Below, piece after piece: positions 1-64,000 of a stretch of 64,000 nt of DNA. Origin of the DNA: an uncultured Pseudomonadota bacterium (lineage in GTDB: Bacteria; Pseudomonadota; Alphaproteobacteria; RF32; CAG-239). The notes under the pieces are model-generated. The model was given only the letters and a program-made list of their open reading frames with translations. It searched no databases and was not told the origin of the DNA. The stretch lies in the NCBI GenBank assembly GCA_902763155.1, contig CACWQS010000002.1, positions 137,566 through 201,565 of the forward strand, read 5' to 3'. Position numbers and translations under genes: made by a program. Numbering within the stretch: position 1 is the stretch's first letter; each line of letters opens with the position of its first letter.

Positions 1-558
1 AGCTGTTTTTTCGGCGCTATTATTCGGATTATTATAAGCAATATAAATCGCTGCATCTCTTGGGTTTTGAAGTTTCCCTGTTTTTTTAATATTTTCTAAT
101 AATATAACCAGTTTAAGTGTATCAACTGAAATATTTTCATCATCATACTGCAAATTATCAGTACTCTCGAAAAGGTAGCGCTGTATAAATACAACATTGT
201 TATATAATTCAGTCATACTCGTTGAGCAGACAAAGTAGTTTTTATCACCATTGAAAATATATATGTCTACATCAGATTTTATACTTTTTAAGTGTCCGGA
301 TTGTATATAGCCAACAATCTTTTTGAAATAATCCAACGCATACCAAATTGTTACGCGGTCAAGATAATATTCCCGATTAGCAAATTCAAAATATCGAACC
401 AACAACGGCATAATGCTTTGAGAATATTGTTGCCAATCTTGGTTATCACCAAAATTTTTATTAAATATTTTTTGCACCAAGCCATAATAGCTGGATGCGG
501 TCGATTTGCTAAAATTTTTCTGTAACCATTCCCGAAAATCCGATTTTATATCACTCAT
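1..558 (-). CDS. hypothetical protein, partial. Start ATG is at 558-556 and the gene runs off the window start
   Basis: Uninterrupted minus-strand frame translating MSDIKSDFREWLQKNFSKSTASSYYGLVQKIFNKNFGDNQDWQQYSQSIMPLL... to position 1. Absent from the ORF track because there is no in-window stop. The plus-strand ORF 292..525 is its antisense shadow. Confidence 0.5.
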   Translation of the reverse strand, partial: MSDIKSDFREWLQKNFSKSTASSYYGLVQKIFNKNFGDNQDWQQYSQSIMPLLVRYFEFANREYYLDRVTIWYALDYFKKIVGYIQSGHLKSIKSDVDIYIFNGDKNYFVCSTSMTELYNNVVFIQRYLFESTDNLQYDDENISVDTLKLVILLENIKKTGKLQNPRDAAIYIAYNNPNNSAEKTA

Positions 559-870
559 TGGTCAAACTCCTTATGTTTATCTTATTTTATGCTGTTTTAA
601 GAAAAAGTAAAACCGCAGTTTCCATATTTTTTCATTAAATGACATCAACGACAGATAATCGAATTTTATTCTTTAGTTTCACAAAATCCCAAGTCAGTTA
701 AAATTTTTTGCAATAACCAAATCAAATGCGGACATCAACCATACCGTACTCCAACTGCTTAACTGATTGATTTTATTGTATACTTACCACAACGAGTTCG
801 TAAAAATTCCCAAAATGCTTGTTTTTGAAAACATAACATCCGAACTCGGTTAAGTGATTGATTTAAAAAG

Positions 871-896
871 AAAAAACAGGCTTTTGACAGCCTGCT
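871..896 (-). terminator. rho-independent terminator downstream of tRNA-Glu
   Basis: Minus strand reads CAGGCT-GTCAAA-AGCCTG followed by TTTTTT. Confidence 0.55.
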
Positions 897-904
897 GTTT
901 GTGT

Positions 905-979
905 TGGTGATCCCAACGGGATTCGAACCCATATTGCCACCGTGAAAGGGTGATGTCCTAACCATTAGACGATGGGACC
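905..979 (-). tRNA. tRNA-Glu (anticodon UUC), CCA encoded
   Basis: Reverse complement GGTCCCATCGTCTAATGGTTAGGACATCACCCTTTCACGGTGGCAATATGGGTTCGAATCCCGTTGGGATCACCA. 7-bp acceptor stem; anticodon loop CUUUCAC; T-arm GGTTCGAATCC. Confidence 0.85.
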
Positions 980-1163
980 ATTCGTTTTTTTTCAAAAGCA
1001 TATATACTTGTATTTTTTCATAAGGTCAAGTGTTTTTTTCGCCCAAAAATCATTTTTTTACATTTTTTTGCCTCTATTCCGCTCAAAATCCACTTTTTTG
1101 CTTGCGTTTGCGCATATAGCAGAGTATAAACAAGCAAATTTTAAGGCATAAGGAGCAACGCAA

Positions 1164-2246
1164 ATGAAAGTAGATATTTTTGATTTTGAACTCGATAAAG
1201 AACTTATCGCCAAAAAGCCGGCAAACCCGCGAGATACTTCTCGTCTGCTCGACTTGTCTACGCCAACCGAAATCCATGACTTACATTTTTACGATTTACC
1301 GAAATTGCTCCGTGCCGGTGATGTAATGGTATTTAATGATACAAAGGTTATTCCCGCCCGCCTTTACGGTCAACGCGGCGAAGCTCTAGTGGAAGTAACC
1401 CTCTACCACCCCGATGACGGCATCAGTTGGTGGTCGTTCATCAAAAACTCCAAACGCCTGCATAGCGGCGATATTATCCGCTTTTATACCGATGAAATCA
1501 GCGCCGAAAATTCGACATTTTCCGCCGAAGTGGTGCAAAAAGATCAAGAAGACGGCGTGCTGATAAAATTTAATTGCACTGCTGATGATTTAGGCAAACT
1601 CTTAGAACAATACGGCTCAATGCCTCTGCCGCCATATATCAAGCGCGACAAACCTTTGCCGGGGCTGTGGAACCGCTACAACGATAAAGAAGATTATCAA
1701 ACCGTATATGCCAAGCACGAAGGTGCAGTTGCCGCCCCTACCGCCGGGCTGCATTTTACCGATAATCTGCTACAACAAATCGATTCTATGGGAGTTAAAC
1801 GCGTGTTTCTAACTTTGCATGTCGGCGCCGGCACATTTTTACCGGTTAAAACCGACGATACCGAAAGTCACAAAATGCACGCCGAATATGGTGTTATCTC
1901 TGCACAAACTGCCGATATCATCAACCAAGCCAAGCAGGAAGGCCGTCGCATTATCGCCGTTGGCACTACCTCGGTTCGTCTGCTCGAAAGTGCCGCTGAT
2001 GATAAGGGCATATTACATCCGTTTTGCGGCGAAACTGATATTTTCATCACTCCCGGCTACAAATTCAAAATCCTTGACACCATTATTACCAACTTTCACC
2101 TGCCTAAATCGACTTTGTTTATGCTGATTTGCGCTATCGGCGGCTTAGAACGTATGCAAAAAGCCTACCAACATGCCATCAGCGAAAAATATCGTTTTTA
2201 TTCTTATGGCGACAGTTGCATCATTAAATGTATAAATAAAATTTAA
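1164..2246 (+). CDS. queA: S-adenosylmethionine:tRNA ribosyltransferase-isomerase
   Basis: 360 aa. N-terminal MKVDIFDFELDKELIAKKPANPRDTSRLL and LPPYIKR motifs are characteristic of QueA. RBS AAGGAG upstream. Confidence 0.9.
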   Translation: MKVDIFDFELDKELIAKKPANPRDTSRLLDLSTPTEIHDLHFYDLPKLLRAGDVMVFNDTKVIPARLYGQRGEALVEVTLYHPDDGISWWSFIKNSKRLHSGDIIRFYTDEISAENSTFSAEVVQKDQEDGVLIKFNCTADDLGKLLEQYGSMPLPPYIKRDKPLPGLWNRYNDKEDYQTVYAKHEGAVAAPTAGLHFTDNLLQQIDSMGVKRVFLTLHVGAGTFLPVKTDDTESHKMHAEYGVISAQTADIINQAKQEGRRIIAVGTTSVRLLESAADDKGILHPFCGETDIFITPGYKFKILDTIITNFHLPKSTLFMLICAIGGLERMQKAYQHAISEKYRFYSYGDSCIIKCINKI

Positions 2247-2291
2247 ACTCTTTTATGCTAGCATTTCTATCGAATTTGCAGGAGAAAGAAT

Positions 2292-3467
2292 GTGACGCAT
2301 AATTTTGCCGATAACCTTAAATATACCTTCGGAACTATCAAAAGTTCCTTTATTCCGGCGTTTTTTATCGCCGTAGCATTGATTATGTTTTACGCTCAAA
2401 ATCCGTTTGAATTTCAACTCAGCCAAATTTTTCACGCTGTTTTCTTAGGAATATCGGCCTTTACTGCAGTTTTTTTATATATTACCAATCAAACCAAACC
2501 TTTTTTCAGCTTGTTACAAGGAATAATCGTTTATGCCCTTATCAACTGGTTCAAAAAGGAATACAGCACCGATTTTGCCTTGCAACCGTATTATATTCTG
2601 CTTTGCTTTGCCGTTCCCGTCAATATGATTATCTTTTATTTTTTACCGCCACAACAATTACGCTCGTTACGCGGATTTTGCGTTACTATCGCCTTGTTGA
2701 TAGAAATGGCCATTATTGAGCATTTTAATCGTTGGATATTGCTTATTCCGTATATTGATATAACATGGGAATCCATGCCGCTGTGGTGTGTTTTGCTTTG
2801 GCTTGTCTGCCTTACTATCTTAGCCATTAACATCAGTTTTAAAAATACTATTATCAATACCGGTCTTTTTTATGCCGATTCGGCACTGTTCTTGTGTCTT
2901 GCATACGCTCACCAAGCTTCGGCTCACAGCATCTTCGGCTTGGCCTTTACTGCCATTATTTTTTGCATTACCCTGCTGGATTTATTTTACCGCTATCATC
3001 ACGACAGTTTGGAAAAAGTCAGCAGCTATAATTCATATATCTCCCGCGCCGGCAATAAATTTTTATTCAAATACACCGTTGCGGTATTTTGCATTGATAA
3101 CCGCGAAAAACTGCTGTCTTCTATCGGTGAAGCAAATATACAGGTTTTAGAACAAATGCTGGTCAACAAAATCTGCGAATTTTCTCCGGAAGTAGAACTT
3201 TTCCGCTATAACGAAAACGAACTTATGATGGTGTTCAAAAACGAAGATGCCAAACATGCATTAGAATATTGCGAAAATATTCGCCGCACGATTGCCGCTT
3301 CGGAATTTATTTTTACTTCAGGAAAAACTCTTAAAATCACTATTTCAATCTGTGTTTCCGAACGCACCCGCAAATACATTGATGCAGATGTTGTAGCCGA
3401 ACGCGGTCATAACGGCCTACAAAAAGGTTATCATTTCAACAGTAATATTGCCACTATTGCTTCTTAA
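2292..3467 (+). CDS. polytopic membrane protein with a C-terminal degenerate GGDEF-like domain
   Basis: About 7 predicted TM helices. C-terminal ~160 aa (AVFCIDNREKL...ELFRYNENELMMVF...ITISICVSE) resembles a diguanylate-cyclase fold, with the GG[DE]EF motif replaced by YNENE. GTG start. Confidence 0.5.
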   Translation: MTHNFADNLKYTFGTIKSSFIPAFFIAVALIMFYAQNPFEFQLSQIFHAVFLGISAFTAVFLYITNQTKPFFSLLQGIIVYALINWFKKEYSTDFALQPYYILLCFAVPVNMIIFYFLPPQQLRSLRGFCVTIALLIEMAIIEHFNRWILLIPYIDITWESMPLWCVLLWLVCLTILAINISFKNTIINTGLFYADSALFLCLAYAHQASAHSIFGLAFTAIIFCITLLDLFYRYHHDSLEKVSSYNSYISRAGNKFLFKYTVAVFCIDNREKLLSSIGEANIQVLEQMLVNKICEFSPEVELFRYNENELMMVFKNEDAKHALEYCENIRRTIAASEFIFTSGKTLKITISICVSERTRKYIDADVVAERGHNGLQKGYHFNSNIATIAS

Positions 3468-4263
3468 AGTTGCAACCGGATTTAAGCGCACGCCAAATAA
3501 GATACATTCCCAATAGCACTACCGGCACAGATAAACATTGCCCCATTGTAACATGCCCGAACAAAAATCCTATTTGTGCATCAGGTTCTCTGAACTGTTC
3601 CACAAATGCCCGACAAGCCGCATACAAAAGCAAAAACATTCCGGAAATAAAACCGACACGTTCACGACACCATTTGCTGCGCCACATCAGATTGAGCACC
3701 ACAAATAATAAAATACCTTCCAAACAAGCTTCATAAATCTGCGACGGATGCCGCGGCAAATACCCACCTCGCGGAAAGCGCACTGCCCAAGATACATCAG
3801 TTACCCGCCCCCACAATTCGTCATTAACAAAATTTGCCAAGCGGCCTAAAAAAATCCCTATCGGTACCACCGGAGACACTACATCAGTCAACTTTAAAAG
3901 CGGATACTTTAACTTCCGTGCTAACAAAGCAATTGCAATAATCACCCCGATAATCCCACCATGAAAAGACATTCCTCCGTGCCAAATAGCCAATATCTGC
4001 CATGGTTGCGCCAAATACGCACCGTCGCCATAAAAAAACACATACCCGAGCCGTCCGCCCAAAATAATGCCCAACGTAACGTAAAAGGCCACATCTTCCA
4101 AATTCTGCCGGCTAAAACCCAAATCATATTTTTTGTTTCGGCACGACACTAACCACCAACCGGCAATAATCCCCACCAAATAGGCCAGAGAATACCAGCG
4201 CAATTCAAAAAATCCTAAAGAAAAAAATATTGGCGAAATCGCCGGATATGCCAAACCTGTCAT
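3454..4263 (-). CDS. lgt: prolipoprotein diacylglyceryl transferase
   Basis: 269 aa polytopic protein. Motifs FFSLGFFELRWYSLAYLVG and HGGMSFHGG are Lgt signatures. Confidence 0.9.
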   Translation of the reverse strand: MTGLAYPAISPIFFSLGFFELRWYSLAYLVGIIAGWWLVSCRNKKYDLGFSRQNLEDVAFYVTLGIILGGRLGYVFFYGDGAYLAQPWQILAIWHGGMSFHGGIIGVIIAIALLARKLKYPLLKLTDVVSPVVPIGIFLGRLANFVNDELWGRVTDVSWAVRFPRGGYLPRHPSQIYEACLEGILLFVVLNLMWRSKWCRERVGFISGMFLLLYAACRAFVEQFREPDAQIGFLFGHVTMGQCLSVPVVLLGMYLIWRALKSGCNFKKQ

Positions 4264-4427
4264 TTTTTCAGCCTTCCTTATTCCTAATTGCTTAAAAGTA
4301 TATTAACAAAAAAAAGATAATCCACATCTAAAATTTTTTTATAAACATCTTTCTTTGTAACTATCTGTTTTTACGTTTTTATAAACAAAAGGTTAACATA
4401 AAAATTTCAAAAAAGTGGAAAACTTAT

Positions 4428-4973
4428 TTGTTGAAATTGTTTTTTTGCTCAGAAATGTGTCATCTTAAAACCGAACCAAAAAACAAGGGAATTTTAATGC
4501 TCGCTGAAAATTTATTAAAATATAATCCGATTGACACCATTGAATGTTTGTTTGCCGAAAAACAACATTCGACAGAGCGTCGCAGCACTAACGAGGTGGT
4601 AGTGCAAATTCCCGGTAAATGGGATAATATGCTCCTTTTCTTTGCATGGGAAGAGCAAATGAATTGCCTCCATCTTTCATGCTTAATTAACATTGAACCG
4701 GAAGATGTCGCTCTCCCCAGCATATTTGAATTGCTTGCCTTACTTAACGAAGATTTGTGGGTCGGACATTTTTCGTTTTGGGAAGAAGCCCGCGCACCGT
4801 TGTTCCGCCACTCGCTTTTTGTTGATGAAACCGATAATAATCTGAACAATAAGCTGTCGCAAATCGTCAATATCGCCATCACCGAATGTGAGCGCGCTTA
4901 CCCGATTTTTCACGCCGTATTCAAGCAACATATTTCACCGCGCCGTGCCATGATTCCGATAATGTTAATGTGA
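4428..4973 (+). CDS. YbjN-like putative sensory-transduction regulator family protein (start probably M at 4497)
   Basis: About 160 aa cytosolic protein. Weak family resemblance only. Confidence 0.4.
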   Translation: MLKLFFCSEMCHLKTEPKNKGILMLAENLLKYNPIDTIECLFAEKQHSTERRSTNEVVVQIPGKWDNMLLFFAWEEQMNCLHLSCLINIEPEDVALPSIFELLALLNEDLWVGHFSFWEEARAPLFRHSLFVDETDNNLNNKLSQIVNIAITECERAYPIFHAVFKQHISPRRAMIPIMLM

Positions 4974-4976
4974 TGA

Positions 4977-5714
4977 TTATATTTTCTGCCACCTGATTCG
5001 ACACTGTGCCAATTCATCGCCCGATTTTTTATCTCGAATAGAATGTAGACTTTCATCATTGTGTAAATCGCTCAATACAACTACTGTTTCACCGTATAGA
5101 GCTTCTTTTTTGTAACAAATTTCCATCTCCTGCACAAAATGCGTCAGCCGATACTCATCATCTAAACTTTCACTGGCCCAAAGCGGATATACAGTGTTGT
5201 TAACATGCTGATTCACATCTAAATCATCAAAACGCACTTTAAATTCTACCCGATTCGTCGCCTCACTCACTGCCGGTATTTTGGGAAAATCCGTTTCAAT
5301 TACTCGCTCATGCACCGCTTCATAATCGGGAAAATATTTTTTAATCAACACCGGACGGCGCCGCTCTACATCTATCAACACCCATTGACTACTGGCTTTG
5401 ATTATTTCATCGTTCGATTCGTTTTTAACCACAAAATCGCGCACCGCACCCCAAAGTTTAGCTTCTGCCGGCCAAGTTTCAATTTTAATAACTTCATTTT
5501 GTTTCGGCATACGCATAATCTGCACCAAATAATTAGAACCTACCCACGCCAAATTTTGCTTTAGGCAATCTCTAAGTCCCAACCCGAACGATTCGGCATG
5601 TTCCACAGCAATATCCTGCAATACATTCATTAAACTCAAAACACGCAAAAAGCCATGACAATCTGTTTCATGACTTCTTACCGTATATTCTTTAACGTAT
5701 TTTGAAACACGCAT
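4977..5714 (-). CDS. acyl-ACP thioesterase (hotdog fold)
   Basis: 245 aa. N-terminal HETDCHGFLRVLSLMNVLQDIAVEHAE and a second hotdog half with DVNQHVNNTVY, typical of FatA/B-like acyl-ACP thioesterases. Confidence 0.7.
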   Translation of the reverse strand: MRVSKYVKEYTVRSHETDCHGFLRVLSLMNVLQDIAVEHAESFGLGLRDCLKQNLAWVGSNYLVQIMRMPKQNEVIKIETWPAEAKLWGAVRDFVVKNESNDEIIKASSQWVLIDVERRRPVLIKKYFPDYEAVHERVIETDFPKIPAVSEATNRVEFKVRFDDLDVNQHVNNTVYPLWASESLDDEYRLTHFVQEMEICYKKEALYGETVVVLSDLHNDESLHSIRDKKSGDELAQCRIRWQKI

Positions 5715-5718
5715 TTTT

Positions 5719-6327
5719 TTAGAACAATTCCATATTACGTGTTAAACCGGCAACGCGATAGCTTTCAAAGCGATTTTCCAAACGTTTGGTATAAATCTCA
5801 CCTTCTTTAGAATTACCGGAATGATAACGCTTAGCCGCTTTTTTCCAATCACGACCGTTTGATGAATAAAGCGTGCGCAAAAACTTAGCACTGTATCCGA
5901 CATTTTTATCCGGATCCAAAGCATCTTCAATTGAAGAAAATGCCTTGCCATGATATTTCAGATTAACTTGCATACAGCCCACGTCAATACTGCTAATTCC
6001 CTTAGCCTGAGCCTCTTTAACGGCTTTTACCGCTTCTTCGCGATTAGCAAAGTAATATCCCTTGCCTTTAATATTTACAGTCCACGGCCAAGCCACATAT
6101 CTGTTTTGCAGATTATCCCACTTACCGCTTTCAACCACGGCAATGGTCTGCAACAAATCAAAACTAACGCCGTATTCAGCACCCGCTGATTTAGCAGCTG
6201 CCGAACAAACAGAACTATCGTGAAGTTGTTGTTTTACCGGCAAAACATCAGTATCCTCGTTTGCATAAATAGAATTACTGAAAAGCACGAGCACACTGAT
6301 TAGTAAAATAAAAAATCTATTAAACAC
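5719..6327 (-). CDS. secreted lytic transglycosylase (SLT / IagB-like lysozyme-like domain)
   Basis: Signal peptide. Catalytic-region motifs LLQTIAVVESGKWD and IDVGCMQVN. Confidence 0.7.
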   Translation of the reverse strand: MFNRFFILLISVLVLFSNSIYANEDTDVLPVKQQLHDSSVCSAAAKSAGAEYGVSFDLLQTIAVVESGKWDNLQNRYVAWPWTVNIKGKGYYFANREEAVKAVKEAQAKGISSIDVGCMQVNLKYHGKAFSSIEDALDPDKNVGYSAKFLRTLYSSNGRDWKKAAKRYHSGNSKEGEIYTKRLENRFESYRVAGLTRNMELF

Positions 6328-6640
6328 GAGATGTGTTACCTTTTCCTAACTGTTCAATCAACATTTAGCTTCCCATCTTTTAAGAATTTCCGCCAAACTT
6401 TTACAATTCCGTAGAATTGGTTTCTCAAACAGTTGCCGTTATTTTAACCAACTTTTAAGGTTAATTTAACGAATTGTTAACATTCAGGAACACATATAGC
6501 ACCTATTTTTTATAAAATCCAGTAAAAATATACTTTTTATTAAGTTTTTGCTTTTAATTTATTCTAACCATTTGAATATACTAACTTTATTTTTAAATTT
6601 TTTTTATTTATCGAGATCAATTTCGCCGTTTTTTACATTT

Positions 6641-6672
6641 AAAACTTAAAAAAATACCCGCATAACGCGGGC
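6641..6672 (-). terminator. rho-independent terminator for the deacetylase gene
   Basis: CCCGCGTTATGCGGG hairpin followed by a T-run on the minus strand. Confidence 0.55.
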
Positions 6673-6698
6673 TAAAATAGCAAAAATTGAAATTATAA

Positions 6699-7721
6699 CT
6701 ACTTTCTTACTAAATCAGACAAATGAACCAGAACAAAACCTCTGTCTTCAACTGTTTGCAGCCAATCTTTCAGAGCCTTGTATGTCTGTGTATGCGGATG
6801 TCCTATTGCCACAGCAGCTCCATGCTTTGTTGCAATCTTTTCTGCCTGACGCAACTGTCCCATAACATAATCATAGTCATTTTCATTATCCAAAAACACA
6901 TCTCGACTTATATATGGCACCCCAAACTCTGCCGCAGCCTCGCGCCCTGCCGATTTTCCCGTTGTTTTTGAATCCAAAAAATACCAACCGTTTTCTTTCA
7001 AAACTTCCATCACATAGCCAAGGCTCTTCAAACTTTCGGTAAATTCGCTCCCCATGTGATTATTAGCGCCTTTCATCCCCATACCATCAAAATATGCCAT
7101 AAATTCGCGCAAATTTTTCTGCACTGTGGCTTTATCCATTTCCGGCGCCAAAGTTACCGGCGCCAAAGATGCACGCTGATGCGGCATCATTGGCACATGC
7201 AACATCACCTCAAAACCGGCATCTTTCGCCTGTTGCACTTGTTGCTTATTCGCAGGAGCATAAGGTAAAAACGATGCTGTCAACGGCTTTTTAAGGCTCA
7301 AAATATCTTTGGTATTTTGCGGACTTACCCCCAAATCATCAATAACTATGGCAATATATTTTTTATCTCCTGCTAAAGGCTTATTCGCAGCTTGCTCGTC
7401 CCTATCTTCATCACCGATAATTTCCTCATCAGATGTCTTATTTTGTGCCGATTCGTTAGCAAGTATTTTCAAAAATGCGGCCTGCTCCATATATTCGGCG
7501 ACCGATTCGTCAAGCTCCTGTGCGATTTTTTGCGCCGAATGTTGCTCAAACAGCATCGGTGGCACCATAATATCCCTTTCCGCTACTGCAATTTCAGCCG
7601 TCGCCAACGGAAATCTATCCGTTTCCGGTCGCAACAAATCATAGACCACTACTAAACCTTCTATAAAGGCTATAGCCAGTAGAATATATGTAAAAATCAA
7701 ACCTTTGCTAATCGACTTCAT
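6699..7721 (-). CDS. divergent polysaccharide deacetylase (YibQ-like)
   Basis: 340 aa. N-terminal TM helix, acidic linker, then IAIVIDDLG...HVPMMPH...GHPH, which matches divergent polysaccharide deacetylase / YibQ family architecture. Confidence 0.6.
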   Translation of the reverse strand: MKSISKGLIFTYILLAIAFIEGLVVVYDLLRPETDRFPLATAEIAVAERDIMVPPMLFEQHSAQKIAQELDESVAEYMEQAAFLKILANESAQNKTSDEEIIGDEDRDEQAANKPLAGDKKYIAIVIDDLGVSPQNTKDILSLKKPLTASFLPYAPANKQQVQQAKDAGFEVMLHVPMMPHQRASLAPVTLAPEMDKATVQKNLREFMAYFDGMGMKGANNHMGSEFTESLKSLGYVMEVLKENGWYFLDSKTTGKSAGREAAAEFGVPYISRDVFLDNENDYDYVMGQLRQAEKIATKHGAAVAIGHPHTQTYKALKDWLQTVEDRGFVLVHLSDLVRK

Positions 7722-7725
7722 CTAC

Positions 7726-9198
7726 TTAATCTTTCTTTTTTAAAGTTGGAAAAGCAATCACATCACGAATGGTTTCGGCACCGGTTAAAAGCATAGAAAC
7801 ACGGTCGATTCCCATCCCCATACCGCCAGTCGGAGCAAAACCGTTTTCAAGCGCATTGATAAAATCCTCATCAAGCATTTGCGCCTCATCATCACCATTT
7901 TCACGCGCCGCAACTTCAGCCTCAAAACGCTCTCTTTGTTCAAGCGGATTCGATAATTCGGAATAAGCACATCCGATCTCCATTCCACCCAAATAAGCAT
8001 CAAAATGCTCCACCAAACGCGGATTACTGCGGTGTGTTTTTGCCAGCGGTGAAATATCGCGCGGCATATCCATCACAAATGTTGGTTCAATCAAAGTGTG
8101 TTCCACTTTTTCATCAAACACTTCTTGCACGACTTTACCCCAACAACTGCAAGCACTGGCATCTACTCCTACCGACTTTGCCATTTCTTGAGCTTCTGCC
8201 AAAGTTTGCGCTTTCATTAAATCAATTCCTGTTTCTTCTTTTATCAAATTAACTATCGATTCGCGCTTAAACGGCTTAGATAAATCTATCTCACGTTCGC
8301 CGAACATAATCTTCGGTTCGCCCAGAACTTCGGTTGCCACAAATCGTAACAAATTTTCAATTAAATTTGCCATATCATTATAGTCGGCATACGCCTGATA
8401 CGCTTCCAAGCCGGTAAACTCCGGATTATGATTTTTATCTATACCTTCGTTGCGGAAATTACGCCCTATTTCAAATACACGATCAAAACCGCCGACAATC
8501 AGCTTTTTCAAATACAACTCCGGTGCAATCCGTAAGTATAAATCCATATCTAAAGCATTGTGATGCGTAACAAACGGTTTAGCATTTGCACCACCCATAA
8601 TCGGGTGAAGCATCGGCGTTTCCACTTCCAAAAACTCATTCTGTTCAAAGAACCGCCGCACCGCCGAAGTAATCTGACAACGTTTTTTGAAAATTGCCTT
8701 ACTCTCGTCATTCATGATATAATCAACATAGCGCTGACGATAACGTGCATCAACATCTGTCAGACCATGAAATTTTTCCGGCAACGGTTGCAATGATTTA
8801 GCGATAATATCAAACTTTTCGGCGGCAATCGTCAATTCACCGCGCGGAGTCCGCCGCACAAAACCGCTGACACCGACCATATCTCCCACATCAACACACT
8901 TTAAGCGCTCCATGTCTTCTTCCGGCAAAATCTTTTTGTAGCAAAATGCCTGAATTTTGCCGCTTTTATCTTTAATATCAACAAACATTCCGCTATTACG
9001 CACGGCCATAGCGCGACCGGCAATTGTCACGCGGTCTTCGGTATCAATACCCGCTTCCAAATCCTTATATTTTTCGTGCAATTCTGCCGCATACGCATTC
9101 GGCACAAAACGGTACGGGTACGGGTTATATCCTTTTTCCTGTAAAGCCTTTAACTTGTTTAATCTCGATTCGCGATGGATATTTGTTTCATTTGCCAT
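7726..9198 (-). CDS. lysS: lysyl-tRNA synthetase, class II
   Basis: 490 aa. OB-fold N-domain, class II motifs (FRNEGID..., [14 protein letters not shown]). Confidence 0.92.
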
Positions 9199-9336
9199 AT
9201 TATCTTCCTAACCTAAATTCATTACAATCTTGGCAAACTATAAACCGCTACAAAATATTTTGCAATAAAAATATCTTGCAACACAAACCAAAATATTGTA
9301 GTTATAATTATACATAAACTCGTTGTGGAGGATAAT

Positions 9337-10023
9337 ATGGCAACACAATTTTCTCACTTAAAATATATTTATTTAAGTTTACTTTTTTCTTTAAGCATCA
9401 CTTTTCCGGCTTTTGCCGATGTTTGTTTTTTACCTGACGGCACATGTATGTCCGGTATAAAGATGGAAAAGCAAACGCTTGGTTCAGATGATGATTGTTC
9501 CGGCTATGGTGCTAAGAAAAACGGGAAAGGTTGGGATTGTTCGGATACCTGCCGTGCTCACGGGAATTTGTATTATAATTGCGTCGAAAAAAAGTGCACT
9601 TCTGGCTACACTCCGGGAATTAGCAGTTGTGAAGATGGTTATGTTTTTGATAGCGACAATTCTTATTCAGGCGACTTACTCTGCGGTAGGTGCTTAGAAG
9701 ATAAGTGCCCTAATGGTTCACACTTAAGCCAAGAATGCGAAACTGCCGGATATCTTCCAGTCCAAACCCAATACTACGTAGAAGAATACCCTTGCTATAT
9801 GTGTGTAAATGATAATTGTGATACCGGCTTTAGCAAAAAATGTAATTCTGAAACAGAATTGGCGCTAAAAGTTCAACACACCCAATACGGTTCTATATGC
9901 TACAAATGTTGTAATAATGTTTGTAGTAGAGGTTCTTTAGACGAGCCGATTTGTGATAGCGGAAAAACTTCACAAGAAGTTTCACGCACTGGTTGCGATA
10001 AACCATGCTATGAGTGCCGCTAA
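9337..10023 (+). CDS. secreted cysteine-repeat protein
   Basis: Signal peptide MATQFSHLKYIYLSLLFSLSITFPAFA. The mature part holds about 5 tandem repeats of about 25 aa, C-x-[EN]-[DK]-x-C-x2-G-x4-6-C-[ED]-x-G-Y, with over 30 Cys. RBS GGAGG. Confidence 0.6.
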   Translation: MATQFSHLKYIYLSLLFSLSITFPAFADVCFLPDGTCMSGIKMEKQTLGSDDDCSGYGAKKNGKGWDCSDTCRAHGNLYYNCVEKKCTSGYTPGISSCEDGYVFDSDNSYSGDLLCGRCLEDKCPNGSHLSQECETAGYLPVQTQYYVEEYPCYMCVNDNCDTGFSKKCNSETELALKVQHTQYGSICYKCCNNVCSRGSLDEPICDSGKTSQEVSRTGCDKPCYECR

Positions 10024-10187
10024 AATCGCCAATTTTTAAGCAAAAAAGTTCATTTTTATACATACCTCAAAGACTGTTATTGTGGTATGTATATTTTTTT
10101 ATAAAAAAATCTTGAATTTTGTCAAAAAATAAGTTAATGTAAATTAAAATTCGAATTTTTTAGATAATAAATTAAAACAATCAGATT

Positions 10188-10628
10188 ATGGAAAAAGCAA
10201 ATCGTTTTTGCGCCGTGCTATTGGTAATAGTACTCGCATTGTTGGCTGTCTGCATCTGGCAGGCTCCCAGTGGGACCTTCTCCGTAGCAAATTGTTTTTG
10301 CTACTATTTCATGGCAATAGTCCTCATATTATTTCCTATGAGTTTGAATACCGAAAGCAAAGGTGAACGTAATCTTCCAATCTCCTTTCTAATGGCTTTC
10401 ATAAGCATTGAGATTGGCATCTTTTTTAGTGTTGAGTTCTGGTGCTTACCGATTCTGGCAGCTGTATTACCAACTCTCTATTTTATGAGGTATTCTTGGA
10501 TACACGCACATAAGCTAAACACAGTAGCTTTTGCAAACAACCTGTTCTATTTGCTACTCCTGAGCTATGTTTTTTGCCTTTTGGTAAAAGTAATAATAGA
10601 ACCGACATGGCTCCATTTCCTCGGATAA
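10188..10628 (+). CDS. small polytopic membrane protein
   Basis: 146 aa, about 4 TM helices. Immediately downstream of the Cys-repeat gene. Confidence 0.5.
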   Translation: MEKANRFCAVLLVIVLALLAVCIWQAPSGTFSVANCFCYYFMAIVLILFPMSLNTESKGERNLPISFLMAFISIEIGIFFSVEFWCLPILAAVLPTLYFMRYSWIHAHKLNTVAFANNLFYLLLLSYVFCLLVKVIIEPTWLHFLG

Positions 10629-10640
10629 ATTATTAAAAAA

Positions 10641-10688
10641 CAAAAAAAGAAAGTCGGCGACTCGCTTGAGAGTTCCCGACTTTTCTAT
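10641..10688. terminator. bidirectional rho-independent terminator
   Basis: AGTCGG...CCGACT hairpin with an A-run 5' and a T-run 3'. Lies between convergent genes. Confidence 0.55.
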
Positions 10689-10705
10689 TTATTGCAAAAA
10701 TATAT

Positions 10706-11215
10706 TTATTTTACAGTTAAAATATCCAATAACTTTTGATTGGCTTCTTCAATGCTGCAATTACTATACACCGAAACTTCGCTTGCCAAGCGGCTAACTG
10801 CTTGCTCATAAATCTGGCGCTCGCTATAACTCTGTTCCGCCAAATTATCATTACGATGCAAATCACGCACCACTTCGGCAATCGCCACCGGATTACCGGA
10901 ATTGATTTTGTTTTCATATTCTTGAGCGCGCCGCGACCACATCACCTTTTTGATTTTTGCCTTACCTTGCAAAGTTTCAAAAGCCTCATTCATTGTTTTT
11001 TCATCAGAAATCTTGCGCAGGCCGACATGCGAAATTTTTGCGGTAGGAATACGCAATGTCATTTTATCCTTATCAAAGTTAACAACCAACATCTCCAATT
11101 CCGAACCGGCAATATTTTGTTTGGTAATATCGGCAACTTTGCCCACACCATGGGTAGGATAAACCACATATTCTCCGGCATTGAACGTCAGCGACGGCAA
11201 TTTTTTAATACTCAT
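10706..11215 (-). CDS. cdnL: CarD/CdnL family transcription regulator (RNAP-interacting)
   Basis: The MSIKKLPSLTFNAGEYVVYPTHGVGKV N-terminus is CarD_CdnL_TRCF-like. The track ORF starts 87 nt upstream, but the M at 11215 is the likely start. Confidence 0.75.
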   Translation of the reverse strand: MSIKKLPSLTFNAGEYVVYPTHGVGKVADITKQNIAGSELEMLVVNFDKDKMTLRIPTAKISHVGLRKISDEKTMNEAFETLQGKAKIKKVMWSRRAQEYENKINSGNPVAIAEVVRDLHRNDNLAEQSYSERQIYEQAVSRLASEVSVYSNCSIEEANQKLLDILTVK

Positions 11216-11360
11216 ATTTGCTCCTAAAAAACATAAATTATTCACATAAGACAAGGTTGAATATATCACATTTTTCGACCTAAATCCAGAGGAAAAATGC
11301 AAAAAAAAATAAAATATTTTTTGCTTGCATTTTAATTCTGCCGTTTTAATATAATCATTG

Positions 11361-11517
11361 TCGGCAGGTGTTCTGCCGATGGAGTATCCTAACTCCTTAA
11401 GAGAAAAAATCTCCGTCTAAGGGGAGCCGGCGAAATATATTGAATACGCCGGACTGCTCTCTTACAGTTAGGAACTCCCCTTGCTTTGCATTAAAGCAAG
11501 GTTTTTGTTTAACTTAA
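11361..11517 (+). ncRNA. candidate structured small RNA / cis-regulatory leader
   Basis: Sigma70-like promoter: -35 TTGCAT, -10 TATAAT at 11350-11355. Small hairpin CGGCAG-GTGTT-CTGCCG. A long-range stem pairs GGAGTATCCTAACTCCTTAAGAGA (11381-11404) with TCTCTTACAGTTAGGAACTCC (11458-11478) and encloses two internal hairpins. Ends in terminator hairpin CCTTGC...GCAAGG + TTTTT (11479-11516). Confidence 0.3.
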
Positions 11518-11536
11518 CAAAAGAGGAGTTCTGAAA

Positions 11537-11767
11537 ATGATAAATAATACAATAACATTTGATGAAAATACTATGCATGAAATCGGCAAAGGATTGTGGC
11601 TGGCACGCCAGGAAAAGCATTTGTTTATATATCAGGTAGCAAAACGCTCTCGTGTGCCGATAGATTTAATTGACACAATGGAATTGGGGAAAGCTATAGA
11701 AGACAATGCTCTGATTAAATTACTTAAATTTTACGGCAAAAAAATACGGATTGTAATTGAGGATTGA
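11537..11767 (+). CDS. small XRE-family HTH protein
   Basis: 76 aa. HTH segment LARQEKHLFIYQVAKRSRVPIDLIDTMELGK. RBS GAGGAG. Confidence 0.55.
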   Translation: MINNTITFDENTMHEIGKGLWLARQEKHLFIYQVAKRSRVPIDLIDTMELGKAIEDNALIKLLKFYGKKIRIVIED

Positions 11768-12041
11768 TTTTACTTATAATATTTATACTATTATTTAATA
11801 AGAAAATAATTGATAGCTATGAGCCATAGATGTTATAAAAATCATAGAGTGTATTTCTGTATTTGAAATGCACTCTATTTTTTTCACGTCATACTGACAC
11901 TGAATGACAATGAAGTGGAAGTATCCAGTAATGCCTATAGCATTACATCGTTTCAATGAAACTTTTAATTAAATTTTGTATTAACCACCGAAAACCGTGC
12001 GCTAAACCGTGCGGTTTTCGCATTTTAAAAGGAAAAATAAA

Positions 12042-12533
12042 ATGAGTAATTTATATAAATTCAATCAAGACACGCAAATTGATGAATTTGGTGTCGACCA
12101 TTCCAATTTCTCGCTACGAGATGAAATTGAGTATAACACTATGCGGGCTAATCAATCTATGCCCAAACAGCAAAATCCGGTAAGACAAATTGTTGGCGCA
12201 GTTGCGGATATGACGCGAAATTATTTCGATATGAAACGTGATAACACTGTTGGTGCCGATGACTATTTTCATTGTAAAGCCAATTATGAAGCCGCAAATC
12301 ATGGACCATGGGGCGAATTAACAGCACAAATTGTTGGTGATACTAAAGAAGGATTTGACTATTTAAAAAATAGGTTTTACAAAGGATTTAGCTATCCGGA
12401 TGCTTTATCTGATTATTTGCACGACAAAGATGTTAATCTACAAGGGCGACAATTATCAAAGAATCCGTTGTACTCTAACTCAATAGAAGCTTGTCAATAT
12501 CAACGAGTAAAAGATATAAATGAGAAATATTAA
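12042..12533 (+). CDS. serum amyloid A (SAA)-like domain protein
   Basis: Core VADMTRNYFDMKRDNTVGADDYFHCKANYEAANHGPWGELTAQIVGDTKE aligns by eye to the vertebrate SAA core [54 protein letters not shown]. The C-terminus ends ...EKY, as vertebrate SAA does. No signal peptide. Start chosen at MSNLYK (RBS AAGGAAAA). Confidence 0.6.
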   Translation: MSNLYKFNQDTQIDEFGVDHSNFSLRDEIEYNTMRANQSMPKQQNPVRQIVGAVADMTRNYFDMKRDNTVGADDYFHCKANYEAANHGPWGELTAQIVGDTKEGFDYLKNRFYKGFSYPDALSDYLHDKDVNLQGRQLSKNPLYSNSIEACQYQRVKDINEKY

Positions 12534-12801
12534 AAACTTTATGATAACGCTATTCGTTTTTTACCTTAAGGTATGCACGTTTATCGGTTTTATGTTGGTA
12601 ACACTATGCCTTATCGGCGGTATTTATTTGTTTGTTACAGATTCTGATCTTCTGGCTGTAGATTCATGTTTAGATGCCGGAAAAGTCTGGGATTATGAAC
12701 AAAAAATCTGCCGCGATGACTGCTTGACGTGGAATGAAAAAATCGGTTGCGTGCCGATAACAAAAGAAAATATCGAAAAGAAAGCCAAAGGATTATTGTA
12801 A
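12520..12801 (+). CDS. small membrane protein with C-terminal DSCLDxG Cys-rich tail
   Basis: 93 aa, two TM helices, then DSCLDAGKVWDYEQKICRDDCLTWNEKIGC. Overlaps the SAA-like gene by 14 nt. Paralog of 51801..52211. Confidence 0.5.
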   Translation: MRNIKNFMITLFVFYLKVCTFIGFMLVTLCLIGGIYLFVTDSDLLAVDSCLDAGKVWDYEQKICRDDCLTWNEKIGCVPITKENIEKKAKGLL

Positions 12802-12808
12802 ACGGAAA

Positions 12809-12839
12809 GGGCAAGAGCGAAAAACTCTTGCCTTTTTTT
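12809..12839 (+). terminator. rho-independent terminator
   Basis: GGCAAGAG-CGAAAAA-CTCTTGCC followed by TTTTTTT. Confidence 0.7.
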
Positions 12840-12886
12840 ATGTAATTTGTTACATAATATTCAGATAAAAAATAGGGCTTAGAAAT

Positions 12887-13351
12887 ATGGAAAAGTTTTT
12901 CAAACATTCGGTTAAGGCAATTATTATCAAAAACGGTAAACTGTTAACCGTCAGCGTAGATTATGGGCGCGGGAGGTATTGCAAGTTGCCGGGCGGCGGT
13001 CAAGAATGGGGCGAAACCATGTCAGAAACCATCATCCGCGAGTGCAAGGAAGAATTGAACCTTGATATTAAGCCTTTACGTTTGGTTTTGGCGCGAGATT
13101 ATATCGCCAAGAATCATCAGCAACCGTATGATTTAGATTGTTTTCATTTAGCCGAATTGATGTTTGAGTGTGAAGCGGCTGACTTTTCAACTCTCGGCAA
13201 CGGCTCTGAACCGGATAGTAACGAGCAAAAAATCAAGTGGATAGATTTAAATGATTTGGAAAGCTCTGATTTTTACCCGAAGGCAATAATCCCTTATTTA
13301 AAAAATCTCAAAAACATTAAAGAAACGATCGTTTTGGGTGATGTGAATTAG
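12887..13351 (+). CDS. NUDIX hydrolase
   Basis: Nudix box LPGGGQEWGETMSETIIRECKEELNL. Confidence 0.8.
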   Translation: MEKFFKHSVKAIIIKNGKLLTVSVDYGRGRYCKLPGGGQEWGETMSETIIRECKEELNLDIKPLRLVLARDYIAKNHQQPYDLDCFHLAELMFECEAADFSTLGNGSEPDSNEQKIKWIDLNDLESSDFYPKAIIPYLKNLKNIKETIVLGDVN

Positions 13352-13517
13352 TCAATGGCGAAAATAAATATCATTGCTCCTTACATCGGCATCATCTTCG
13401 CACTATAAGCCGTAAAAGTTGTTTTTTAATTTTCCTATCTATCTATTAAATTCTTGACTTTAGCAAATATCTGATTATACTAAAAATTGACAAATTTATT
13501 ATCTAAATATAAACATT

Positions 13518-14150
13518 ATGAAAAAGTTATTATTTATGATGGCTTTGACAACGGTGTTGTTCACGGCCTGCGAAGTTGAAGACCCTGTTGCCGAGGCACA
13601 GGAGCGGGAAAATGCCTTTTGGCTTGATGCCGAGGCTCAAACCGGTGAAAAATCGTATGAAGCCACAATAACGCGGCTTTATGCGGTGGTGTTCCGTCAG
13701 AACTTAATTGTTCCGACTCACGCTTATGTGATGGAGTTGAACTCTAAGCGCTATTTTTATATGTTCCGTTCTCGTTTCGGTATGGACTTAAAGGTTGGCG
13801 ACAAGATTAGCTTCAAAACCAATCCCAATAATCCTTATGAGATTATAGCCATCAACGGTTATGATTTGAGCGGGACCGAAAGTGCCAACGGCGGGAATAA
13901 TTCCGGTGCCGGACAGTATTTGGTAGCTTCTAACCCGATTGAGGCAACCATTCAAGGTATCTTCTCAATGAAGGTGAAATATTTATTGCCACAGCTTGTT
14001 GATATGGTGTTTATCGCCACAACTGACGGTAACCTCATCTACATTAAGCGTGAGAAATTAAATATTGACTTAAAACCCGGAGATCGCATCGTTTATAGCG
14101 TATATACGTTTGTGCCAAATTCGGTAGTGGAACTTAAAAAGCTTCGCTAA
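13518..14150 (+). CDS. putative lipoprotein, unknown function
   Basis: Lipobox LFTAC at the end of the signal peptide. 210 aa, no recognisable domain. Confidence 0.55.
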   Translation: MKKLLFMMALTTVLFTACEVEDPVAEAQERENAFWLDAEAQTGEKSYEATITRLYAVVFRQNLIVPTHAYVMELNSKRYFYMFRSRFGMDLKVGDKISFKTNPNNPYEIIAINGYDLSGTESANGGNNSGAGQYLVASNPIEATIQGIFSMKVKYLLPQLVDMVFIATTDGNLIYIKREKLNIDLKPGDRIVYSVYTFVPNSVVELKKLR

Positions 14151-14156
14151 TTAACA

Positions 14157-14196
14157 ACAAAAAAATCCCTGTCACAAATCAGCGACAGGGATTTTT
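14157..14196. terminator. bidirectional rho-independent terminator
   Basis: ATCCCTGTC...GACAGGGAT hairpin flanked by an A-run and a T-run, between convergent genes. Confidence 0.65.
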
Positions 14197-14213
14197 CTTG
14201 CTTCAAACAAAAA

Positions 14214-14486
14214 TTATTTCAAAGAATCCTTCAAAACTTTACCAGCTTTAAAGCGCGGAGCCTTAGAAGCAGGAATTTTGATTTCTTTACCGTTAGCCGG
14301 ATTGCGACCCATACGAGCAGCACGCTTAGCTACATCAAATGTACCAAAACCGGTAATTTGAACAGCATTACCTTTTTTCAAAGACTTTGTAATAACAGCA
14401 ATAGCAGCATTAACAACTTGAGTGGTAGCAGCTTTAGATGCTTTAGCTTCAGCAGCAACTGCATCAATGAATTCAGTCTTATTCAT
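14214..14486 (-). CDS. hupB: DNA-binding protein HU
   Basis: 90 aa. MNKTEFIDAVA...GFGTF...RNPxTGxxIxIP signature. Confidence 0.92.
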   Translation of the reverse strand: MNKTEFIDAVAAEAKASKAATTQVVNAAIAVITKSLKKGNAVQITGFGTFDVAKRAARMGRNPANGKEIKIPASKAPRFKAGKVLKDSLK

Positions 14487-14582
14487 GTTTATTCCTTTCT
14501 AATGTTTAAAGTCTGGGGCATACCGCCCTTTCACCTGTAATATTCCAAACATTTTTTACAAATGTCAAATAAATTCGTATGT

Positions 14583-15368
14583 TTATAACAATAACTTTCG
14601 TTTTTTTAGCAATTTTTCTTCTTTTTCGCGTCTCAAACGCTCTTTTTCCTCTTTTGCACGCTTATCTTCAATGAGTCCGGCGGCTCTGAAACTGAAATCA
14701 TCATACTGCGAAATAATCACGTGGTCATAAACTTCTATGTCTAAAATTTCCAAGGCCTGAACAATTTCATCCGTTGTCCAGCGGTCAGCATCTGAAGGTT
14801 TGCATCTCCCTGACGGATGATTATGCACTAAAATAACAATCGGAGCCTTAAAATCTAAAGCCATTCTGGCAACTGTTTGCGCCGGAGCATAAGTGCTGTT
14901 CAGCGTTCCGCCGCTTATCTGTTTTTCTCCCAACAACTCCAATCTGCTGTTTAAGAAAAAAGCCCAAAATTCTTCGGTATCTTTATAGCCGATTCTCTTA
15001 CGGCAATAATCAATAAAAATATCCCATACTTCAAATATCGGACGATTACCCTCGGCGAAACACGAGCTGGAAGTGCGCAACCCGCAAGTTGCAATCGCTT
15101 TCAGCAAAGTTACTACATTTTCAGTCAGTTCACCCTTTTCGACCAAATCGTGCTTTGATGCGTTCAAAATCTGCGCAAGATTACCAAAATTTTTAATCAA
15201 TTTTTTAGCCAGCGGTTTCACATCACGACGCGGTATGGCATACATCAACAAAAGTTCCAACAACTCATAGTCCGGCATACTCATACCGTCATCAACCAAA
15301 AATCTTTCTTTTAATCTGGCACGATGCCCTAAATAATCCGGCTTTTGGTCATTATTTTGCGCTGTCAT
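14583..15368 (-). CDS. radC: RadC-like JAB/MPN domain protein
   Basis: HhH N-domain and JAMM motif HNHPSG. Confidence 0.85.
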   Translation of the reverse strand: MTAQNNDQKPDYLGHRARLKERFLVDDGMSMPDYELLELLLMYAIPRRDVKPLAKKLIKNFGNLAQILNASKHDLVEKGELTENVVTLLKAIATCGLRTSSSCFAEGNRPIFEVWDIFIDYCRKRIGYKDTEEFWAFFLNSRLELLGEKQISGGTLNSTYAPAQTVARMALDFKAPIVILVHNHPSGRCKPSDADRWTTDEIVQALEILDIEVYDHVIISQYDDFSFRAAGLIEDKRAKEEKERLRREKEEKLLKKRKLLL

Positions 15369-15388
15369 AGTCCAAGTCCCTGTTATAC

Positions 15389-16189
15389 TTATTTATATGG
15401 TGGCTTATCAAGCCCTTTAGGAGAATATGTGAACACCTCAACCCCGTCTTTGGTTACTCCCATCGAATGTTCAAACTGCGCTGACCATTGATGGTCACAT
15501 GTAACCGCCGTCCAACCGTTAGAAAGGATAACCCCGTCTTTCTTTCCCATATTTATCATCGGCTCTATAGTGAACAGCATACCTTCTTCCATAGCCGGAC
15601 CTGTCCCCTTGCGCCCGCAATGCAACACATTCGGCTCATCATGAAAAACTTTGCCCAAACCATGTCCGCAAAACATATCTACCACCGAATATCCGTATTT
15701 ATGCGCATATTCTTCAATCACGGCACCAATATCCCCAAAATGCGCTCCCGGTCTTACCACATCTATCCCGCGCATCAAACATTCGTAGGTAACTTCACAC
15801 AAGCGCTTACCTTTTATCTTCGGTTTTCCGGCAAAATACATCCGGCTGGTATCACCGTAATAACCGTCAACAATCGCCGTAACATCAATATTCAAAATAT
15901 CGCCGTCAGCTAATTTACGTTCATAATCCGGAATACCGTGGCAAATCACCTGATTGATGGAAATACATGTTGCCTTCGGATACCCGTGATACCCCAAACA
16001 AGCCGAAACTGCGCCATGTTCTTCCATAAATTTCAGGCACAAATCATCAAGCTCACCCGTTGTAACACCTACCTGCACATAATCGGTGATAAAATCCAAG
16101 CATTCGGCCGCCACCCTGCCGGCTTTGCGCATACCTTCAAAATCGGCCGGTTCATCATATATTTTGATATTGTCTTTATTTACCCGCAA
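15389..16189 (-). CDS. map: methionine aminopeptidase type I
   Basis: 266 aa. Metal-binding residues in conserved contexts (DVTAIVDGYYGDTSRMY, FCGHGLG). Confidence 0.9.
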   Translation of the reverse strand: MRVNKDNIKIYDEPADFEGMRKAGRVAAECLDFITDYVQVGVTTGELDDLCLKFMEEHGAVSACLGYHGYPKATCISINQVICHGIPDYERKLADGDILNIDVTAIVDGYYGDTSRMYFAGKPKIKGKRLCEVTYECLMRGIDVVRPGAHFGDIGAVIEEYAHKYGYSVVDMFCGHGLGKVFHDEPNVLHCGRKGTGPAMEEGMLFTIEPMINMGKKDGVILSNGWTAVTCDHQWSAQFEHSMGVTKDGVEVFTYSPKGLDKPPYK

Positions 16190-16260
16190 CGTTTTTCTCC
16201 TTTACAAAGCAAGGAATATAACATTTGCGCACAAAAAACAAGAGCTATTTTGCAATAATC

Positions 16261-18495
16261 CTATCTGCTACCATAACCGCCGTTTTTGAAATTTCGCTCC
16301 AAGCGGCGTTGCTCTTTTTGTTCTCTTTTCTTTTCGTGGCGAGATTTTTTGCCTGATTTATCTTTTTTGCTCAGCTTTTCTTTACCGGCGTTTTTGCCTA
16401 TAGTGATAATCTTGCCGGCTTCGCGCTTACCGTAATTATGCTTTTTACCGAATTCTTTCTGACTTTCCTCAGCTTTGCGCTGATGGTTTGATTGCACCCG
16501 CGGGGTTTCTTCTTCCAACAGCAAGGCTTTTTCAAGCATATCGTCTTGCTTGGTCATCAGCCGTTCGCCGGTTTTGCTCAAAAGGGCTATAACCACATCG
16601 GCACGGTTGGTTTCCTGATACAGTCCGTTCATAGATTTCAGCACAATTTGTCCGCTGCCCGGAGTGCGTTCCAGCGCCAAAAAGCATTGGTCTTCAATGT
16701 TTATACGGCGGATAACGTTTGAATATCCCGGCTTTAGCTCAATTATATCACCGTTGGCAAAATTATGAAATTCAATGCGTTTGTTGTCTTGCAGGGCGCG
16801 GGCGCTGTTTTCGCGCTGGTCAAAGTTGCCGTGCAGGCCGATAACCTGCAGCTTTTTGCCTTTGCGCGCCATAAGTTTGAAGGCATTTTTGCAGTGTTTC
16901 ATCACATTGCTGATAGATTGTCTTAAGCCGCCGGCTTTGTTGTGGCCGCTCATCTGGCGTTTTTTAACAAAATGACACATCTTGAGCAGGTCGGCAACCT
17001 TGTGTTTTTCCAGCTCGGCTTTGCTCAGTTCGTTTAGGAAAATGGTAGCACCGCAACGTGCAGCTCCGCGATAGGTTTCCACCGTTTGCCAAAAGCGCAC
17101 ACCGCCGATAAGGCGTTGACAGCCGTCTATCACGCATTTGCGACCCAAAGGAAAATGCCCTTCGTCGCCGCGTATCATATGCACCAAACCGGAAACCTGG
17201 TCGCCAGACTCTTTTTCATAGCCTTCGCCAAATGCCCCGCTAACGAAAAGATTTTGCTTATTAAAGTCCACATCTTGGTTATATTTTTCGGCATCAGGTT
17301 TTATAATATTATTATAGCTCCACACCACATCTTTGAAATCTTCGGCGCGATACATTTTCACATTTTGCTCGCGCAAAGCATTCAAGTTCTTTTCCGAAGT
17401 TTTTTGCAAATGGCCGCGTTTATCAATATAGAATATTTCATTACATTCCTGCCAAGCACGAAAAGATTCGCGCATCTGCCAGCCGTCGATAAACACTTTT
17501 TTGCCTTGTTCGGCACAAACCACCAAAGATGGCAGCCAGTTTTCAATGCTGCGCGAAATGAGCGGGGTGATGATGCGCGCTTCTTTGTTGTAATTAAAAA
17601 TTTCTCTTACGGCATTACAACTGTCTTCAAAACTAAACTCTTCTTCGGCGTTTTCGTTGCCGTAATCATCAAATTCAGCAAGGACTTCTTCCATTCCGGT
17701 AGAAGTAGAATCAGCCCCGATATGGGTAATATCGTGCTTAGAAAGGAACTTTTGCGCTTCCGGATTATCGCCGGAAAGGCCGGTGAGAGAAGCTGATACC
17801 CGATTATCGCCGGGGTTCAAATATCCCACGCCAGACGGGCTGGAAAGAATGTATCCGTATGAGCCGACGGTGGGGTGCGAAACCGGCAGCGAGCCCACTT
17901 TCAGCTCTTTGATTTTTTCGTCTTTATACGGAGCCAAAATTTTGAACTGCGGAAAAGAGCCTTTCGGCAAATGATATTGCTTTAAGAGAGAATAGAATCT
18001 TTTTTGGGTATATTCGCTACCGAACAGCGGCGGCATTTGCAGCTTATGTTCGTGGGCATACAGGGTCATATAAATGAGCGAATCCAAATGGTCGGCATGG
18101 CAATGGGTAATAAAAATGGCGTCAAGCGGATATTTGGCTTTTTCTCCGTCCGGCGAGGGCAAAAACATTCTGAAATCGGGCATATAAGAATCATATTGGG
18201 AATTTTTTTCAATATATTCTTGGGCTTGTTCTTCGTTTTGCTCTTCGTTTTTGCCGGAAGAAAGTTTGACTCCGGCATCTATCATAATTCGACGTGTTTT
18301 ACCGTTTTCTTCATACTCAAACACTTGGCAATTTGCACCAATCCCGTCATTATTGCCGGCCGGAACCCCCCCCCACAAGCCATAATCTCGTTTGTTCGTT
18401 TTGCTGTGCCATGTCATTAACTCCGCTAATATATTTTTCACGTTTGCTTCATTATACACAAATATTGACAAAATGCAAACATTTTTATTCCGCAT
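16261..18495 (-). CDS. rnj: ribonuclease J-like metallo-beta-lactamase/beta-CASP nuclease with large insertions and a Lys-rich C-terminal tail
   Basis: MBL motifs (IDAGVK; ITHCHADHLDS; PVSHPTVGSYGY). DSTST and ISRSIENW segments resemble beta-CASP. HGNFDQRE and NGDIIEL resemble the RNase J C-terminal region. At 744 aa it is about 190 aa longer than typical RNase J. The C-terminal 60 aa are K/R/E-rich. Confidence 0.55.
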   Translation of the reverse strand: MRNKNVCILSIFVYNEANVKNILAELMTWHSKTNKRDYGLWGGVPAGNNDGIGANCQVFEYEENGKTRRIMIDAGVKLSSGKNEEQNEEQAQEYIEKNSQYDSYMPDFRMFLPSPDGEKAKYPLDAIFITHCHADHLDSLIYMTLYAHEHKLQMPPLFGSEYTQKRFYSLLKQYHLPKGSFPQFKILAPYKDEKIKELKVGSLPVSHPTVGSYGYILSSPSGVGYLNPGDNRVSASLTGLSGDNPEAQKFLSKHDITHIGADSTSTGMEEVLAEFDDYGNENAEEEFSFEDSCNAVREIFNYNKEARIITPLISRSIENWLPSLVVCAEQGKKVFIDGWQMRESFRAWQECNEIFYIDKRGHLQKTSEKNLNALREQNVKMYRAEDFKDVVWSYNNIIKPDAEKYNQDVDFNKQNLFVSGAFGEGYEKESGDQVSGLVHMIRGDEGHFPLGRKCVIDGCQRLIGGVRFWQTVETYRGAARCGATIFLNELSKAELEKHKVADLLKMCHFVKKRQMSGHNKAGGLRQSISNVMKHCKNAFKLMARKGKKLQVIGLHGNFDQRENSARALQDNKRIEFHNFANGDIIELKPGYSNVIRRINIEDQCFLALERTPGSGQIVLKSMNGLYQETNRADVVIALLSKTGERLMTKQDDMLEKALLLEEETPRVQSNHQRKAEESQKEFGKKHNYGKREAGKIITIGKNAGKEKLSKKDKSGKKSRHEKKREQKEQRRLERNFKNGGYGSR

Positions 18496-18555
18496 ATTGA
18501 ATTTTTTTAATCTGCAAATACATTGTAAATAAATTTTTCATGTCAGGAGAAAAAA

Positions 18556-19044
18556 ATGTTCAAAAATTCTTATTTAAATTTTGTTTTCAGCCTTATTGTT
18601 GTCCTCATCACCGGTGCACTATGCAGTTGGTTTAATCGCGTCGGTATGGCATCTTTCTATGAGCAAATTGAAAAATCACCACTCACACCTCCAAATATCG
18701 TTTTTCCGATTGTTTGGACTATCCTCTACATTTTACTGGTTTTGGCGTTTGATATTATCCTTAATATCCATGAAAAACCTATAAAACCGGCTGTTTGGTT
18801 GTTTATTGGTAATATGATTTTGCAAATTTTGTGGTGTTGGGCATTTTTCAACAACGGACAATTTTTGATAGCTCTTATTATTTTAATGATACTCGATATT
18901 GCCACCGCCATTTTAGTAAGCCAATTTTACAAACTCGATAAGGCGGCCGGCTGGCTTTTGGCGCCATATATGCTCTGGGTATTGTTTGCCACATATCTGA
19001 ATTGGGAAGTTGTCGCACTAAACGGTAATGTTTTTACATACTAA
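18556..19044 (+). CDS. tspO: tryptophan-rich sensory protein TspO/MBR family
   Basis: 162 aa, 5 TM helices, Trp-rich (WTILYILL..WCWAFFN..WLLAPYMLWVLFATYLNWEVVALN). Confidence 0.8.
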   Translation: MFKNSYLNFVFSLIVVLITGALCSWFNRVGMASFYEQIEKSPLTPPNIVFPIVWTILYILLVLAFDIILNIHEKPIKPAVWLFIGNMILQILWCWAFFNNGQFLIALIILMILDIATAILVSQFYKLDKAAGWLLAPYMLWVLFATYLNWEVVALNGNVFTY

Positions 19045-19871
19045 AAAGCATAGCGCAAAGCAAACGAGCATAAATCCTTGCTACCGCATGCACAACCGGC
19101 AATAGCATCATCTTCCAAGAACGGCGTCGGCTGAAATCTGTCATTAGGCCGCGCCACATTTAACAGATATTGCGGTCTCGGTTGCACTAAAATCCACCGT
19201 CCGCCGGCATCTTGCACCCGTTGCGGCTTAGCTTCCGCAACCTGTCTGTCGATGTCTTCCAATGCCTTATCATACCCGTCATCACCGACAACACCGAGTG
19301 CCACCGCCTGCAAACCTTGCTCTTCATTTCCCCAATTCATCTGTGCCAATGCCACACAAATTTTATGCGATAACCCTTGATACGAAAGCTTAAAAGTCGG
19401 CGTTGCATCTTCCGTCGGCAAAGACGGCATAATCACTATTTTTCCGCCAAAAGCATGACGCAGTTCTCCATTTCGCTTAACCATAGATGGTGAAATTACC
19501 CCCGACTGCACCAAATACTGCGGTTCCATCTGCAATTTTAGCCCCTTTGCGGCATAGGCCTGTCGAATATTATCCACTAATTGTGAAATTTGCGCCGTTG
19601 TCACATTGAGCCGGTTTTGGTCGCGAACATGGACATAGGCTGTTTGTATCAGCTTAGCTCCATAAATAAGCACTGCGCACACCAAAAAAATCAACACTAT
19701 TTTTCCCGCCGTTTTCCAACGCTTAACTTCAATATCGTTTTCTTCACGGTTGGCGCGATCCCAGTAAGCCCGCATCCGCTCCAAGCTCTCCATTGCCTGT
19801 TGCTCTTTAGATTTATGTTCCTCTGCGCTTTCTTCAACCATAAATCTTACCCTGTAATACGCCCGTGGCAA
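19041..19871 (-). CDS. membrane-anchored periplasmic protein of unknown function, overlaps the secA 3' end
   Basis: One TM helix ([16 protein letters not shown]), then about 200 aa with a C-terminal CACGSKDLC. The first 10 aa are Arg-rich, so the true start may be the internal MVEES. Confidence 0.45.
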
Positions 19872-22537
19872 TGTTTAAACTTTTTACCGCTACCGCACGG
19901 ACATAAATCATTACGTGCCACGTTGGCAAACATCGATTCATTAGGCTGTTTCGCCGGTTGTGTCGCATCATCGCCAACTACTGCACCATCATGCACTGCC
20001 GACATCTTGCGATTCTGTTCCTTATCCATAGCCTGCTGCATTTTCGCCTGCGAATTATCTTGAATCAACGTATGACAACTGACTACCGTTACTCGCTCTT
20101 TTAAAACATCAAGCAAATCCGAAAACATATTGAATGCTTCTTTTTTGTATTCGTTAAGCGGATCTTTCTGCCCGTAGGCCCGTAAACGAATGGTGTGGCG
20201 CATCAAATCAAGCGTAGCAATATGCTCTTTCCACAGTTGGTCTAAAACCTGCAACAAAATGTATTTTTGTGCCATTTTTTTCACGTTCTCCGGTAAGGCA
20301 GCATTACGCTCTTCCAAGCGATTATCTACTTCCTGCAAAATACGTTCTTTTAAGCCCTCGCTGGTCATATCCGGCTCGTTGCACCAATTAGACAGCGGTA
20401 AAACAAAACCGGTTGTTTGTTGCAAATCTTGTTTCAAGCCATCAATATTCCATTCTTCAGCCGAAGTCCCATAAGGAATATGCGCATCAATAATTCCGCC
20501 TAAATATTCATCACGCATATCTTTCAAAGTTTCCGACAAATCGTCCTCTTCTAAAATTTCGCGGCGTTCCTCGTAAATAATTTTACGCTGGTCATTCATC
20601 ACATTGTCGTACTTTAAAATATCTTTACGAGCATCAAAATGGCTTTCTTCCACGCGTTTTTGTGCTTTTTCCAAAGCCTTGGTAATCCACGGATGCACCA
20701 GCGCCTCTCCTTCCGGCAAGCCTAAACGGTGTAACACGTTAGACATCTTATCCGAACCAAAGATGCGCATTAAATCATCTTGCATTGAAAGGAAGAACTT
20801 GGATGTCCCCGGATCGCCCTGACGCCCCGAACGTCCGCGCAACTGATTGTCGATTCGTCGACTTTCGTGACGTTCTGTTCCCAAAATATACAAACCTCCG
20901 GCCGCCAAAACTTTTTCCTTATCTGCCGCCACTTCGGCTTCTATCTTTTTCTTCAATTCGGCAATTTGCTCCGGTGTTTCATCTCCTTTGAGAAGCTCTT
21001 TCAGCTTCATATCCGGATTACCGCCGAGCTGAATATCCGTACCGCGTCCGGCCATGTTGGTAGCAATCGTTACGGCACCGGAAACACCGGCTTGCGCCAC
21101 AATTATCGCCTCGCGCTCATGATAACGGGCATTCAGCACTTCGAACTTTATATCCGGTGCGGCCTTGCGCAATAATTCCGCCACAATCTCCGACTTTTCT
21201 ACCGAAGTCGTACCCACCAAAACCGGCTGTCCGCGCTTATGGCAATCAATAATCGTGTTAATAATCGCCCGATATTTTTCATCTTCGGTCCGATATACTT
21301 CATCCTGCAGATCTTGACGTTGCACCGGCTTATTGGTCGGAATTTCTACGCACATCAAGTTATAAATGTCGTTAAATTCGGCTTCTTCGGTCATCGCCGT
21401 TCCGGTCATACCCGCTAGCTTCGGATAAAGCCGGAAATAATTTTGGAAGGTAATCGATGCCAAGGTTTGGTTCTCCGACTGAATCTGCACCCCCTCTTTA
21501 GCCTCTAACGCTTGATGCAAACCGTCGCTGAAGCGGCGTCCTTCCATAATACGACCGGTAAATTCATCAACAATCACCACTTTGCCGTCTTTTACAATAT
21601 AGTCCACATCACGCTGAAACATCTTGTGCGCCCGCAAAGCATTGTTCACGTGCTGCACCAAATTAACATTACCGATATCATAAAGCGAACCTTCCTTAAT
21701 CAATCCGGCTTCGTGAAGCAAACTTTCCACATGTTCCATACCGGTTTCAGTCAAAGTAATGTTTTTAAACTTTTCGTCTTTTTCATAATCTGCTTCCGTC
21801 AAATGGCTGATAAGTTTAGAAACCGTGATATATGTCATAGACGAGTCTTCCGCTTGACCGGAAATAATCAGCGGTGTTCTGGCTTCATCAATCAAAATGG
21901 AATCTACTTCATCAACAATGGCAAAATTAAAATCACGCTGAACTTTTTCTTCCAAGCTGTATTTCATGTTGTCGCGCAAATAATCAAACCCCAGTTCATT
22001 ATTGGTGCCGTAAACAATATCGGCGGCGTACGCTTGCTTACGCTCCATATCGTTTTTACCATGCACAATATAATCTACCGTCAAACCCAAAAAACGGTAA
22101 ATTTTTCCCATCCACTCGGCATCGCGCTGTGCCAAATAGTCATTAACCGTAACTACGTGCACACCTTTGCCTTCAAGCGCATTCAAATACGCCGCCAGCG
22201 TTGCCACCAAAGTTTTACCTTCACCGGTCTTCATTTCGGCAATCATGCCCTTATGCAAAACTATACCGCCGATAAGTTGCACATCATAATGGCGTTGTCC
22301 CATCACTCGCTTTGCCGCTTCACGCACCGTGGCAAAAGCCTCCGGCAAAATATCATCCAACGATTCGCCTTTTTTCAGGCGTTCGCGAAATTCGTCGGTC
22401 TTAGCTCGCAGTTCTTCGTCGGAAAGTTTAATAAAATCAGGCTCTAGAGCATTGATTTGATTAACGATTTTATATTGTTTTTTTACAAAACGATCATTGG
22501 CACTGCCAAAAATCTTACGCGCGATTTTCCCTAACAT
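19847..22537 (-). CDS. secA: preprotein translocase ATPase SecA
   Basis: 896 aa. DEAD-like motor motifs and the C-terminal zinc-binding motif [14 protein letters not shown]. Confidence 0.95.
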
Positions 22538-22702
22538 TTATCTTCCTTATTATACATTTGTTCTTCTTACATTTAGTTTGAATAAAACATAAAGTCAAGA
22601 CGTCAAGCAAAAGTTATAAACCTCTTATAAAAAATCCTTTGAATTTTTCACAGAATTATATATCATAACGCTGAATTGTTTTTTTATTTTTGGGAGGTAT
22701 AT

Positions 22703-23539
22703 ATGCAAAAAAAATATTTATTCGCAACGACCGCAGCAATAGTTGTTCTTGTGGCCGGAGCTCTTACCTATAAAGTATCGGCGGAAAAAAATAACGGTGT
22801 TGCCGCAATAATTAACGGAGAAAAAGTTACCGTAGCGGAAATCAAAGAGGCCTATGACCAAAATCCGCAATTAAAACAAATTCCGTTTGAAGAATTTTAT
22901 AATCACGCACTTGATGTAATGGTTAACAGTAAATTGGCTTTGCAAGCTGCAGATAAAGCAAACATTAAACAATCTGCCGAATATTTGGAACAATTAAAAC
23001 AGGTTGAAGATGATTTGGCTCGCCAAATCTATTTGGATAAACGCGTGCAAGAAAGCATAACCGATGAAGCAGTGCAAAAAATCTACGATGAATATGTTGC
23101 CAAATTTGAACCGCAAAAAGAAGTGAGTGCCAAACATATTTTGGTAGATACCGAAGATGAAGCTAACGAAGTTATTGCCAAATTAGAAGCCAAAGAAGCC
23201 TCTTTTGATGATTTAGCTCGTCAATATTCCAAAGATAATCCGAATTTAGGTTATTTCACTGCTGAAATGATGGTACCGGAATTTTCTGATGCCGCGTTCA
23301 AAATGAACAAAGGCGAACACTCTAAAGAACCGGTTAAGACTGAATTTGGCTATCATGTTATTTTAATTGAAGATATTCGCGAAACCAAACCTTTAGACTT
23401 AGCCGAAGTTGAACCGCAAATTAAAGCCGGTTTGGCACAAGAAGCAATTGCTAAGATTGTTGAAGATTTGAACAACAATGCCGAAGTTGAAAAGTTTGAC
23501 TTAAACGGTAAAAAAATCGAAAACAAAAAAGCTGAATAA
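22703..23539 (+). CDS. periplasmic parvulin-type peptidyl-prolyl isomerase (SurA/PpiC-like)
   Basis: Signal peptide. Parvulin domain KHILVDTEDEA...FGYHVILIEDIR. RBS GGGAGG. Confidence 0.8.
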   Translation: MQKKYLFATTAAIVVLVAGALTYKVSAEKNNGVAAIINGEKVTVAEIKEAYDQNPQLKQIPFEEFYNHALDVMVNSKLALQAADKANIKQSAEYLEQLKQVEDDLARQIYLDKRVQESITDEAVQKIYDEYVAKFEPQKEVSAKHILVDTEDEANEVIAKLEAKEASFDDLARQYSKDNPNLGYFTAEMMVPEFSDAAFKMNKGEHSKEPVKTEFGYHVILIEDIRETKPLDLAEVEPQIKAGLAQEAIAKIVEDLNNNAEVEKFDLNGKKIENKKAE

Positions 23540-23575
23540 TCTCTGATGCTTTTAATTTATTGCTTAAGACTATTT

Positions 23576-23610
23576 CCCCGAGATGCAAATTTCGGGGCTT
23601 TATTTTTTTT
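23576..23610 (+). terminator. rho-independent terminator
   Basis: CCCCGAGATGCAAATTTCGGGG followed by a T-run. Confidence 0.7.
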
Positions 23611-23783
23611 CTTCACAGGAGAAGCAAAACGCTGTTTTTTATATTACTTCCACGTCATCGCGAGTTTTTAAGGCGTGATGTCTGCGAAATAAGACAATTT
23701 TTGAGAGCCTAAAACGCCTTAACTCACGAAACAATCCAGGACAATATAGCCGTATTTTCTCTGAATTACTACACGCAAAAAAA

Positions 23784-24347
23784 TTACAACCGTTTTAACT
23801 GCTCGGCGATAGCTTTCGAAAGCTGATGAACCGCCGCATTTTGCGCCTTTACAACATCTTCCATGGTATTGCCGCTCATCGGCACTTCAAATTTTTCCTG
23901 ACTGCGTTTAACCACACGCCCCGAAGCATTGGCAATATTCCACCACGCGCTTAATACCACTTTGTCGCCGACATAAGCCGCCATTTGGTTAATCTCAATA
24001 TTAACGCTATAATCTAAATTACCACTATCAAAATAAGTGCGTTTGATAAAAGCATTCGGCAAATATGCCATTAAATCGTTGGTAACCGTTGCCTGCAACA
24101 CTTCCGGAAACGCCTCTCCCCAACGATTGAACTCATCAATTTTCACTTCGCCATCATTTTTTTCATATACGACAATCTGCGAACGGTCTAATAAATCAGG
24201 CACCTTTATCCGCGCCACTGAAACACTGATTTTTCGATTCGATACCGGTTCCAAACCATCGCTGTTCATCATATAAAAAGTCGAATTCGGTGTGCGCCAA
24301 CTGCACGCACAAAGCACTAAAAACAGTCCTAAAATCCATTTTTTCAT
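23784..24347 (-). CDS. ABC-type transport auxiliary lipoprotein (PqiC/DUF330-like)
   Basis: Lipobox LVLCAC. About 185 aa. Sits directly downstream of the mce-domain gene. Confidence 0.6.
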   Translation of the reverse strand: MKKWILGLFLVLCACSWRTPNSTFYMMNSDGLEPVSNRKISVSVARIKVPDLLDRSQIVVYEKNDGEVKIDEFNRWGEAFPEVLQATVTNDLMAYLPNAFIKRTYFDSGNLDYSVNIEINQMAAYVGDKVVLSAWWNIANASGRVVKRSQEKFEVPMSGNTMEDVVKAQNAAVHQLSKAIAEQLKRL

Positions 24348-24348
24348 C

Positions 24349-25125
24349 TTACTTTTCCTTTCCCATTAACAGAGCTTCCGGATGCCGCTCTAAATAATCG
24401 GTCAAATTCTTAATTGAACGACTGGTCTTACTGATTTCTTCCATAGCGGCATTAAAACTATTCATAGATTTAGATGCTTCTCCGCTCTTTCTATCCAAAA
24501 CTCTGTCGATTTTTTGCGTAATCTGCGTTGTATTTTCCAAAATCTGCGGCAAATTTTCTTCTAGATCTTGAATAATATTTCCCAAACGCGACAACGTTTC
24601 CCGCAGCGGAACTTCTTCCAAATCTTGTGACAACATGGCAAAAGATGAGAGCTCGGTCGGAATTTCCCAATATTTGCCAGTACCGCGTAAAACGGCCGGT
24701 GTTTTTGCGTCCATCACCAGTTCAATCATCAGTTGACCGGTCAAATAATTTGCTGAAATAAGCCGCGCCCGCAACCCCTTGGCTATCAAATTATCCAGCA
24801 TTTTTTTATCGTCCCACTCGGTGAGTCCTATTGTGGTCATACTATTTTCAAGATCAAATAATACTAAAACCGGTGTTTTAAATGTGCCTTCTTTCAAATT
24901 CGCCAACAAACTGATATCAGCTACTTTGCCAACTTCTACTCCCTTGAAAACCACCGACGAACCCACGCTCAAGCCTCGTATGGATTCTTCAAAATACATC
25001 ACCACTAAATCTTCTTGGTTAGTGGTAAACCTCTGAGAAGCATAGTTCAAAACAACACCGATAAGGCTTGCCAGCCCGACCATTACAAAAAGTCCGACCA
25101 TTTTATATGTTTTTTTCTGTTGCAT
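24349..25125 (-). CDS. mlaD: MlaD-like mce-domain substrate-binding protein
   Basis: N-terminal TM anchor plus Mce domain (ESIRGLSVGSSVVFKGVEVGKV). Confidence 0.8.
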   Translation of the reverse strand: MQQKKTYKMVGLFVMVGLASLIGVVLNYASQRFTTNQEDLVVMYFEESIRGLSVGSSVVFKGVEVGKVADISLLANLKEGTFKTPVLVLFDLENSMTTIGLTEWDDKKMLDNLIAKGLRARLISANYLTGQLMIELVMDAKTPAVLRGTGKYWEIPTELSSFAMLSQDLEEVPLRETLSRLGNIIQDLEENLPQILENTTQITQKIDRVLDRKSGEASKSMNSFNAAMEEISKTSRSIKNLTDYLERHPEALLMGKEK

Positions 25126-25126
25126 C

Positions 25127-25882
25127 TTACTTTTTTTCTCCTCGTGTCAAAAATTCATACACTTCCTTATTTGGCGGATTCTTCAGCAATTCTTTCGGAT
25201 TCCCTCGCGCCAAAATCGTTTTACTTGCGGCATCTAAAAAAATCGAATTATTCCCTATAGCAAAAATAGATGCCAATTCATGCGTTACCACCACAATAGT
25301 TGTGCCTAAACTGCGATTAAGCTCAATAATCAACTCGTCCAAATTATGCGAGCTTATAGGATCCAACCCTGCCGATGGCTCATCAAAATACACAATATCC
25401 GGATCTAAAGCCAAAGCCCTGGCCAAACCGGCACGTTTTTTCATACCGCCGCTAATCTCGGACGGATAAAAATCATCAAAACCTTTTAAACCGACAAGCG
25501 CTAACTTCAATCCGGCTAATTCTCTCATAGTTGCCGCTGAATAATCGGAATATTGCTGCATCGGCAACATAATATTTTCGGCCAACGTCATCGAGCTGAA
25601 AAGCGCTCCGCTTTGATATAATATTCCGGATTTTTCGCGGATTTTTTGAATATCATCAACCTTGCCGTTAATCATATCCACGCCGTTAATTATTACTTCC
25701 CCTTTAAGCGGCGGTAATAATCCGGTTAAAACTCTGAGCATACTGCTCTTACCGCAACCGCTGCCACCCATAATAATAAAAATATCACCTTTATTAACCT
25801 GATAATCGGCGTCATGCAGCAACACATAATCACCATATCCGACAGATAATCCTTTAACATCTATGGCAACCGGCGCACTCAT
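25127..25882 (-). CDS. mlaF: MlaF-like ABC transporter ATP-binding protein
   Basis: Walker A GGSGCGKSS, signature LSGGMKKRAGLARAL, Walker B IVYFDEP. Start set at MSAPVAIDV, which overlaps the mlaE stop (ATGA). Confidence 0.85.
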   Translation of the reverse strand: MSAPVAIDVKGLSVGYGDYVLLHDADYQVNKGDIFIIMGGSGCGKSSMLRVLTGLLPPLKGEVIINGVDMINGKVDDIQKIREKSGILYQSGALFSSMTLAENIMLPMQQYSDYSAATMRELAGLKLALVGLKGFDDFYPSEISGGMKKRAGLARALALDPDIVYFDEPSAGLDPISSHNLDELIIELNRSLGTTIVVVTHELASIFAIGNNSIFLDAASKTILARGNPKELLKNPPNKEVYEFLTRGEKK

Positions 25883-27009
25883 ACCCCAATCTCCTGACAG
25901 ATAACGGTAATTATACCGGTAATTACAATCATCCAAACAATGGCATTAACCACCGAACTTGTTGTCGCTACCCCCACGCTGTCAGCATTACGCCCGCAGG
26001 TCAATCCGCTGTAACAACCGCACATCGCAATAATGATTCCAAAACAGAAACCATGAAAAATTCCAACTAAAAAATTATTCAAAGTAAAAGCATTAATCGC
26101 AAATTTCCAATATTCCTGATATGGTAATCCCATTATGAAAACGCCGACAAATCCCCCGCCAAGCATACCCATAAAATCTGCCAACATCGTCAATATCGGC
26201 ATTGCTAAAATCAAAGCCAATAACCGTGGCATTACTAAAAAATCTATCTGCGAAAGCCCCATTGTTTGCAATGCGTCAAGTTCCTCATTAACCTGCATTG
26301 TTCCTATCGTTGCGGCGTATGCCGAACCGGTACGACCGGCCATAATAATCCCCACCATTATCGCTCCCATAATCCGACACATACCAACGGTTACCAAACT
26401 CGCCACATAAATTTGTGCACCAAAAATCTGCAATTGCACCGCACCGACAAATGCCAAAATCAGCCCTACCAAAAAGCTGATAAGCGACACAATTGCCAAT
26501 GCTTTCGGGCCACAATCATCCAATGCAGCACAAAAGTCAATCCGCCGCATAATCGAGCGAAAACTCAAAAATCTGCCGATTCCTAAAGTTACCGCACCCA
26601 AGAAATTAAAGAAATTGCTTATAACAGAGCATAAATTTACAACTATCCGACCGACTGTTTCTAAAAAACCGCCACCGGTTGCGCTCTTATGCTCCGGCTT
26701 ACGGTCAACTTCAAAAGCCATTTTTACCAAATCTTGCAAATTTTTCGGCAACTTAGATAAATCTGTTTCAACACCTTTATCTTTGGCGATTCGCACTGCC
26801 TCATAAATCAATAAAATCAGTGAAGAATCCCAACTGCCTAAGCCATCAGGCATAAATTTAATTTGCTGTCCGCTTTTTTGCACAATATCGGCTATTTTTT
26901 TCAGCGCACTTTCGCTATTATAGGTCAAAATATCCCCGCTGAGAGCTACATAAACCACCCCGCCTTTAGAAAGAACCTCGACCGGATTATTTATCTGACT
27001 TATGCGCAT
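25879..27009 (-). CDS. mlaE: MlaE-like ABC permease with an N-terminal fused STAS (MlaB-like) domain
   Basis: The first ~100 aa look like a STAS/anti-sigma-antagonist fold (VVYVALSGDIL...). The remaining ~270 aa are a typical MlaE permease. Confidence 0.75.
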   Translation of the reverse strand: MRISQINNPVEVLSKGGVVYVALSGDILTYNSESALKKIADIVQKSGQQIKFMPDGLGSWDSSLILLIYEAVRIAKDKGVETDLSKLPKNLQDLVKMAFEVDRKPEHKSATGGGFLETVGRIVVNLCSVISNFFNFLGAVTLGIGRFLSFRSIMRRIDFCAALDDCGPKALAIVSLISFLVGLILAFVGAVQLQIFGAQIYVASLVTVGMCRIMGAIMVGIIMAGRTGSAYAATIGTMQVNEELDALQTMGLSQIDFLVMPRLLALILAMPILTMLADFMGMLGGGFVGVFIMGLPYQEYWKFAINAFTLNNFLVGIFHGFCFGIIIAMCGCYSGLTCGRNADSVGVATTSSVVNAIVWMIVITGIITVICQEIGV

Positions 27010-27235
27010 TTTCTAAAGCCTCACCCAGTTCTTCCACTTCCAGTTCATCCAAGTCTTCTGAAGCCACCGCATAACTGCCGTTAAACCATCGTCCCAAATC
27101 GACATCGGCACAACGCTTTGAACAAAAAGGAGCATACGCCGTATCGGTGTATATTTTTTTACAAATCGGACATTTGTGGATTTCGACAACTTCGCTCACG
27201 GCTCCACCCTTCCCGTACCGCTGCAAGTCGGACAT
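26987..27235 (-). CDS. yacG: zinc-ribbon DNA gyrase inhibitor YacG-like
   Basis: CPICKKIYTDTAYAPFCSKRCADVDLGRW. Confidence 0.65.
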   Translation of the reverse strand: MSDLQRYGKGGAVSEVVEIHKCPICKKIYTDTAYAPFCSKRCADVDLGRWFNGSYAVASEDLDELEVEELGEALENAHKSDK

Positions 27236-28359
27236 TCTACCGTATATAAATCACGCAGACTTGGACGCCGACGCTGCCGCAAAATTTCAATATTGCCACC
27301 GCGGCTCAGACCTAAAACCCTGCTATGCGCCGCATCATCGGCCAATTCTTCTTCCAAAACATCTATCACTGCTTTCATGAAACGATATTCTGACGAACCG
27401 GCAAAATCAACCACAATTTTTCCGGCCAAATTACGCAACCGTATCTGCCGTGCAATCTCTTTGGCGGCTTCCAAATTCAGCGCATCTACTTCGCCGCCGC
27501 CGTGCACACCTCCGCTATCCACGTCTATTGCCACGCAAGCCCGTGTTTCTTCAATATGCAAAGCACCGCCGTGTTTTAATTTAACGGTTCTGTTCAGAGC
27601 TTCGACAATCGCATCGTCAACTCCATATTCTTCAAAACCTTCACGTTGCAAAGTTACCGCACCATCAAAAACAGCTTTAACTTCTTCTGCCAAATTCGGC
27701 GAGTCAACCACTACTTCATTTAAGCTGTCTTTATAGCGCCGCACATATTCCAAAAGCGGATTTTCCTTAGCATACAACAATGCCGGTGCGCTTAAAGTTC
27801 TGGCCTTTTTGCGAATATTTTCATATATTTCACGCAAATTTTTCATCTCATCAATAATCTGCTGTTCGTCAGCTTCCACCGCTGCTGTTCGCAAAATCCA
27901 ACCTTCTTGCCCAACGCAATTTTCTCTTACCAGACGTTGATATTCTTCTGCTTTTTTCACATCTTCAATCTTGCGCGAATATTCAACATCATACTTAAAT
28001 GGACAATACACCAAATTAACTCCGACAAGTTGCACATTACGCACCACCTTGGCGCCCTTTTCGGCATGTTTTTCTTGTGCCACCTGCACTACAACACTTT
28101 GCCCTTCGCTCATATTCGCTTCTTTAAGCGCCGGCTCATAAGAATTCAAAAACGCTTCCATTCCATCGCCGATTTCTACCATAAAACCGAATTTATCGTG
28201 CGCTAAATTTATTTTTTTAACAATACGCCCTAAATAAACATTACCTTCCATCGCTCGATTTTCATTATAGATATCAATCTCTGCTAAACCATCGGCATCA
28301 AATACGGCAATCCCGAACGACGATTCGTTATGGTCATAAACGATTTTTTCTGCCTGCAT
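27196..28359 (-). CDS. rng: ribonuclease E/G family protein (short)
   Basis: S1 domain, DNase I-like region and catalytic aspartates. At 387 aa it is shorter than canonical RNase G. Confidence 0.75.
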   Translation of the reverse strand: MQAEKIVYDHNESSFGIAVFDADGLAEIDIYNENRAMEGNVYLGRIVKKINLAHDKFGFMVEIGDGMEAFLNSYEPALKEANMSEGQSVVVQVAQEKHAEKGAKVVRNVQLVGVNLVYCPFKYDVEYSRKIEDVKKAEEYQRLVRENCVGQEGWILRTAAVEADEQQIIDEMKNLREIYENIRKKARTLSAPALLYAKENPLLEYVRRYKDSLNEVVVDSPNLAEEVKAVFDGAVTLQREGFEEYGVDDAIVEALNRTVKLKHGGALHIEETRACVAIDVDSGGVHGGGEVDALNLEAAKEIARQIRLRNLAGKIVVDFAGSSEYRFMKAVIDVLEEELADDAAHSRVLGLSRGGNIEILRQRRRPSLRDLYTVECPTCSGTGRVEP

Positions 28360-28932
28360 CTAAATTCCCTCCCCTTTTAATATATTCAATGTATCATAAA
28401 GCGGCAAGCCCACCACACCGGAATATGAACCCACTATCCGTTTCACATAGCCGGCAAGCCGTCCTTCAATCTTGTATCCGCACACGCCGCACCACTCTTT
28501 ACAAGCCACATAGTCTTCTATTTCCTGCGGTGTCAAAACCTTCATCGTAATCTTGGTGCTGATTGTGCGCTGTGATATTTTCCCTTGCTTATTTATCAAA
28601 CAAACTGAGCTGATAACACGATGCGTTTTACCGGAGAGCATCTGCATTACTTTGCGCTGTTCATCTTCATCTTTTGATTTATGCAAAATTTTCTGCCCGA
28701 CCACCACTACCGTATCGCAAGCCAAAATATTTTCACCTTCACGCAATACTGCTACATGTTTAGCTTTGTTCAACGCCATGCGCCGCACATAAGGAAGCGC
28801 CTTTTCATACAGCAAACAACTTTCATCAATATCCGCCGGTAAAATTTCTTTCGGTTCATAACACACCTGCCGCAATAAAGCAATTCGCTGCGGCGAACCC
28901 GAGGCTAAAATATAATCTTTTGCCGCCATCAT
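28360..28932 (-). CDS. maf: Maf-like nucleotide pyrophosphatase
   Basis: ILASGSPQRIALL N-terminus typical of the Maf family. Confidence 0.85.
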   Translation of the reverse strand: MMAAKDYILASGSPQRIALLRQVCYEPKEILPADIDESCLLYEKALPYVRRMALNKAKHVAVLREGENILACDTVVVVGQKILHKSKDEDEQRKVMQMLSGKTHRVISSVCLINKQGKISQRTISTKITMKVLTPQEIEDYVACKEWCGVCGYKIEGRLAGYVKRIVGSYSGVVGLPLYDTLNILKGEGI

Positions 28933-28941
28933 AAAATCAGC

Positions 28942-29367
28942 CTAAGCTTCGTCATCAAAAGTTTTTTCCATACGCTCATGGCGCTCTTGCGCTTCAATGG
29001 AAAGTGTGGCTACCGGACGTGCTTCCAAACGCTCAATTCCTATCGGTTCCCCAGTTTCTTCACAATAACCGTATGAACCGTCTTCGATGCGTTCTAATGC
29101 TTCGTCAATTTTGTTAATTAGCTTTCTGATTCTGTCTTTTGTTCTCAAATCAAGTGCCTTATCGGTTTCCAGCGATGCGCGATCAATCTCGTCCGGCTGG
29201 CTCAAACCACCCTGACGCAAATCTTCTAAGGTGTCAACCGATTGCGAAACTATCGATTTTTTCCAATTAACCAACTTCTGGCGGAAATATTCAAGTTGCA
29301 TTTCATTCATATATTCTTCGTCTGCCGAAGGTTTATAATCCGGTGGTAAAACAATAGATGTAGTCAT
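28942..29367 (-). CDS. dksA: DksA-family RNAP-binding transcription factor (lacking the Cys4 zinc finger)
   Basis: Coiled-coil with the conserved DxxDxA tip (DEIDRAS). The C-terminal domain has a single Cys (GYCEETGEPIG). Confidence 0.8.
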   Translation of the reverse strand: MTTSIVLPPDYKPSADEEYMNEMQLEYFRQKLVNWKKSIVSQSVDTLEDLRQGGLSQPDEIDRASLETDKALDLRTKDRIRKLINKIDEALERIEDGSYGYCEETGEPIGIERLEARPVATLSIEAQERHERMEKTFDDEA

Positions 29368-29460
29368 AACCTTATCTCCTCTATACTAATATATTTTCAT
29401 AATTTTAACAATATTTATCCCTAACTTCAAGCACTATCTTAGCAAAACCCCATAAAGCTG

Positions 29461-30114
29461 TTAATTAAACACCCACATAATCGAGTTATTGTTATTATCT
29501 TTACACTGTCCGTCATCTTCGGTAGCGCTGGTACCTGCCACTGCCGAGCGCTTAACCGGCAAAACATTATCCCCGCCTGCCGCGGTATATGCCGGCCAAT
29601 ACCATGCTGCACCGCTGGTACCGTTAATAATGATCGCATATAAATCCGTATATTTGCTTTTCAACCAATCTTTAACCGCTAAATCAATACATTGATTACG
29701 ATTCAAATTATAAAAAGTAATATAAAATTTATTTTCATAATTAGTGCCGGAAACATCGTCGGAAGCCGGAATCCCTATCTTAACTTCTCCACCGAAGGCA
29801 TGGAAAATCTTACGCCCTTTTACCCGAAAAGATGAGGGGATAAGCTTCAATCCCTCCGCTTTTTGTGTATTGGTAACCTCTCCCGTTCCGTTTATCATAT
29901 CAATAATGAGTGAATAATTTTCCTCAATAGCACCGGCTTTACTTATAGAGTTTGCCAAATCGGTAATTTGCATATTTGCCTTGCTGAATTTATAATCACC
30001 GTAAGCACCGGAAATCATGTGTCCAATTCCCACGGTAAAAGCCATTACCACGGCAATATAGCCCATCATCTCAATCATTGAACGCCCGTATTGCTGTTGC
30101 TTTCTATCTGTCAT
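29461..30114 (-). CDS. type IV pilin/pseudopilin-like protein (class III signal peptide)
   Basis: N-terminus ...QQYG|RSMIEMMGYIAVVMAFTV, with Gly-1, Glu+5 and a hydrophobic stretch as in prepilins. Confidence 0.6.
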   Translation of the reverse strand: MTDRKQQQYGRSMIEMMGYIAVVMAFTVGIGHMISGAYGDYKFSKANMQITDLANSISKAGAIEENYSLIIDMINGTGEVTNTQKAEGLKLIPSSFRVKGRKIFHAFGGEVKIGIPASDDVSGTNYENKFYITFYNLNRNQCIDLAVKDWLKSKYTDLYAIIINGTSGAAWYWPAYTAAGGDNVLPVKRSAVAGTSATEDDGQCKDNNNNSIMWVFN

Positions 30115-30242
30115 AATTTTCCTCGCTCCGAATCTTCGTTTTAATATACCATAAAATCTGCTTATTCACAACAAATTATTAACAATTTACTTTTTGTAAT
30201 AAATCATTTATGATACCTTATCAACATTTAGAGGAATGATAT

Positions 30243-30794
30243 ATGAAAAAGATTACCTTTTTTTTAACATCGGCAATATTGACAAGTATAACTTTTTCAG
30301 CCAGAGCCGATACCTATAATTACCGCCCGTATATCGGTATAGATTACGTTTACGATCAAATTTCCGCCCGTGGCTTTTCTCCGCATCATTCGGTGGGCGG
30401 ATTACACTTCGGTTCCACATACAGCTCATATTTTGCTACCGAATTATTTTATAATGCCAGCGATTCGGACAAGCATAATAAACAAAACACAAAGATAAAA
30501 ACTTCTTACCAATCTTATGGTTTAGATTTGCTCGCCATGCTTCCGCTGGATTGCGAAAAAAGATTTTCGCTGCTTGTAACCACCGGTATAGGAGAATATG
30601 TAGTTAGGCAAAAGCCTGCTTTTCAAAAACACCAAACCGAACACGGCTGGGGCTACCGTTTCGGCGGCGGCATGCAATACGCGTGGTCAAGTGCATGGCA
30701 AACACGCCTCTTAACACGATATGTTAATTTTGACCGGTTAAGCGGTTATGATCATGCTGTCGAATACAATTTAAGCTTGGAATACCATTTTTAA
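30243..30794 (+). CDS. outer-membrane beta-barrel protein (OmpW/OmpA-like small porin family)
   Basis: Signal peptide, alternating amphipathic beta-strands, C-terminal aromatic signal ...EYHF. Confidence 0.6.
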   Translation: MKKITFFLTSAILTSITFSARADTYNYRPYIGIDYVYDQISARGFSPHHSVGGLHFGSTYSSYFATELFYNASDSDKHNKQNTKIKTSYQSYGLDLLAMLPLDCEKRFSLLVTTGIGEYVVRQKPAFQKHQTEHGWGYRFGGGMQYAWSSAWQTRLLTRYVNFDRLSGYDHAVEYNLSLEYHF

Positions 30795-30805
30795 GGAATA
30801 AACAA

Positions 30806-31300
30806 ATGAAGAAGAAATTGATTGTTATTTTATGTATGTTGGTTCTTTTAGGTTTTAGCATTTACCTGATAACCCAAACCAAAGATGCCGATAGAACGGT
30901 GACAGAAGAAAGCGTTGTCGAAATTGAAATGCCGAAATTACCTGAACAAATTTTCGATTTTGAAAAGGATTCGCTTACAGAAAATTGTTCGATTGACGAC
31001 CCTATGTTTTGCGCCATAGAAATCGCCGTCAAATGCACAATAAATCCGGAATTTTCTCTTTGTGCCAAAGCCGACTTACCTAAGTTTATATTCATGAACG
31101 AACCTGGATTAGACCGCCCGACCGAGATGAATTATAAAATTGTCGATAAAAAAATCTTAGGCAACGGCACCACCGAAATCTATACCGAAAGTAACTGTAA
31201 CGGTAACTGGTTCGGCCTATGCCAAGGCACTATTATCTACGTCATGGCGCAAAAACCGGAGAACGTATGGTATGTTAAAGATATTTACGGTATTGAATAA
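30806..31300 (+). CDS. secreted hypothetical protein (Cys-containing)
   Basis: Signal peptide or TM. 164 aa. No recognisable domain. Confidence 0.5.
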   Translation: MKKKLIVILCMLVLLGFSIYLITQTKDADRTVTEESVVEIEMPKLPEQIFDFEKDSLTENCSIDDPMFCAIEIAVKCTINPEFSLCAKADLPKFIFMNEPGLDRPTEMNYKIVDKKILGNGTTEIYTESNCNGNWFGLCQGTIIYVMAQKPENVWYVKDIYGIE

Positions 31301-31322
31301 GCTGTAAATATTTAAAAAATTA

Positions 31323-31353
31323 AGGCGTTCTCCTCACGGAGAGCGCCTTTTTT
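31323..31353. terminator. bidirectional terminator hairpin
   Basis: GGCGTTCTCC-TCAC-GGAGAGCGCC with T-runs on both strands. Confidence 0.6.
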
Positions 31354-31356
31354 GAT

Positions 31357-31599
31357 TCAGTAATTTAGTGGCTTACGCTTGCCGGTCCGATTAAACGAAC
31401 GGGCTTTAGCAATCACTCGGCTAAAGAGCCGCTTTTTCTTAGAAGGACGCGAACTCGGTCGTTCTTCTTCCTCCTCATTTTTCACCACCACAATCTCAAT
31501 TCTGCGTCCGAGCAGACCTTCGCGATTAGTGGGCATTTCGGTTAACGGTTGCGGCTGCGGTGAAAGCATTGCCACAATCCAAACAAGAACATTCAGCAT
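31357..31599 (-). CDS. small basic hypothetical protein
   Basis: 80 aa. N-terminal hydrophobic stretch, a poly-Glu run, then a K/R-rich tail. Confidence 0.35.
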   Translation of the reverse strand: MLNVLVWIVAMLSPQPQPLTEMPTNREGLLGRRIEIVVVKNEEEEERPSSRPSKKKRLFSRVIAKARSFNRTGKRKPLNY

Positions 31600-31611
31600 A
31601 GGCTATCTGGA

Positions 31612-32334
31612 TTAAAGTCTGTGCAATACACGCATCGCTGCCGTAACAATAGGTCCATTGATGGAGAGTCGCTTGCGCAGGCTCTTTTTTGCCTCTTTTA
31701 TCTGCGCATAACGAGCAAATCCGTCTATCGTATCCTTCTTGGCATAGGTCACTCCGTCAATGGTAAAGCGGTTGTCCGTCAACTTAACTTCAGACACCAC
31801 ATCCTCGTTAGCAAACACACGCGCTTCACCGGTCTTAACGTTAACAACAGCCTTCACTTCCCCTGCCTGCTTCACAAAAGCGAAAAAAGGCTTACTCTTA
31901 GTCGGAGCTGTTTCTCCAAAGCTGAGTTTTTTCGAGCGTTTGCGCGCTGTTTCACGAACTACTACCTTGCGCAAATGAATGTTCTCCTCAACTTCCTTTG
32001 GCACAATCGCCGTCGCCAACTGTTCCATAGCAGGAGCCTTGGTCGCCGTAAAATCAATCTCCGATACCAAAGTTGCCTTACCGCTCTCAATACTCACAAT
32101 GGCTTTAAACTTCCCTGCCGATTTGACATAAGCCAAAAATTCGACACCGTTCATCGCCACCTTGCGCAATGCAATACCTTGCTCGGGCTGAAGCTTCTGA
32201 TAAGGATACTCCTCATCATACCGATTGATTACCTCTTGAGCCTTTGAGTCGGCAAAATACTTGTTGATTACTTCCACTGCCTTTCGGTTAGCCAAATAAC
32301 CGTTTAGCTTTTCACTGCAAATTCTTTTCTGCAT
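31612..32334 (-). CDS. hypothetical protein with two internal about 70 aa repeats
   Basis: Repeats VEFLAYVKSAGKFKAIVSIESGKATLVSEIDF and FFAFVKQAGEVKAVVNVKTGEARVFANEDV. No family recognised. Confidence 0.5.
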   Translation of the reverse strand: MQKRICSEKLNGYLANRKAVEVINKYFADSKAQEVINRYDEEYPYQKLQPEQGIALRKVAMNGVEFLAYVKSAGKFKAIVSIESGKATLVSEIDFTATKAPAMEQLATAIVPKEVEENIHLRKVVVRETARKRSKKLSFGETAPTKSKPFFAFVKQAGEVKAVVNVKTGEARVFANEDVVSEVKLTDNRFTIDGVTYAKKDTIDGFARYAQIKEAKKSLRKRLSINGPIVTAAMRVLHRL

Positions 32335-32588
32335 AAGCGTTAATAATTTAAAGTTAATTTTTAAGCAAACATCATCAATGCTTGCAAGTTAATAATAAAT
32401 TTATCGAAAGTACTTATACTTTATTTTTTTGTCAAAGTCAATAAAAATCAGCAAATATTTCTACATCTTTCCATCTTTCAAAATATCTTATACAACATAT
32501 ATAAAAGGTTGAATTTTTTTTAATTGACAATAAAACTACTAATAAATATATTCAAAATATAATATATTATTGAAGAAGGACTAATAAA

Positions 32589-33077
32589 ATGAAACAAGGC
32601 AATAAGATAAAAGAAGATAACGAACCTAACTTAGTTGATGTCCATGTCGGCAAGAGGATTCGCCTGCGTCGCAATATTTTGCACATCACCCAACAACAAT
32701 TGGCTGAAATGCTCGGTTTGACCTTTCAACAAGTGCAAAAATATGAAAAAGGTCTAAATCGTGTAGGTGCAAGCCGTTTATGGGATATCAGTCGCGTTTT
32801 AGATGTGCCGATGAACTTTTTCTTTGAAGATATGGACGAGCTTTCGGCCGCCAGAAGCCCGCGCATGTTGCGCCGTAATTACGAAGAAAGAGGATATTTG
32901 CGCGAAGATCGTCCGGTTATTGATAATGACCCGATGAAACGAGCTGAAACTTTGGAATTAGTCCGCGCTTACTATAAAATTCCTAATCGGGCAATCGCCA
33001 AAAAGCTTTTTGATGCCATTGTTCTACTCTCAAAATCGACATACAATCTGCCGGATTCCGATAGCGATGATGAATAA
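32589..33077 (+). CDS. XRE-family HTH transcription regulator with an acidic C-terminal tail
   Basis: HTH ITQQQLAEMLGLTFQQVQKYEKGLNRVGASRLWDISRVL. Tail DSDSDDE. Confidence 0.7.
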   Translation: MKQGNKIKEDNEPNLVDVHVGKRIRLRRNILHITQQQLAEMLGLTFQQVQKYEKGLNRVGASRLWDISRVLDVPMNFFFEDMDELSAARSPRMLRRNYEERGYLREDRPVIDNDPMKRAETLELVRAYYKIPNRAIAKKLFDAIVLLSKSTYNLPDSDSDDE

Positions 33078-33810
33078 TCAAGACGAACTACACAAACCTA
33101 AATTTTTCGGTCGGCGTAAAGGACGCACTATCCGTAAAACCAAAAATTTCCTTTTAGAAAATTTTTTGCCGCGTATTCGCTTGTCTGCGGGTAAAAAAAT
33201 TGATTTACCTGCTTGCTTTCCTGAACCTAAACAAAAATTCTGCTTAGAAATAGGTTTTGGTGACGGGGAACATTTGGCCGCTATCGCCCAAGACTGCCCG
33301 CAAAATGGTTTTATCGGTGTTGAGGTATATCAAAACGGGGTGGCAAATTTGCTTAATTTACTGACCGGCATTAAAGAAGGGGACGAATGTGGTAATGCCG
33401 ATGACATCAGCTTACTGCCGGACCGAACCGATAATATCCGTGTTTTTGATGATGACGTGCGCCTACTGTTCGCTTCCTTACCATCAGCATCATTTGATAA
33501 AGTTTATTTGTTGTTTCCTGACCCGTGGCCAAAGAAAAAACACGCTTCCCGCCGATTCGTTAATCCAGAAAATCTGCAAGAATTGGCTCGATTGATAAAA
33601 AAAGGCGGTATTTTACAAATTGCCACCGATCACGCGGTATATAAGCGTTGGGTTATGGAACAGATGCGCAACAATAAAGACTTTGTTTGGACGGCAAAAT
33701 GCTCCGACGATTGGCGTAATCCGCCTGCCGACTGGCACGAAACCAAGTATCAACGCAAAGCCATTCGCGAAGGACGCAAACCGGTATTTTTTGAATACAA
33801 AAGAATCTAG
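33067..33810 (+). CDS. trmB: tRNA (guanine-N7)-methyltransferase
   Basis: SAM-binding LEIGFGDGEHL and the FPDPWPKKKH motif. The likely start, MMNNQ, overlaps the upstream gene end. Confidence 0.8.
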   Translation: MMNNQDELHKPKFFGRRKGRTIRKTKNFLLENFLPRIRLSAGKKIDLPACFPEPKQKFCLEIGFGDGEHLAAIAQDCPQNGFIGVEVYQNGVANLLNLLTGIKEGDECGNADDISLLPDRTDNIRVFDDDVRLLFASLPSASFDKVYLLFPDPWPKKKHASRRFVNPENLQELARLIKKGGILQIATDHAVYKRWVMEQMRNNKDFVWTAKCSDDWRNPPADWHETKYQRKAIREGRKPVFFEYKRI

Positions 33811-34370
33811 CTTATGCTCAATCCGCGCAACACTGCCTCAAAATCATCGCGTTGCGGTGCACAAATATAAGCGCCGACTTTTATATCATCAACATCATGT
33901 ATCAAATAAAATTTACGCAACTGCACATACTCCTCACCATCTAAAGAATAGCTGGCAATATAGCAACCGTTGCGTCTTTTCAGTCTATACCACACATGCT
34001 TGGTCCCGCGCGGCAGCGGCACTGTTGCTAAATCAGAAAAACCGTCATTAGTCAAACTGGTAGCCAGCATCGGGCTTTCTTCATTATCATACATAATCGA
34101 TGCCTTAAACCAATTATTAACGTCGGAACGAAGCATAATTCCGCACTGGTCATATTGTCCGGTTGAAGCAAACTCCCAATCCAAATTACAGCAAAAATCC
34201 CCCAATGCGTAACAATGGAAAAAATGTCCGTCATCTTTGCGAAAATTAAATCTTGAACAACACCAAAAATCCGTGCGATACTTAGCCGTAACATACATAC
34301 CGTCATCATCGAATCGCACTCGCTGCGGTTCATTCATCCAATCAAACTGTTTCAGCATTTCCAAAAGCAT
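33807..34370 (-). CDS. DUF1349-like beta-sandwich protein (tentative)
   Basis: 187 aa. Family resemblance only. Confidence 0.4.
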   Translation of the reverse strand: MLLEMLKQFDWMNEPQRVRFDDDGMYVTAKYRTDFWCCSRFNFRKDDGHFFHCYALGDFCCNLDWEFASTGQYDQCGIMLRSDVNNWFKASIMYDNEESPMLATSLTNDGFSDLATVPLPRGTKHVWYRLKRRNGCYIASYSLDGEEYVQLRKFYLIHDVDDIKVGAYICAPQRDDFEAVLRGLSIS

Positions 34371-35302
34371 TAAAAACTCCTCACGGCATAATTTTCCATT
34401 TTTTCAGCGGCATCAGCTAAATTTGCACCTTTATCTTTCGGCAGCATAATCTGCAAATTTATAATTTCGTCTCCTTGAGAGGTTTTAGATTTCATTCCTT
34501 GCCCTTTTAAGCGTAGTTTTTCACCGCTCGATGAATACGGCGGTATCGTAACTGCTACCTTACCTCTGATTGTCGGCACGGTAATTTTGGCTCCTTTAAT
34601 TGCTTCTACTACCGAAATCGGCAAATCCAGCAAAACATTCAATCCGTCATTTTTAAAATACGGATGTTCCTCCACATTAACCGTAATTAGGGCATCTCCG
34701 GCTGCTCCACCATTTGTTCCGGCATAGCCCAAACCTTTCAAACGCAAAGTTTGCCCGTTTTGCATACCTGCCGGAATCTTGACATTAACACTCTTACCGC
34801 CCAGATTGACCTTTTTTTCAACCCCGTTTGCCGCTTCCAAAAAACTTACCCGCATATTGTAGGCAATATCTTGTCCTTTGCGTGCCGTATTACGCCTACT
34901 GCCAAACGGATTACCACCCGCCTGCGCCCCTCCGGTAAATTGCGAAAAGAAATCGGAATCAAAAATTGAAGAAAAATCAAACCCTTCCGCACCGCCAAAA
35001 CCATTCCCCGAAGCCCGAAATCCGCCACCGAACGGATTGCCGCCGGCTCCGCCGAAACCGGCACCAAAACCGGTTGGTTTTCCCTCGGCATCTATTTCGT
35101 TATTATCATATTTCTTACGCTTTTCGGTATTACCGATAATATCATAAGCATTTGAAATTTCTTTGAATTTTTCTGCAGCGTTCGCATCGTCTTTATTCAA
35201 ATCGGGATGATATTTACGCGCCAACTTACGATACGCCGACTTTATTTCGGCTTCCGTTGCCGTTTTACTGACACCCAAAATTTGATATAAATCTTTATTC
35301 AT
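34370..35302 (-). CDS. cbpA: DnaJ-class co-chaperone without zinc-finger domain (CbpA-like)
   Basis: J-domain with HPD ([33 protein letters not shown]), G/F-rich linker, two C-terminal DnaJ_C beta domains, no CxxCxGxG repeats. Confidence 0.8.
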
Positions 35303-35338
35303 AGTCTTTTCTCCCTATCTGATTATATAGGGATAAAC

Positions 35339-35782
35339 TTATTGCGATGCAAGGTTCACACAATCAAAAGTAGCGCGCCGTTTATGATTACGATACATAT
35401 AAATATCGCGCAAATATGCTTTTTTACCCATGCTGTATTCGTAGCAATACGCCGAGGCCAACGATGCCACATCGTCAATCCGAACGTCGGAATACTCGTA
35501 TACCACATAGTTTTCACCGGCAACTTTCATTACAATATTTTGACGCAAGCGCTCAACATCTGAGGCATATTTCGGTGTTGGCACAATCTTCGGTTCTGAA
35601 ATCTTATCTGATCTTATCTGTTCTACCGAAACCATCGGCTCAATAACTTTCGGCTCCTGCGTTCCATTATCATTCCACATATCGCTCAAAGTGCCGTATT
35701 TACTATTCTCCAATTGGCACGAAGCGCACACTAGCGCCATAATACCGATGCTCAAAAATTTTTTCATCTTTGCTCTCCTCAT
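35339..35782 (-). CDS. putative lipoprotein
   Basis: Signal peptide with lipobox ...LVCASC. 147 aa. Confidence 0.5.
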   Translation of the reverse strand: MRRAKMKKFLSIGIMALVCASCQLENSKYGTLSDMWNDNGTQEPKVIEPMVSVEQIRSDKISEPKIVPTPKYASDVERLRQNIVMKVAGENYVVYEYSDVRIDDVASLASAYCYEYSMGKKAYLRDIYMYRNHKRRATFDCVNLASQ

Positions 35783-35838
35783 AACCTATAGGCTACACTC
35801 TTATGCTCGGAGTATAAAACAAAGATATTAAACTTTCC

Positions 35839-36369
35839 TTAATTCGCCAACAGATTATACAGCTTGTTGCCTGCATCATCTAAAATACGAATTACCTCAC
35901 GGTTTTTGGTATTACGCATACGATTATTGCTTAAATTTTCCATAATTTGCTGCATTTTACGTTCAAATTCGGCATTATCCTCAACTTTTTCAAACTGTTT
36001 AGCCAGTTTCTCATCACCCAATTTATAATTTACCACAGCCTGAACCACCATAATATTGCGTGCTTCACGCTGATCTCCATAGCTGGCCAAGCGCATTCCT
36101 GATTTCTTTTTCTCGGTGTCATAGACTTTATCATCAACCTTAGCCTCATTTTCGAGCACTACCTGTGCAGCCTGTTGACGTTCTGCTTGCTCCATTTTAT
36201 TATTTTGCGGCAAAAGCTGCTCATAGGTTGGTGCCGCCGAACGTTGATATCTCAAGTTTTTAGCATCAGTTGCATAAGAGACGCCGCCATCAGCGGAAAT
36301 TTTACCGACTTGTGCCTGAACCGCCGAACTGCACAATATTGCCACCAACAAAACCCAAACTATTTTCAT
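35839..36369 (-). CDS. secreted hypothetical protein
   Basis: Signal peptide MKIVWVLLVAILCSSAVQA. 176 aa, charged/coiled-coil. Confidence 0.5.
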   Translation of the reverse strand: MKIVWVLLVAILCSSAVQAQVGKISADGGVSYATDAKNLRYQRSAAPTYEQLLPQNNKMEQAERQQAAQVVLENEAKVDDKVYDTEKKKSGMRLASYGDQREARNIMVVQAVVNYKLGDEKLAKQFEKVEDNAEFERKMQQIMENLSNNRMRNTKNREVIRILDDAGNKLYNLLAN

Positions 36370-36457
36370 TGCGCATACCTTTCAAAAAAAACTTGCTTAA
36401 CCCTTTTTATATCATATATGCTGTAAAAAGCAAAAGAAAAGAATACGAGGCACTGAA

Positions 36458-37426
36458 ATGGTTAAAACAATATGGGCGTTGATGGACGATCGCCGTGGCA
36501 GCGTAGGGCAAGCCAAAGGAATTTTAAATGCGCTCGATACCACAAAATTCAATATTATTGAAAAAAATATCAAATACACTCGTTTGGCCGGATTGCCGAA
36601 TATTTTACGCGGGCGCAGCCTGCTGGGTGTGGCCTCGGAAAGCCGACAGCATATAACCGCTCCTTATCCCGATATTGTGCTTTCCATCAGCCGCCGCACT
36701 GCCCCAATCGCTCGTTATGTTAAGAAAAAATCGCCACAGACAAAGTTGGTGCAACTGATGCACGCCGGCTCGGCCGGAATTAACGAATTTGATTTAATTG
36801 TGGTGCCGGAACACGACAAAAATAAGAAACAAACTCCGCAAATGTATTATATTATCGGTTGCCCGCATCGTATAACCGCCGAATATTTGCAAGAAGCACG
36901 CGCTAAATGGGAAAAAGAATTTGCCGATTTACCTAAACCGCTAACTGCGGTTATTGTCGGCGGAGCTATTAAAAAACATCAATTCAGCGCAGAAAATGCA
37001 ACTGCTTTGGCAACAGCGGTCAAAAGGCTCAAAAGCCAAATTGGCGGTTCCATCTTGCTTACCACCTCGCGTCGCACCGGTGAACAAGCACAAAAAATTA
37101 TAGTTAATGCCTTAAAAGATATCCCGCAATATAATTACCTGTGGGGCGATACACGTGAAAATCCGTATAGCGGTTTTTTGGCTTGTGCCGATAATATCAT
37201 TGTTACCGGCGATTCGGTTTCTATGTGTTGCGAAGCTACCGGTAGTGGTAAACCGATTTATGTGTTTAGAGGGCAAAATTGGCTTACTCCGAAACATGAA
37301 CGTTTTGTGCAATCTCTTTTGGATAATGGCTGTGCCGCACTTATAGAAGACGCCGATGCCAGCTTTAAGCCGCAAAAAAGCTTAAACGCCGCTGCTGAAG
37401 TAGCTGAACTGATTGAAAATTTATAA
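36458..37426 (+). CDS. ELM1/GT-B-like family protein (bacterial homolog of the mitochondrial fission ELM1 family; putative glycosyltransferase)
   Basis: The N-terminus TIWALMDDRRGSVGQAKGILNAL and its 322 aa length fit the family. Tentative. Confidence 0.45.
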   Translation: MVKTIWALMDDRRGSVGQAKGILNALDTTKFNIIEKNIKYTRLAGLPNILRGRSLLGVASESRQHITAPYPDIVLSISRRTAPIARYVKKKSPQTKLVQLMHAGSAGINEFDLIVVPEHDKNKKQTPQMYYIIGCPHRITAEYLQEARAKWEKEFADLPKPLTAVIVGGAIKKHQFSAENATALATAVKRLKSQIGGSILLTTSRRTGEQAQKIIVNALKDIPQYNYLWGDTRENPYSGFLACADNIIVTGDSVSMCCEATGSGKPIYVFRGQNWLTPKHERFVQSLLDNGCAALIEDADASFKPQKSLNAAAEVAELIENL

Positions 37427-37727
37427 ATCTTCTTCCGCCTCGTCCATTTGCGCCACATATAAGTCAATTACCTGCTGCAGTTGGCTGTTTTGCTTATTTT
37501 CAGCGTCATCAACGGGAGGGAAAATATCGGTCTCGGTAAAAATACTTATAGTCCCCCAAATACACAAACTCCAAACACTTTGCCGCATACCTTCCTCCAC
37601 CGCCGAAAAAATATAGTAACCGATAAAAGTTTTTCAATCACAAAATGTAATGAATATTGACGTTTTATTAAATTGTCGCTATTATACTGCACATATTGAA
37701 TTATCAAATATAACAAGGATATTTAAG

Positions 37728-39104
37728 ATGCAGATGTTTGCTTTTTTTCTTGCGATGTTTTCTTCCCTGAGTTGGCTGATTTACGCCGTTATGTTTGTCC
37801 GCTCCAAACTCGAAGCCGATAGTTTGTGGGAACAAAGTCCCGAAATGATGTTGATGCTGATTGCGGTTGTAGCCTTACCGCTTTTAACAATATGGATGGT
37901 ATTCGGCTATGTTAACCAATATATCAACAACAAACAAATAAATCGCAAACAAACTGAGCTTTTAAGACAACTGCAAAAGAATCAAGACTATACCGACTTG
38001 GTGGTACGGGTAATGCTTGATGCCGAACACGAAATTAAAGACGGATTCGTCATCAATAAATTTGAAGTTCTGATTAACGATATGAACGAGGCTTTAAGCG
38101 AAATTATCCAACGCTGCAACCTTGCCTCAACTTCCCAACTGGAACAACTGTGGCAACGTGTGGGCAGAGGTGAACGCTGGACGCTTGGCAAAACCATTTT
38201 AGAAGCCAGTAAAAGCCGTAGCACTTTTGACGCTTGGGCACGCGAAAAAGTCAGCCGTGACAAAGTTTTCCGCGGCTCGCTATTGGAATTTTGCTCGCGC
38301 TACCAAAATTTATTGCAACTTTTGGAAAAACATGACCGTGACCGCGTCTTTTTGAATATGATAGAAATGGGGGTCTTGGGTAAGGTATATTCCATTATTG
38401 CTCCTCTTAGCTCGGGTATAGATTCCTTAACCGCTACTAAAAACACAACTGACGAACCGCCGGCAAACGATTATACTTCCGTCTTAAAATTGGCCACCAT
38501 GGCAGAACCGGCAGCCCAAAATACTATCATGAACATTGATAAAAATGACACCGATGAGCCGGAAGATAACGAAGAATATGAACCAAAACCATCTATTCTT
38601 TCCCGTTTCAAACTTTTTGGGCGCAAAGAAGAACCGCAAGCACCGTCTATGGCCGACCAAGATCCGTTTTTCCGTGCTCTGCATAACAGTTTTCAAACCG
38701 AAACAAATGCAAATGAACCGACATTCGGCGCTTCTTCATTAGCGTCAGAAGAACCGAGCTTAAAAACAGATTCACTTTCACCGACAAACGAAAGCATTGA
38801 TTTAACCTCTGTAAACAATGATTTTATGAAAGATTTTAACACCGATTTTTCGGCCGCAGATGAATATAACAAAACACTCAAAGAAACAACTCCGTTAACC
38901 GGATTAAGCGATTTTGCCGCTCGTCTGGCGGCGGTGCGCGGTGAAGCCATACAAACAGCACCTTCTGTTGAAACTCCTTTTTCGGATACTGTTAAACCGG
39001 AACCCGAACCTTCAGCACCGATAGAAAATAAAAATGATGACGACAACGAAGATTTAGTATATCCGTTTGGCGGGTGGGACAATGAAGTCGGTAACGATAA
39101 ATAG
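37728..39104 (+). CDS. membrane-anchored protein with a coiled-coil region and a long acidic disordered C-terminal region
   Basis: Two N-terminal TM helices, a helical region (residues about 100-260), then about 200 aa rich in D/E/S/T/P. Start set at MQMFAFF. Confidence 0.5.
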   Translation: MQMFAFFLAMFSSLSWLIYAVMFVRSKLEADSLWEQSPEMMLMLIAVVALPLLTIWMVFGYVNQYINNKQINRKQTELLRQLQKNQDYTDLVVRVMLDAEHEIKDGFVINKFEVLINDMNEALSEIIQRCNLASTSQLEQLWQRVGRGERWTLGKTILEASKSRSTFDAWAREKVSRDKVFRGSLLEFCSRYQNLLQLLEKHDRDRVFLNMIEMGVLGKVYSIIAPLSSGIDSLTATKNTTDEPPANDYTSVLKLATMAEPAAQNTIMNIDKNDTDEPEDNEEYEPKPSILSRFKLFGRKEEPQAPSMADQDPFFRALHNSFQTETNANEPTFGASSLASEEPSLKTDSLSPTNESIDLTSVNNDFMKDFNTDFSAADEYNKTLKETTPLTGLSDFAARLAAVRGEAIQTAPSVETPFSDTVKPEPEPSAPIENKNDDDNEDLVYPFGGWDNEVGNDK

Positions 39105-40887
39105 TCTATTTGCCATTATTCTCGGTTGTCTGTTTTGCAATATCGCCGCTGCAAAGATTTATGACCATATCGCTCTTTACGGACAGTCTAAATACTCACC
39201 GAATTTTAAGGCTTTTGAATATATTAATCCCAATGCTCCGCAAGGCGGCAAAATTATTTTGCCGGCCTATGGCACGTTCGATAATTTTAATCCATATATT
39301 TTTAAAGGTGTTGCGGCTTCGTTTGTACCGGCACTGACTATGGAAACACTGGGTTTTTCGCCCACCGATGACCCGTTCACGGTTTATCCGTTGTTGGCAA
39401 AAAAGTTTGACCTACCGGAAGATAAATCGTATGTAGGGTTTATTTTGAACGAAAATGCTCGTTTTGCCGACGGCTCACCGGTAACTGCTGACGATGTGGT
39501 ATTCAGCTTCAACGCCATTATGCAAAAAGGCTCTCCTGTTTATAAAATGTATTATGCCGATGTTGATAAGGTAGAAAAAATAAATGACCGCGAAGTTCGT
39601 TTTTATTTTAAGCCAAATACCGAGAACAAAGAGTTGCCGATGATCTTATCGCAATTTACTATTTTTTCCGCTAAAGACTGGGAAGGACGCGAATTTGACA
39701 CACCTTCTTTGCAACCGCCATTAGGTAGCGGACCTTACGTGGTGGAAGATTTTCAAGTCAACAAATATGTCGCTTTTAAAAAAAATCCTCACTATTGGGG
39801 CAAAGACCTGCCAACTCGCCGTGGTTTTTACAACTTCGAACAAATCCGTTATGACTATTACCAAGATACTACCGTAACTCTGCAAGCCCTGTTTTCCGGT
39901 AATATTGATGCCCGAGAAGAATATATTGCCAAGATTTGGATGACCGGCTATGATAACGACTTAATCAAATCCGGTAAAATCATCAAAGAAACGGTGAAAC
40001 ACAATAATCCCGCCACTTTGCAAAATTTTGCTTTTAATGTACGGCATGATAAATTTAAAGACCGCCGCGTGCGTCAAGCGCTTGATTTGGCGTTCAATTT
40101 TGAATGGGCGAATGAAAAACTGTTTTATAATCAATACAAGCGTCTTACCAGTTATTTTACCAATACCGGAATGGAGGCAACCGGCTTACCCGAAGGGCGA
40201 GAATTGCAAATTTTAAGCGCTTATAAAGACCAACTGCCCGATGATGTCTTTACCGAAGAATATCAACCTACGGTTAATCCGCAAATCAACAACCCGCGCG
40301 AAAATCTCAAAAAAGCCGTGGCATTGCTTAAAAGTGCCGGCTACGATTTCAAAGACGGAAAAATGGTAAATTTAACCACCGGTGAACCGCTGGAAGTGGA
40401 AATTTTGAGCAATTCCGCCAACGGCACCACTTTTACCAAAGTGATGTTGCCGTATATCGAAAATCTGCGTAAAATCGGCATCAAAGCCGTATTTCGTAAT
40501 CTAGAAGTTAATATCTTCAAAAATCGGCTCGATAATTTTGATTTTGATATGGCGATAATCTCCTATCCGGTATCACAACTCCCCGGCAACGAACAGCGTG
40601 AATACTGGGGTTCTCAGGCCGCCGACATGAATGGTAGTAATAACGTTATAGGTATTAAAAATCCGGTGGTTGATGGGTTAATCAAAGGGCTTGTATCTGC
40701 TCAGCAAAAAGAAGATTATGTGGCTTATGTCCGTGCGCTCGACCGTGTTTTACTCCATGAAAATTATATGATTTTTCAGTGGTATTCGCCGGTGCAACGG
40801 GTGGCATATTGGGATAAATTCGGTCAACCGCAAACCGAAATAAAAACCGGTTTTCAACCGTTCACATGGTGGGCAAAGGAGCAATAA
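39082..40887 (+). CDS. ABC transporter substrate-binding protein, family 5 (YejA/OppA-like peptide binding)
   Basis: Signal peptide, about 600 aa, and family-5 SBP features, e.g. WGKDLPTRRGFYNFEQIRYDYY. Confidence 0.8.
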   Translation: MKSVTINSLFAIILGCLFCNIAAAKIYDHIALYGQSKYSPNFKAFEYINPNAPQGGKIILPAYGTFDNFNPYIFKGVAASFVPALTMETLGFSPTDDPFTVYPLLAKKFDLPEDKSYVGFILNENARFADGSPVTADDVVFSFNAIMQKGSPVYKMYYADVDKVEKINDREVRFYFKPNTENKELPMILSQFTIFSAKDWEGREFDTPSLQPPLGSGPYVVEDFQVNKYVAFKKNPHYWGKDLPTRRGFYNFEQIRYDYYQDTTVTLQALFSGNIDAREEYIAKIWMTGYDNDLIKSGKIIKETVKHNNPATLQNFAFNVRHDKFKDRRVRQALDLAFNFEWANEKLFYNQYKRLTSYFTNTGMEATGLPEGRELQILSAYKDQLPDDVFTEEYQPTVNPQINNPRENLKKAVALLKSAGYDFKDGKMVNLTTGEPLEVEILSNSANGTTFTKVMLPYIENLRKIGIKAVFRNLEVNIFKNRLDNFDFDMAIISYPVSQLPGNEQREYWGSQAADMNGSNNVIGIKNPVVDGLIKGLVSAQQKEDYVAYVRALDRVLLHENYMIFQWYSPVQRVAYWDKFGQPQTEIKTGFQPFTWWAKEQ

Positions 40888-41978
40888 TGCGCAACTATAT
40901 CTTAAAAAGACTTTTACTCATTCCGTTCACTTTGTGGGGCATCATCACGGTTAATTTTGCCATTATCCAATTGGCTCCCGGCGGACCGGTGGACTATATG
41001 TTGGCGCAATATCGCGGTATGAATACCGACACCACCGCCCAACTGACTTCGCGCGTTGAAGCCAGTCAAAGCACCGCCGCGGCAAACACAACAAGCAATT
41101 CCAAATATGTCGGTGCCCAAGGCGTACCGGAAGATTTAATCAAGGCCTTAGAACAGCAATTCGGCTTTGATAAACCTTGGTATGTGCGCTACGGCAAAAT
41201 GCTTAAGGACTATATTTGCTTTGATTTCGGTAAGAGTTACTACCGCGACAAAACCATTTTGGAGCTGATAAAAGAGCGCCTACCCGTTTCGATTTCGCTC
41301 GGGCTATGGTCAACCTTGCTTATTTACCTCATCGCCATACCGCTCGGCATTAAAAAAGCACAAAAAGACGGTTCAAAATTCGATATTATTACCTCATTTG
41401 CCATAGTTATCGGTTCGGCAATGCCGGTATTTTTGCTGGCGGTATTTTTTATAGTGTTCTTTGCCGGCGGCATATATTGGCAATGGTTCCCTTTGCGGGG
41501 ATTAACCGGTGATAATTGGGCAAACTTGAGCTTTTGGGGGCAAATAAAAGATTATTTTTGGCATATAACATTACCGGTTTTAACTATGGTTATCGGTGGT
41601 TTTGCCGGCTTGACCATGCTGACCAAAAACTCATTTTTGGATGAAATCAATAAACAATACGTACTTACGGCACGCGCCAAAGGTGCCTCGGAAAATCGCA
41701 TTCTTTACGGCCACATTTTCCGTAATGCCATGCTGATTATCATCGCCGGTTTCCCGTCATTGTTAATAAAAATGCTGTTCACCGGTTCACTATTGATAGA
41801 AGTTATTTTTTCGCTTAACGGTCTGGGACTGCTCGGCTATGAAGCCATTACCACCCGCGATTATCCGGTGGTGTTCGGCACATTATATATCTTTGCCCTG
41901 CTCGGATTGATTTTGAAACTCATCAGCGATATTACCTATTCTCTGGTTGACCCGCGCATCAATTTTGAAAAGATATAA
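40887..41978 (+). CDS. ABC peptide-transporter permease (YejB/OppB-like)
   Basis: 6 TM helices. The ABC permease EAA-like loop region (TARAKGASENRILYGHIFRNA) is present. Confidence 0.8.
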   Translation: MRNYILKRLLLIPFTLWGIITVNFAIIQLAPGGPVDYMLAQYRGMNTDTTAQLTSRVEASQSTAAANTTSNSKYVGAQGVPEDLIKALEQQFGFDKPWYVRYGKMLKDYICFDFGKSYYRDKTILELIKERLPVSISLGLWSTLLIYLIAIPLGIKKAQKDGSKFDIITSFAIVIGSAMPVFLLAVFFIVFFAGGIYWQWFPLRGLTGDNWANLSFWGQIKDYFWHITLPVLTMVIGGFAGLTMLTKNSFLDEINKQYVLTARAKGASENRILYGHIFRNAMLIIIAGFPSLLIKMLFTGSLLIEVIFSLNGLGLLGYEAITTRDYPVVFGTLYIFALLGLILKLISDITYSLVDPRINFEKI

Positions 41979-42048
41979 AATCTTACAACTAATTTATGCC
42001 TTTTTAACCAAAATTACCCTAATATTACCCTTAAAATAGGAGAAAATA

Positions 42049-42546
42049 ATGAAAAAAGCAGTTTTTATGGTATTTTTAGGGGTTGCCGGATTAAGCGCAA
42101 TTTCGGCACAAACGATGATCAATCCATGGATAGAATGCGGAGATGATATCAGTTGCGGCGTAGCGAAAGCCGGATTTAATTTTCCGCTTAAGGTAAAAAA
42201 CTATACGGTTCGGGCAATGGATGATATGATGGAATTTCGCTTTCCGTTGGATGAAAAGCGTCATGTTATTGTGCGCAAATCCGTAACGCCGGAAGGCGAA
42301 CCTGATGAAAACGGGATTATAGACATCTCCGGAGATTATAACCGATATCCGGCCAATAAAACCGTTACATTGGAAAATGGTGTAAAATTCAGTGTCAGAG
42401 GCAAAGAAGACAACTACAAAGTTGTGAACTTTGCGGCTGAAAGCGGATATTACAGCATAATGTGCAACGAAGGCTTGGACTTACAAGATATAGAATATTT
42501 CTATAAATTGCTGGAAGAAGCGGAAGCCCCAAGAAATAACAGATAA
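42049..42546 (+). CDS. secreted hypothetical protein
   Basis: Signal peptide MKKAVFMVFLGVAGLSAISA. 165 aa. Confidence 0.5.
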   Translation: MKKAVFMVFLGVAGLSAISAQTMINPWIECGDDISCGVAKAGFNFPLKVKNYTVRAMDDMMEFRFPLDEKRHVIVRKSVTPEGEPDENGIIDISGDYNRYPANKTVTLENGVKFSVRGKEDNYKVVNFAAESGYYSIMCNEGLDLQDIEYFYKLLEEAEAPRNNR

Positions 42547-42565
42547 GAAACAAAAGGCAAAAAAA

Positions 42566-43489
42566 ATGAAAACTATTCAGAACTTTTTTGTTAAATATAT
42601 GGCATTGATTGTATTGGTTGTTGCTTTGATTTCCCTTTTTGCTCCGCAAAGCGCTTTATGGATTTCAACCTCGTGGATAAACTATCTTTTGATGGTGGTT
42701 ATGTTCGGTATGGGATTGACCTTGAAGCCGGAAAGTTTTGTCTTGGTATTCAAACGTCCCAAAGATATTCTTTGCGGTGTTTTTGCCCAATATACGATTA
42801 TGCCGCTGTTAGCCTTTGCCTTGAGCCGTTTGTTCGGGCTAGATGCCGCCTTAACCGCCGGTGTCATTTTGGTCGGAACTTGCCCGGGTGGTACGGCAAG
42901 TAATGTGATTACCTATTTTGCCAAAGGAGATATTGCTCTTTCGGTTTCCATCACCAGTGTAAACACAATATTGGCTCCGATATTGACACCGCTCGTGACC
43001 TACCTTTTGCTCAATACAACGGTTGAAGTGAATATGATGAGTATACTTATCGCCATAATTAATGTGATTCTAATCCCGATTGTGCTTGGTTTTATTATTA
43101 ATCGGTTCTTTGCAAGCATCACGCAAAAACTGGTGGATTTGTTACCGATAATTTCGGTGGTAGCAATTTGTATGATTGTGGCCACAGTGGTTTCGCACAA
43201 TGCCGAAAAAATCTATACTTGCGGATTTTTGGTGTTGAGTGTTGTCGTATTGCATAATCTTTTGGGCTATTTATGCGGCTTTACACTCGGCAAGATACTG
43301 AAAATGGAACCTGCAAAGATTAAGGCATTTTCGGTGGAAATCGGTATGCAAAACTCCGGCTTAGCGACAAGTTTGGCCGGCACCGCATTCCCAACACTTG
43401 CAATGGCAACCGTGCCAGGAGCGATTTTTTCGGTATGGCATAACATTTCCGGTGCAATTCTCGCCGAAATATACCGACATTGGGATTAA
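42566..43489 (+). CDS. bile acid:sodium symporter (BASS/SBF) family transporter
   Basis: 307 aa polytopic protein. Motifs GTCPGGTASNV and GMQNSGLA match the SBF family. Confidence 0.8.
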   Translation: MKTIQNFFVKYMALIVLVVALISLFAPQSALWISTSWINYLLMVVMFGMGLTLKPESFVLVFKRPKDILCGVFAQYTIMPLLAFALSRLFGLDAALTAGVILVGTCPGGTASNVITYFAKGDIALSVSITSVNTILAPILTPLVTYLLLNTTVEVNMMSILIAIINVILIPIVLGFIINRFFASITQKLVDLLPIISVVAICMIVATVVSHNAEKIYTCGFLVLSVVVLHNLLGYLCGFTLGKILKMEPAKIKAFSVEIGMQNSGLATSLAGTAFPTLAMATVPGAIFSVWHNISGAILAEIYRHWD

Positions 43490-43576
43490 GCCAATCCGAA
43501 TATGCGAACTCCCAGTCCGCTTGGTGTTTTTATAATATATTAACTCTTGGTTGATATAACAAAATTGAGGTGTGTT

Positions 43577-45625
43577 ATGAAAAAATTACTCTTAATGCTT
43601 GGAATATTCTTTGCTTTGCTTAAAAATGCGCAGGCTATTGATGAAAAAGAAAAAGAGATGTTTGACCGGTTTATTAATTTTACCGGAACTTATGAAGAAG
43701 ATTTACATCGTTTTAAGCAAAAACCATTGGTTGATTTAACCAAAGAAGAGCAAAAATCTGTTGCCGATTTTTCAATAGAGCGCAAAATTAATCCGCAATA
43801 TATTGAGAAATATGAGCAAGATACCAAACAGCAATATTCTCCAGCCGCAAAATTAAATCCATGGTTGGCAAGTTATTATGACACCGCATATTTTATTGAA
43901 TATTTGGAAAAAATTCCGGCACGCACTTTGGCACAAAAATATCAATTGTTGATTTTGTGGCAGATTTATAAACCGGAAAAAGTCGGTTCTGAAGAGTATA
44001 AAAAAATTGCCGAGTCCGCTCATGCCAAAACAATGGAATATTTGGCTGATGATGATAATTGGCAGGCTTCGTGGCGCCGTGAGGAATATGAAGAAATTGT
44101 GCAAGATGATTTTCAAAAGTGTTATGCCGATAAAAATTGCTTGGTAAAAGCTATTCCATATTGGATGGACTTACGTATTCCGATGAAAGTGATTTTGCCG
44201 TGCGATTTTGCTAAAGAGCATAATTTGTTATATTATTATGACGGTGCTGCAGGCGGTTCCGGTACTCAGGCAATTATGGTTTCTACATGTATTGCCGATG
44301 AAAAGTATAATTTTACACCGGAGCTTGATGCTTACATAGATAATGTGATTTCCGAAACCATACCTTACAGTTCTGGCTCAATAGTTAATGTATTTTATGC
44401 CAATGCCGATGCCCATTATTGGGATATAAAATATCAGCCGAATTTTAAAATCGATAAAATTGCCAATTGGCAGGAGTTTCCTTATACCGAATGGGCGGTG
44501 CAATCATATTATAATTTCAAAAAATTCAATAGTGTTATCAATAAAGGTGTCGGTTATAAGAAGGCCGTTGATATGCTTAAAGACCATTATGTAAAAGTAT
44601 TTAAAGCCAAACCGGAACAGGCCTTAAACGCAGCTTTAGTAACACTGAATCCACCGTCTTCATACGATTTTAAACGCATTACGCCGGATAATTTGAACTA
44701 TCTTTTGCTAATCGGAGCCGATTGGGAAAAAATTAAAGAGCAATTACCTGAAAACAATGACATAGCAGAATTGTTGGAATTAAGTATTGCCCATCCGCAG
44801 AACTTAAAACAACTCGTAAAACTAACAAAAAATGTCGATAAACCAAACAGTTTCGGTAAAACTCCATTGCAAACCGCCGCACAATACGGCTATTTTGAAA
44901 GTATTAAAATTTTACTTGATGCCGGTGCGGATATCAATCACCAAACTGTTGACTCCAATTGTTTTTCGGATTTTGAAATTGAGTGTATTCATAACGGCAA
45001 ACGCACGGCTTTAATGTATGCCTTACAAGAAAATCAGTATGAAACAGCAAAATATTTACTAGAAAAAGGTGCCGATATAACTTTAACCGATTCACAAGAA
45101 ATGACGGCACTTGATTATTTGATGAAAAAAGCGCCGAAATTCAGTACACACCGAACCGGAACAATTTACGGAGGTGAAGCTAATTGGCGAGAGCCGGAAG
45201 ATAATGAGAAACTGCCGACCGAACAATATGATGAGTTGTATAAACGTTTATTTTTCCATCAACAACCGCAAATCGCCGATGTTTTGGCTGGAAAATGGGA
45301 ATCAGAAGAAAAAGAAGAAACGGCTGTTTTTGAAAAAAATAACGATACCGATAAGCCTTTGTTAATTATTAAAAATGAACGTGGCGTATGGGCTGAATGT
45401 GATGCACAAGAAGATTCCCGCAACGTTTTTAATTGTATTTTTGAGCCGGATAAAGGCGATAAAAATAAATTTGATGTTTATTTTGCAATTTCTCATTATT
45501 ATAAGGATAAAGTAATCATATATTACAGTCTGGAACCGAATGTGCTTGATCGCTGTGTACAAGATGACGCTTGCGAACCTGAAATTTTAGCAACGCTGGA
45601 ACGAGAGGTAGAACACGATAAATAA
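43577..45625 (+). CDS. secreted ankyrin-repeat protein
   Basis: Signal peptide MKKLLLMLGIFFALLKNAQA. Ankyrin repeats, e.g. GKTPLQTAAQYGYFESIKILLDAGADINHQ and RTALMYALQENQYETAKYLLEKGADITL. Confidence 0.75.
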   Translation: MKKLLLMLGIFFALLKNAQAIDEKEKEMFDRFINFTGTYEEDLHRFKQKPLVDLTKEEQKSVADFSIERKINPQYIEKYEQDTKQQYSPAAKLNPWLASYYDTAYFIEYLEKIPARTLAQKYQLLILWQIYKPEKVGSEEYKKIAESAHAKTMEYLADDDNWQASWRREEYEEIVQDDFQKCYADKNCLVKAIPYWMDLRIPMKVILPCDFAKEHNLLYYYDGAAGGSGTQAIMVSTCIADEKYNFTPELDAYIDNVISETIPYSSGSIVNVFYANADAHYWDIKYQPNFKIDKIANWQEFPYTEWAVQSYYNFKKFNSVINKGVGYKKAVDMLKDHYVKVFKAKPEQALNAALVTLNPPSSYDFKRITPDNLNYLLLIGADWEKIKEQLPENNDIAELLELSIAHPQNLKQLVKLTKNVDKPNSFGKTPLQTAAQYGYFESIKILLDAGADINHQTVDSNCFSDFEIECIHNGKRTALMYALQENQYETAKYLLEKGADITLTDSQEMTALDYLMKKAPKFSTHRTGTIYGGEANWREPEDNEKLPTEQYDELYKRLFFHQQPQIADVLAGKWESEEKEETAVFEKNNDTDKPLLIIKNERGVWAECDAQEDSRNVFNCIFEPDKGDKNKFDVYFAISHYYKDKVIIYYSLEPNVLDRCVQDDACEPEILATLEREVEHDK

Positions 45626-45647
45626 TGATATTTCACATGCAAATCAA

Positions 45648-46097
45648 CTATAACTTTTTCACATACACCCGGGTTGGTTTACCCTCGCGGGTGGGCATGG
45701 TCTGCCAAAAGGTAAAGCCGTATTTCTCGTAAAGGCCGACCTCGTCGGTGGAAATATATACTTTTTCGGTTCCGGCGGATTTTAACACTTCGCAAATGTG
45801 GGCAATTAACTTGCCGGCGTTGCGATGACCGCGATAGGCCGGAAAGGTATATACAAACCCGATCCACGGCGACAGTTCCGGTGCGTCAATTTCATCTTGC
45901 GGCGCCAAAGTGGCAAACGAAACCAGCTTATCGCCGGCGGTCAGCATATAAACCTCGGCCGCATCTCCGCTTATCTGCTTTAATTTATCGCTCTTCAACC
46001 AGTTGTGCAACAATTCCGCCGCCGACCAATCGCCTTTGCCGATTTCTTCCCGCCAATGTGCCTGATTTTCCGATTGATAATACTTGATAACCTGCAT
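45648..46097 (-). CDS. GNAT family N-acetyltransferase
   Basis: Acetyl-CoA binding motif RGHRNAGKLIAHICEVLK. Confidence 0.75.
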   Translation of the reverse strand: MQVIKYYQSENQAHWREEIGKGDWSAAELLHNWLKSDKLKQISGDAAEVYMLTAGDKLVSFATLAPQDEIDAPELSPWIGFVYTFPAYRGHRNAGKLIAHICEVLKSAGTEKVYISTDEVGLYEKYGFTFWQTMPTREGKPTRVYVKKL

Positions 46098-46168
46098 TTT
46101 GCCTCATACTTCATAGTTGCGATATTTGCAAACTATAAACCTTTAAATATAACTTGCCAAGTACATAG

Positions 46169-46198
46169 TTCATAGTTTTGAAATTTTAAAACTATGAA
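46169..46198. promoter_or_regulatory. 30-bp near-perfect palindrome in the divergent GNAT/dinB intergenic region
   Basis: TTCATAGTTTTGAAATTTTAAAACTATGAA. 14 of 15 positions are self-complementary. A CATAGTT direct repeat lies immediately 5'. Confidence 0.3.
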
Positions 46199-46267
46199 GT
46201 TAGAAAAAATTTCCTCTTTTTAACTCACCAAATATTATTGACTCTCAAAATTTCTGCGCTAATAATA

Positions 46268-46282
46268 GAACAGAAATAGAAC
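46268..46282 (+). promoter_or_regulatory. candidate alphaproteobacterial LexA (SOS) box GAAC-N7-GAAC upstream of dinB
   Basis: GAACAGAAATAGAAC, 15 nt upstream of the dinB ATG. Confidence 0.55.
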
Positions 46283-46296
46283 ATTGAAGAGGTAAA

Positions 46297-47454
46297 ATGC
46301 GCCAGCACGTTATTGCATTGGTTGATTGCGACTGCTTTTTCGTTTCTTGCGAACGAAAGGATAACCCCGATTTGCAGGGCAAGCCGGTGTGCGTTATGAC
46401 TGGTGCCACCAGTAAAGGTATTATCGTTTCCCGTTCCAAAGAAGCCAAAGCACTCGGGATTAAAATGGGGCAGCCGTATTTTCAGGTTAAACCGAACTTT
46501 CCGACCGCGATTTGTATTCCGGCGCGCCACCACCGCTATACCGAAATTTCCAAAGAAGTGATGGACACCATCAAAACTTTCAGTCCGGATGTCGAAGTGA
46601 CTTCGGTTGATGAAGCTTTTATTGATTTAACCAGCCTCAACAAAGTTTATCACTCGACATATACCGATATTATCAAAAATATCCGCCAGACGGTGTGGGA
46701 CAAGGTCGGAATTCCGGTATCTATCGGGTTGGGAACTTCTAAAACATTGGCTAAATTGGCGAGCGATAAGGCCAAGAGCAACAACGGCATTTTCGTTATT
46801 TCGCCGGATAAAATCTTGGATATTGTGGGCGAAATGCCGATTGAGGACGTTAGCGGTATCGGGCGCAAAAACAGCGAGCACATGAAGTTCAGCGGTATCT
46901 TTACGATTAAGGATTTTGTGGAGAAAGAAAACGGCTGGATACGGAAAGCCTTCGGAATTAACGGATTAAATTTGAAAAGTGAGTTGACTGGTGTTGCGAC
47001 ATCTTTGGTCAACAACGAACCCACCGCCCCACAGAGCATACAGGTAACGCGGAGTTTTGAGGACTTTACGCAGAGTTTGGAGTATTTAGAACATGAACTG
47101 AACCGGCATGTTCACGAGGCTTGTCAGAAGTTGCGGCAGTGGAACGGATTTTGCCAAGGGGTGGAAGTTATGCTCCGTACGAAAGACTTCAAATATCTCG
47201 CCATCGAGGCGAAACTGCCGAACCCGACCAACGGCGACCAGGAAGTTCGCATAACCGCCATAAACCTCTTAAAACAACTCTACCGCCCGAATTTAATTTA
47301 TCGCTCCACCGGCGTAACTCTGACACACTTAACCTACGGCGAAATCCAACAATCGTTGTTTGAGGAGGTAAAACCGCACGACGACAAACTCTCGCACCTC
47401 GTTGATGAACTGGAAGCCAAATTCGGCAAAGGCATTGTTAAGACCGGGGTGTAA
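46297..47454 (+). CDS. dinB: DNA polymerase IV (Y-family)
   Basis: Start of protein ALVDCDCFFVSCE, and motif SIGLGTSKTLAKLAS. Confidence 0.9.
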   Translation: MRQHVIALVDCDCFFVSCERKDNPDLQGKPVCVMTGATSKGIIVSRSKEAKALGIKMGQPYFQVKPNFPTAICIPARHHRYTEISKEVMDTIKTFSPDVEVTSVDEAFIDLTSLNKVYHSTYTDIIKNIRQTVWDKVGIPVSIGLGTSKTLAKLASDKAKSNNGIFVISPDKILDIVGEMPIEDVSGIGRKNSEHMKFSGIFTIKDFVEKENGWIRKAFGINGLNLKSELTGVATSLVNNEPTAPQSIQVTRSFEDFTQSLEYLEHELNRHVHEACQKLRQWNGFCQGVEVMLRTKDFKYLAIEAKLPNPTNGDQEVRITAINLLKQLYRPNLIYRSTGVTLTHLTYGEIQQSLFEEVKPHDDKLSHLVDELEAKFGKGIVKTGV

Positions 47455-47490
47455 AAATAAATCCACGTAACCCGCATATTTTACTGAACG

Positions 47491-47733
47491 ATGCGCAAAT
47501 ATAAGGATATCAAGCCAAGCAACCGGACAAACTTTGTGATGGTCTATTATCACGCCGGACGCACATTAACTCAAATCGAAACTTTACTAAAAAAGGCCTA
47601 CGGCAACCCACTACCGGTCAGACCTCGCGACCGCTTGAACCGCCTGCAATTCAAACTCGAACAAATGGCTGTCCGGTATAAACAATGCCAAAATGAGCTT
47701 CATATTCAGTATCAAAAACAGAAAGAAAAATAG
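47491..47733 (+). CDS. small basic hypothetical ORF (possible remnant of a mobile-element HTH)
   Basis: 80 aa, K/R-rich. Uncertain whether it is expressed. Confidence 0.25.
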   Translation: MRKYKDIKPSNRTNFVMVYYHAGRTLTQIETLLKKAYGNPLPVRPRDRLNRLQFKLEQMAVRYKQCQNELHIQYQKQKEK

Positions 47734-47759
47734 TTATTGTTTTTTTAAGATTCCTTGTT

Positions 47760-48010
47760 TATAGTTAATTTCGTTAGGACAGCCCAAGTCCTGACAGGAC
47801 ATTGACAGTCTAATCGCTATGGGCAAAACATAACTTTTGTGTTACGTTGTAATATAAAAGACGATTGCCATATTGGGCATCTCACCGTAACGGGTGGATG
47901 CCAGTGAATAAGGCATATACCCAATAGCTGGGCTACTTATCATAGCGATTGTAGTGTCAACGTCCACCCACCTTACAAGGTGGGTGAATTTGTTTGGGCT
48001 GATTGGTAAT
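47760..48010. ncRNA. GC-enriched, highly self-complementary noncoding stretch (candidate structured RNA or decayed element)
   Basis: Long-range pairing AATCGCTATG (about 47812) with CATAGCGATT (about 47943). Hairpins GGCATCTCACC..GGGTGGATGCC and CACCCACC-TTACAA-GGTGGGTG. Local GC is clearly above its surroundings. Confidence 0.2.
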
Positions 48011-48015
48011 TCAGT

Positions 48016-48468
48016 TTGAGCATATGCGCGTTTTTCGGCCACCGCGACACCCCGATGTCATCTTCAATAGAAAACCATTTATCGGAAGTTGTCAGAGGCT
48101 TAATTATAAATCATGATGTAACTGAATTTTGGCTTTGTGAACAAGGAACGTTTGACTGCTTGTCGCGTCTTGTAATGAATGAACTAAAAAAAGAATTTGA
48201 ATATATAACTCTTTGCATATTTCCCGCATATTATCCAAATAACGCCAAACTTGATTGGATGGATGATAATAATTACGATTTGATGTATCCTGATGAAGTA
48301 GCCAAAGCGCCACCGCAAGTTGCTATTTTACGTCGCAACGAATATATTGCTAAAAATGCCGATTATATTGTTTGCTACATAAACCGTAAATCAGGCGGAG
48401 CCTATAAGGCAGTTGAAATTGCGAGAAAATACGATAAAAAAATAATCAACCTCGCCGAGTATATTTAA
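48016..48468 (+). CDS. YpsA/DUF1273-like (SLOG superfamily) protein
   Basis: The AFFGHRDTP N-terminus and 150 aa length resemble YpsA/YoqJ-type SLOG proteins, often phage-associated. Tentative. Confidence 0.45.
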   Translation: MSICAFFGHRDTPMSSSIENHLSEVVRGLIINHDVTEFWLCEQGTFDCLSRLVMNELKKEFEYITLCIFPAYYPNNAKLDWMDDNNYDLMYPDEVAKAPPQVAILRRNEYIAKNADYIVCYINRKSGGAYKAVEIARKYDKKIINLAEYI

Positions 48469-48512
48469 TTCAAGCCTTACAGCTTCAAATGTTCTAAAAA
48501 CGCCTGATTATC

Positions 48513-49097
48513 TCAACAAATTTTACGGACACTTTTGCAAGGAACGCCATAAGCTAAAGTGTTGGCAGGAACATCTTTTGTAACAACACTTGCGGCACCG
48601 ATGATTGAATTATCGCCTATGCTGACACCCGGAAGGATTGTAACATTTGCGCCAATCCATACATTTTTACCGATTTTAACCGGTTTAGGCATAGCATTAC
48701 ATCTTTTTTCAGGGGCAAATTCATGGTTCAGTGTAACAATCGTAACATTACTACCCAGCATTGAATTATCACCGATTTCTATTCCGCCATTATCTTGAAA
48801 ATGGCAACAGGTATTGATAAAAACCTTTTTCCCCAGTTTGATATTTTTGCCGAACTCGGTGTAAAAAGGTGGCAATATCAGGCAATCTTTATCGACTTTG
48901 CGCGCAATCAGCTCAGAAAACAGCGCTCTGACTTCTTCAGGTGTGTGGTATTTATTATTCAATTCCATCGTGATTTTTAGAGCTTCTTGACCATATTCAT
49001 AAAAAGATTGTAACAAATCCGTCCCGAATATCATCGGTGTTCCTTTTTTCATTATAGCTCTGATTTGCGGTATGCTTAATATTTTTTTACCCATCAT
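48513..49097 (-). CDS. hexapeptide-repeat sugar O-acetyltransferase (Maa/LacA-like)
   Basis: Left-handed beta-helix repeats and IGDNSMLGSNVTIV...GKNVWIGANVTILPGVSIGDNSIIGAASVV. Confidence 0.8.
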   Translation of the reverse strand: MMGKKILSIPQIRAIMKKGTPMIFGTDLLQSFYEYGQEALKITMELNNKYHTPEEVRALFSELIARKVDKDCLILPPFYTEFGKNIKLGKKVFINTCCHFQDNGGIEIGDNSMLGSNVTIVTLNHEFAPEKRCNAMPKPVKIGKNVWIGANVTILPGVSIGDNSIIGAASVVTKDVPANTLAYGVPCKSVRKIC

Positions 49098-49560
49098 TAT
49101 TCTCCTTAAGTAAATACTCTAAAAATGCCTGACAGCCTTCATAAATATCCCAATAGCTCTCGTCAAAGTTTCCGGTATACCAAGGGTCGCGGATGTTGCG
49201 TGGGTGGTCTGTAAAATCTAATAAGCGGTGGATTTTGTGCTCTGTATCCGGACCGACGAGCGATTGAATGTCCTCAATGTTGCTGTCGTCCATCGCCAGA
49301 ATATAGTCATAATAAGCGTAATCGCGCAGGCGAATTTGCCGCGAATAATGCTCCTCGAACGGAATTTGCATGGCTTTCAGCTTGTCGCGGGTGCCGTGAT
49401 GAATGCCGGCATGACACATCTCATTGTAACTTTCGGTCGCGGCGGAATCTATTTCAAACTGATCGGATAAACTGCGCTCCTCAACCATCTGCTTAAACAC
49501 AAACTCCGCCATCGGCGACCGACAAATATTCCCCAGACATACAAACAAAACTTTAATCAT
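49087..49560 (-). CDS. low-molecular-weight protein-tyrosine phosphatase
   Basis: P-loop VLFVCLGNICRSPMAE and a DP motif further down. Confidence 0.85.
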   Translation of the reverse strand: MIKVLFVCLGNICRSPMAEFVFKQMVEERSLSDQFEIDSAATESYNEMCHAGIHHGTRDKLKAMQIPFEEHYSRQIRLRDYAYYDYILAMDDSNIEDIQSLVGPDTEHKIHRLLDFTDHPRNIRDPWYTGNFDESYWDIYEGCQAFLEYLLKENNDG

Positions 49561-49679
49561 AAAGACATCTCCCAACCTTAGAGTATATGATTAATTTAAA
49601 ATTACAAGATTCTTTTTGACATCTCGCATTTTGCGATGATAATTAAAGCAACTGATATTTTTGGAAAAGGAGATAAAAA

Positions 49680-50024
49680 ATGCCGTACATTGAAGCAAAA
49701 ATGAGCATTAAACTGGATGAAAACCAGAAAGACGCGTTGCAAAAGAAGTTAACCTGCGCCGTATCGGTCGCATTTGGCAAGCCGAAAGCCTACATTATGG
49801 CGTGCATAGAGGACGACAAATCGCTGTATATGGCGGAGCGGAAGCTCGAAAAAGGTGCCTACATCGCTATTCGGCTGCTTGGTTCGGCGTCTAAATCGGC
49901 GTGTCAGGGCTTAACTGGCGAAATTTGCCGCATTTTACAAAGCGACTATGGTATTGATGGCGCAAATGTTTATATCACCTACCACCCAACCGACCTTTGG
50001 GGTTGGAACGGCGGAATGTTTTAA
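49680..50024 (+). CDS. MIF (macrophage migration inhibitory factor)/tautomerase-family protein
   Basis: 114 aa with Pro at position 2 (MPYIE...). AFGKPKAYIMACI resembles MIF ATGKPPQYIAVHV. The C-terminus NVYITYHPTDLWGWNGGMF resembles MIF [22 protein letters not shown]. Confidence 0.55.
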   Translation: MPYIEAKMSIKLDENQKDALQKKLTCAVSVAFGKPKAYIMACIEDDKSLYMAERKLEKGAYIAIRLLGSASKSACQGLTGEICRILQSDYGIDGANVYITYHPTDLWGWNGGMF

Positions 50025-50039
50025 TTATATATAGCAAAA

Positions 50040-50726
50040 TCAAGCATATTGTGCCAATAAATCTTTCCAAACCTGCGGCGCATCTATTTCATCAAAATAG
50101 GTTTTCAAAAAATTGACAATTACTTCATGTCTTTTTTCTATAAATCTGCGCCCCGGTTCGGTCAAAGCCATACTGCGCAACCGAAACAGTTTATCAAAAA
50201 AATGATTTACAATCGGGCAATAAGTTATTTTCTTATATTTTTCCGCATCCATTTCTACCGGCAGATAATCGGGATCAAAAAACGGCTCATTACCACCCGA
50301 ACGATGGGCGCGGTATTCAATACAACGAATAACCCCTATTAAGCCGGTTGCATCGGCCATATCCGCATCAGAAACTATCTTGCCTTCTATACAATCCGGC
50401 ACAATCCCGCTCAAACGCTTGCTGTAGCCGATTGTTTTAACAATTTTGAGACAATTATTGATAAAATCATCGTCAAATCCCGATTTTGCCAATATACGAC
50501 ACGTATTTGTTAGCAAACGCGCAGATTCTTCTCCGAATAATTTATAATCGTCGCAGTCATGCAACAGAGCCGCGGCAGCAACCAAATCACGATTGGCATC
50601 ATTAATCTCATCGCAAAATTTCATGGCATTTTCATAAACGCGAAATACATGCTTATCATCATGCCCGCTAAAATCATTATGCAACAACTCAAAAACAGCT
50701 TGTTTTATATACTCTATACCGCTCAT
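50040..50726 (-). CDS. HD-domain phosphohydrolase
   Basis: H...HD motif region (AAALLHDCDD) and a conserved D further down. Confidence 0.7.
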   Translation of the reverse strand: MSGIEYIKQAVFELLHNDFSGHDDKHVFRVYENAMKFCDEINDANRDLVAAAALLHDCDDYKLFGEESARLLTNTCRILAKSGFDDDFINNCLKIVKTIGYSKRLSGIVPDCIEGKIVSDADMADATGLIGVIRCIEYRAHRSGGNEPFFDPDYLPVEMDAEKYKKITYCPIVNHFFDKLFRLRSMALTEPGRRFIEKRHEVIVNFLKTYFDEIDAPQVWKDLLAQYA

Positions 50727-50744
50727 ATAAATCTCCTCTGATGT

Positions 50745-51434
50745 TTATATTTTAAGTCGGCGCCTGTGTTTTACAACCGCAAAAGCGTGGCTTTCTTTGA
50801 GTAGCTCAAACAAAACCTCGTCCGGCACAGTATCGTCAAGTGTAATTGTAAGCCAATTTTTCTTATTCATATGATACGCCGGATAAAAGCCGGCCTGCTT
50901 GTGCAATTCCGGTATTTTCGCCTCATTTAATTTAATATTCATTACCTCAACTTCACAGGAAAGCTTTTTATTTAACTTGCTTCGATCGATGCTCATAATC
51001 AGCGCATACCATTTGCCGTTATCCGGATTTTTGAAAACTCCGTAATTGCAGTTTTCCCACGGGAAAACCGGCGCGTCACCGTAAGCGTCAAAAATTGCCT
51101 GCGTTAAGCGGTTGGCCTGCGAATGCACAAAATAGTTAATCCGGCAACAATTTGCTTTGATTCTTTCCAAAATCTTTTGATATTCGGCACGCACTTCGCC
51201 GGCAAAACCCTCCATATCTTCAACGCGCAACGGCAAAAATTCATCATCGGTGGCTGTTTCAAGCACTTTTCCGGAAACATTACTTTGCGGGGTAATATTT
51301 ACCACTGCTTTAAAATCGCCATCCATAAACAGCTCGCTATACGTCCACTTGCCGTCAGACTTGATAAATCCGAACTTTTCAAGCCGACCAAAATCAATAA
51401 TCGTGCGTTTAAATATCTTATCTTCTATGGTCAT
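50745..51434 (-). CDS. MmcQ/YjbR-family protein with an N-terminal extension
   Basis: The C-terminal ~120 aa (PWENCNYGVFKNPDNGKWYALIMSID...KKNWLTITLDD) resemble MmcQ/YjbR. Confidence 0.55.
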   Translation of the reverse strand: MTIEDKIFKRTIIDFGRLEKFGFIKSDGKWTYSELFMDGDFKAVVNITPQSNVSGKVLETATDDEFLPLRVEDMEGFAGEVRAEYQKILERIKANCCRINYFVHSQANRLTQAIFDAYGDAPVFPWENCNYGVFKNPDNGKWYALIMSIDRSKLNKKLSCEVEVMNIKLNEAKIPELHKQAGFYPAYHMNKKNWLTITLDDTVPDEVLFELLKESHAFAVVKHRRRLKI

Positions 51435-51460
51435 AATTTACCTCTTGTCTCTGAGCATAA

Positions 51461-51799
51461 ATGTTTCTGCGCAAAATTGCAAATCTATTCAAAAAATTTT
51501 TACATTTCGCTACCGATTATGCCGTTATTACGGAAGACAGAAAATCCCAAGCAAAAAAGCGCGGCAAAGCAAGAGACAACAAATACGCACCGTTTCGCAA
51601 ATATTTTAAAAATTTGCAACAACAAAAATTTATAGAATTTAAAAATGCAGGACTTGTATTAAAAGCAAGCGAATTCTTGTATTGGTTTTTAGAAAATAAA
51701 ACAGAAGAAATCGTAATACCATATAAAAAAAGTAATCAATATTATAAATTGATAGGGTTAGCTCAAGAAAATAACAGAGAGTTTAAAAAGTACCTATAG
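51461..51799 (+). CDS. basic hypothetical protein
   Basis: 112 aa, K/R-rich. Its stop abuts the start of the next gene. Weak RBS. Confidence 0.3.
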   Translation: MFLRKIANLFKKFLHFATDYAVITEDRKSQAKKRGKARDNKYAPFRKYFKNLQQQKFIEFKNAGLVLKASEFLYWFLENKTEEIVIPYKKSNQYYKLIGLAQENNREFKKYL

Positions 51800-51800
51800 A

Positions 51801-52211
51801 ATGCAAGAGGCACTTACCTCGCTTCGCAGTATATTTTATTTGACGTGTTTTGATGTATTTTTTGTTTATGCTTTTTTATTAAAGAAAATGAAAGAACAAC
51901 AGAAGATATCTTATTTATTTTCCAGCAAACATATAAAATTACTTGAAGTCGTTATCAGTAATTTGTTTTATTACTTATGTTGGGTTATAATAGGATTTTA
52001 TTTTATAAGTATGAGTATAAATATAATTTCTTTGTATTTTGACCCTTACGATATGGATAGTTGCTTGGATACGGGTATTTGTAGAGAAGGTATTACTTTT
52101 GACAATTGCGAAGACGGTCTACCATGTACCATAACCAAAGAAAGTTGTATAGAAAATAGCAATATATGGCTTGAGGATATCCGTAGTTGTGACATTAGGC
52201 ACAACATTTAA
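51801..52211 (+). CDS. small membrane protein with C-terminal DSCLDxG Cys-rich tail (paralog of 12520..12801)
   Basis: TM helices, then MDSCLDTGICREGITFDNCEDGLPCTITKESCIEN. Compare VDSCLDAGKVWDYEQKICRDDCLTWNEKIGC at 12.7 kb. Confidence 0.45.
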   Translation: MQEALTSLRSIFYLTCFDVFFVYAFLLKKMKEQQKISYLFSSKHIKLLEVVISNLFYYLCWVIIGFYFISMSINIISLYFDPYDMDSCLDTGICREGITFDNCEDGLPCTITKESCIENSNIWLEDIRSCDIRHNI

Positions 52212-52444
52212 AATATCAATATTTGGGAATTTTTACTTGCGTATTAGGTAATTATTCGGTAACTATCCGGTAAATATTCGGAAATAAAACGCAAAAAACT
52301 TGCGCTTAGGGCTTTGCTAAGCAAGGAATTGCCGAAGAAAACTACCCGCAGTATGGCACAAATTTTTGGGGTGGTTCGCCGGAAAATAACTACGGTTTCG
52401 GCACTTCAAACATAAGCGGCAATATTGAAAATGTTACAAACCAG

Positions 52445-53155
52445 TTGAATAATGATGGATTTGGTGGCGGAGTAAGCAACGGTTTCGGTAGCGGAGCGAG
52501 TAATAGCGGTTTTGGTAACGCACCAACCAACAGCTACGGAAATAATCTCAACAATAATCAAACCAATAACGGATATAATTATACAACTGATATTCAAAAA
52601 CAGCAGTGTATTGATTCGTCTGGAATGCAATGCACACCGCAAAATAACAATAATTCTGCCAATATGACATCTAGGTATCCGGATTATTCACAACCGGCAT
52701 CTTTGGAATTTGACGGGCAGAATTTGGTTTGGTTGCAAAATGGTCAACCGGTAAAGTATTATCCGGCAGTATCAGGAAGAGCAGATTATCAAAGTGCTCA
52801 ATACACAAATGAAAGGAAAAGGGGTCCTATTCCTGAAGGAGATTATTTGTTAGGTCAAGGGACCGGAGAAGATTATAACAATAAAGAAGAAATGTCTTGG
52901 TGGAGAAAATTTGTACCATGGAATGATAATCCTTGGTATGAAAATCCTGCGGCATGGGGGAAATCTCGTATTCCTATTCAACCGCTCCCTACCACGAATA
53001 CATTCGGCCGGCATAGTATGTATGTCCATGGTGGGAATGTTCCCGGTTCGGCAGGTTGCATAGATTTAACTTATGCTAATGATGATTTCTATAATGATTT
53101 TAAAAATTATAATGGAACTTTACCTCTCAAAGTCAAGTACAAAAAAGGTTGGTAA
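52445..53155 (+). CDS. L,D-transpeptidase-fold (YkuD/Tlde1-like) domain protein with a Gly/Asn-rich N-terminus. Likely a toxin cassette, and the 5' end may be truncated
   Basis: The C-terminal domain carries YYPAVSGRADY...GPIPEGDYLLG...GRHSMYVHGGNVPGSAGCIDL, a His/Cys catalytic pair in LD-transpeptidase-like spacing. The only in-frame start is TTG at 52445. The frame stays open and is still G/N-rich (NYPQYGTNFWGGSPENNYGFGTSNISGN) back to a stop at 52307, with no ATG. Confidence 0.5.
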   Translation: MNNDGFGGGVSNGFGSGASNSGFGNAPTNSYGNNLNNNQTNNGYNYTTDIQKQQCIDSSGMQCTPQNNNNSANMTSRYPDYSQPASLEFDGQNLVWLQNGQPVKYYPAVSGRADYQSAQYTNERKRGPIPEGDYLLGQGTGEDYNNKEEMSWWRKFVPWNDNPWYENPAAWGKSRIPIQPLPTTNTFGRHSMYVHGGNVPGSAGCIDLTYANDDFYNDFKNYNGTLPLKVKYKKGW

Positions 53156-53162
53156 TTTTAAG

Positions 53163-53193
53163 GAAGGCAGGGAAAAATTCCTTGCCTTTTTTA
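53163..53193 (+). terminator. terminator-like hairpin after the toxin-domain ORF
   Basis: AAGGCAGG-GAAAAATT-CCTTGCCTT followed by TTTTTT. Confidence 0.45.
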
Positions 53194-53244
53194 TTATTTA
53201 TTTTATATATTGAATCACAATACATTATTAGCAGAAGGTGTGAA

Positions 53245-53580
53245 ATGTTTACAAAATTTAAAAAATATATGAAGGTTATTGCATATATTATCTTTACTTT
53301 GGTTGAACTCTTTTATATTAGAATAATCTTTGCACTTTATAATGCTATTCAAATCACCAGAGATGGTGGCTTTGTTAAATCCATTGATGAGAATAATCCC
53401 GTTTGGTATTATCAGTCTGAAGATAATATGATTTTACATGATAAAGTATTAATTGGTGGCTTTTTGTTATTTTTGATATTACCATTTATTTTTATCCGTA
53501 AACCGCAATGGGCTATATTATTGCAAGTCTTTTGGCTGGTGTTGGCTATTATCGAAGGATACTATATAAAATCATTATGA
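53245..53580 (+). CDS. small 3-TM membrane protein (candidate immunity/accessory)
   Basis: MFTKFKKYMKVIAYIIFTLVELFYI.... RBS AGGTG. 111 aa. Confidence 0.45.
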   Translation: MFTKFKKYMKVIAYIIFTLVELFYIRIIFALYNAIQITRDGGFVKSIDENNPVWYYQSEDNMILHDKVLIGGFLLFLILPFIFIRKPQWAILLQVFWLVLAIIEGYYIKSL

Positions 53581-53606
53581 CAAAACAGCCTTTTAGGAGC
53601 AATCAA

Positions 53607-53933
53607 ATGAAAATCACCTTTCAAAAAATTAAGAATGTAGGTAAATACTTTATTTTTGGTCTTTTATACATCTTTGGAATACTCAACTTATATTTCTTTT
53701 GGTTAAGAGCATGGCGCGTAAAGGATGTTATGAATTATACTGATGCAAATTATAAAGGATATCTTGATATCATTGAAATGTACGTTGGTTATATAAGCGG
53801 ATGGTCTATTTTATTTATAATATCATTTGTGTATTCGCTTATTTATATTAAAAATAAATCCTTATATGCATTCATGTGGCTATTTTTACCCGTAATTTAT
53901 TTGTTAACTTTAGCATATCATGAATATTTATAG
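53607..53933 (+). CDS. small 3-TM membrane protein (candidate immunity/accessory)
   Basis: MKITFQKIKNVGKYFIFGLLYIFGI.... RBS AGGAG. 108 aa. Confidence 0.45.
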   Translation: MKITFQKIKNVGKYFIFGLLYIFGILNLYFFWLRAWRVKDVMNYTDANYKGYLDIIEMYVGYISGWSILFIISFVYSLIYIKNKSLYAFMWLFLPVIYLLTLAYHEYL

Positions 53934-53972
53934 GAAGATTTCTTGGCAGTAAATATCCGAAGGAGGATTGCG

Positions 53973-54185
53973 ATGAACTCATACGACGATATATTAAAAA
54001 GAATTGGTAAATATATAGGATATACTATACTCTTTATTCTTTCTTTGATTATAATAGGTGTAGTTGCAGGTATTACTTGGTACGCACTAACCGAACATAG
54101 CTATAAAGATTGTGATAATCAATTTATCAATGGTTGTATGTCAGCAGGGTTAAGTGAAGAAGTCTGTAAAGGCAGAGTTTATTAA
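53973..54185 (+). CDS. small 1-TM membrane protein with YKDC...C tail
   Basis: RBS GGAGG. TM helix, then HSYKDCDNQFINGCMSAGLSEEVCKG. Paralog of the next gene. Confidence 0.45.
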   Translation: MNSYDDILKRIGKYIGYTILFILSLIIIGVVAGITWYALTEHSYKDCDNQFINGCMSAGLSEEVCKGRVY

Positions 54186-54203
54186 GCTGTGAGGATTTAT
54201 TGG

Positions 54204-54431
54204 ATGACAGAAGAACACCAAATATGCGTAAAGCAAATATTAGATAAAGCAGTTAGCGGTATTTATAAAATTGCACTTTATTGTATCGTATTTGTTTTAA
54301 TCTGTGTTATAGCTTTCTTTTTCTTATATCCGCATTATCAGGAATATGCATACAAAAAAGATTGCTTGCAAAACGGGCACCAAAAAGAATGGTGCGAGAA
54401 GACGTGGCAGGAATTATTAGAGTTGGATTAA
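54204..54431 (+). CDS. small 1-TM membrane protein with YKKDC...C tail
   Basis: TM helix, then YAYKKDCLQNGHQKEWCEKTW. Paralogous to 53973..54185. Confidence 0.4.
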   Translation: MTEEHQICVKQILDKAVSGIYKIALYCIVFVLICVIAFFFLYPHYQEYAYKKDCLQNGHQKEWCEKTWQELLELD

Positions 54432-54837
54432 ATCTATCAAGCAGGCTTGTCAGAAATGGCAAGCCTTTAAAATACAACACATTAATTTAAAGGTATCCGG
54501 TTTCGCCTTTGGTATATGATTGCCATGTATATGGCACGTTTCGGAAGATTTTTGCCATTGCCGCGGAATTATATCGCAAATTCAAAGCATTATAAAGAGA
54601 GTTATTTTCCACTACCGTTTCAGGCGTTTTAGTACAAATCAAGCGGATTTACGGAATTTCAAAAGACAAAGACATCGTGGTTTTGATTATTAAGGGCGAC
54701 GAGATTGGCTTGATTTTTTGTTAAAAAATCTGCGCCGCTGCGTCGGCTTTATACGGCGATACTCCCGTCTCGCCAAGCCTCCTTGTCAAACACGCTCCCT
54801 TGCGTGTTCGCACCTTATTGCACGCAATCTACAAATG

Positions 54838-54867
54838 CAAAAAAGCCACCTAAAATGGTGGCTTTTT
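54838..54867. terminator. bidirectional terminator hairpin 3' of tRNA-Pro
   Basis: AAAAAGCCACC-TAAAAT-GGTGGCTTTTT. Confidence 0.7.
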
Positions 54868-54874
54868 GTGTTTG

Positions 54875-54951
54875 TGGTCGGGGCGACATGATTCGAACAC
54901 GCGACATCTTGGACCCAAACCAAGCGCTCTACCAGGCTGAGCTACGCCCCG
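54875..54951 (-). tRNA. tRNA-Pro (anticodon UGG), CCA encoded
   Basis: Reverse complement CGGGGCGTAGCTCAGCCTGGTAGAGCGCTTGGTTTGGGTCCAAGATGTCGCGTGTTCGAATCATGTCGCCCCGACCA. Acceptor CGGGGCG/CGCCCCG. Anticodon loop UUUGGGU. Confidence 0.85.
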
Positions 54952-55112
54952 TCGCAGAACATATATTTACACCATATTTATTTTTTTGCAAGCATTTTTT
55001 TTATAAAAAATTAAGTAGTAAAAATGGTACCGAAAACACACATTTTTGGTAACAAAAAGCACCTAAAAAGAGTATTTTTATACATACCTCGACGACTGTA
55101 TATCATTTTTAC

Positions 55113-55160
55113 AAAAAAACTCCCGCGCGAACCACCAAAATCGGCAATTCATCGCGGGAG
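55113..55160 (-). terminator. rho-independent terminator for the GC-rich gene
   Basis: CTCCCGCG...CGCGGGAG hairpin with a T-run on the minus strand. Confidence 0.55.
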
Positions 55161-55176
55161 CTAAAGTATTTTATCT

Positions 55177-56358
55177 TCAGAAGAACTTCTTTTCAGTTGT
55201 TCTCAAAAGATAGTCCTCAAATTTCTGAGATGTCCTGTCATACCCACCACCGAGGAAGTACTTATAGTCCTCGAGCATCATGCTGATACCGGAATCGTAG
55301 TCCTCCGGTGTGAACGATGCGCGGGCAAACAAGTCGCTGAGGATAATGTTCTCTACTGCGGTCTCGTGATCCACTCCATAGAGCAACTCCTGATAGTTGG
55401 GCCATCCCATATTGGAATAGTTCACAATAAGGTCGTAGAACATTTCCCAATCAGCCTCTGCCACGCCTGGCATAAGGTAACGCTCGGGGCGCTCGCTTGT
55501 GGTCTTGCCATCAAACGTGATGGTGTCCTTATACAAAGGACCAAGACTGGCGGCGATATAACCCATGGCAATCTCCGAACCTACCTGAGCCTCGGGAATT
55601 ACGTAACGATTATACGAATACCACATTGGGCAATGAGCCAAAACCAGATTGATGCGCACCTCGGAGAACTTTTCCTGGCGCAGTTGCCACATCCACTCGG
55701 CAAGCAAACGCTTGTCGTAATATGGATTGCCGCTAACCATAACGAAGGTTACCTCGTCAAGGCTACGCATTTTAGCGAACTCATAGAGTTCAACAAGATT
55801 TCCCTCGGTGTCATCATCATCACACAAGGTATAATTCTCATACACCCAATTACGATCACCCAACTCGTCCATAATTGCATAATAAGAGTCATACTCCGTT
55901 TTGCGAATCAGACCTTCCATGCGGTAGAATAGGTCGACAAATAATCCTTTGTTTCCCTCCTTACCGGAAGAAATAAAAGGAAGCAACTGACCGGTCTTCT
56001 TGGCGTAGAAACGCAGAGCCTCGAAAGCATACAGCGGGGCGTGCATAACACCTGAGAAGCAGTAGAGGAATGGGTTCACCATACCCTCCGGCAAGTCGTA
56101 GAGATCAACCACGCGAGCGATTGATATACCGCCCTGTGCATTGGGATATGTAAACTCTTCACCGGGCTTCAAACCACCCAATTCTTCGGCGGCATTAAAG
56201 AGAGCTGCTGACCACTCAATGCGGCGCGGCTTAAGTACATTAACGCGTTCAGCCATGAAGGCACGACCGGCAGCGTTACAACGAGATTTGTTCTCACCAT
56301 GTAGGAGTTCTTTGAACTCCGCCTCAGAAACATTGAGGCAGTCATAATACTTTTTCAT
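55177..56358 (-). CDS. hypothetical protein with atypical (GC-rich) codon usage. Has an acidic DDDD segment, possibly a DxD-type transferase
   Basis: 393 aa. GC-ending codons are enriched, and local GC is about 10 points above the neighbours by eye. YTLCDDDDTEGNL segment. No family recognised. Confidence 0.5.
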   Translation of the reverse strand: MKKYYDCLNVSEAEFKELLHGENKSRCNAAGRAFMAERVNVLKPRRIEWSAALFNAAEELGGLKPGEEFTYPNAQGGISIARVVDLYDLPEGMVNPFLYCFSGVMHAPLYAFEALRFYAKKTGQLLPFISSGKEGNKGLFVDLFYRMEGLIRKTEYDSYYAIMDELGDRNWVYENYTLCDDDDTEGNLVELYEFAKMRSLDEVTFVMVSGNPYYDKRLLAEWMWQLRQEKFSEVRINLVLAHCPMWYSYNRYVIPEAQVGSEIAMGYIAASLGPLYKDTITFDGKTTSERPERYLMPGVAEADWEMFYDLIVNYSNMGWPNYQELLYGVDHETAVENIILSDLFARASFTPEDYDSGISMMLEDYKYFLGGGYDRTSQKFEDYLLRTTEKKFF

Positions 56359-56460
56359 AATCCTTAATTTTAATTTATAATAATATTTTTTAATCAGCTA
56401 GATATTAGCACTTTTTGCCATATTTGTCAAATAAAATAAATAAAAAGAAAAATCAAGTAA

Positions 56461-57285
56461 TTATAAAACCGGTTCAACCATATCGCATATCTCGGCATAA
56501 TCTTGCGGATAGCACAAAATACAGTGTTTTTTCATCATCATTTCATCATCAAAATATTGCGCAGAAATGCAATCATACACCCTATCAGTACCATATTCAA
56601 AAATTTTCATTCCCAAATATTGCGCAATCGGCAACACTCCGGCCATGTCCCACAAGTGCATATACATACAATATGCCTTCGATTTTCCTACCAATGTATA
56701 AATGCTTTGGCTGACTGCCGAAAAAAAGTTCAAAAACAATGCTTTTTCTATATTATAGCCTTTTTTCAAGCGCCATTTCCACGCATGCCCGAAAATAATC
56801 GGCGATTGCGAATGTGTTTGCGGCTTTAATTCCGTTATTACCTGATTTTCGGTAAACGCCTCGGTTACATAATATGCTTTTTTATCACAATACGCCAACT
56901 CACGGGTTTCCGGCAAATAAATAAGCCCGATTAACGGCTTTCCTTTTTTATAAACCCCTATTGTAATTCCATACAGCGGCAAACCGTTAGTATATAAAAT
57001 TGTCCCGTCTATCGGATCTATCACAAATTGATATTCGCTCTCATTTATTTTTTTGAAAATATCTTTACCGTATTGCTCAATTTTTTCTTCATCTATAATC
57101 ATATAGTTAAGTGTCGAAAAATGTTTTTCTATTGTTTTAGCAAATAAATCGGAAACATAAATATCAACCTCGGTAACCACCGAACATACCGTTTTATCTT
57201 TATTTTTTTGTAAATGCAGATTCTTTTGCCTGCGCTTCATTTCTGCACCGGCTTTTTGCGCAAAATCCAATAAAACATCTATCAT
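56461..57285 (-). CDS. inositol monophosphatase family protein (SuhB/CysQ-like)
   Basis: Metal-binding motifs EVDIYVSD...FVIDPIDGT and the C-terminal WD motif (HLWDMAG). Confidence 0.7.
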   Translation of the reverse strand: MIDVLLDFAQKAGAEMKRRQKNLHLQKNKDKTVCSVVTEVDIYVSDLFAKTIEKHFSTLNYMIIDEEKIEQYGKDIFKKINESEYQFVIDPIDGTILYTNGLPLYGITIGVYKKGKPLIGLIYLPETRELAYCDKKAYYVTEAFTENQVITELKPQTHSQSPIIFGHAWKWRLKKGYNIEKALFLNFFSAVSQSIYTLVGKSKAYCMYMHLWDMAGVLPIAQYLGMKIFEYGTDRVYDCISAQYFDDEMMMKKHCILCYPQDYAEICDMVEPVL

Positions 57286-57289
57286 AATT

Positions 57290-58549
57290 TTACCTTTTAT
57301 CTTTTATTAAAAAATATATAATTAACAAACTAGGCAAGCTCATCAATGCCGAAACGATAAAGAAAATTTTCCATCCCAAAAACTGTGCCACCACCCCGCT
57401 GGTAGAAGAAAAAATATCGCGTGAAGCTCCCATTACTGATGATAAAAGCGCATATTGCGTGGCGGTATATGCCTTGTTGCACAACGAAGAAATATATGCA
57501 ACCAATGCTGTTGTTGCCATACCGGAAATAAAGTTTTCAACCGTTACCACTATAATAAATAACGGCATATTATGCCCGTAAATTGCTTGCAAAGAAAACA
57601 ACATTGTTGACAGACATTGCAAAATTCCGGCATATAACAAACCTTTTTTCAAACCTATCTTAGTTATAATCAGACCACTGACAATACCGCCCATTATTGC
57701 CGCAATCATACCATAAAGCTTCATCACATTGGCAATTTCTATCTTAGAAAATCCCATATCATCATAAAAAGGATTTAATAGCGGATTAACATAAGCATTA
57801 CTTAAATGATAAGTAAAAATCAGCACCACAATCCAACCCCAGTGCTGTTTTTTTATAAAATCCTTAAACGGCGCAACTACCGACGTGTTTAAAAAATCTT
57901 TCATTCTTTGTTTTTGCTTTTTATATTGGTAGGTTACCGCCTCATTGGCATAAATCATAGCCACCAACCCGACCAAAGCACCTATTGCCATAAATTTATA
58001 TGCCACATTCCAATCATAAAGCGCAGCAAAATAAAGCGCTCCGGCGCCGGAATATATCAACCCTAACCTATACCCAAGCACAAATATTGCTACTCCGTTG
58101 GCTTGCTCATCAGGATTTTTTTCAAAACACTCTACCCTATATGCGTCTAAAACTATATCTTGCGAAGCTGATAAAAACGCCGTTACACAAGCCAAAATAG
58201 CCATTAAAGCCGAATTTTGCGCCGGATCTATACACGACATCACAAAAATAGCTGTTAATAACAATATTTGAATAACCATTGCCCACGAGCGCCGACGACC
58301 TAATTTATGTAAATAAGGTAATTTTATATTATCTATCAGCGGTGACCACAACCATTTTACTGAATAAGGAATTTTTACTAAAGAAAAAGTTCCTATTATC
58401 GCTAAAGTAAGTCCGGCTTGTTTAAGCCATAATGTTAATGTTCCGAAAACCAATAAATAAGGAAATCCGCTCGAAAAACCAAGTGCCAATAATATAAGCA
58501 TTTGTTTATTTATATAAGTTTTATATATATATTTCAGATATTTAAGCAT
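57290..58549 (-). CDS. ampG: MFS transporter, AmpG-like muropeptide permease family
   Basis: 12 TM helices. N-terminal signature G..PY....TL..WL...G.....IG......KIPYSVKWLWSPLID...GRRRSW. Confidence 0.65.
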   Translation of the reverse strand: MLKYLKYIYKTYINKQMLILLALGFSSGFPYLLVFGTLTLWLKQAGLTLAIIGTFSLVKIPYSVKWLWSPLIDNIKLPYLHKLGRRRSWAMVIQILLLTAIFVMSCIDPAQNSALMAILACVTAFLSASQDIVLDAYRVECFEKNPDEQANGVAIFVLGYRLGLIYSGAGALYFAALYDWNVAYKFMAIGALVGLVAMIYANEAVTYQYKKQKQRMKDFLNTSVVAPFKDFIKKQHWGWIVVLIFTYHLSNAYVNPLLNPFYDDMGFSKIEIANVMKLYGMIAAIMGGIVSGLIITKIGLKKGLLYAGILQCLSTMLFSLQAIYGHNMPLFIIVVTVENFISGMATTALVAYISSLCNKAYTATQYALLSSVMGASRDIFSSTSGVVAQFLGWKIFFIVSALMSLPSLLIIYFLIKDKR

Positions 58550-59246
58550 TTTCAGCCTTTACCTCATCTTCAAGCCATAGCGGATTTTTCAAATTTTTTT
58601 CCATGAAAGCACGGTGTGTATTTTCATCTTCTTCAGATAATTTAAAATGTCTTTCTAATATTTCTACTTTTGGTGTATTTACCTTAAATAAATTATTATT
58701 ATTTTCAATTCGCGTGAATTTTATACTCGGCTCATCACCGCCCAAAAGTTGTAAATAAACTTCTGCCAAAAGCTGTGCATCAAGCAAAGCTCCGTGATAT
58801 GTTCGCGCTGAATTATCTATATTAAAACGCTTACATAGTGCATCAAGGTTATTACGCGCACCCGGAAATTCATTACGTGCAATAGTTAAAGTATCGACAA
58901 CTCTATCCCAATCATAAGTTTCAAATCCGCATTTTTTAAGCTCAAAATTGATAAATTTCATATCAAATTGGGCATTATGTGCTACAAAAATACCATCTTT
59001 ACCGATAAAATCTATCCATTTTTGTGCTATTTCCGCAAACTTTGGTTTATCTGCCAAAAATTCATTAGTTAGTCCGTGCACTTTAACTACTTCTTCCGGT
59101 ACATCGCGTTCCGGATTTATATATTCATGAAAAATTTTTCCCGTCGGTAGATGGTTTATAAGTTCAACCGCACCTATTTCTACCAATCTGTCTCCGGTTT
59201 CCGGATCTAAACCCGTTGTTTCCGTATCAAAACAAATTTCTCTCAT
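58542..59246 (-). CDS. dnaQ: DNA polymerase III epsilon subunit-like 3'-5' exonuclease
   Basis: Exo motifs ICFDTETTGLDP (Exo I), AHNAQFDMKF (Exo II), YHGALLDAQLL (Exo III). Confidence 0.85.
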   Translation of the reverse strand: MREICFDTETTGLDPETGDRLVEIGAVELINHLPTGKIFHEYINPERDVPEEVVKVHGLTNEFLADKPKFAEIAQKWIDFIGKDGIFVAHNAQFDMKFINFELKKCGFETYDWDRVVDTLTIARNEFPGARNNLDALCKRFNIDNSARTYHGALLDAQLLAEVYLQLLGGDEPSIKFTRIENNNNLFKVNTPKVEILERHFKLSEEDENTHRAFMEKNLKNPLWLEDEVKAENA

Positions 59247-59824
59247 TCTAATATCTCTTTTATAAATTTTATCAGTTGCACTTTTAATAAATTTTCATCG
59301 GCGCCGGTATCTATTATCCAATCGGCGTATTCATTTTTTTCTGATTTTGGCATTTGCACCGCCACAATTTTTGCAAAATCGGCAGCTGTTATACCATCGC
59401 GAACCATTACTCTTTGTTGTTGTGTCAGATCATCTACATCGGCCACTACTATATAATCACAATATTTATCCCATCCGAATTCCAATAATAAAGCTACATC
59501 TAAAAACAAAATTTCCTGTTTAACGGCAAATTTATGAATAGTCTTTTTTAACCTCTTATTTAAAAACGGATGAATTATTTTTTCCAATTTTTTCAATTCT
59601 TTATTATCATTGAAAACCAAATTACGCAATGCACGCTTGTTTAACTTATCTTTATCAAAAACCTGCGGAAATTGTTTTCTTATCAAATTTAAAAACGATT
59701 CTTTTCTATATAAATCACGCGTCCATTCATCAGGATTATACACACTATAACCTAGCTTTTTTATTATATTTGCCAAATATGTTTTACCGCAACCTATAGA
59801 ACCGGTTATACCGACAATTATCAT
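59243..59824 (-). CDS. coaE: dephospho-CoA kinase
   Basis: P-loop GITGSIGCGKT. About 190 aa. Confidence 0.85.
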   Translation of the reverse strand: MIIVGITGSIGCGKTYLANIIKKLGYSVYNPDEWTRDLYRKESFLNLIRKQFPQVFDKDKLNKRALRNLVFNDNKELKKLEKIIHPFLNKRLKKTIHKFAVKQEILFLDVALLLEFGWDKYCDYIVVADVDDLTQQQRVMVRDGITAADFAKIVAVQMPKSEKNEYADWIIDTGADENLLKVQLIKFIKEILE

Positions 59825-60237
59825 TTTTTTACCTTATATCAAAATATTACGAAACTTATACACATTGTAAATATTAATTTGTGTATAAATCTGCCGCTCT
59901 TGAAATTTTTAGCAAAATATATACATATTGTCCAAACCATAAACAAACTTATTAACATGTTAAAAACTTTATCAACATATTGTGAAAAACGTGTATATAT
60001 TTTATAACACTTTGAAAATAAATAAATTTTTACTTTATTTATTATAATAAAAATGTTTATAAAATTTAATTTACAGTTTTAACAAAATATTCAATAACTA
60101 AAATATTTTTAAAATATTATTTGATTAGCAAAAAAACTGTGTAAAAAAATATTGACTTTCAAAACTCTTTTTTATATAAGCAACATATCCGATATTTCAA
60201 GGCGGATTTCTATTTTAATAATCAATAAAAGGTAACA

Positions 60238-61491
60238 ATGCATTTAAGAGAATTAAAAGATAAGTCTCCGACCGAGCTTTTAACGCAGGCTGAAGATTTA
60301 GGAGTGGAAGACGCATCATCTATGCGTGTTCAAGATTTGGTTTTTGCCATTATGAAAAAACTGGCCGAAGATGACACGGTTATTTGCGGTGATGGTGTAA
60401 TTGAGGTAATGCAAGATGGGTTTGGGTTTTTACGTTCGTCAAATTCTAACTATTTAGCCAGTGCCGATGATATATATGTATCTCCGCAACAAGTCAAAAG
60501 ATTTGGTTTGCGTACCGGTGATACGGTTGAAGGGGAAATCAGAGCGCCAAAAGATAATGAACGTTATTTTGCTTTAACCAAAGTTAATACCATCAACTTT
60601 GATGATCCGGAAAAATCTAAACTGCGGGTAAATTTTGATAATTTAACTCCGCTTTATCCTACTGAAAAGCTTAATTTTGATATAATTTGCGGTGATAAAG
60701 ATTATACCACTCGCGTGATAGATTTAATTTCTCCGCAAGGTAAAGGGCAACGCGGTCTTATTGTGGCTCCTCCGCGTACCGGTAAAACAGTGATGTTGCA
60801 AAATATTGCTCATGCTATTGCTACCAACCATCCGGAAGTTTTTTTAATGGTTTTATTGATTGATGAACGTCCGGAAGAAGTAACCGATATGACTCGCTCG
60901 GTGAAAGGTGAAGTTATTTCTTCAACATTTGATGAGCCGGCTACGCGTCATGTTCAGGTTGCTGAAATGTGTATTGAAAAAGCCAAGCGTTTGGTGGAAA
61001 ATAAAAAAGATGTGGTAATTTTACTTGATTCCATTACTCGTTTAGGACGCGCTTATAATGCAGTTGTTCCATCTTCAGGTAAGGTATTAACCGGCGGTGT
61101 AGATGCTAATGCTTTACAACGTCCGAAGCGTTTATTGGGAGCGGCGCGTAATGTTGAAGAAGGTGGTTCTTTAACTATTATTGCCACAGCTTTAATAGAT
61201 ACAGGTTCACGTATGGATGAAGTTATTTTCGAAGAATTTAAAGGAACTGGTAATTCTGAAATTATCTTAGATAGAAAACTTACAGATAAACGCCTATTCC
61301 CTACCATTGATATTACTCGTTCCGGTACGCGCAAAGAAGAATTACTTGTTGATAAAGCAACACTCACAAAAATGTGGGTATTACGTCGCGTGCTTATGCA
61401 GATGGGTATGACAGACGGTATGGAGTTCTTACTTGATAAGTTGCGTCAAACTAAGAATAATGAGGATTTCTTCCAGAACATGAATTCGTAA
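60238..61491 (+). CDS. rho: transcription termination factor Rho
   Basis: The N-terminus [15 protein letters not shown], cold-shock-like RNA-binding domain, Walker [13 protein letters not shown], and the Q and R loops. The ~400-nt AT-rich leader is consistent with rho autoregulation. Confidence 0.95.
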
Positions 61492-61593
61492 AAATTTGTA
61501 TAATTGCTTTCCACTTGCTATTTTTCTCCTCGCGTAGTTTTATCTACGCGTCGTCGAAAAATAACTGCGTATAAACCTAATTATCCAAATTTT

Positions 61594-62136
61594 TTATTCC
61601 ACAGTATGTGCTTCTTCATTAAAATCACTGATCATCTGTTCAAGACGCGGATTTTGAACAGGTAATCCTTTACTGATATTTTCTAAATCACTATTATATT
61701 CATATATTATTTGTTCATAACCTTGAAAAGTAGGTTCTTCAATAATTTCAGGTTTTAATATTTCTTCTTTTACAGTATTAACTTTTTGTTTTTCAATTAT
61801 TTTTTCAGTTTTTTCTTTTAACTGACTTTTTTGCATTTGTTCTAAGGCTTTTTTCTCAATATATTCTTTGCGTTTTTCTTTTTCTAAACGTTCTTTTTCA
61901 GCTTTTTGTTTAGCTAATTTTTCTTCTTCAATTTCCATTATTACCGGTGCTTGATTGCCTTGATAGTGCATTTGTTCTACGGTGGGTAATTTTTCTATTT
62001 TTTTTGCAGATTTAAAAGCTCCGGTAGGAATAAAAAAATCAGCATTTTTATCAGTGCGCCGTAAACTTTGTGCATTATTTAAAAATAAGCAACTGCAAAA
62101 CAAAATAAATGACAAACTGTAAAATAACTTACGCAT
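61594..62136 (-). CDS. secreted K/E-rich coiled-coil protein
   Basis: Signal peptide, then KQKAEKERLEKEKRKEYIEKKALEQMQKSQLKEK. Confidence 0.45.
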   Translation of the reverse strand: MRKLFYSLSFILFCSCLFLNNAQSLRRTDKNADFFIPTGAFKSAKKIEKLPTVEQMHYQGNQAPVIMEIEEEKLAKQKAEKERLEKEKRKEYIEKKALEQMQKSQLKEKTEKIIEKQKVNTVKEEILKPEIIEEPTFQGYEQIIYEYNSDLENISKGLPVQNPRLEQMISDFNEEAHTVE

Positions 62137-62223
62137 TATCTAAAACCCTTTACTATAAACATAAAACAAAATAATTAACGCAGATTTAATAAATAGAGGA
62201 TAAACTTTTTCAAAGAGGTAAAA

Positions 62224-62931
62224 ATGGTAAAATTTGTTGTTTTTCTACTGATAGTTTTGTCTTATTTTAATTCGGTAAATGCCGCTTCTTATGATTATTT
62301 ACGTCGTGAATGTCGTCAGCTTATGCAACAAAATCCTCCGCAAATAGAAGTAGAATATGTGTATGGAAAACTGAAAATAGATAATAGTAAAAACAGTGAA
62401 CAATTATTAAAATTATCAAAAAAAATTAATCCTTTAATTACAGAAACACATAAAATTCAAGGTTTAACCAGGTTAATGTTTTCAACCACAATGAATATTG
62501 AAACTAAAGCTGAAATGCTTGATGAAAATACTGTTTGTGTAATTCCTAAAGTAGTTAGTCTGCACCTCTATTATAATAACCCGACAATTTATTTGGTTGA
62601 TACCTTAAAACCGGATACCTGTCGTTGGAATTTGGTATTACGTCATGAACAAACTCATTTGGATATAGGACATTTTGCATTCAAAGAAATGGCTTATGAA
62701 TTAAAGAAAAAATTGCAAAATATAGTAAATTTACGCGGTTCAAAAATATACAGCTATAAAGAATATACCAAAGATGATCAAAGTGTGGCACAAAATATGC
62801 TTAAAGATTATGAAAAATCTCTAAAAACAACAGTAAAAATATTAGAAAATAAATTATTAAGAAAACAAGCCGAATTGGATACTGCGGAAAATTATCGAAA
62901 AGAAACACAACTTTGTTCTGATGAAGAATAA
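62224..62931 (+). CDS. secreted HExxH protein (DUF922-like putative Zn-dependent protease)
   Basis: Signal peptide. RHEQTHLDIGH has an HExxH...H arrangement. Tentative. Confidence 0.4.
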   Translation: MVKFVVFLLIVLSYFNSVNAASYDYLRRECRQLMQQNPPQIEVEYVYGKLKIDNSKNSEQLLKLSKKINPLITETHKIQGLTRLMFSTTMNIETKAEMLDENTVCVIPKVVSLHLYYNNPTIYLVDTLKPDTCRWNLVLRHEQTHLDIGHFAFKEMAYELKKKLQNIVNLRGSKIYSYKEYTKDDQSVAQNMLKDYEKSLKTTVKILENKLLRKQAELDTAENYRKETQLCSDEE

Positions 62932-62999
62932 AAAATAATTGTAAAAATTAAAAAATTAGGCTATAATCATGGCATTGTTGTTTTGAAGGAATATAAACA

Positions 63000-64000
63000 A
63001 TGACTGATTTCGGTAAAAAACATCAAAATACGGGCGGTGTTATTTCTAATAAAGAAAACGCCGATGGTGTTCTTGGCCGCAGTCAATCATGGCAGGCAAT
63101 TTCTGAACAGATTGAAAAATATGATAATGTGCCGGTCGGTGGTTCGCTGACGCAAGATATTATTTTCAGCGGAAAAGTTTTGCAAGGCGGTAATTTTGCC
63201 GGCGAAAATTTTGAAAATGCCGATTTTTCCGGTAGCAATATGCAAGAAGTTAATTTGGCACATGCCAATTTGAAAAATGTTAACTTTACCGGTACAGATT
63301 TAAGCGGAGCCGATTTGACCGATGCCGATTTGACCGGTGCAACTTTTTCCGGTGCCAAACTTATCGGGGTTAATTTTACCGGTGCTAAATTACATGGTGT
63401 TAGGCTGATTGATGCCGATATTCAAGATGCTTTGCTGATTGACGCCGATTTGGACCAACTCACCATTGAAGAACTGCAAGAGCTGGTTGAATATTTGGCA
63501 AAATATTATCCGCATAAACTTAATTTGAGCCGGCTGAATCTGTCTCTTTTGGATTTAAAACGCATTGATTTGCGCCAAGTCAGTTTGCGTGGGGTTGATT
63601 TGCGCGGGTGCGATTTGACCGGCGTGAATATTTTTGAACTTGATTTAAGTGAATGTTTGATTTCGCCGGAGCAAATTGCACAAGCCATCGGACACATGCC
63701 GACACCTGATGAGTTAGCTAAAATTTTGGCGCCGAAAAAGAAGGGGCAAAAAAAGCAATCAGGCGGTATTGATTTTGGTGATTTGTTTGATTCGCGAGGT
63801 GGTTTTGATTGGGATACCACAAAATCCGGTTCGGATATGAAAAAAATGTTCAAAACCGGTCAAGAGATTATCAAGTCTTTTCAAAAAGGCGGTAAAAACG
63901 ACAAAGAAGATGATAAAACGCAGGCTTTAGAAAAAGAAAACACCAAGTCTAAAGAAAATGATGTGGATGAATTACGCAAATCTATTGAAGAACACAAGCG
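63000..64000 (+). CDS. pentapeptide-repeat protein with a Lys-rich C-terminal region, partial (runs off the window end)
   Basis: Frame is open from the ATG at 63000 to the window end. Tandem A(D/N)LxG-type pentapeptides (NFAGENFENADFSGSNMQEVNLAHANLKNVNFTGTDLSGADLTDADLTGATFSGAKLIGVNFTGAKL). The track's minus-strand ORFs here are antisense shadows. Confidence 0.65.
   Translation, partial: MTDFGKKHQNTGGVISNKENADGVLGRSQSWQAISEQIEKYDNVPVGGSLTQDIIFSGKVLQGGNFAGENFENADFSGSNMQEVNLAHANLKNVNFTGTDLSGADLTDADLTGATFSGAKLIGVNFTGAKLHGVRLIDADIQDALLIDADLDQLTIEELQELVEYLAKYYPHKLNLSRLNLSLLDLKRIDLRQVSLRGVDLRGCDLTGVNIFELDLSECLISPEQIAQAIGHMPTPDELAKILAPKKKGQKKQSGGIDFGDLFDSRGGFDWDTTKSGSDMKKMFKTGQEIIKSFQKGGKNDKEDDKTQALEKENTKSKENDVDELRKSIEEHK

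Follow-up and report, generated by a model that had tools for sequence, protein, structure and literature searches.

A mosaic flexible region beside tRNA-Pro and a predicted riboswitch-like leader RNA before a YpsA-type gene in an uncultured rumen/gut alphaproteobacterium

Strain-variable genes beside a tRNA gene raise the question of whether they form one integrated island or were gained and lost separately. The question was addressed here for 9 kb adjoining a tRNA-Pro gene in a stretch of 64,000 nt (hereafter the window) from an uncultured rumen/gut alphaproteobacterium, which an earlier note on this DNA had taken for a possible island, old or degraded, with the tRNA 3' end as integration site. 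An assembly chimera was ruled out because contigs from three samples carried exact copies of the window. All comparison sequences were metagenome contigs with strain relationships not established, and the left flank (ankyrin, BASS) was outside the coverage of every relative obtained, the comparisons ending short of there. Overall, the stretch was best explained as a mosaic flexible region in which modules were gained, lost and swapped separately, and not as one integrated island, with a probability of roughly 0.75 for this explanation as a whole. Every gene named in the earlier note was found at its place (Table 1), mostly by Pfam and, for the YpsA/SLOG gene, through homologs and a structure model. 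The label "eukaryote-like" was a loose one for the MIF-like tautomerase and the LMW-PTP; LMW-PTPs and MIF-type tautomerases are common families in bacteria.

Table 1. Features of the region beside tRNA-Pro, with their positions in the window.
Feature	Position	Strand	Details
GNAT acetyltransferase	45648-46097	-	Pfam
dinB (Y-family polymerase) with upstream control sites	46238-47454	+	IMS coding 46297-47454; Pfam
dinB promoter-like site	46238-46266	+	Promoter scan
LexA-type box GAACAGAAATAGAAC	46268-46282	+	Between dinB promoter-like site and start codon
80-aa basic ORF	47491-47733	+	pI 10.2; kept in L020 (91% aa)
Promoter-like site of leader, TTGTTT-17-TATAGT	47737-47765	+	Read directly from sequences
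Structured leader RNA of YpsA-like gene	47773-48000	+	~230 nt; covariation
YpsA-like SLOG protein	48016-48468	+	150 aa; TTG start; conserved N-terminus xICAFFGHRD
Single-gene indel	48487-49132	-	Hexapeptide acetyltransferase flanked by imperfect 21-bp direct repeats (48487-48507, 49112-49132)
Hexapeptide acetyltransferase	48513-49097	-	Pfam
LMW-PTP	49087-49575	-	Pfam
Conserved block	49112-52278		orf136, orf112, YjbR, HD, MIF-like, LMW-PTP; 96.4% nt in closest relatives
MIF-like	49680-50024	+	Pfam
HD	50040-50726	-	Pfam
YjbR	50745-51434	-	Pfam
orf112	51461-51799	+	Absent from L028/L034
orf136	51801-52211	+	Absent from L028/L034
Strain-specific toxin cassette	52279-54481	+	Tlde1-like gene with upstream region, then four genes for small membrane proteins and terminator hairpin ~54444-54470; blastn breakpoints, junction sequences
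236-aa toxin-domain protein	52445-53155	+	Gly/Asn-rich low-complexity N-terminus; C-terminal YkuD/Tlde1-family (LD-transpeptidase fold) domain
Four small membrane-protein ORFs	53149-54431	+	Longest frames 143, 141, 80, 80 aa; gene caller 111, 108, 70, 75 aa; hydrophobic segments
Junction J1, point after ...CCTTTAAATTAA	54481/54482		Followed by five or more different sequences, depending on strain
Conserved noncoding element	54482-54645	-	~165 nt; near-invariant in 16 contigs although adjoining spacer varies
Polymorphic spacer, tRNA terminator to conserved element	54646-54839		Three or more versions in relatives, unrelated or diverged
Hairpin between A and T runs, directly after tRNA	54840-54867		Terminator scan and sequence; reads as bidirectional terminator
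tRNA-Pro (anticodon TGG)	54875-54951	-	ARAGORN; Rfam tRNA 60.8 bits; identical in L019-L023

Three relatives (L019-L021) had flank proteins 96-100% identical, yet several replacements and indels set them apart within the stretch. The stretch was therefore considered flexible, and the comparison of sequences marks the neighbourhood of tRNA-Pro as a real hot spot of insertion in this lineage. Homology to the window ran from 64000 to 54482, after which 2.2 kb with the toxin cassette was swapped for 1.84 kb with an MBL-rubredoxin gene (blastn breakpoints), and in the left part L019 and L020 also differed from each other. The conserved block was broken up in more distant alleles; in L034, restriction-modification genes stood in place of the HD gene and a DUF2130 gene was inserted. 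The hexapeptide acetyltransferase gene was missing from L019, L020 and L036 and present in L034, and its indel altered the last residues of the LMW-PTP. Generally, the parts of the stretch varied independently, with junctions at gene boundaries. Gene order was not kept without indels in the relatives, so the outcome named in the earlier note as refuting its reading did not occur, but a single integration at the tRNA 3' end did not hold.

The tRNA gene, its terminator, the polymorphic spacer and the ~165-nt element are a unit kept across strains. Relatives also had a hairpin following the tRNA, although its sequence differed in some of them. The ~165-nt element contained a promoter-like site (TTTATA-17-TATAAT, 54596-54568, promoter scan) pointing into the variable slot, and its last ~33 nt (54481-54512) recurred in L035 next to another left-hand sequence. 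Substitutions in the element showed no codon pattern, a conserved start codon was absent and no excess folding energy was detected (z 0.17 and 0.47). A 24-nt probe from J1 retrieved 12 further metagenome contigs, all of which diverged from one and the same base onwards, giving five types of sequence, and the junction was common to 16 contigs. In other strains the slot held the MBL-rubredoxin gene, an ADP-ribosylglycohydrolase gene, DUF2924 with a large serine recombinase, an MvaI/BcnI restriction-modification pair or a phosphotransferase (APH). The DUF2924 gene and a 571-aa serine recombinase were located ~0.7 kb from J1 in L029 and L031, an arrangement described in prophage WO of Wolbachia (PMC11376236), whereas the window has neither gene. 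Because no complete recombinase element with both ends was recovered, we infer its integration at J1 from position only.

In the window, the slot was occupied by the toxin cassette. Its 236-aa protein matched Pfam YkuD with 32.6 bits (cut-off 23.4) and Tlde1_dom with 27.7 bits, below the cut-off of 30.1, which was passed by six of eight toxin-domain relatives tested. The domain had 1238 relatives, almost always C-terminal, in carriers of 73-2649 aa including Rhs/SpvB/TcdB proteins. No Pfam matches were found in the four small membrane ORFs, and homologs of the two 80-aa ORFs adjoined different toxins in L025, L035 and L036. Tlde1a is a type VI secretion effector (PMC9638812). The cassette resembles Tlde1 effectors and polymorphic toxin-immunity cassettes in its LD-transpeptidase-fold domain with a catalytic cysteine, in relatives that pass the Tlde1 model at the C-termini of varied carriers, in small downstream genes at the immunity-gene position and in being swapped between strains. 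However, the motif of the window protein (H190/H195...SAGC205I) is missing the second histidine of the canonical (S/T)HGC, its low-complexity N-terminus has no known delivery domain, and it is followed by four membrane-protein genes instead of one for a periplasmic immunity protein. Neither a secretion system nor an immunity gene with experimental backing was identified, and type VI secretion genes were not seen in the annotated parts of the window. The toxin would be a secreted competition factor targeting peptidoglycan, with the downstream membrane proteins protecting the producer; the four are candidate immunity proteins, some of them perhaps orphan. For the exchange mechanism, we infer from the sequences that the cassette probably arrived by homologous recombination in conserved flanks, i.e. 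the ~165-nt element on one side and orf136 with its upstream repeats on the other, or it may be left over from an element that a recombinase had carried in. For the cassette of the window, neither an att pair nor an empty site nor a circular form was recovered.

One old, degraded island (~45.6-54.9 kb or little more), inserted at the tRNA-Pro 3' end by a tyrosine integrase since lost, would account for the adjoining tRNA, the mixed accessory-type content and the variability between strains, as in tRNA-linked islands and regions of genome plasticity. In addition, mobile elements occupied this neighbourhood in other strains, recombinase-bearing elements being located both at J1 and precisely at the CGACCA end of the tRNA; three contigs (L024, L025 and L030) had spacer copies starting at CGACCA without the tRNA body, as expected for insertion exactly at the tRNA end. 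A 24-nt motif (43502-43525) faintly like the tRNA 3' half recurred 53 nt before the spacer copy in L030 and could mark an older, more distant boundary, but it occurred just twice and truly resembled tRNA-Pro only little. Homology with the relatives ran through the tRNA and 393 bp beyond, and the main junction lay only there, where the conserved ~165-nt element ends; these 393 bp and the conserved block were common to the closest relatives, and variation proceeded module by module. The window carried no recombinase-bearing element and, as the earlier note had observed, neither an integrase (Pfam annotation) nor a repeated tRNA 3' end (≤20% mismatch) was found in the stretch. The k-mer and GC profile gave no island-type signal over the stretch (GC 0.390 against 0.398 for the window, tetranucleotide distance inside the range of the window), and only the toxin cassette was AT-richer (GC 0.338). 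The left end proposed at 45630 was not a demonstrated boundary either, as L020 has a Fic/MerR gene in place of the GNAT gene and homology stops at ~46102. A single island of this extent is thus unlikely; a larger old island with a left limit beyond the comparison range may exist. Even less probable is an integron-like platform, in which the ~165-nt element would provide an outward promoter and an attachment site, a serine recombinase would insert promoterless cassettes and the repeated units in some alleles would be cassette borders. The promoter-like site does face the slot, the first genes follow its direction in the alleles with a recombinase, restriction-modification genes, APH or ADP-ribosylglycohydrolase, copies of a repeated unit flank the L027 restriction-modification pair and five allele types share one exact junction. 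However, in both the window and L019-L021 the genes next to the promoter run towards it, the repeated units resemble promoter and hairpin modules and not recombination sites, no cassette is flanked by a second core copy and the conserved platform has no recombinase of its own. Sharp breaks of homology at the ends of conserved functional elements are also produced by ordinary recombination.

The structured noncoding block before the YpsA-like gene was the most interesting part of the mosaic. It had been noticed as GC-enriched and structured; folding was strong (z -6.7 on the + strand and -8.5 on the - strand) and GC enrichment modest (0.444 against 0.398 for the window). Hairpin P1 (47773-47795) has the loop AGCCCAA pairing with TTGGGCT (47994-48000), closing helices join 47797-47822 with 47940-47965 around three hairpins, and a terminator hairpin (47966-47985) with a U tract lies just ahead of the start codon. 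An alternative helix of GGGTGGATG (47892-47900) with CGTCCACCC (47961-47969) was paired in 7/7 sequences with two covarying pairs. The alignment comprised seven distinct sequences, of which four were closely similar; in it, 92% of cells were paired over 69 pairs, and 22 pairs had changed on both sides compared with 1-8 in slid controls (0/500 shuffles as high). The leader was present upstream of SLOG homologs (46-83% identity) in L036, L041, L043, L044 and L046, each in another neighbourhood, and is so far confined to one lineage of gut alphaproteobacteria. Its promoter-like site was not reported by the consensus promoter scan; similar boxes stood at the same distance from the leader in L041, L043 and L046.

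The YpsA-like protein of the window itself had no Pfam match, and its assignment to YpsA/SLOG is backed by PF06908 matches in 26 of 37 homologs and by a structure model (pLDDT 96) with B. subtilis YpsA as best PDB match (2NX2, E 4.8e-06, TM 0.66). The two proteins share a GHR motif near the N-terminus, but identity was 9% in the structural alignment and the window protein stayed below the Pfam model. The hosts also differ, as the YpsA literature found concerns Gram-positive bacteria (PMC6459960) and the window is alphaproteobacterial. The leader would form either the terminator or the competing helix and so act as a transcription attenuator, riboswitch-like, sensing a signal. Like riboswitches and other terminator-antiterminator leaders, it combines a conserved multi-helix fold with covariation, a position always directly upstream of one gene family, and an intrinsic terminator with a conserved competing helix. 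Unlike known riboswitches, it had no match among the 4227 families of Rfam 15 at a threshold as loose as E ≤ 10. It is predicted to be a previously undescribed riboswitch-like structured RNA before a YpsA-type gene.

A tentative alternative, improbable though more credible than the two rival accounts of the region, is that the block is not a cis-regulator and is instead a small RNA gene with its own terminator travelling with the YpsA-like gene (e.g. as RNA partner or antidote), or that it is a leader bound by the YpsA-like protein in autoregulation. The same covariation would be expected from either, and the block brings along both a promoter-like site and a U-tract terminator. Nucleic acids are bound by relatives in the SLOG family, for instance DprA and ShosA, which were among the fold matches of the YpsA-like model. 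Overproduction of B. subtilis YpsA is reported to be harmful (PMC7376506), and tight control or neutralisation by RNA would accordingly be plausible. Against a small RNA, the P1 loop pairs beyond the U tract, just ahead of the ribosome-binding region, with one compensatory and one wobble change, and the functional RNA would therefore lie on the read-through mRNA. The conserved alternative helix rivalling the terminator is in addition a signature of attenuation. Protein autoregulation through the leader is fully compatible with the data.

The left half of the stretch appears to comprise two self-contained regulatory units, the YpsA-like gene with its own promoter and leader, and dinB with its LexA box. 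The alphaproteobacterial LexA direct-repeat SOS box is GTTC-N7-GTTC, a term that occurs in Caulobacter SOS papers. As in LexA-controlled alphaproteobacterial dinB genes, a GAAC-N7-GAAC box to which LexA is predicted to bind follows the promoter-like site and precedes the start codon. Just one other such match occurred in the 64 kb, and the box was kept in six relatives, down to 47% DinB identity. The SOS regulation proposed for dinB is thereby supported, and the gene is probably damage-inducible as it lies behind the predicted LexA box. Finally, an HXXEE-domain gene replaced the 5' half of the 80-aa basic ORF in L036.

The YpsA/SLOG-like call for the 150-aa ORF was supported by its predicted structure and by its homologs. 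The ORF itself gave no Pfam match at E ≤ 0.01, and 26 of 37 aligned homologs matched PF06908 (YpsA), the best at 9.2e-07. The model of the protein (pLDDT 96.2) showed a predicted SLOG Rossmann-like fold closest to YpsA, with B. subtilis YpsA (2NX2) as the top PDB match followed by ShosA, DprA and the SLOG domain of ThsA. A sequence search of the PDB with the SLOG profile produced nothing meaningful and the protein had no matches in viral contigs. To our knowledge, no ligand or biochemical role is known for the YpsA family.

The noncoding block upstream of this gene, suggested earlier to be structured, folded far better than shuffled sequences. Differences between the leader of the window and that of L020, one of the closest relatives, were mostly compensatory and lay in one long helix. 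Following the SLOG homologs gave five more contexts whose neighbours were unrelated, each bearing the same RNA; these were beside dinB and LMW-PTP (L036), beside a TrbC-like gene and EF-Tu (L041), between uvrD and rsmA (L043), beside tRNAs and a flavodoxin gene (L044) and beside an aminotransferase gene and dnaJ (L046). The noncoding DNA ahead of the SLOG gene measured 285-670 nt in these five contexts, and no such leader preceded a 40%-identical SLOG gene whose upstream gap was 100 nt (L047). RNAalifold on the leader alignment A3 (seven distinct sequences) gave 62 pairs, 18 with compensatory changes. The final structure, which combined this fold with a 5′ hairpin whose loop pairing was treated as a pseudoknot, had 69 pairs, and 92.3% of its cells were paired. 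Changes on both sides were present in 22 of the 69 pairs compared to 1-8 when partners were slid by one to three columns, and none of 500 shuffles reached the observed values. One 12-bp helix covaried at 8 positions and was never broken, and G-U pairs favoured the plus strand.

A promoter-like site was read from the sequences at a fixed distance upstream of the leader in the window, L041, L043 and L046, and was weak in L044. The multi-helix domain terminates in a GC-rich hairpin and U tract, with a start codon (TTG, ATG or GTG) within about 30 nt after it and a protein N-terminus of xICAFFGHRD. The loop of the 5′ hairpin, AGCCCAA, pairs with TTGGGCT just 3′ of the U tract, the corresponding pair in L043 being AGCCUAA with UUAGGCU. 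In all seven sequences an alternative 9-bp helix between GGGTGGATG and CGTCCACCC was paired, two of its positions covarying; it shares sequence with the terminator, with helix 6 and with the base of helix 3, and is mutually exclusive with all three.

A covariation-supported structure, a constant position before one gene family and mutually exclusive expression-platform structures are features of the riboswitch type, and the leader is read as a putative riboswitch-like transcription attenuator of the YpsA-like gene. Against the covariance models of Rfam 15, 20 kb gave no match at E ≤ 0.1, the 300-nt block no meaningful match at E ≤ 10, and the leader positions of four relatives none. The leader segment had no matches in viral contigs, and literature searches found no relevant paper that connects DUF1273 or SLOG proteins with an RNA motif or a riboswitch. 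The leader RNA is a predicted, well-supported new member of the structured cis-regulatory RNA class, absent from Rfam. More doubtful, at a probability of about 0.3, is that the 230-nt leader represents a new riboswitch class controlling YpsA-like SLOG genes by transcription termination on a small-molecule signal, plausibly a nucleotide-derived one. The same RNA may instead be bound by the YpsA-like protein itself, or may be a separate small RNA. If the small-molecule riboswitch reading is true, its ligand would reveal the signal or substrate handled by the poorly understood YpsA-like family, and a sensor RNA ahead of the gene would allow that molecule to be sought directly by experiment. Overall, the leader RNA was a more useful result than the island and is the part worth following up.

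The window contained coaE-dnaQ, rho, secA and the Mla operon, and its nearest named relatives were genomes of uncultured Alphaproteobacteria and 'Rhodospirillaceae' recovered from rumen and gut. Contigs L001-L004, assembled from three different samples, contained the tRNA-Pro neighbourhood in exact copy, so the arrangement is no assembly chimera. The gene calls for GNAT, DinB, hexapeptide transferase, LMW-PTP, MIF-type tautomerase, HD, YjbR and a YkuD/Tlde1-like protein were confirmed with Pfam in the positions stated. PADLOC on ten proteins of the region gave zero defence-system matches. The coordinates of the features are listed in the table.

Coordinates of features in the window and in comparison contigs
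Feature	Position	Strand	Remark
tRNA-Pro(TGG)	54875-54951	minus
Junction (start of variable slot)	54481/54482		sequence context ...GGATACCTTTAAATTAATGCCGTAAAAAT...
Conserved element	54482-54645
Toxin cassette	52279-54481
Segment with TT(A/C)CCGAATAAT-like motif copies	52212-52444
orf136	51801-52211	plus
orf112	51461-51799	plus
Imperfect 21-bp direct repeats	49112-49132 and 48487-48507
YpsA-like SLOG gene	48016-48468	plus	150 aa
Leader	47773-48000	plus
Box before dinB	46268-46282		GAACAGAAATAGAAC
24-nt motif	43502-43525		ACCAAGCGGACTGGGAGTTCGCAT
Ankyrin-repeat gene	43547-45625	plus	692 aa
ELM1-like gene	36458-37426	plus
Serum amyloid A-domain gene	12009-12533	plus
393-aa gene	55177-56358	minus	right of tRNA-Pro
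lgt/ybjN	3454-4973
Mla-RNase G-Maf-DksA cluster	23784-29367
tRNA-less spacer copy, L024	about 2685-2821		junction probe on plus strand
tRNA-less spacer copy, L025	892-1012		junction probe on plus strand
tRNA-less spacer copy, L030	243-324		junction probe on plus strand
6S RNA match, L041	5202-5359

The 393-aa gene was rejected as a synteny anchor as its homologs at 59-87% identity lay in unrelated neighbourhoods, and the inositol monophosphatase gene was used instead, which led to contigs L019-L023. The products of rho, coaE, dnaQ, ampG and the monophosphatase gene in these contigs were 96-100% identical to those of the window. Past the junction, the relatives carried 1.84 kb with an MBL-rubredoxin gene and a membrane ORF in place of the toxin cassette. 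The block from 52278 to 49112 (orf136, orf112, YjbR, HD, MIF, LMW-PTP) showed 96.4% identity to the relatives, and the hexapeptide gene was missing in them exactly between the two direct repeats. Further left, L020 retained the SLOG gene, noncoding block, basic ORF and dinB (90%) with a Fic/MerR gene in the position of the GNAT, and L019 had a flagellin-like gene leftwards from 48042. In L034, restriction-modification genes followed YjbR in place of HD, a DUF2130 gene was inserted before LMW-PTP and the hexapeptide gene was present. L036 retained dinB, the noncoding block, SLOG and LMW-PTP with half of the basic ORF replaced by an HXXEE-domain gene, and a MuF-domain gene cluster came next. In another relative of the genus, the gene order of the window was heavily rearranged. 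The stretch is a chain of modules over 9 kb with breakpoints at gene boundaries.

The conserved element of about 165 nt before the junction was nearly invariant and the spacer between it and the tRNA was polymorphic. A promoter-like site within the element points to the variable side. The element was rejected as a small protein gene (substitutions not codon-like, no conserved start) and as a stable RNA fold (z about 0, no excess folding energy). A survey with a 24-nt probe from the end of the element recovered 12 further metagenome contigs, and 16 of 16 contigs diverged at a single shared base, after which at least five different continuations followed. The junction core had no second copy in the window or any locus. 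Continuation A was the toxin cassette of the window, with a reduced form bearing a different toxin in L025, and continuation B was the MBL-rubredoxin type. In continuation C, diverged repeat units formed an array; after it, L029 and L031 carried a DUF2924 gene and a 571-aa large serine recombinase, L027 an MvaI/BcnI restriction-modification pair with repeats on both flanks, and L024 APH and methyltransferase genes. Continuation D had an ADP-ribosylglycohydrolase gene with YjbR directly after (L028, L034). In continuation E (L035) only the last ~33 nt were in common, with another toxin-immunity cassette to the left and orf136 to the right.

The integration module of Wolbachia prophage WO has DUF2924 adjoining a large serine recombinase (PMC11376236), and the arrangement in L029 and L031 is the same. 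The ADP-ribosylglycohydrolase and recombinase alleles share 11 more bases past the junction, and the former could be the empty site of the recombinase element; no attR was recovered. In the recombinase-type alleles (L029, L031, L027, L032), 3-5 diverged copies of a unit, consisting of a promoter-like TTGCC-N17-TGGTATAAT and then a short hairpin with a U tract, were located downstream of the shared junction. These copies were seen by blastn and by eye and were missed by Tandem Repeats Finder.

The earlier note proposed an island beginning at the 3′ end of tRNA-Pro and reported neither an integrase nor a repeat of the tRNA end. Both absences held, as no integrase or recombinase domain was present in any ORF of 45630-54870 and the last 16-40 nt of the tRNA, searched at up to 20% mismatch, had no match in the whole window. 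The proposed junction did not hold, since homology with L019-L023 and the 12 metagenome contigs runs through the tRNA to 54482, starting at the right edge of the window for L019-L023. Nor do strains have or lack the stretch as a single unit: there are at least five independent breakpoints, and the middle block is conserved. The k-mer and GC skew profiles proposed as a check did not set it apart: GC, skew and tetranucleotide profiles were indistinct from the rest of the window (GC 0.390 compared to 0.398, tetranucleotide distance inside the spread of the window), and the 2.2-kb toxin cassette was the only AT-richer part. An integron, in which an IntI tyrosine recombinase lies beside attI and a cassette promoter, was rejected with no recombinase in the conserved platform, and the large serine recombinase that occurs past the same junction in L029 and L031 was absent from the window. 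The island reading is only partly right: it survives as a flexible, hot-spot-associated mosaic but not as a single tRNA-integrated island.

Copies of the post-tRNA spacer in L024, L025 and L030 start at CGACCA, the sequence in which tRNA-Pro ends, and the tRNA body before them is replaced by unrelated DNA; the element end preceding the spacer copy was common to L024 and L025. In other strains, these sequences indicate insertions precisely at the 3′ end of the tRNA. The surroundings of tRNA-Pro are a genuine hot spot and offer two insertion points, neither of which holds a recognisable mobile element in the window. As an island or a case of genome plasticity, the stretch is ordinary. It shows the place and manner in which an uncultured rumen alphaproteobacterium exchanges genes for competition and defence, the site being one exact junction beside tRNA-Pro occupied by at least five kinds of DNA in different strains.

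The toxin gene of the cassette encodes a 236-aa protein with a Gly/Asn-rich N-terminus and a C-terminal domain above the YkuD cut-off (32.6 bits vs 23.4), which narrowly missed that of Tlde1_dom (27.7 bits vs 30.1). The Tlde1-like domain had 1238 relatives (50%-identity representatives), nearly all of them at the very C-terminal end of proteins 73-2649 residues long, and six of eight relatives scanned passed the Tlde1_dom cut-off. Three scanned relatives were fused to RHS-repeat carriers, two of them also with SpvB/TcdB regions, and three others bore LysM or peptidoglycan-binding domains. This distribution is the pattern of a putative polymorphic toxin. The catalytic motif of Tlde1a is HXX14-17-(S/T)HGCh (PMC9638812); the window protein has H190/H195 and SAGC205I, keeping the cysteine and an upstream histidine, but the histidine beside Gly-Cys is an alanine. 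A PDB sequence search with the toxin gave nothing meaningful. Four small membrane-protein ORFs follow the toxin gene in the same orientation. In L025, L035 and L036, homologs of the two 80-aa ORFs lie beside other toxins, among them proteins with a serum amyloid A domain; this placement fits candidate immunity or orphan-immunity genes. No T6SS domain was found among roughly 40 scanned proteins of the 64-kb window. We infer the toxicity, delivery route and immunity of the cassette proteins. Upstream of the toxin gene, and in the equivalent segment of L019 and L020, there are several copies of the TT(A/C)CCGAATAAT-like motif, across which homology with the relatives fades gradually; the copies may be operator sites or a substrate for cassette exchange.

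The SOS regulation predicted for dinB agreed with a GTTC-N7-GTTC direct-repeat box between the promoter-like site and the dinB start codon, which we take to be the direct-repeat LexA box of alphaproteobacteria. The LexA-type pattern had two matches in 64 kb, one of them this box, which was kept before dinB in L020, L036, L007, L008 and L009 with the DinB of L007-L009 only 47% identical. The term direct-repeat LexA box occurs in Caulobacter SOS papers.

Several further observations were made around the stretch. The 24-nt motif, between the BASS transporter and ankyrin genes, occurred elsewhere only in L030, 53 nt before the tRNA-less spacer copy, and has a faint likeness to a tRNA 3′ half. It might represent an older boundary, which would lie about 2 kb to the left of the limit set in the earlier note. 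The 393-aa protein belongs to a family without a Pfam domain, and its confident model (pLDDT 94.9) matched no fold in the PDB (best Foldseek E 0.05, TM 0.16); a PDB sequence search with the family gave nothing meaningful. Its counterpart in L019 and L020 was only 61% identical compared to 96-100% for all flanking proteins. Homologs at 76-85% identity lay in three unrelated neighbourhoods, with a similar terminator stretch just downstream in two of the three, and the gene looks like one replaced or moved on its own. The distance between lgt/ybjN and the Mla-RNase G-Maf-DksA cluster was ~19 kb in the window and ~1.8 kb in L012 (protein identity 80-95%), and the order of genes is in general fluid in this lineage. 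The 6S RNA match in L041 (49.1 bits) exceeded the gathering score and is unrelated to the finding. Finally, a protein that matches the ELM1 mitochondrial-fission family (PF06258) over its full length and the ankyrin-repeat protein, both left of the stretch, are further 'eukaryote-like' genes beyond the region described in the earlier note. A serum amyloid A (PF00277) domain was found in one bacterial protein of the window and in a 259-aa protein of L035, where it forms the C-terminus of a low-complexity protein within a toxin-like cassette.

Follow-up and report, generated by a model that had tools for sequence, protein, structure and literature searches.

Among the open reading frames of a 64,000-nucleotide stretch of DNA from an uncultured alphaproteobacterium (the window), one codes for an L,D-transpeptidase-like domain, has a TTG as its only start and lies in a cluster of small membrane-protein genes beside tRNA-Pro, which raises the question of whether a toxin is made here and what its small neighbours are for. 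The cluster is quite probably a decayed polymorphic-toxin locus, an orphan cassette with an immunity gene array, at a conserved site between a YjbR-family gene and tRNA-Pro. A first-pass annotation had proposed an orphan module of the L,D-transpeptidase/Tlde1 type with immunity-type genes in a variable stretch at the tRNA, and every test that we ran supported this overall interpretation.

The variable site and its truncated genes

The open reading frames listed in that annotation were all recovered at their positions (Table 1), with 52445-53155 as the part of the toxin frame that begins at the TTG. The cluster is low in GC (0.29-0.35, against roughly 0.40-0.45 in the flanks) and, as had been claimed, adjoins the 3′ end of tRNA-Pro(TGG), which faces the cluster because the tRNA is on the minus strand. 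A syntenic site among the related loci (L008) holds a YjbR gene, a gene of the family that we call acc, an intact toxin gene, an immunity gene, further genes and tRNA-Pro. The non-coding tail of the array is 89-93% identical in loci L001, L007 and L038, and pieces of it reappear beside other cassettes in L004 and L080. A consensus scan, in which the number of sites was not above that in shuffled sequences, placed a promoter-like site at 53182-53211, after the hairpin that follows the toxin stop. The window and most of its relatives are metagenome assemblies, in which repeats can cause misjoins.

Table 1. Features of the toxin locus, its borders and the second locus in the window
Feature	Position	Strand	Remarks
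Short-N-form toxin with SAA-like C-terminus	12042-12533	+	intact
TM immunity-type gene, DSCLDAG tail	12520-12801	+	overlaps toxin 12042-12533
YjbR-family gene	50745-51434		left border of variable site
acc remnant, 112 aa	51461..51799	+	lacks first ~53 residues; no Shine-Dalgarno
Truncated immunity-type gene, 136 aa	51801..52211	+	C-terminal half of 257-260-aa multi-TM protein
Junction sequence	52212..52307	.	unique; ends in the TAG that closes the toxin frame upstream
N-domain 3′ half, residues 52-99	52310..52453	+	conserved N-terminal domain of toxin family
Gly/Asn/Ser-rich linker	52454..52681	+	predicted disordered; pLDDT below 50, residues 100-170 of intact homolog
Tlde1-like L,D-transpeptidase-fold domain and stop codon	52682..53155	+	His codon 53027-53029, Cys codon 53057-53059
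Strong terminator-like hairpin	53159..53193	+	16 pairs plus T-run, directly 3′ of toxin stop
s111	53245..53580	+	111-aa 3-TM protein; GAAGGTG Shine-Dalgarno
s108	53607..53933	+	3-TM protein; AGGAG Shine-Dalgarno
s70	53973..54185	+	single-TM protein, Cys-containing tail; AGGAGG Shine-Dalgarno
s75	54204..54431	+	single-TM protein, Cys-containing tail; GAGGA Shine-Dalgarno
Conserved non-coding tail of cassette array	54432..54707	.
tRNA-Pro(TGG)	54875-54951	minus	fixed right-hand border of variable site

A TAG at 52307-52309 precedes the toxin frame, which is open from 52310 onwards and offers neither ATG nor GTG in frame ahead of the TTG at 52445-52447, so that its earlier description as start-less with a TTG as the only start was accurate. 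The 45 codons upstream of the TTG are indeed open and without a start, but they do not belong to a Gly/Asn-rich low-complexity region as had been thought; they encode the second half (residues 52-99) of a conserved N-terminal domain, and the TTG falls within the last codons of this remnant, 7 nt 5′ of the linker. An intact homolog of 332 aa on contig L001 is 99% identical over 281 window residues and has a further 51 residues at its N-terminus, which agrees with the proposal that the toxin module is a C-terminal one, orphaned or truncated. Over window positions 52308-54707 the identity to L001 is 93%, and the homology begins exactly at 52308. The likeness is mosaic, 100% over 52607-53606 and 50-93% in the flanks, and differences within the toxin frame are mostly synonymous (pS 0.105 versus pN 0.009). 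The 111-, 108- and 75-aa genes of L001 are nearly identical to those of the window (s111 and the adjoining toxin C-terminal region 100% so), and in place of the 70-aa gene it has a divergent allele of 66 aa.

The junction at 52212..52307 matches nothing in any of the 82 related loci. The N-domain tract that follows it is likely to be a homology tract for recombination, because at the DNA level it shares 75-93% identity with nearly all related loci. Similar truncations are found elsewhere: in the 82 loci plus the window, 39 of 130 places with an N-domain are 5′-truncated, and about 30% of the copies elsewhere are cut likewise, most of them with a full copy 1-5 kb upstream on the same strand. 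Upstream of the orphan in the window locus, inspection of the open reading frames and for the N-domain found no full-length toxin gene.

The basic protein and the Cys-tailed TM protein annotated upstream of the toxin exist as open reading frames, but neither is a whole gene. The first is what is left of acc, a family of all-helical proteins of 150-156 aa encoded 95-119 bp upstream of some full-length toxin genes (17 of 82), with no fold match in the PDB and no match to any known family. The second keeps the last TM segments and the Cys-rich DSCLDxG tail of a protein that, at full length, follows an SAA-like (serum-amyloid-A-like) toxin C-terminus in L080 (an orphan ORF) and L050 (disrupted). 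Because both are truncated remnants, the cassette locus is without any intact toxin; a deletion would have taken its main toxin together with the 5′ half of the corresponding immunity gene, leaving these two frames behind.

The toxin gene at 52310-53155 is a beheaded and probably silent copy. What it retains is N-domain residues 52-99, the linker and a Tlde1-like domain whose active site is nearly complete, and because its first 51 codons, its ATG and its ribosome-binding site have been lost the toxin is most likely not made, or not exported, though a product could arise from the TTG at 52445 or from internal ATGs. That the 236-aa frame beginning at this TTG works in its cell as a stand-alone toxin or enzyme is very unlikely, even if it is intact to its stop, keeps the active-site residues and shows the synonymous bias described above, which can predate the truncation. 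Read directly from the sequence, no Shine-Dalgarno precedes the TTG, whereas the intact homolog and all four small genes downstream have one; the frame has no signal peptide and lacks half of the N-domain, which every intact member carries; and an enzyme that acts in the periplasm would find no substrate if it stayed in the cytoplasm. It is still more improbable that the truncation is an artefact of metagenome assembly or the gene an ordinary housekeeping L,D-transpeptidase, for although assemblers could be misled by the N-domain tract, a repeat present in multiple copies, the break lies at the edge of the repeat and not inside it, joining 96 nt of unique sequence, 38 other truncated copies come from independent assemblies, the same 112-aa acc variant is present in another sample (P0121), and the housekeeping reading is ruled out by the lack of a signal peptide, by Tlde1a as the closest structure and by the polymorphic context.

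A Tlde1-like domain in a family of exchangeable toxins

The conserved N-domain, of about 100 aa, heads an undescribed family of swappable toxins from uncultured gut and rumen Alphaproteobacteria, narrow in taxonomic range. A profile search with it gave 262 representative clusters, and in the best 150 hits listed it begins at, or within about 50 residues of, the protein N-terminus. It has no signal peptide, matches nothing in Pfam (precomputed columns) or PHROGs, and is 85-96% identical among proteins whose C-termini are unrelated; a short form of the N-terminal part, of about 45 aa, also occurs. The suggestion to look in homologs for RHS, PAAR, VgrG or another N-terminal trafficking domain turned up none of these three, and this new domain stands in their place. 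In the related loci the C-termini fall into at least 17 clusters, and each cluster is followed by a downstream gene of a type of its own. The C-termini recognised by Pfam (T6SS_VgrG3-like_C, GH108, SLT and Pesticin among them) all contain domains that act on or bind peptidoglycan, except for the SAA-like one, to which no activity is assigned. An intact member comprises an N-domain with a presumed role in trafficking, a disordered Gly/Asn-rich linker and an exchangeable toxin, with a candidate immunity gene that covaries with the C-terminus directly downstream.

In the window the C-terminal domain matches Pfam YkuD with 31.7 bits (E 2.7e-7; gathering score 23.4) and Tlde1_dom with 27.2 bits, slightly below its gathering score of 30.1. 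When the family profile was compared to the PDB, Tlde1a was the sole match (E 2.9e-9, residues 5-165 of 174). An AF2 model of the domain has pLDDT above 90, and Foldseek places Tlde1a (7uo3, 7uma and 7uo8, E about 1e-7) first, followed by Bd1075, YkuD and Ldt enzymes. The L,D-transpeptidase-like domain is thus real, well beyond chance; the fold is that given in the first-pass annotation, the Cys and His do not lie in some other fold, and the homologs are polymorphic toxins with linked small genes rather than ordinary periplasmic L,D-transpeptidases.

The residues W93, R99, R115, Y119, H121 and C131 of Tlde1a (named in PMC9638812) all have conserved counterparts in the window family. H291 and C301 (P0001 numbering) are nearly invariant and spaced as are H121 and C131 of Tlde1a; in the window the Cys codon lies within the motif YVHGGNVPGSAGCID. 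The catalytic motif of Tlde1 is given as HXX14-17-(S/T)HGCh (PMC9638812), whereas the position beside the catalytic Cys is Ala, Ser, Lys or Gly, not His, throughout the window family. We infer that the domain is active, which is not certain because the SHGC of L,D-transpeptidases and Tlde1 reads SAGC in the window. An intact, delivered toxin would cleave or exchange at the mDAP-D-Ala bond of peptidoglycan stem peptides in the periplasm of its target, the activity that has been shown for Tlde1a.

Candidate immunity genes downstream

Across the related loci the type of downstream gene covaries with the C-terminal cluster of the toxin, and most immunity-type genes of the family encode membrane or signal-peptide proteins, though the candidate immunity protein that follows one C-terminal class, encoded on the opposite strand, is likely cytoplasmic (c25). 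The immunity families match no known family. The small genes of the window had been placed in the position of immunity genes, and s111 is likely of the cognate type, whereas s108, s70 and s75 fit other toxin types. Homologs of s111, 38-72% identical, lie directly after the same C-terminal subtype in L001, L004, L011, L084 (twice), L086 and L088, so that the family is found behind this subtype in 7 independent places, with long, short and orphan N-forms. It is thus likely the cognate immunity protein of the window's Tlde1-like subtype; it has no match in Pfam, NCBIfam or PHROG, libraries from which a Tldi1 model may be missing.

The other three are likely orphan immunity genes. In L007 the s108 gene lies directly after a subtype-B toxin, which suggests that it serves a second Tlde1-like subtype. 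The single clear locus L016 pairs s70 with the SAA-like subtype that ends in ...RYIKKNW, and members of the s75 family follow directly after another SAA-like C-terminus, ...RRTPNMRKLGIR, in L015, L038, L056, L077 and L081. Two of the small proteins had been called clear paralogs, a claim that did not survive, as the similarity between them is weak (25% identity, pairwise E 0.007) and they form two separate families. All of these likely roles are read from gene position and covariation.

Each of the four genes keeps a good ribosome-binding site, and together they may shield the envelope from toxins delivered by relatives. The locus today would then consist of an immunity array and a silent toxin reserve, which homologous recombination between the retained N-domain tract and a full-length paralog could reactivate. 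In contrast to the classical arrangement, no full-length gene precedes the orphan in the window locus, so that a partner would have to be supplied from another part of the genome. A second, intact locus of the same toxin system lies in the window at 12042..12801; its toxin, the only intact member seen in the window, is of the short N-form, without the tract retained at 52310..52453, and its TM immunity-type product is weakly related to that of 51801..52211.

In Bacteroidales, arrays of orphan immunity genes occur as acquired interbacterial defence islands. Rhs/T6SS loci, too, can contain such orphan genes (e.g. PMC10539506). The window array resembles such arrays in that several immunity-type genes, each preceded by a ribosome-binding site of its own, stand together in the absence of their toxins. 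It differs in being part of a toxin locus whose chromosomal position is fixed, with no recombinase or mobile-element gene present; the protection that it affords is putative.

Known systems and possible routes of delivery

By its architecture, the locus is best read as an orphan toxin cassette with an immunity array, like the orphan modules of Cdi, Rhs and Neisseria MafB systems (PMC4436062; PMC3482391). The likeness extends to a conserved N-terminal part with exchangeable C-terminal toxins, an immunity gene immediately downstream, 5′-truncated alternative cassettes that are still homologous to the full gene over part of their length, islands at conserved chromosomal sites and, as in Maf, an accessory gene that can sit upstream. 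The window copy has no 5′ part or start of its own, keeps the homology tract and is followed by s111. There are also differences, as the N-terminal part has only about 100 (or 45) aa and contains no signal peptide, repeats, RHS/YD, PAAR, VENN or DUF1020, no CdiB/TpsB, T6SS or MafA-type gene is consistently linked to the family, and the full-length gene of the window locus is gone.

The best profile and fold match is Tlde1a, a T6SS effector of Salmonella Typhimurium whose immunity protein is Tldi1a (PDB IDs: 7UMA, 7UO3, 7UO8; PMC9638812). The two domains share the LDT-type beta-barrel, a catalytic Cys with an upstream His in H-x9-C spacing, counterparts of W93, R99, R115 and Y119, and periplasmic peptidoglycan as the expected target. 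However, identity is 22-24%, the window has SAGC instead of (S/T)HGC, its domain is fused behind an N-domain and linker where Tlde1a stands alone, and its gene lies outside any T6SS cluster (none among 20 of the longest ORFs); the immunity candidate, a membrane protein with three TM segments, also has no detectable relationship to any known family.

It is possible, and we propose it tentatively, that the toxins are cargo effectors of a contact-dependent injection machine, a T6SS or similar, encoded elsewhere, with the N-domain as loading signal and acc as adaptor or chaperone. Tlde1 is a T6SS effector family (PMC9638812), other C-termini of the family match T6SS_VgrG3-like_C, GH108 and SLT, and the order acc, toxin, immunity gene resembles that of adaptor, effector and immunity genes, though acc, for which no PDB fold match was found, stands ahead of so few full-length genes. 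Contact-dependent systems typically carry orphan modules, which colicin loci lack (PMC4436062). Against this, Pfam shows no known T6SS marker domain in the N-domain, and none of 20 of the window's longest ORFs encodes Hcp, VgrG, PAAR or a Tss protein, in line with the earlier statement that no secretion-system gene is visible there; nor is any secretion-gene or T6SS family enriched in about 1.1 Mb around the 82 related loci.

Rather doubtful is the alternative that these are diffusible bacteriocins like colicin M or pesticin, in which N-domain and linker would form a receptor-binding and translocation module that brings a cell-wall enzyme into the periplasm of close relatives. The family shares with them a modular toxin without a signal peptide, a periplasm-acting C-terminal cell-wall enzyme (a Pesticin-family C-terminus included) and envelope-located immunity proteins, and the disordered Gly/Asn-rich region after the N-domain recalls the translocation domains of colicins; the missing linked secretion genes at the 82 related loci and the narrow taxonomic range would also fit. 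However, the short N-form is too small for separate receptor and translocation domains and no distinct receptor-binding domain was seen, nor was a TonB-box or TolB-box core; that of ColE9/ColA, DG(S/T)GWSSE (PMC2821528), to which FWGGSPENNYGFG is loosely similar, does not occur in the N-domain. The related loci showed no gene for lysis or release, arrays of orphan cassettes are not a feature of colicins, and the likely cytoplasmic c25 on the opposite strand fits poorly. In one related locus only, a ShlB/TpsB gene lies near the toxin locus.

The truncated toxin frame and its L,D-transpeptidase-fold domain

A first-pass annotation had proposed a toxin/immunity-like cassette next to a tRNA-Pro gene, and re-calling ORFs on the window located every one of its members as described. 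The GC content falls to 0.29-0.35 across the cluster, and the remainder of the window is ordinary chromosome, with genes for QueA, LysS, SecA, MlaE, RNase G, DnaJ and Rho. Read directly from the DNA, an AGGAG-like Shine-Dalgarno sequence precedes the ATG of all four small genes by 6-9 nt, and none is present at TTG 52445, ATG 51801 or ATG 51461.

Features of the cassette near tRNA-Pro and of a second toxin locus in the window
Feature	Position	Strand	Remark
Basic ORF, 112 aa	51461-51799	+	acc family
Membrane ORF with Cys-rich tail, 136 aa	51801-52211	+	starts 1 base past the preceding stop
Toxin open frame, 281 aa	52310-53155	+	opens after TAG 52307-52309; first canonical start TTG 52445
Small ORF s111	53245-53580	+	
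Small ORF s108	53607-53933	+	
Small ORF s70	53973-54185	+	
Small ORF s75	54204-54431	+	
tRNA-Pro(TGG)	54875-54951	minus	
Small XRE-like ORF	11537-11767		
Toxin, 163 aa	12042-12533		short ~45-aa N-form and SAA-like C-terminus; Pfam SAA E 1.9e-17
TM immunity-type protein, 93 aa	12520-12801		DSCLDAG tail; overlaps the 12042-12533 gene

The toxin frame is start-less, as annotated, in that its first canonical start is a TTG lacking a Shine-Dalgarno sequence. A homology search recovered an intact 332-aa homolog (P0001) that is 99% identical across all 281 residues of the window frame and adds 51 residues at the N-terminus (MDIWDEIKKL...), which bears out the earlier suggestion of a truncated or orphan module. 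The contig carrying it, L001, matches window 52308-54707 at 93% identity and gives the P0001 gene a normal AGGAG-ATG start; its downstream genes of 111, 108 and 75 aa are nearly identical to the window copies, and a divergent 66-aa allele occupies the place of the 70-aa gene. Homology between the two sets in at precisely 52308, at a TAG in the window that is GAG in L001. None of the 82 related loci has a match to the 96 nt upstream (52212-52307), and tblastn recovered residues 49-99 of the N-terminus alone, with no trace of residues 1-48 nearby. Together these show a true 5′ truncation and dispose of a frameshift or a hidden upstream exon as the source of the N-terminus. The cassette would be silent in the window genome; the locus is a decayed copy, of value as an entry point to a family rather than as a working weapon.

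The C-terminal part of the frame, annotated as an L,D-transpeptidase (YkuD) fold, scores above the gathering score for Pfam YkuD (31.7 bits against 23.4) and slightly below that for Tlde1_dom (27.2 against 30.1). When a profile of 95 relatives was searched against the PDB, the sole solved protein matched was the Salmonella T6SS effector Tlde1a (PDB IDs: 7UMA, 7UO3, 7UO8), at E 2.9e-9 and over nearly the full length. An AlphaFold2 model of the intact homolog has pLDDT above 90 over the C-terminal 150 residues, below 50 over the Gly/Asn-rich residues 100-170, and 55-74 in the helical N-terminal part. Foldseek confirmed the annotated fold, ranking Tlde1a first for the C-terminal domain; Bd1075, YkuD and mycobacterial L,D-transpeptidases come next. 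Counterparts of the Tlde1a cleft residues W93, R99, R115, Y119, H121 and C131 (PMC9638812) are conserved. In contrast to Tlde1a, H129 of the (S/T)HGC motif is replaced by Ala in the window toxin (SAGC), and no member of the family has His there. By profile, fold and cleft residues the domain is thus an LDT-fold enzyme of the Tlde1 type whose active site is nearly complete and which is predicted to be active; an intact, delivered toxin would attack the stem peptides of peptidoglycan in the periplasm of its target, as Tlde1a does.

A family of toxins with a shared N-terminal domain

The first ~100 residues of P0001 (the N-domain) recur at 85-96% identity in proteins with mutually unrelated C-termini. 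Searching 1.84 billion proteins with a profile of this domain gave just 262 representative clusters; in the best 150 hits listed, which are proteins of 60-600 aa, the match begins at the N-terminus or within ~50 residues of it. The domain lacks a signal peptide and has no model in Pfam or PHROG. In the 76 representatives that are 200 aa or longer, Pfam recognised C-terminal domains of GH108 (11), PG_binding_3 (6), T6SS_VgrG3-like_C (4), SAA (4) and SLT (2), with single cases of Pesticin, Tlde1/YkuD, GH46, phage lysozyme and PG_binding_1. SAA aside, all of these act on or bind peptidoglycan. The hosts, taken as one genome per species, are uncultured MAGs from rumen and human gut that carry the labels Alphaproteobacteria, "uncultured Azospirillum" or Rhodospirillaceae, with several copies per genome. 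The N-domain family was not found in IMG/VR and no component had a PHROG hit, which rules out a phage origin.

A third N-terminal type (…RRTNPKxGxSEYYY…) occurs on the same SAA-like or Tlde1-like C-termini in L001 (4021-4743, again with an acc gene upstream) and in P0015 and P0017, so the C-termini are shuffled among at least three N-terminal forms. The SAA (serum amyloid A) domain of Pfam itself comes in several subtypes that serve bacterial toxins as exchangeable C-termini, for instance in the 163-aa window toxin, L008 10001-10831 and the L001 protein, each subtype paired with its own small membrane immunity-type gene; no description of it in this role was found in the literature searched. 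With the 163-aa toxin and its overlapping 93-aa partner, the window genome retains one or more intact members of the system.

In architecture the locus is of a known kind, that of polymorphic toxins with an orphan module. The N-domain, the acc partner, the immunity families and the SAA-like toxin domain appear undescribed in the libraries and literature searched, as does the restriction to an uncultured gut and rumen alphaproteobacterial lineage; that literature held nothing specific on the toxin family, on bacterial SAA-like toxins or on secretion systems of the RF32 lineage.

Putative immunity genes and likely cassette exchange

The small genes had been placed in the usual position of immunity genes. 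We clustered the toxin C-termini of the related loci and tabulated the next gene for each, and the two correspond type for type, a covariation that supports this assignment. The s111 family (38-72% identity, three predicted TM segments) lies directly 3′ of this Tlde1-like subtype in L001, L004, L011, L084 (twice), L086 and L088, whether the toxin carries the long N-domain or the short ~45-aa N-form or is an orphan, and s111 is likely the cognate immunity protein. A similar picture emerges for s108, which shares the size and topology of s111 at 22-27% identity and is the next gene after a second Tlde1-like subtype (subtype B) in L007. The s75 family follows SAA-like C-termini ending in ...RRTPNMRKLGIR at five loci, and s70 follows the ...RYIKKNW SAA-like type in L016, the one clear case. 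From position and this correspondence we infer that the row of four comprises one cognate and three orphan immunity genes, which would shield the envelope from the toxins of relatives. The description of s70 and s75 as clear paralogs must be weakened, as they share 25% identity at a pairwise E of 0.007.

Two non-coding features accompany these genes. A GC-containing hairpin of 16 pairs followed by a T-run (53159-53193), placed immediately past the toxin stop and ahead of s111, is kept in L001 and in part in L004 and L011, and could uncouple expression of the immunity genes from that of the toxin. A conserved element 3′ of the last immunity gene (54432-54707) has counterparts in L001 (2702-2969), L007 (2621-2888), L038 (1690-1871), L004 (10008-10109 and 11579-11666) and L080 (12980-13040); it recurs entire or in pieces at the cassette borders of other loci and may mark a boundary or serve in recombination.

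In this toxin family, orphan cassettes are the norm. Across the 82 loci and the window, the N-domain was found at 130 places, 91 full and 39 without the 5′ part; truncated copies mostly start near residues 45-50 or 60-70, and most lie 1-5 kb downstream of a full copy on the same strand. The same arrangement is known from the Cdi, Rhs and Maf loci, in which orphan modules retain a homology tract enabling recombination with the full gene (PMC4436062). The corresponding DNA in the window (52310-52453) is 75-93% identical to almost all related loci, and a silent cassette could be revived by recombination through it. Window 52607-53606, covering the toxin C-terminal domain and s111, is 100% identical to 890-1889 of L001, an independent metagenome contig, whereas the N-domain/linker part and regions farther downstream differ by 4-50% in 100-nt blocks. 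This mosaic suggests that toxin and immunity gene were recently exchanged as a unit.

The genes upstream of the frame are remnants too. The basic ORF belongs to the acc family, whose members are 150-156 aa long; in the window copy ~53 N-terminal residues are missing. Of 82 full-length toxin genes, 17 have acc at 95-119 bp upstream, compared to 1 of 34 truncated ones. The 136-aa ORF corresponds to the C-terminal half of a multi-TM protein of 257-260 aa, which in L080 and L050 follows an SAA-like toxin C-terminus; this C-terminus is an orphan ORF in L080 and is disrupted in L050. At the syntenic site of a yak-rumen MAG (L008) the arrangement is intact: a YjbR-family gene, acc, a 276-aa toxin with N-domain and SAA-like C-terminus, a DSCLD-type immunity gene, further genes and tRNA-Pro. 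The two remnants and this arrangement point to a deletion in the window lineage that took out the main toxin together with the 5′ half of the adjoining immunity gene. No integrase or repeat of the tRNA-Pro 3′ end was found at the site, and L008 has different content there, excluding a tRNA-targeted integrative island; the site is a recombination hot spot, not an integrated element.

Possible routes of delivery

It is possible, though we hold it only tentatively, that the N-domain marks an undescribed route by which toxins, mostly peptidoglycan-directed, are delivered to neighbours in an uncultured gut and rumen alphaproteobacterial lineage, together with a facultative 150-aa helical partner (acc) and several new membrane-immunity families. 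The domain could be a compact module for self-import, or a new kind of signal that marks substrates for an export machine not linked to the toxin genes.

Contact-dependent injection, by a machine encoded elsewhere, has precedents in Tlde1 and VgrG3-C, would suit the adaptor-like position of acc, and agrees with the orphan modules, which are typical of contact-dependent systems and not of colicin loci. No known adaptor or regulator could be recognised in acc itself, which has a confident AlphaFold2 model (pLDDT 90.6, all-helical, with a 73-residue helix), no fold match in the PDB and no Pfam hit. The first-pass annotation had seen no secretion-system gene in the window, in agreement with our scan of 20 of its longest ORFs, which revealed no secretion machine.

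The other option is a diffusible toxin resembling colicin M or pesticin, with which the disordered Gly/Asn linker, a peptidoglycan-directed arsenal that includes a Pesticin domain, immunity-type proteins that are nearly all membrane or signal-peptide proteins, and the lack of any linked secretion gene in ~1.1 Mb of neighbourhoods are all consistent. However, no lysis gene was seen, the short N-form is very small, and a candidate TolB box in FWGGSPENNYGFG bears a loose resemblance and lacks the core motif. One candidate immunity class, moreover, looks cytoplasmic.

That class (cluster c25; L002 11420-12058, minus strand, and relatives) is a 212-aa protein that lacks both TM segments and a signal peptide, encoded on the opposite strand directly after one unassigned toxin C-terminal class (P0120/P0101 type). 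It hints that some family toxins act outside the periplasm, softening the view that they act solely within it.

Polymorphic toxins and orphan cassettes affect strain coexistence in dense communities, and here a poorly known lineage, uncultured and present in rumen and human gut, has such a system in a version of its own, its identifiable C-termini forming an arsenal against peptidoglycan, with a new N-terminal domain and new membrane immunity proteins. The family offers testable toxin-immunity pairs, such as s111 with the Tlde1-like domain and s108 with that of subtype B, and raises the question of how a protein with no signal peptide or known trafficking domain reaches the periplasm of another cell.

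Among neighbouring genes, a ShlB/TpsB-type outer-membrane transporter is encoded in one rumen MAG (L003/L004, 1740-3503), preceding acc by ~0.5 kb and the toxin by ~1 kb, and was not seen near other loci. Several long window ORFs lack a confident Pfam match: directly past tRNA-Pro, 55177-56358 (minus, 393 aa) has a sub-threshold DUF1571 match only (E 0.034) and none in NCBIfam at E up to 0.1, and 2292-3467 (391 aa), 16261-18495 (744 aa) and 37650-39104 (484 aa) have no match at a cut-off of E up to 1e-5. A 692-aa ORF at 43547-45625 on this bacterial chromosome carries ankyrin repeats (Pfam Ank_2, E 2.7e-22).
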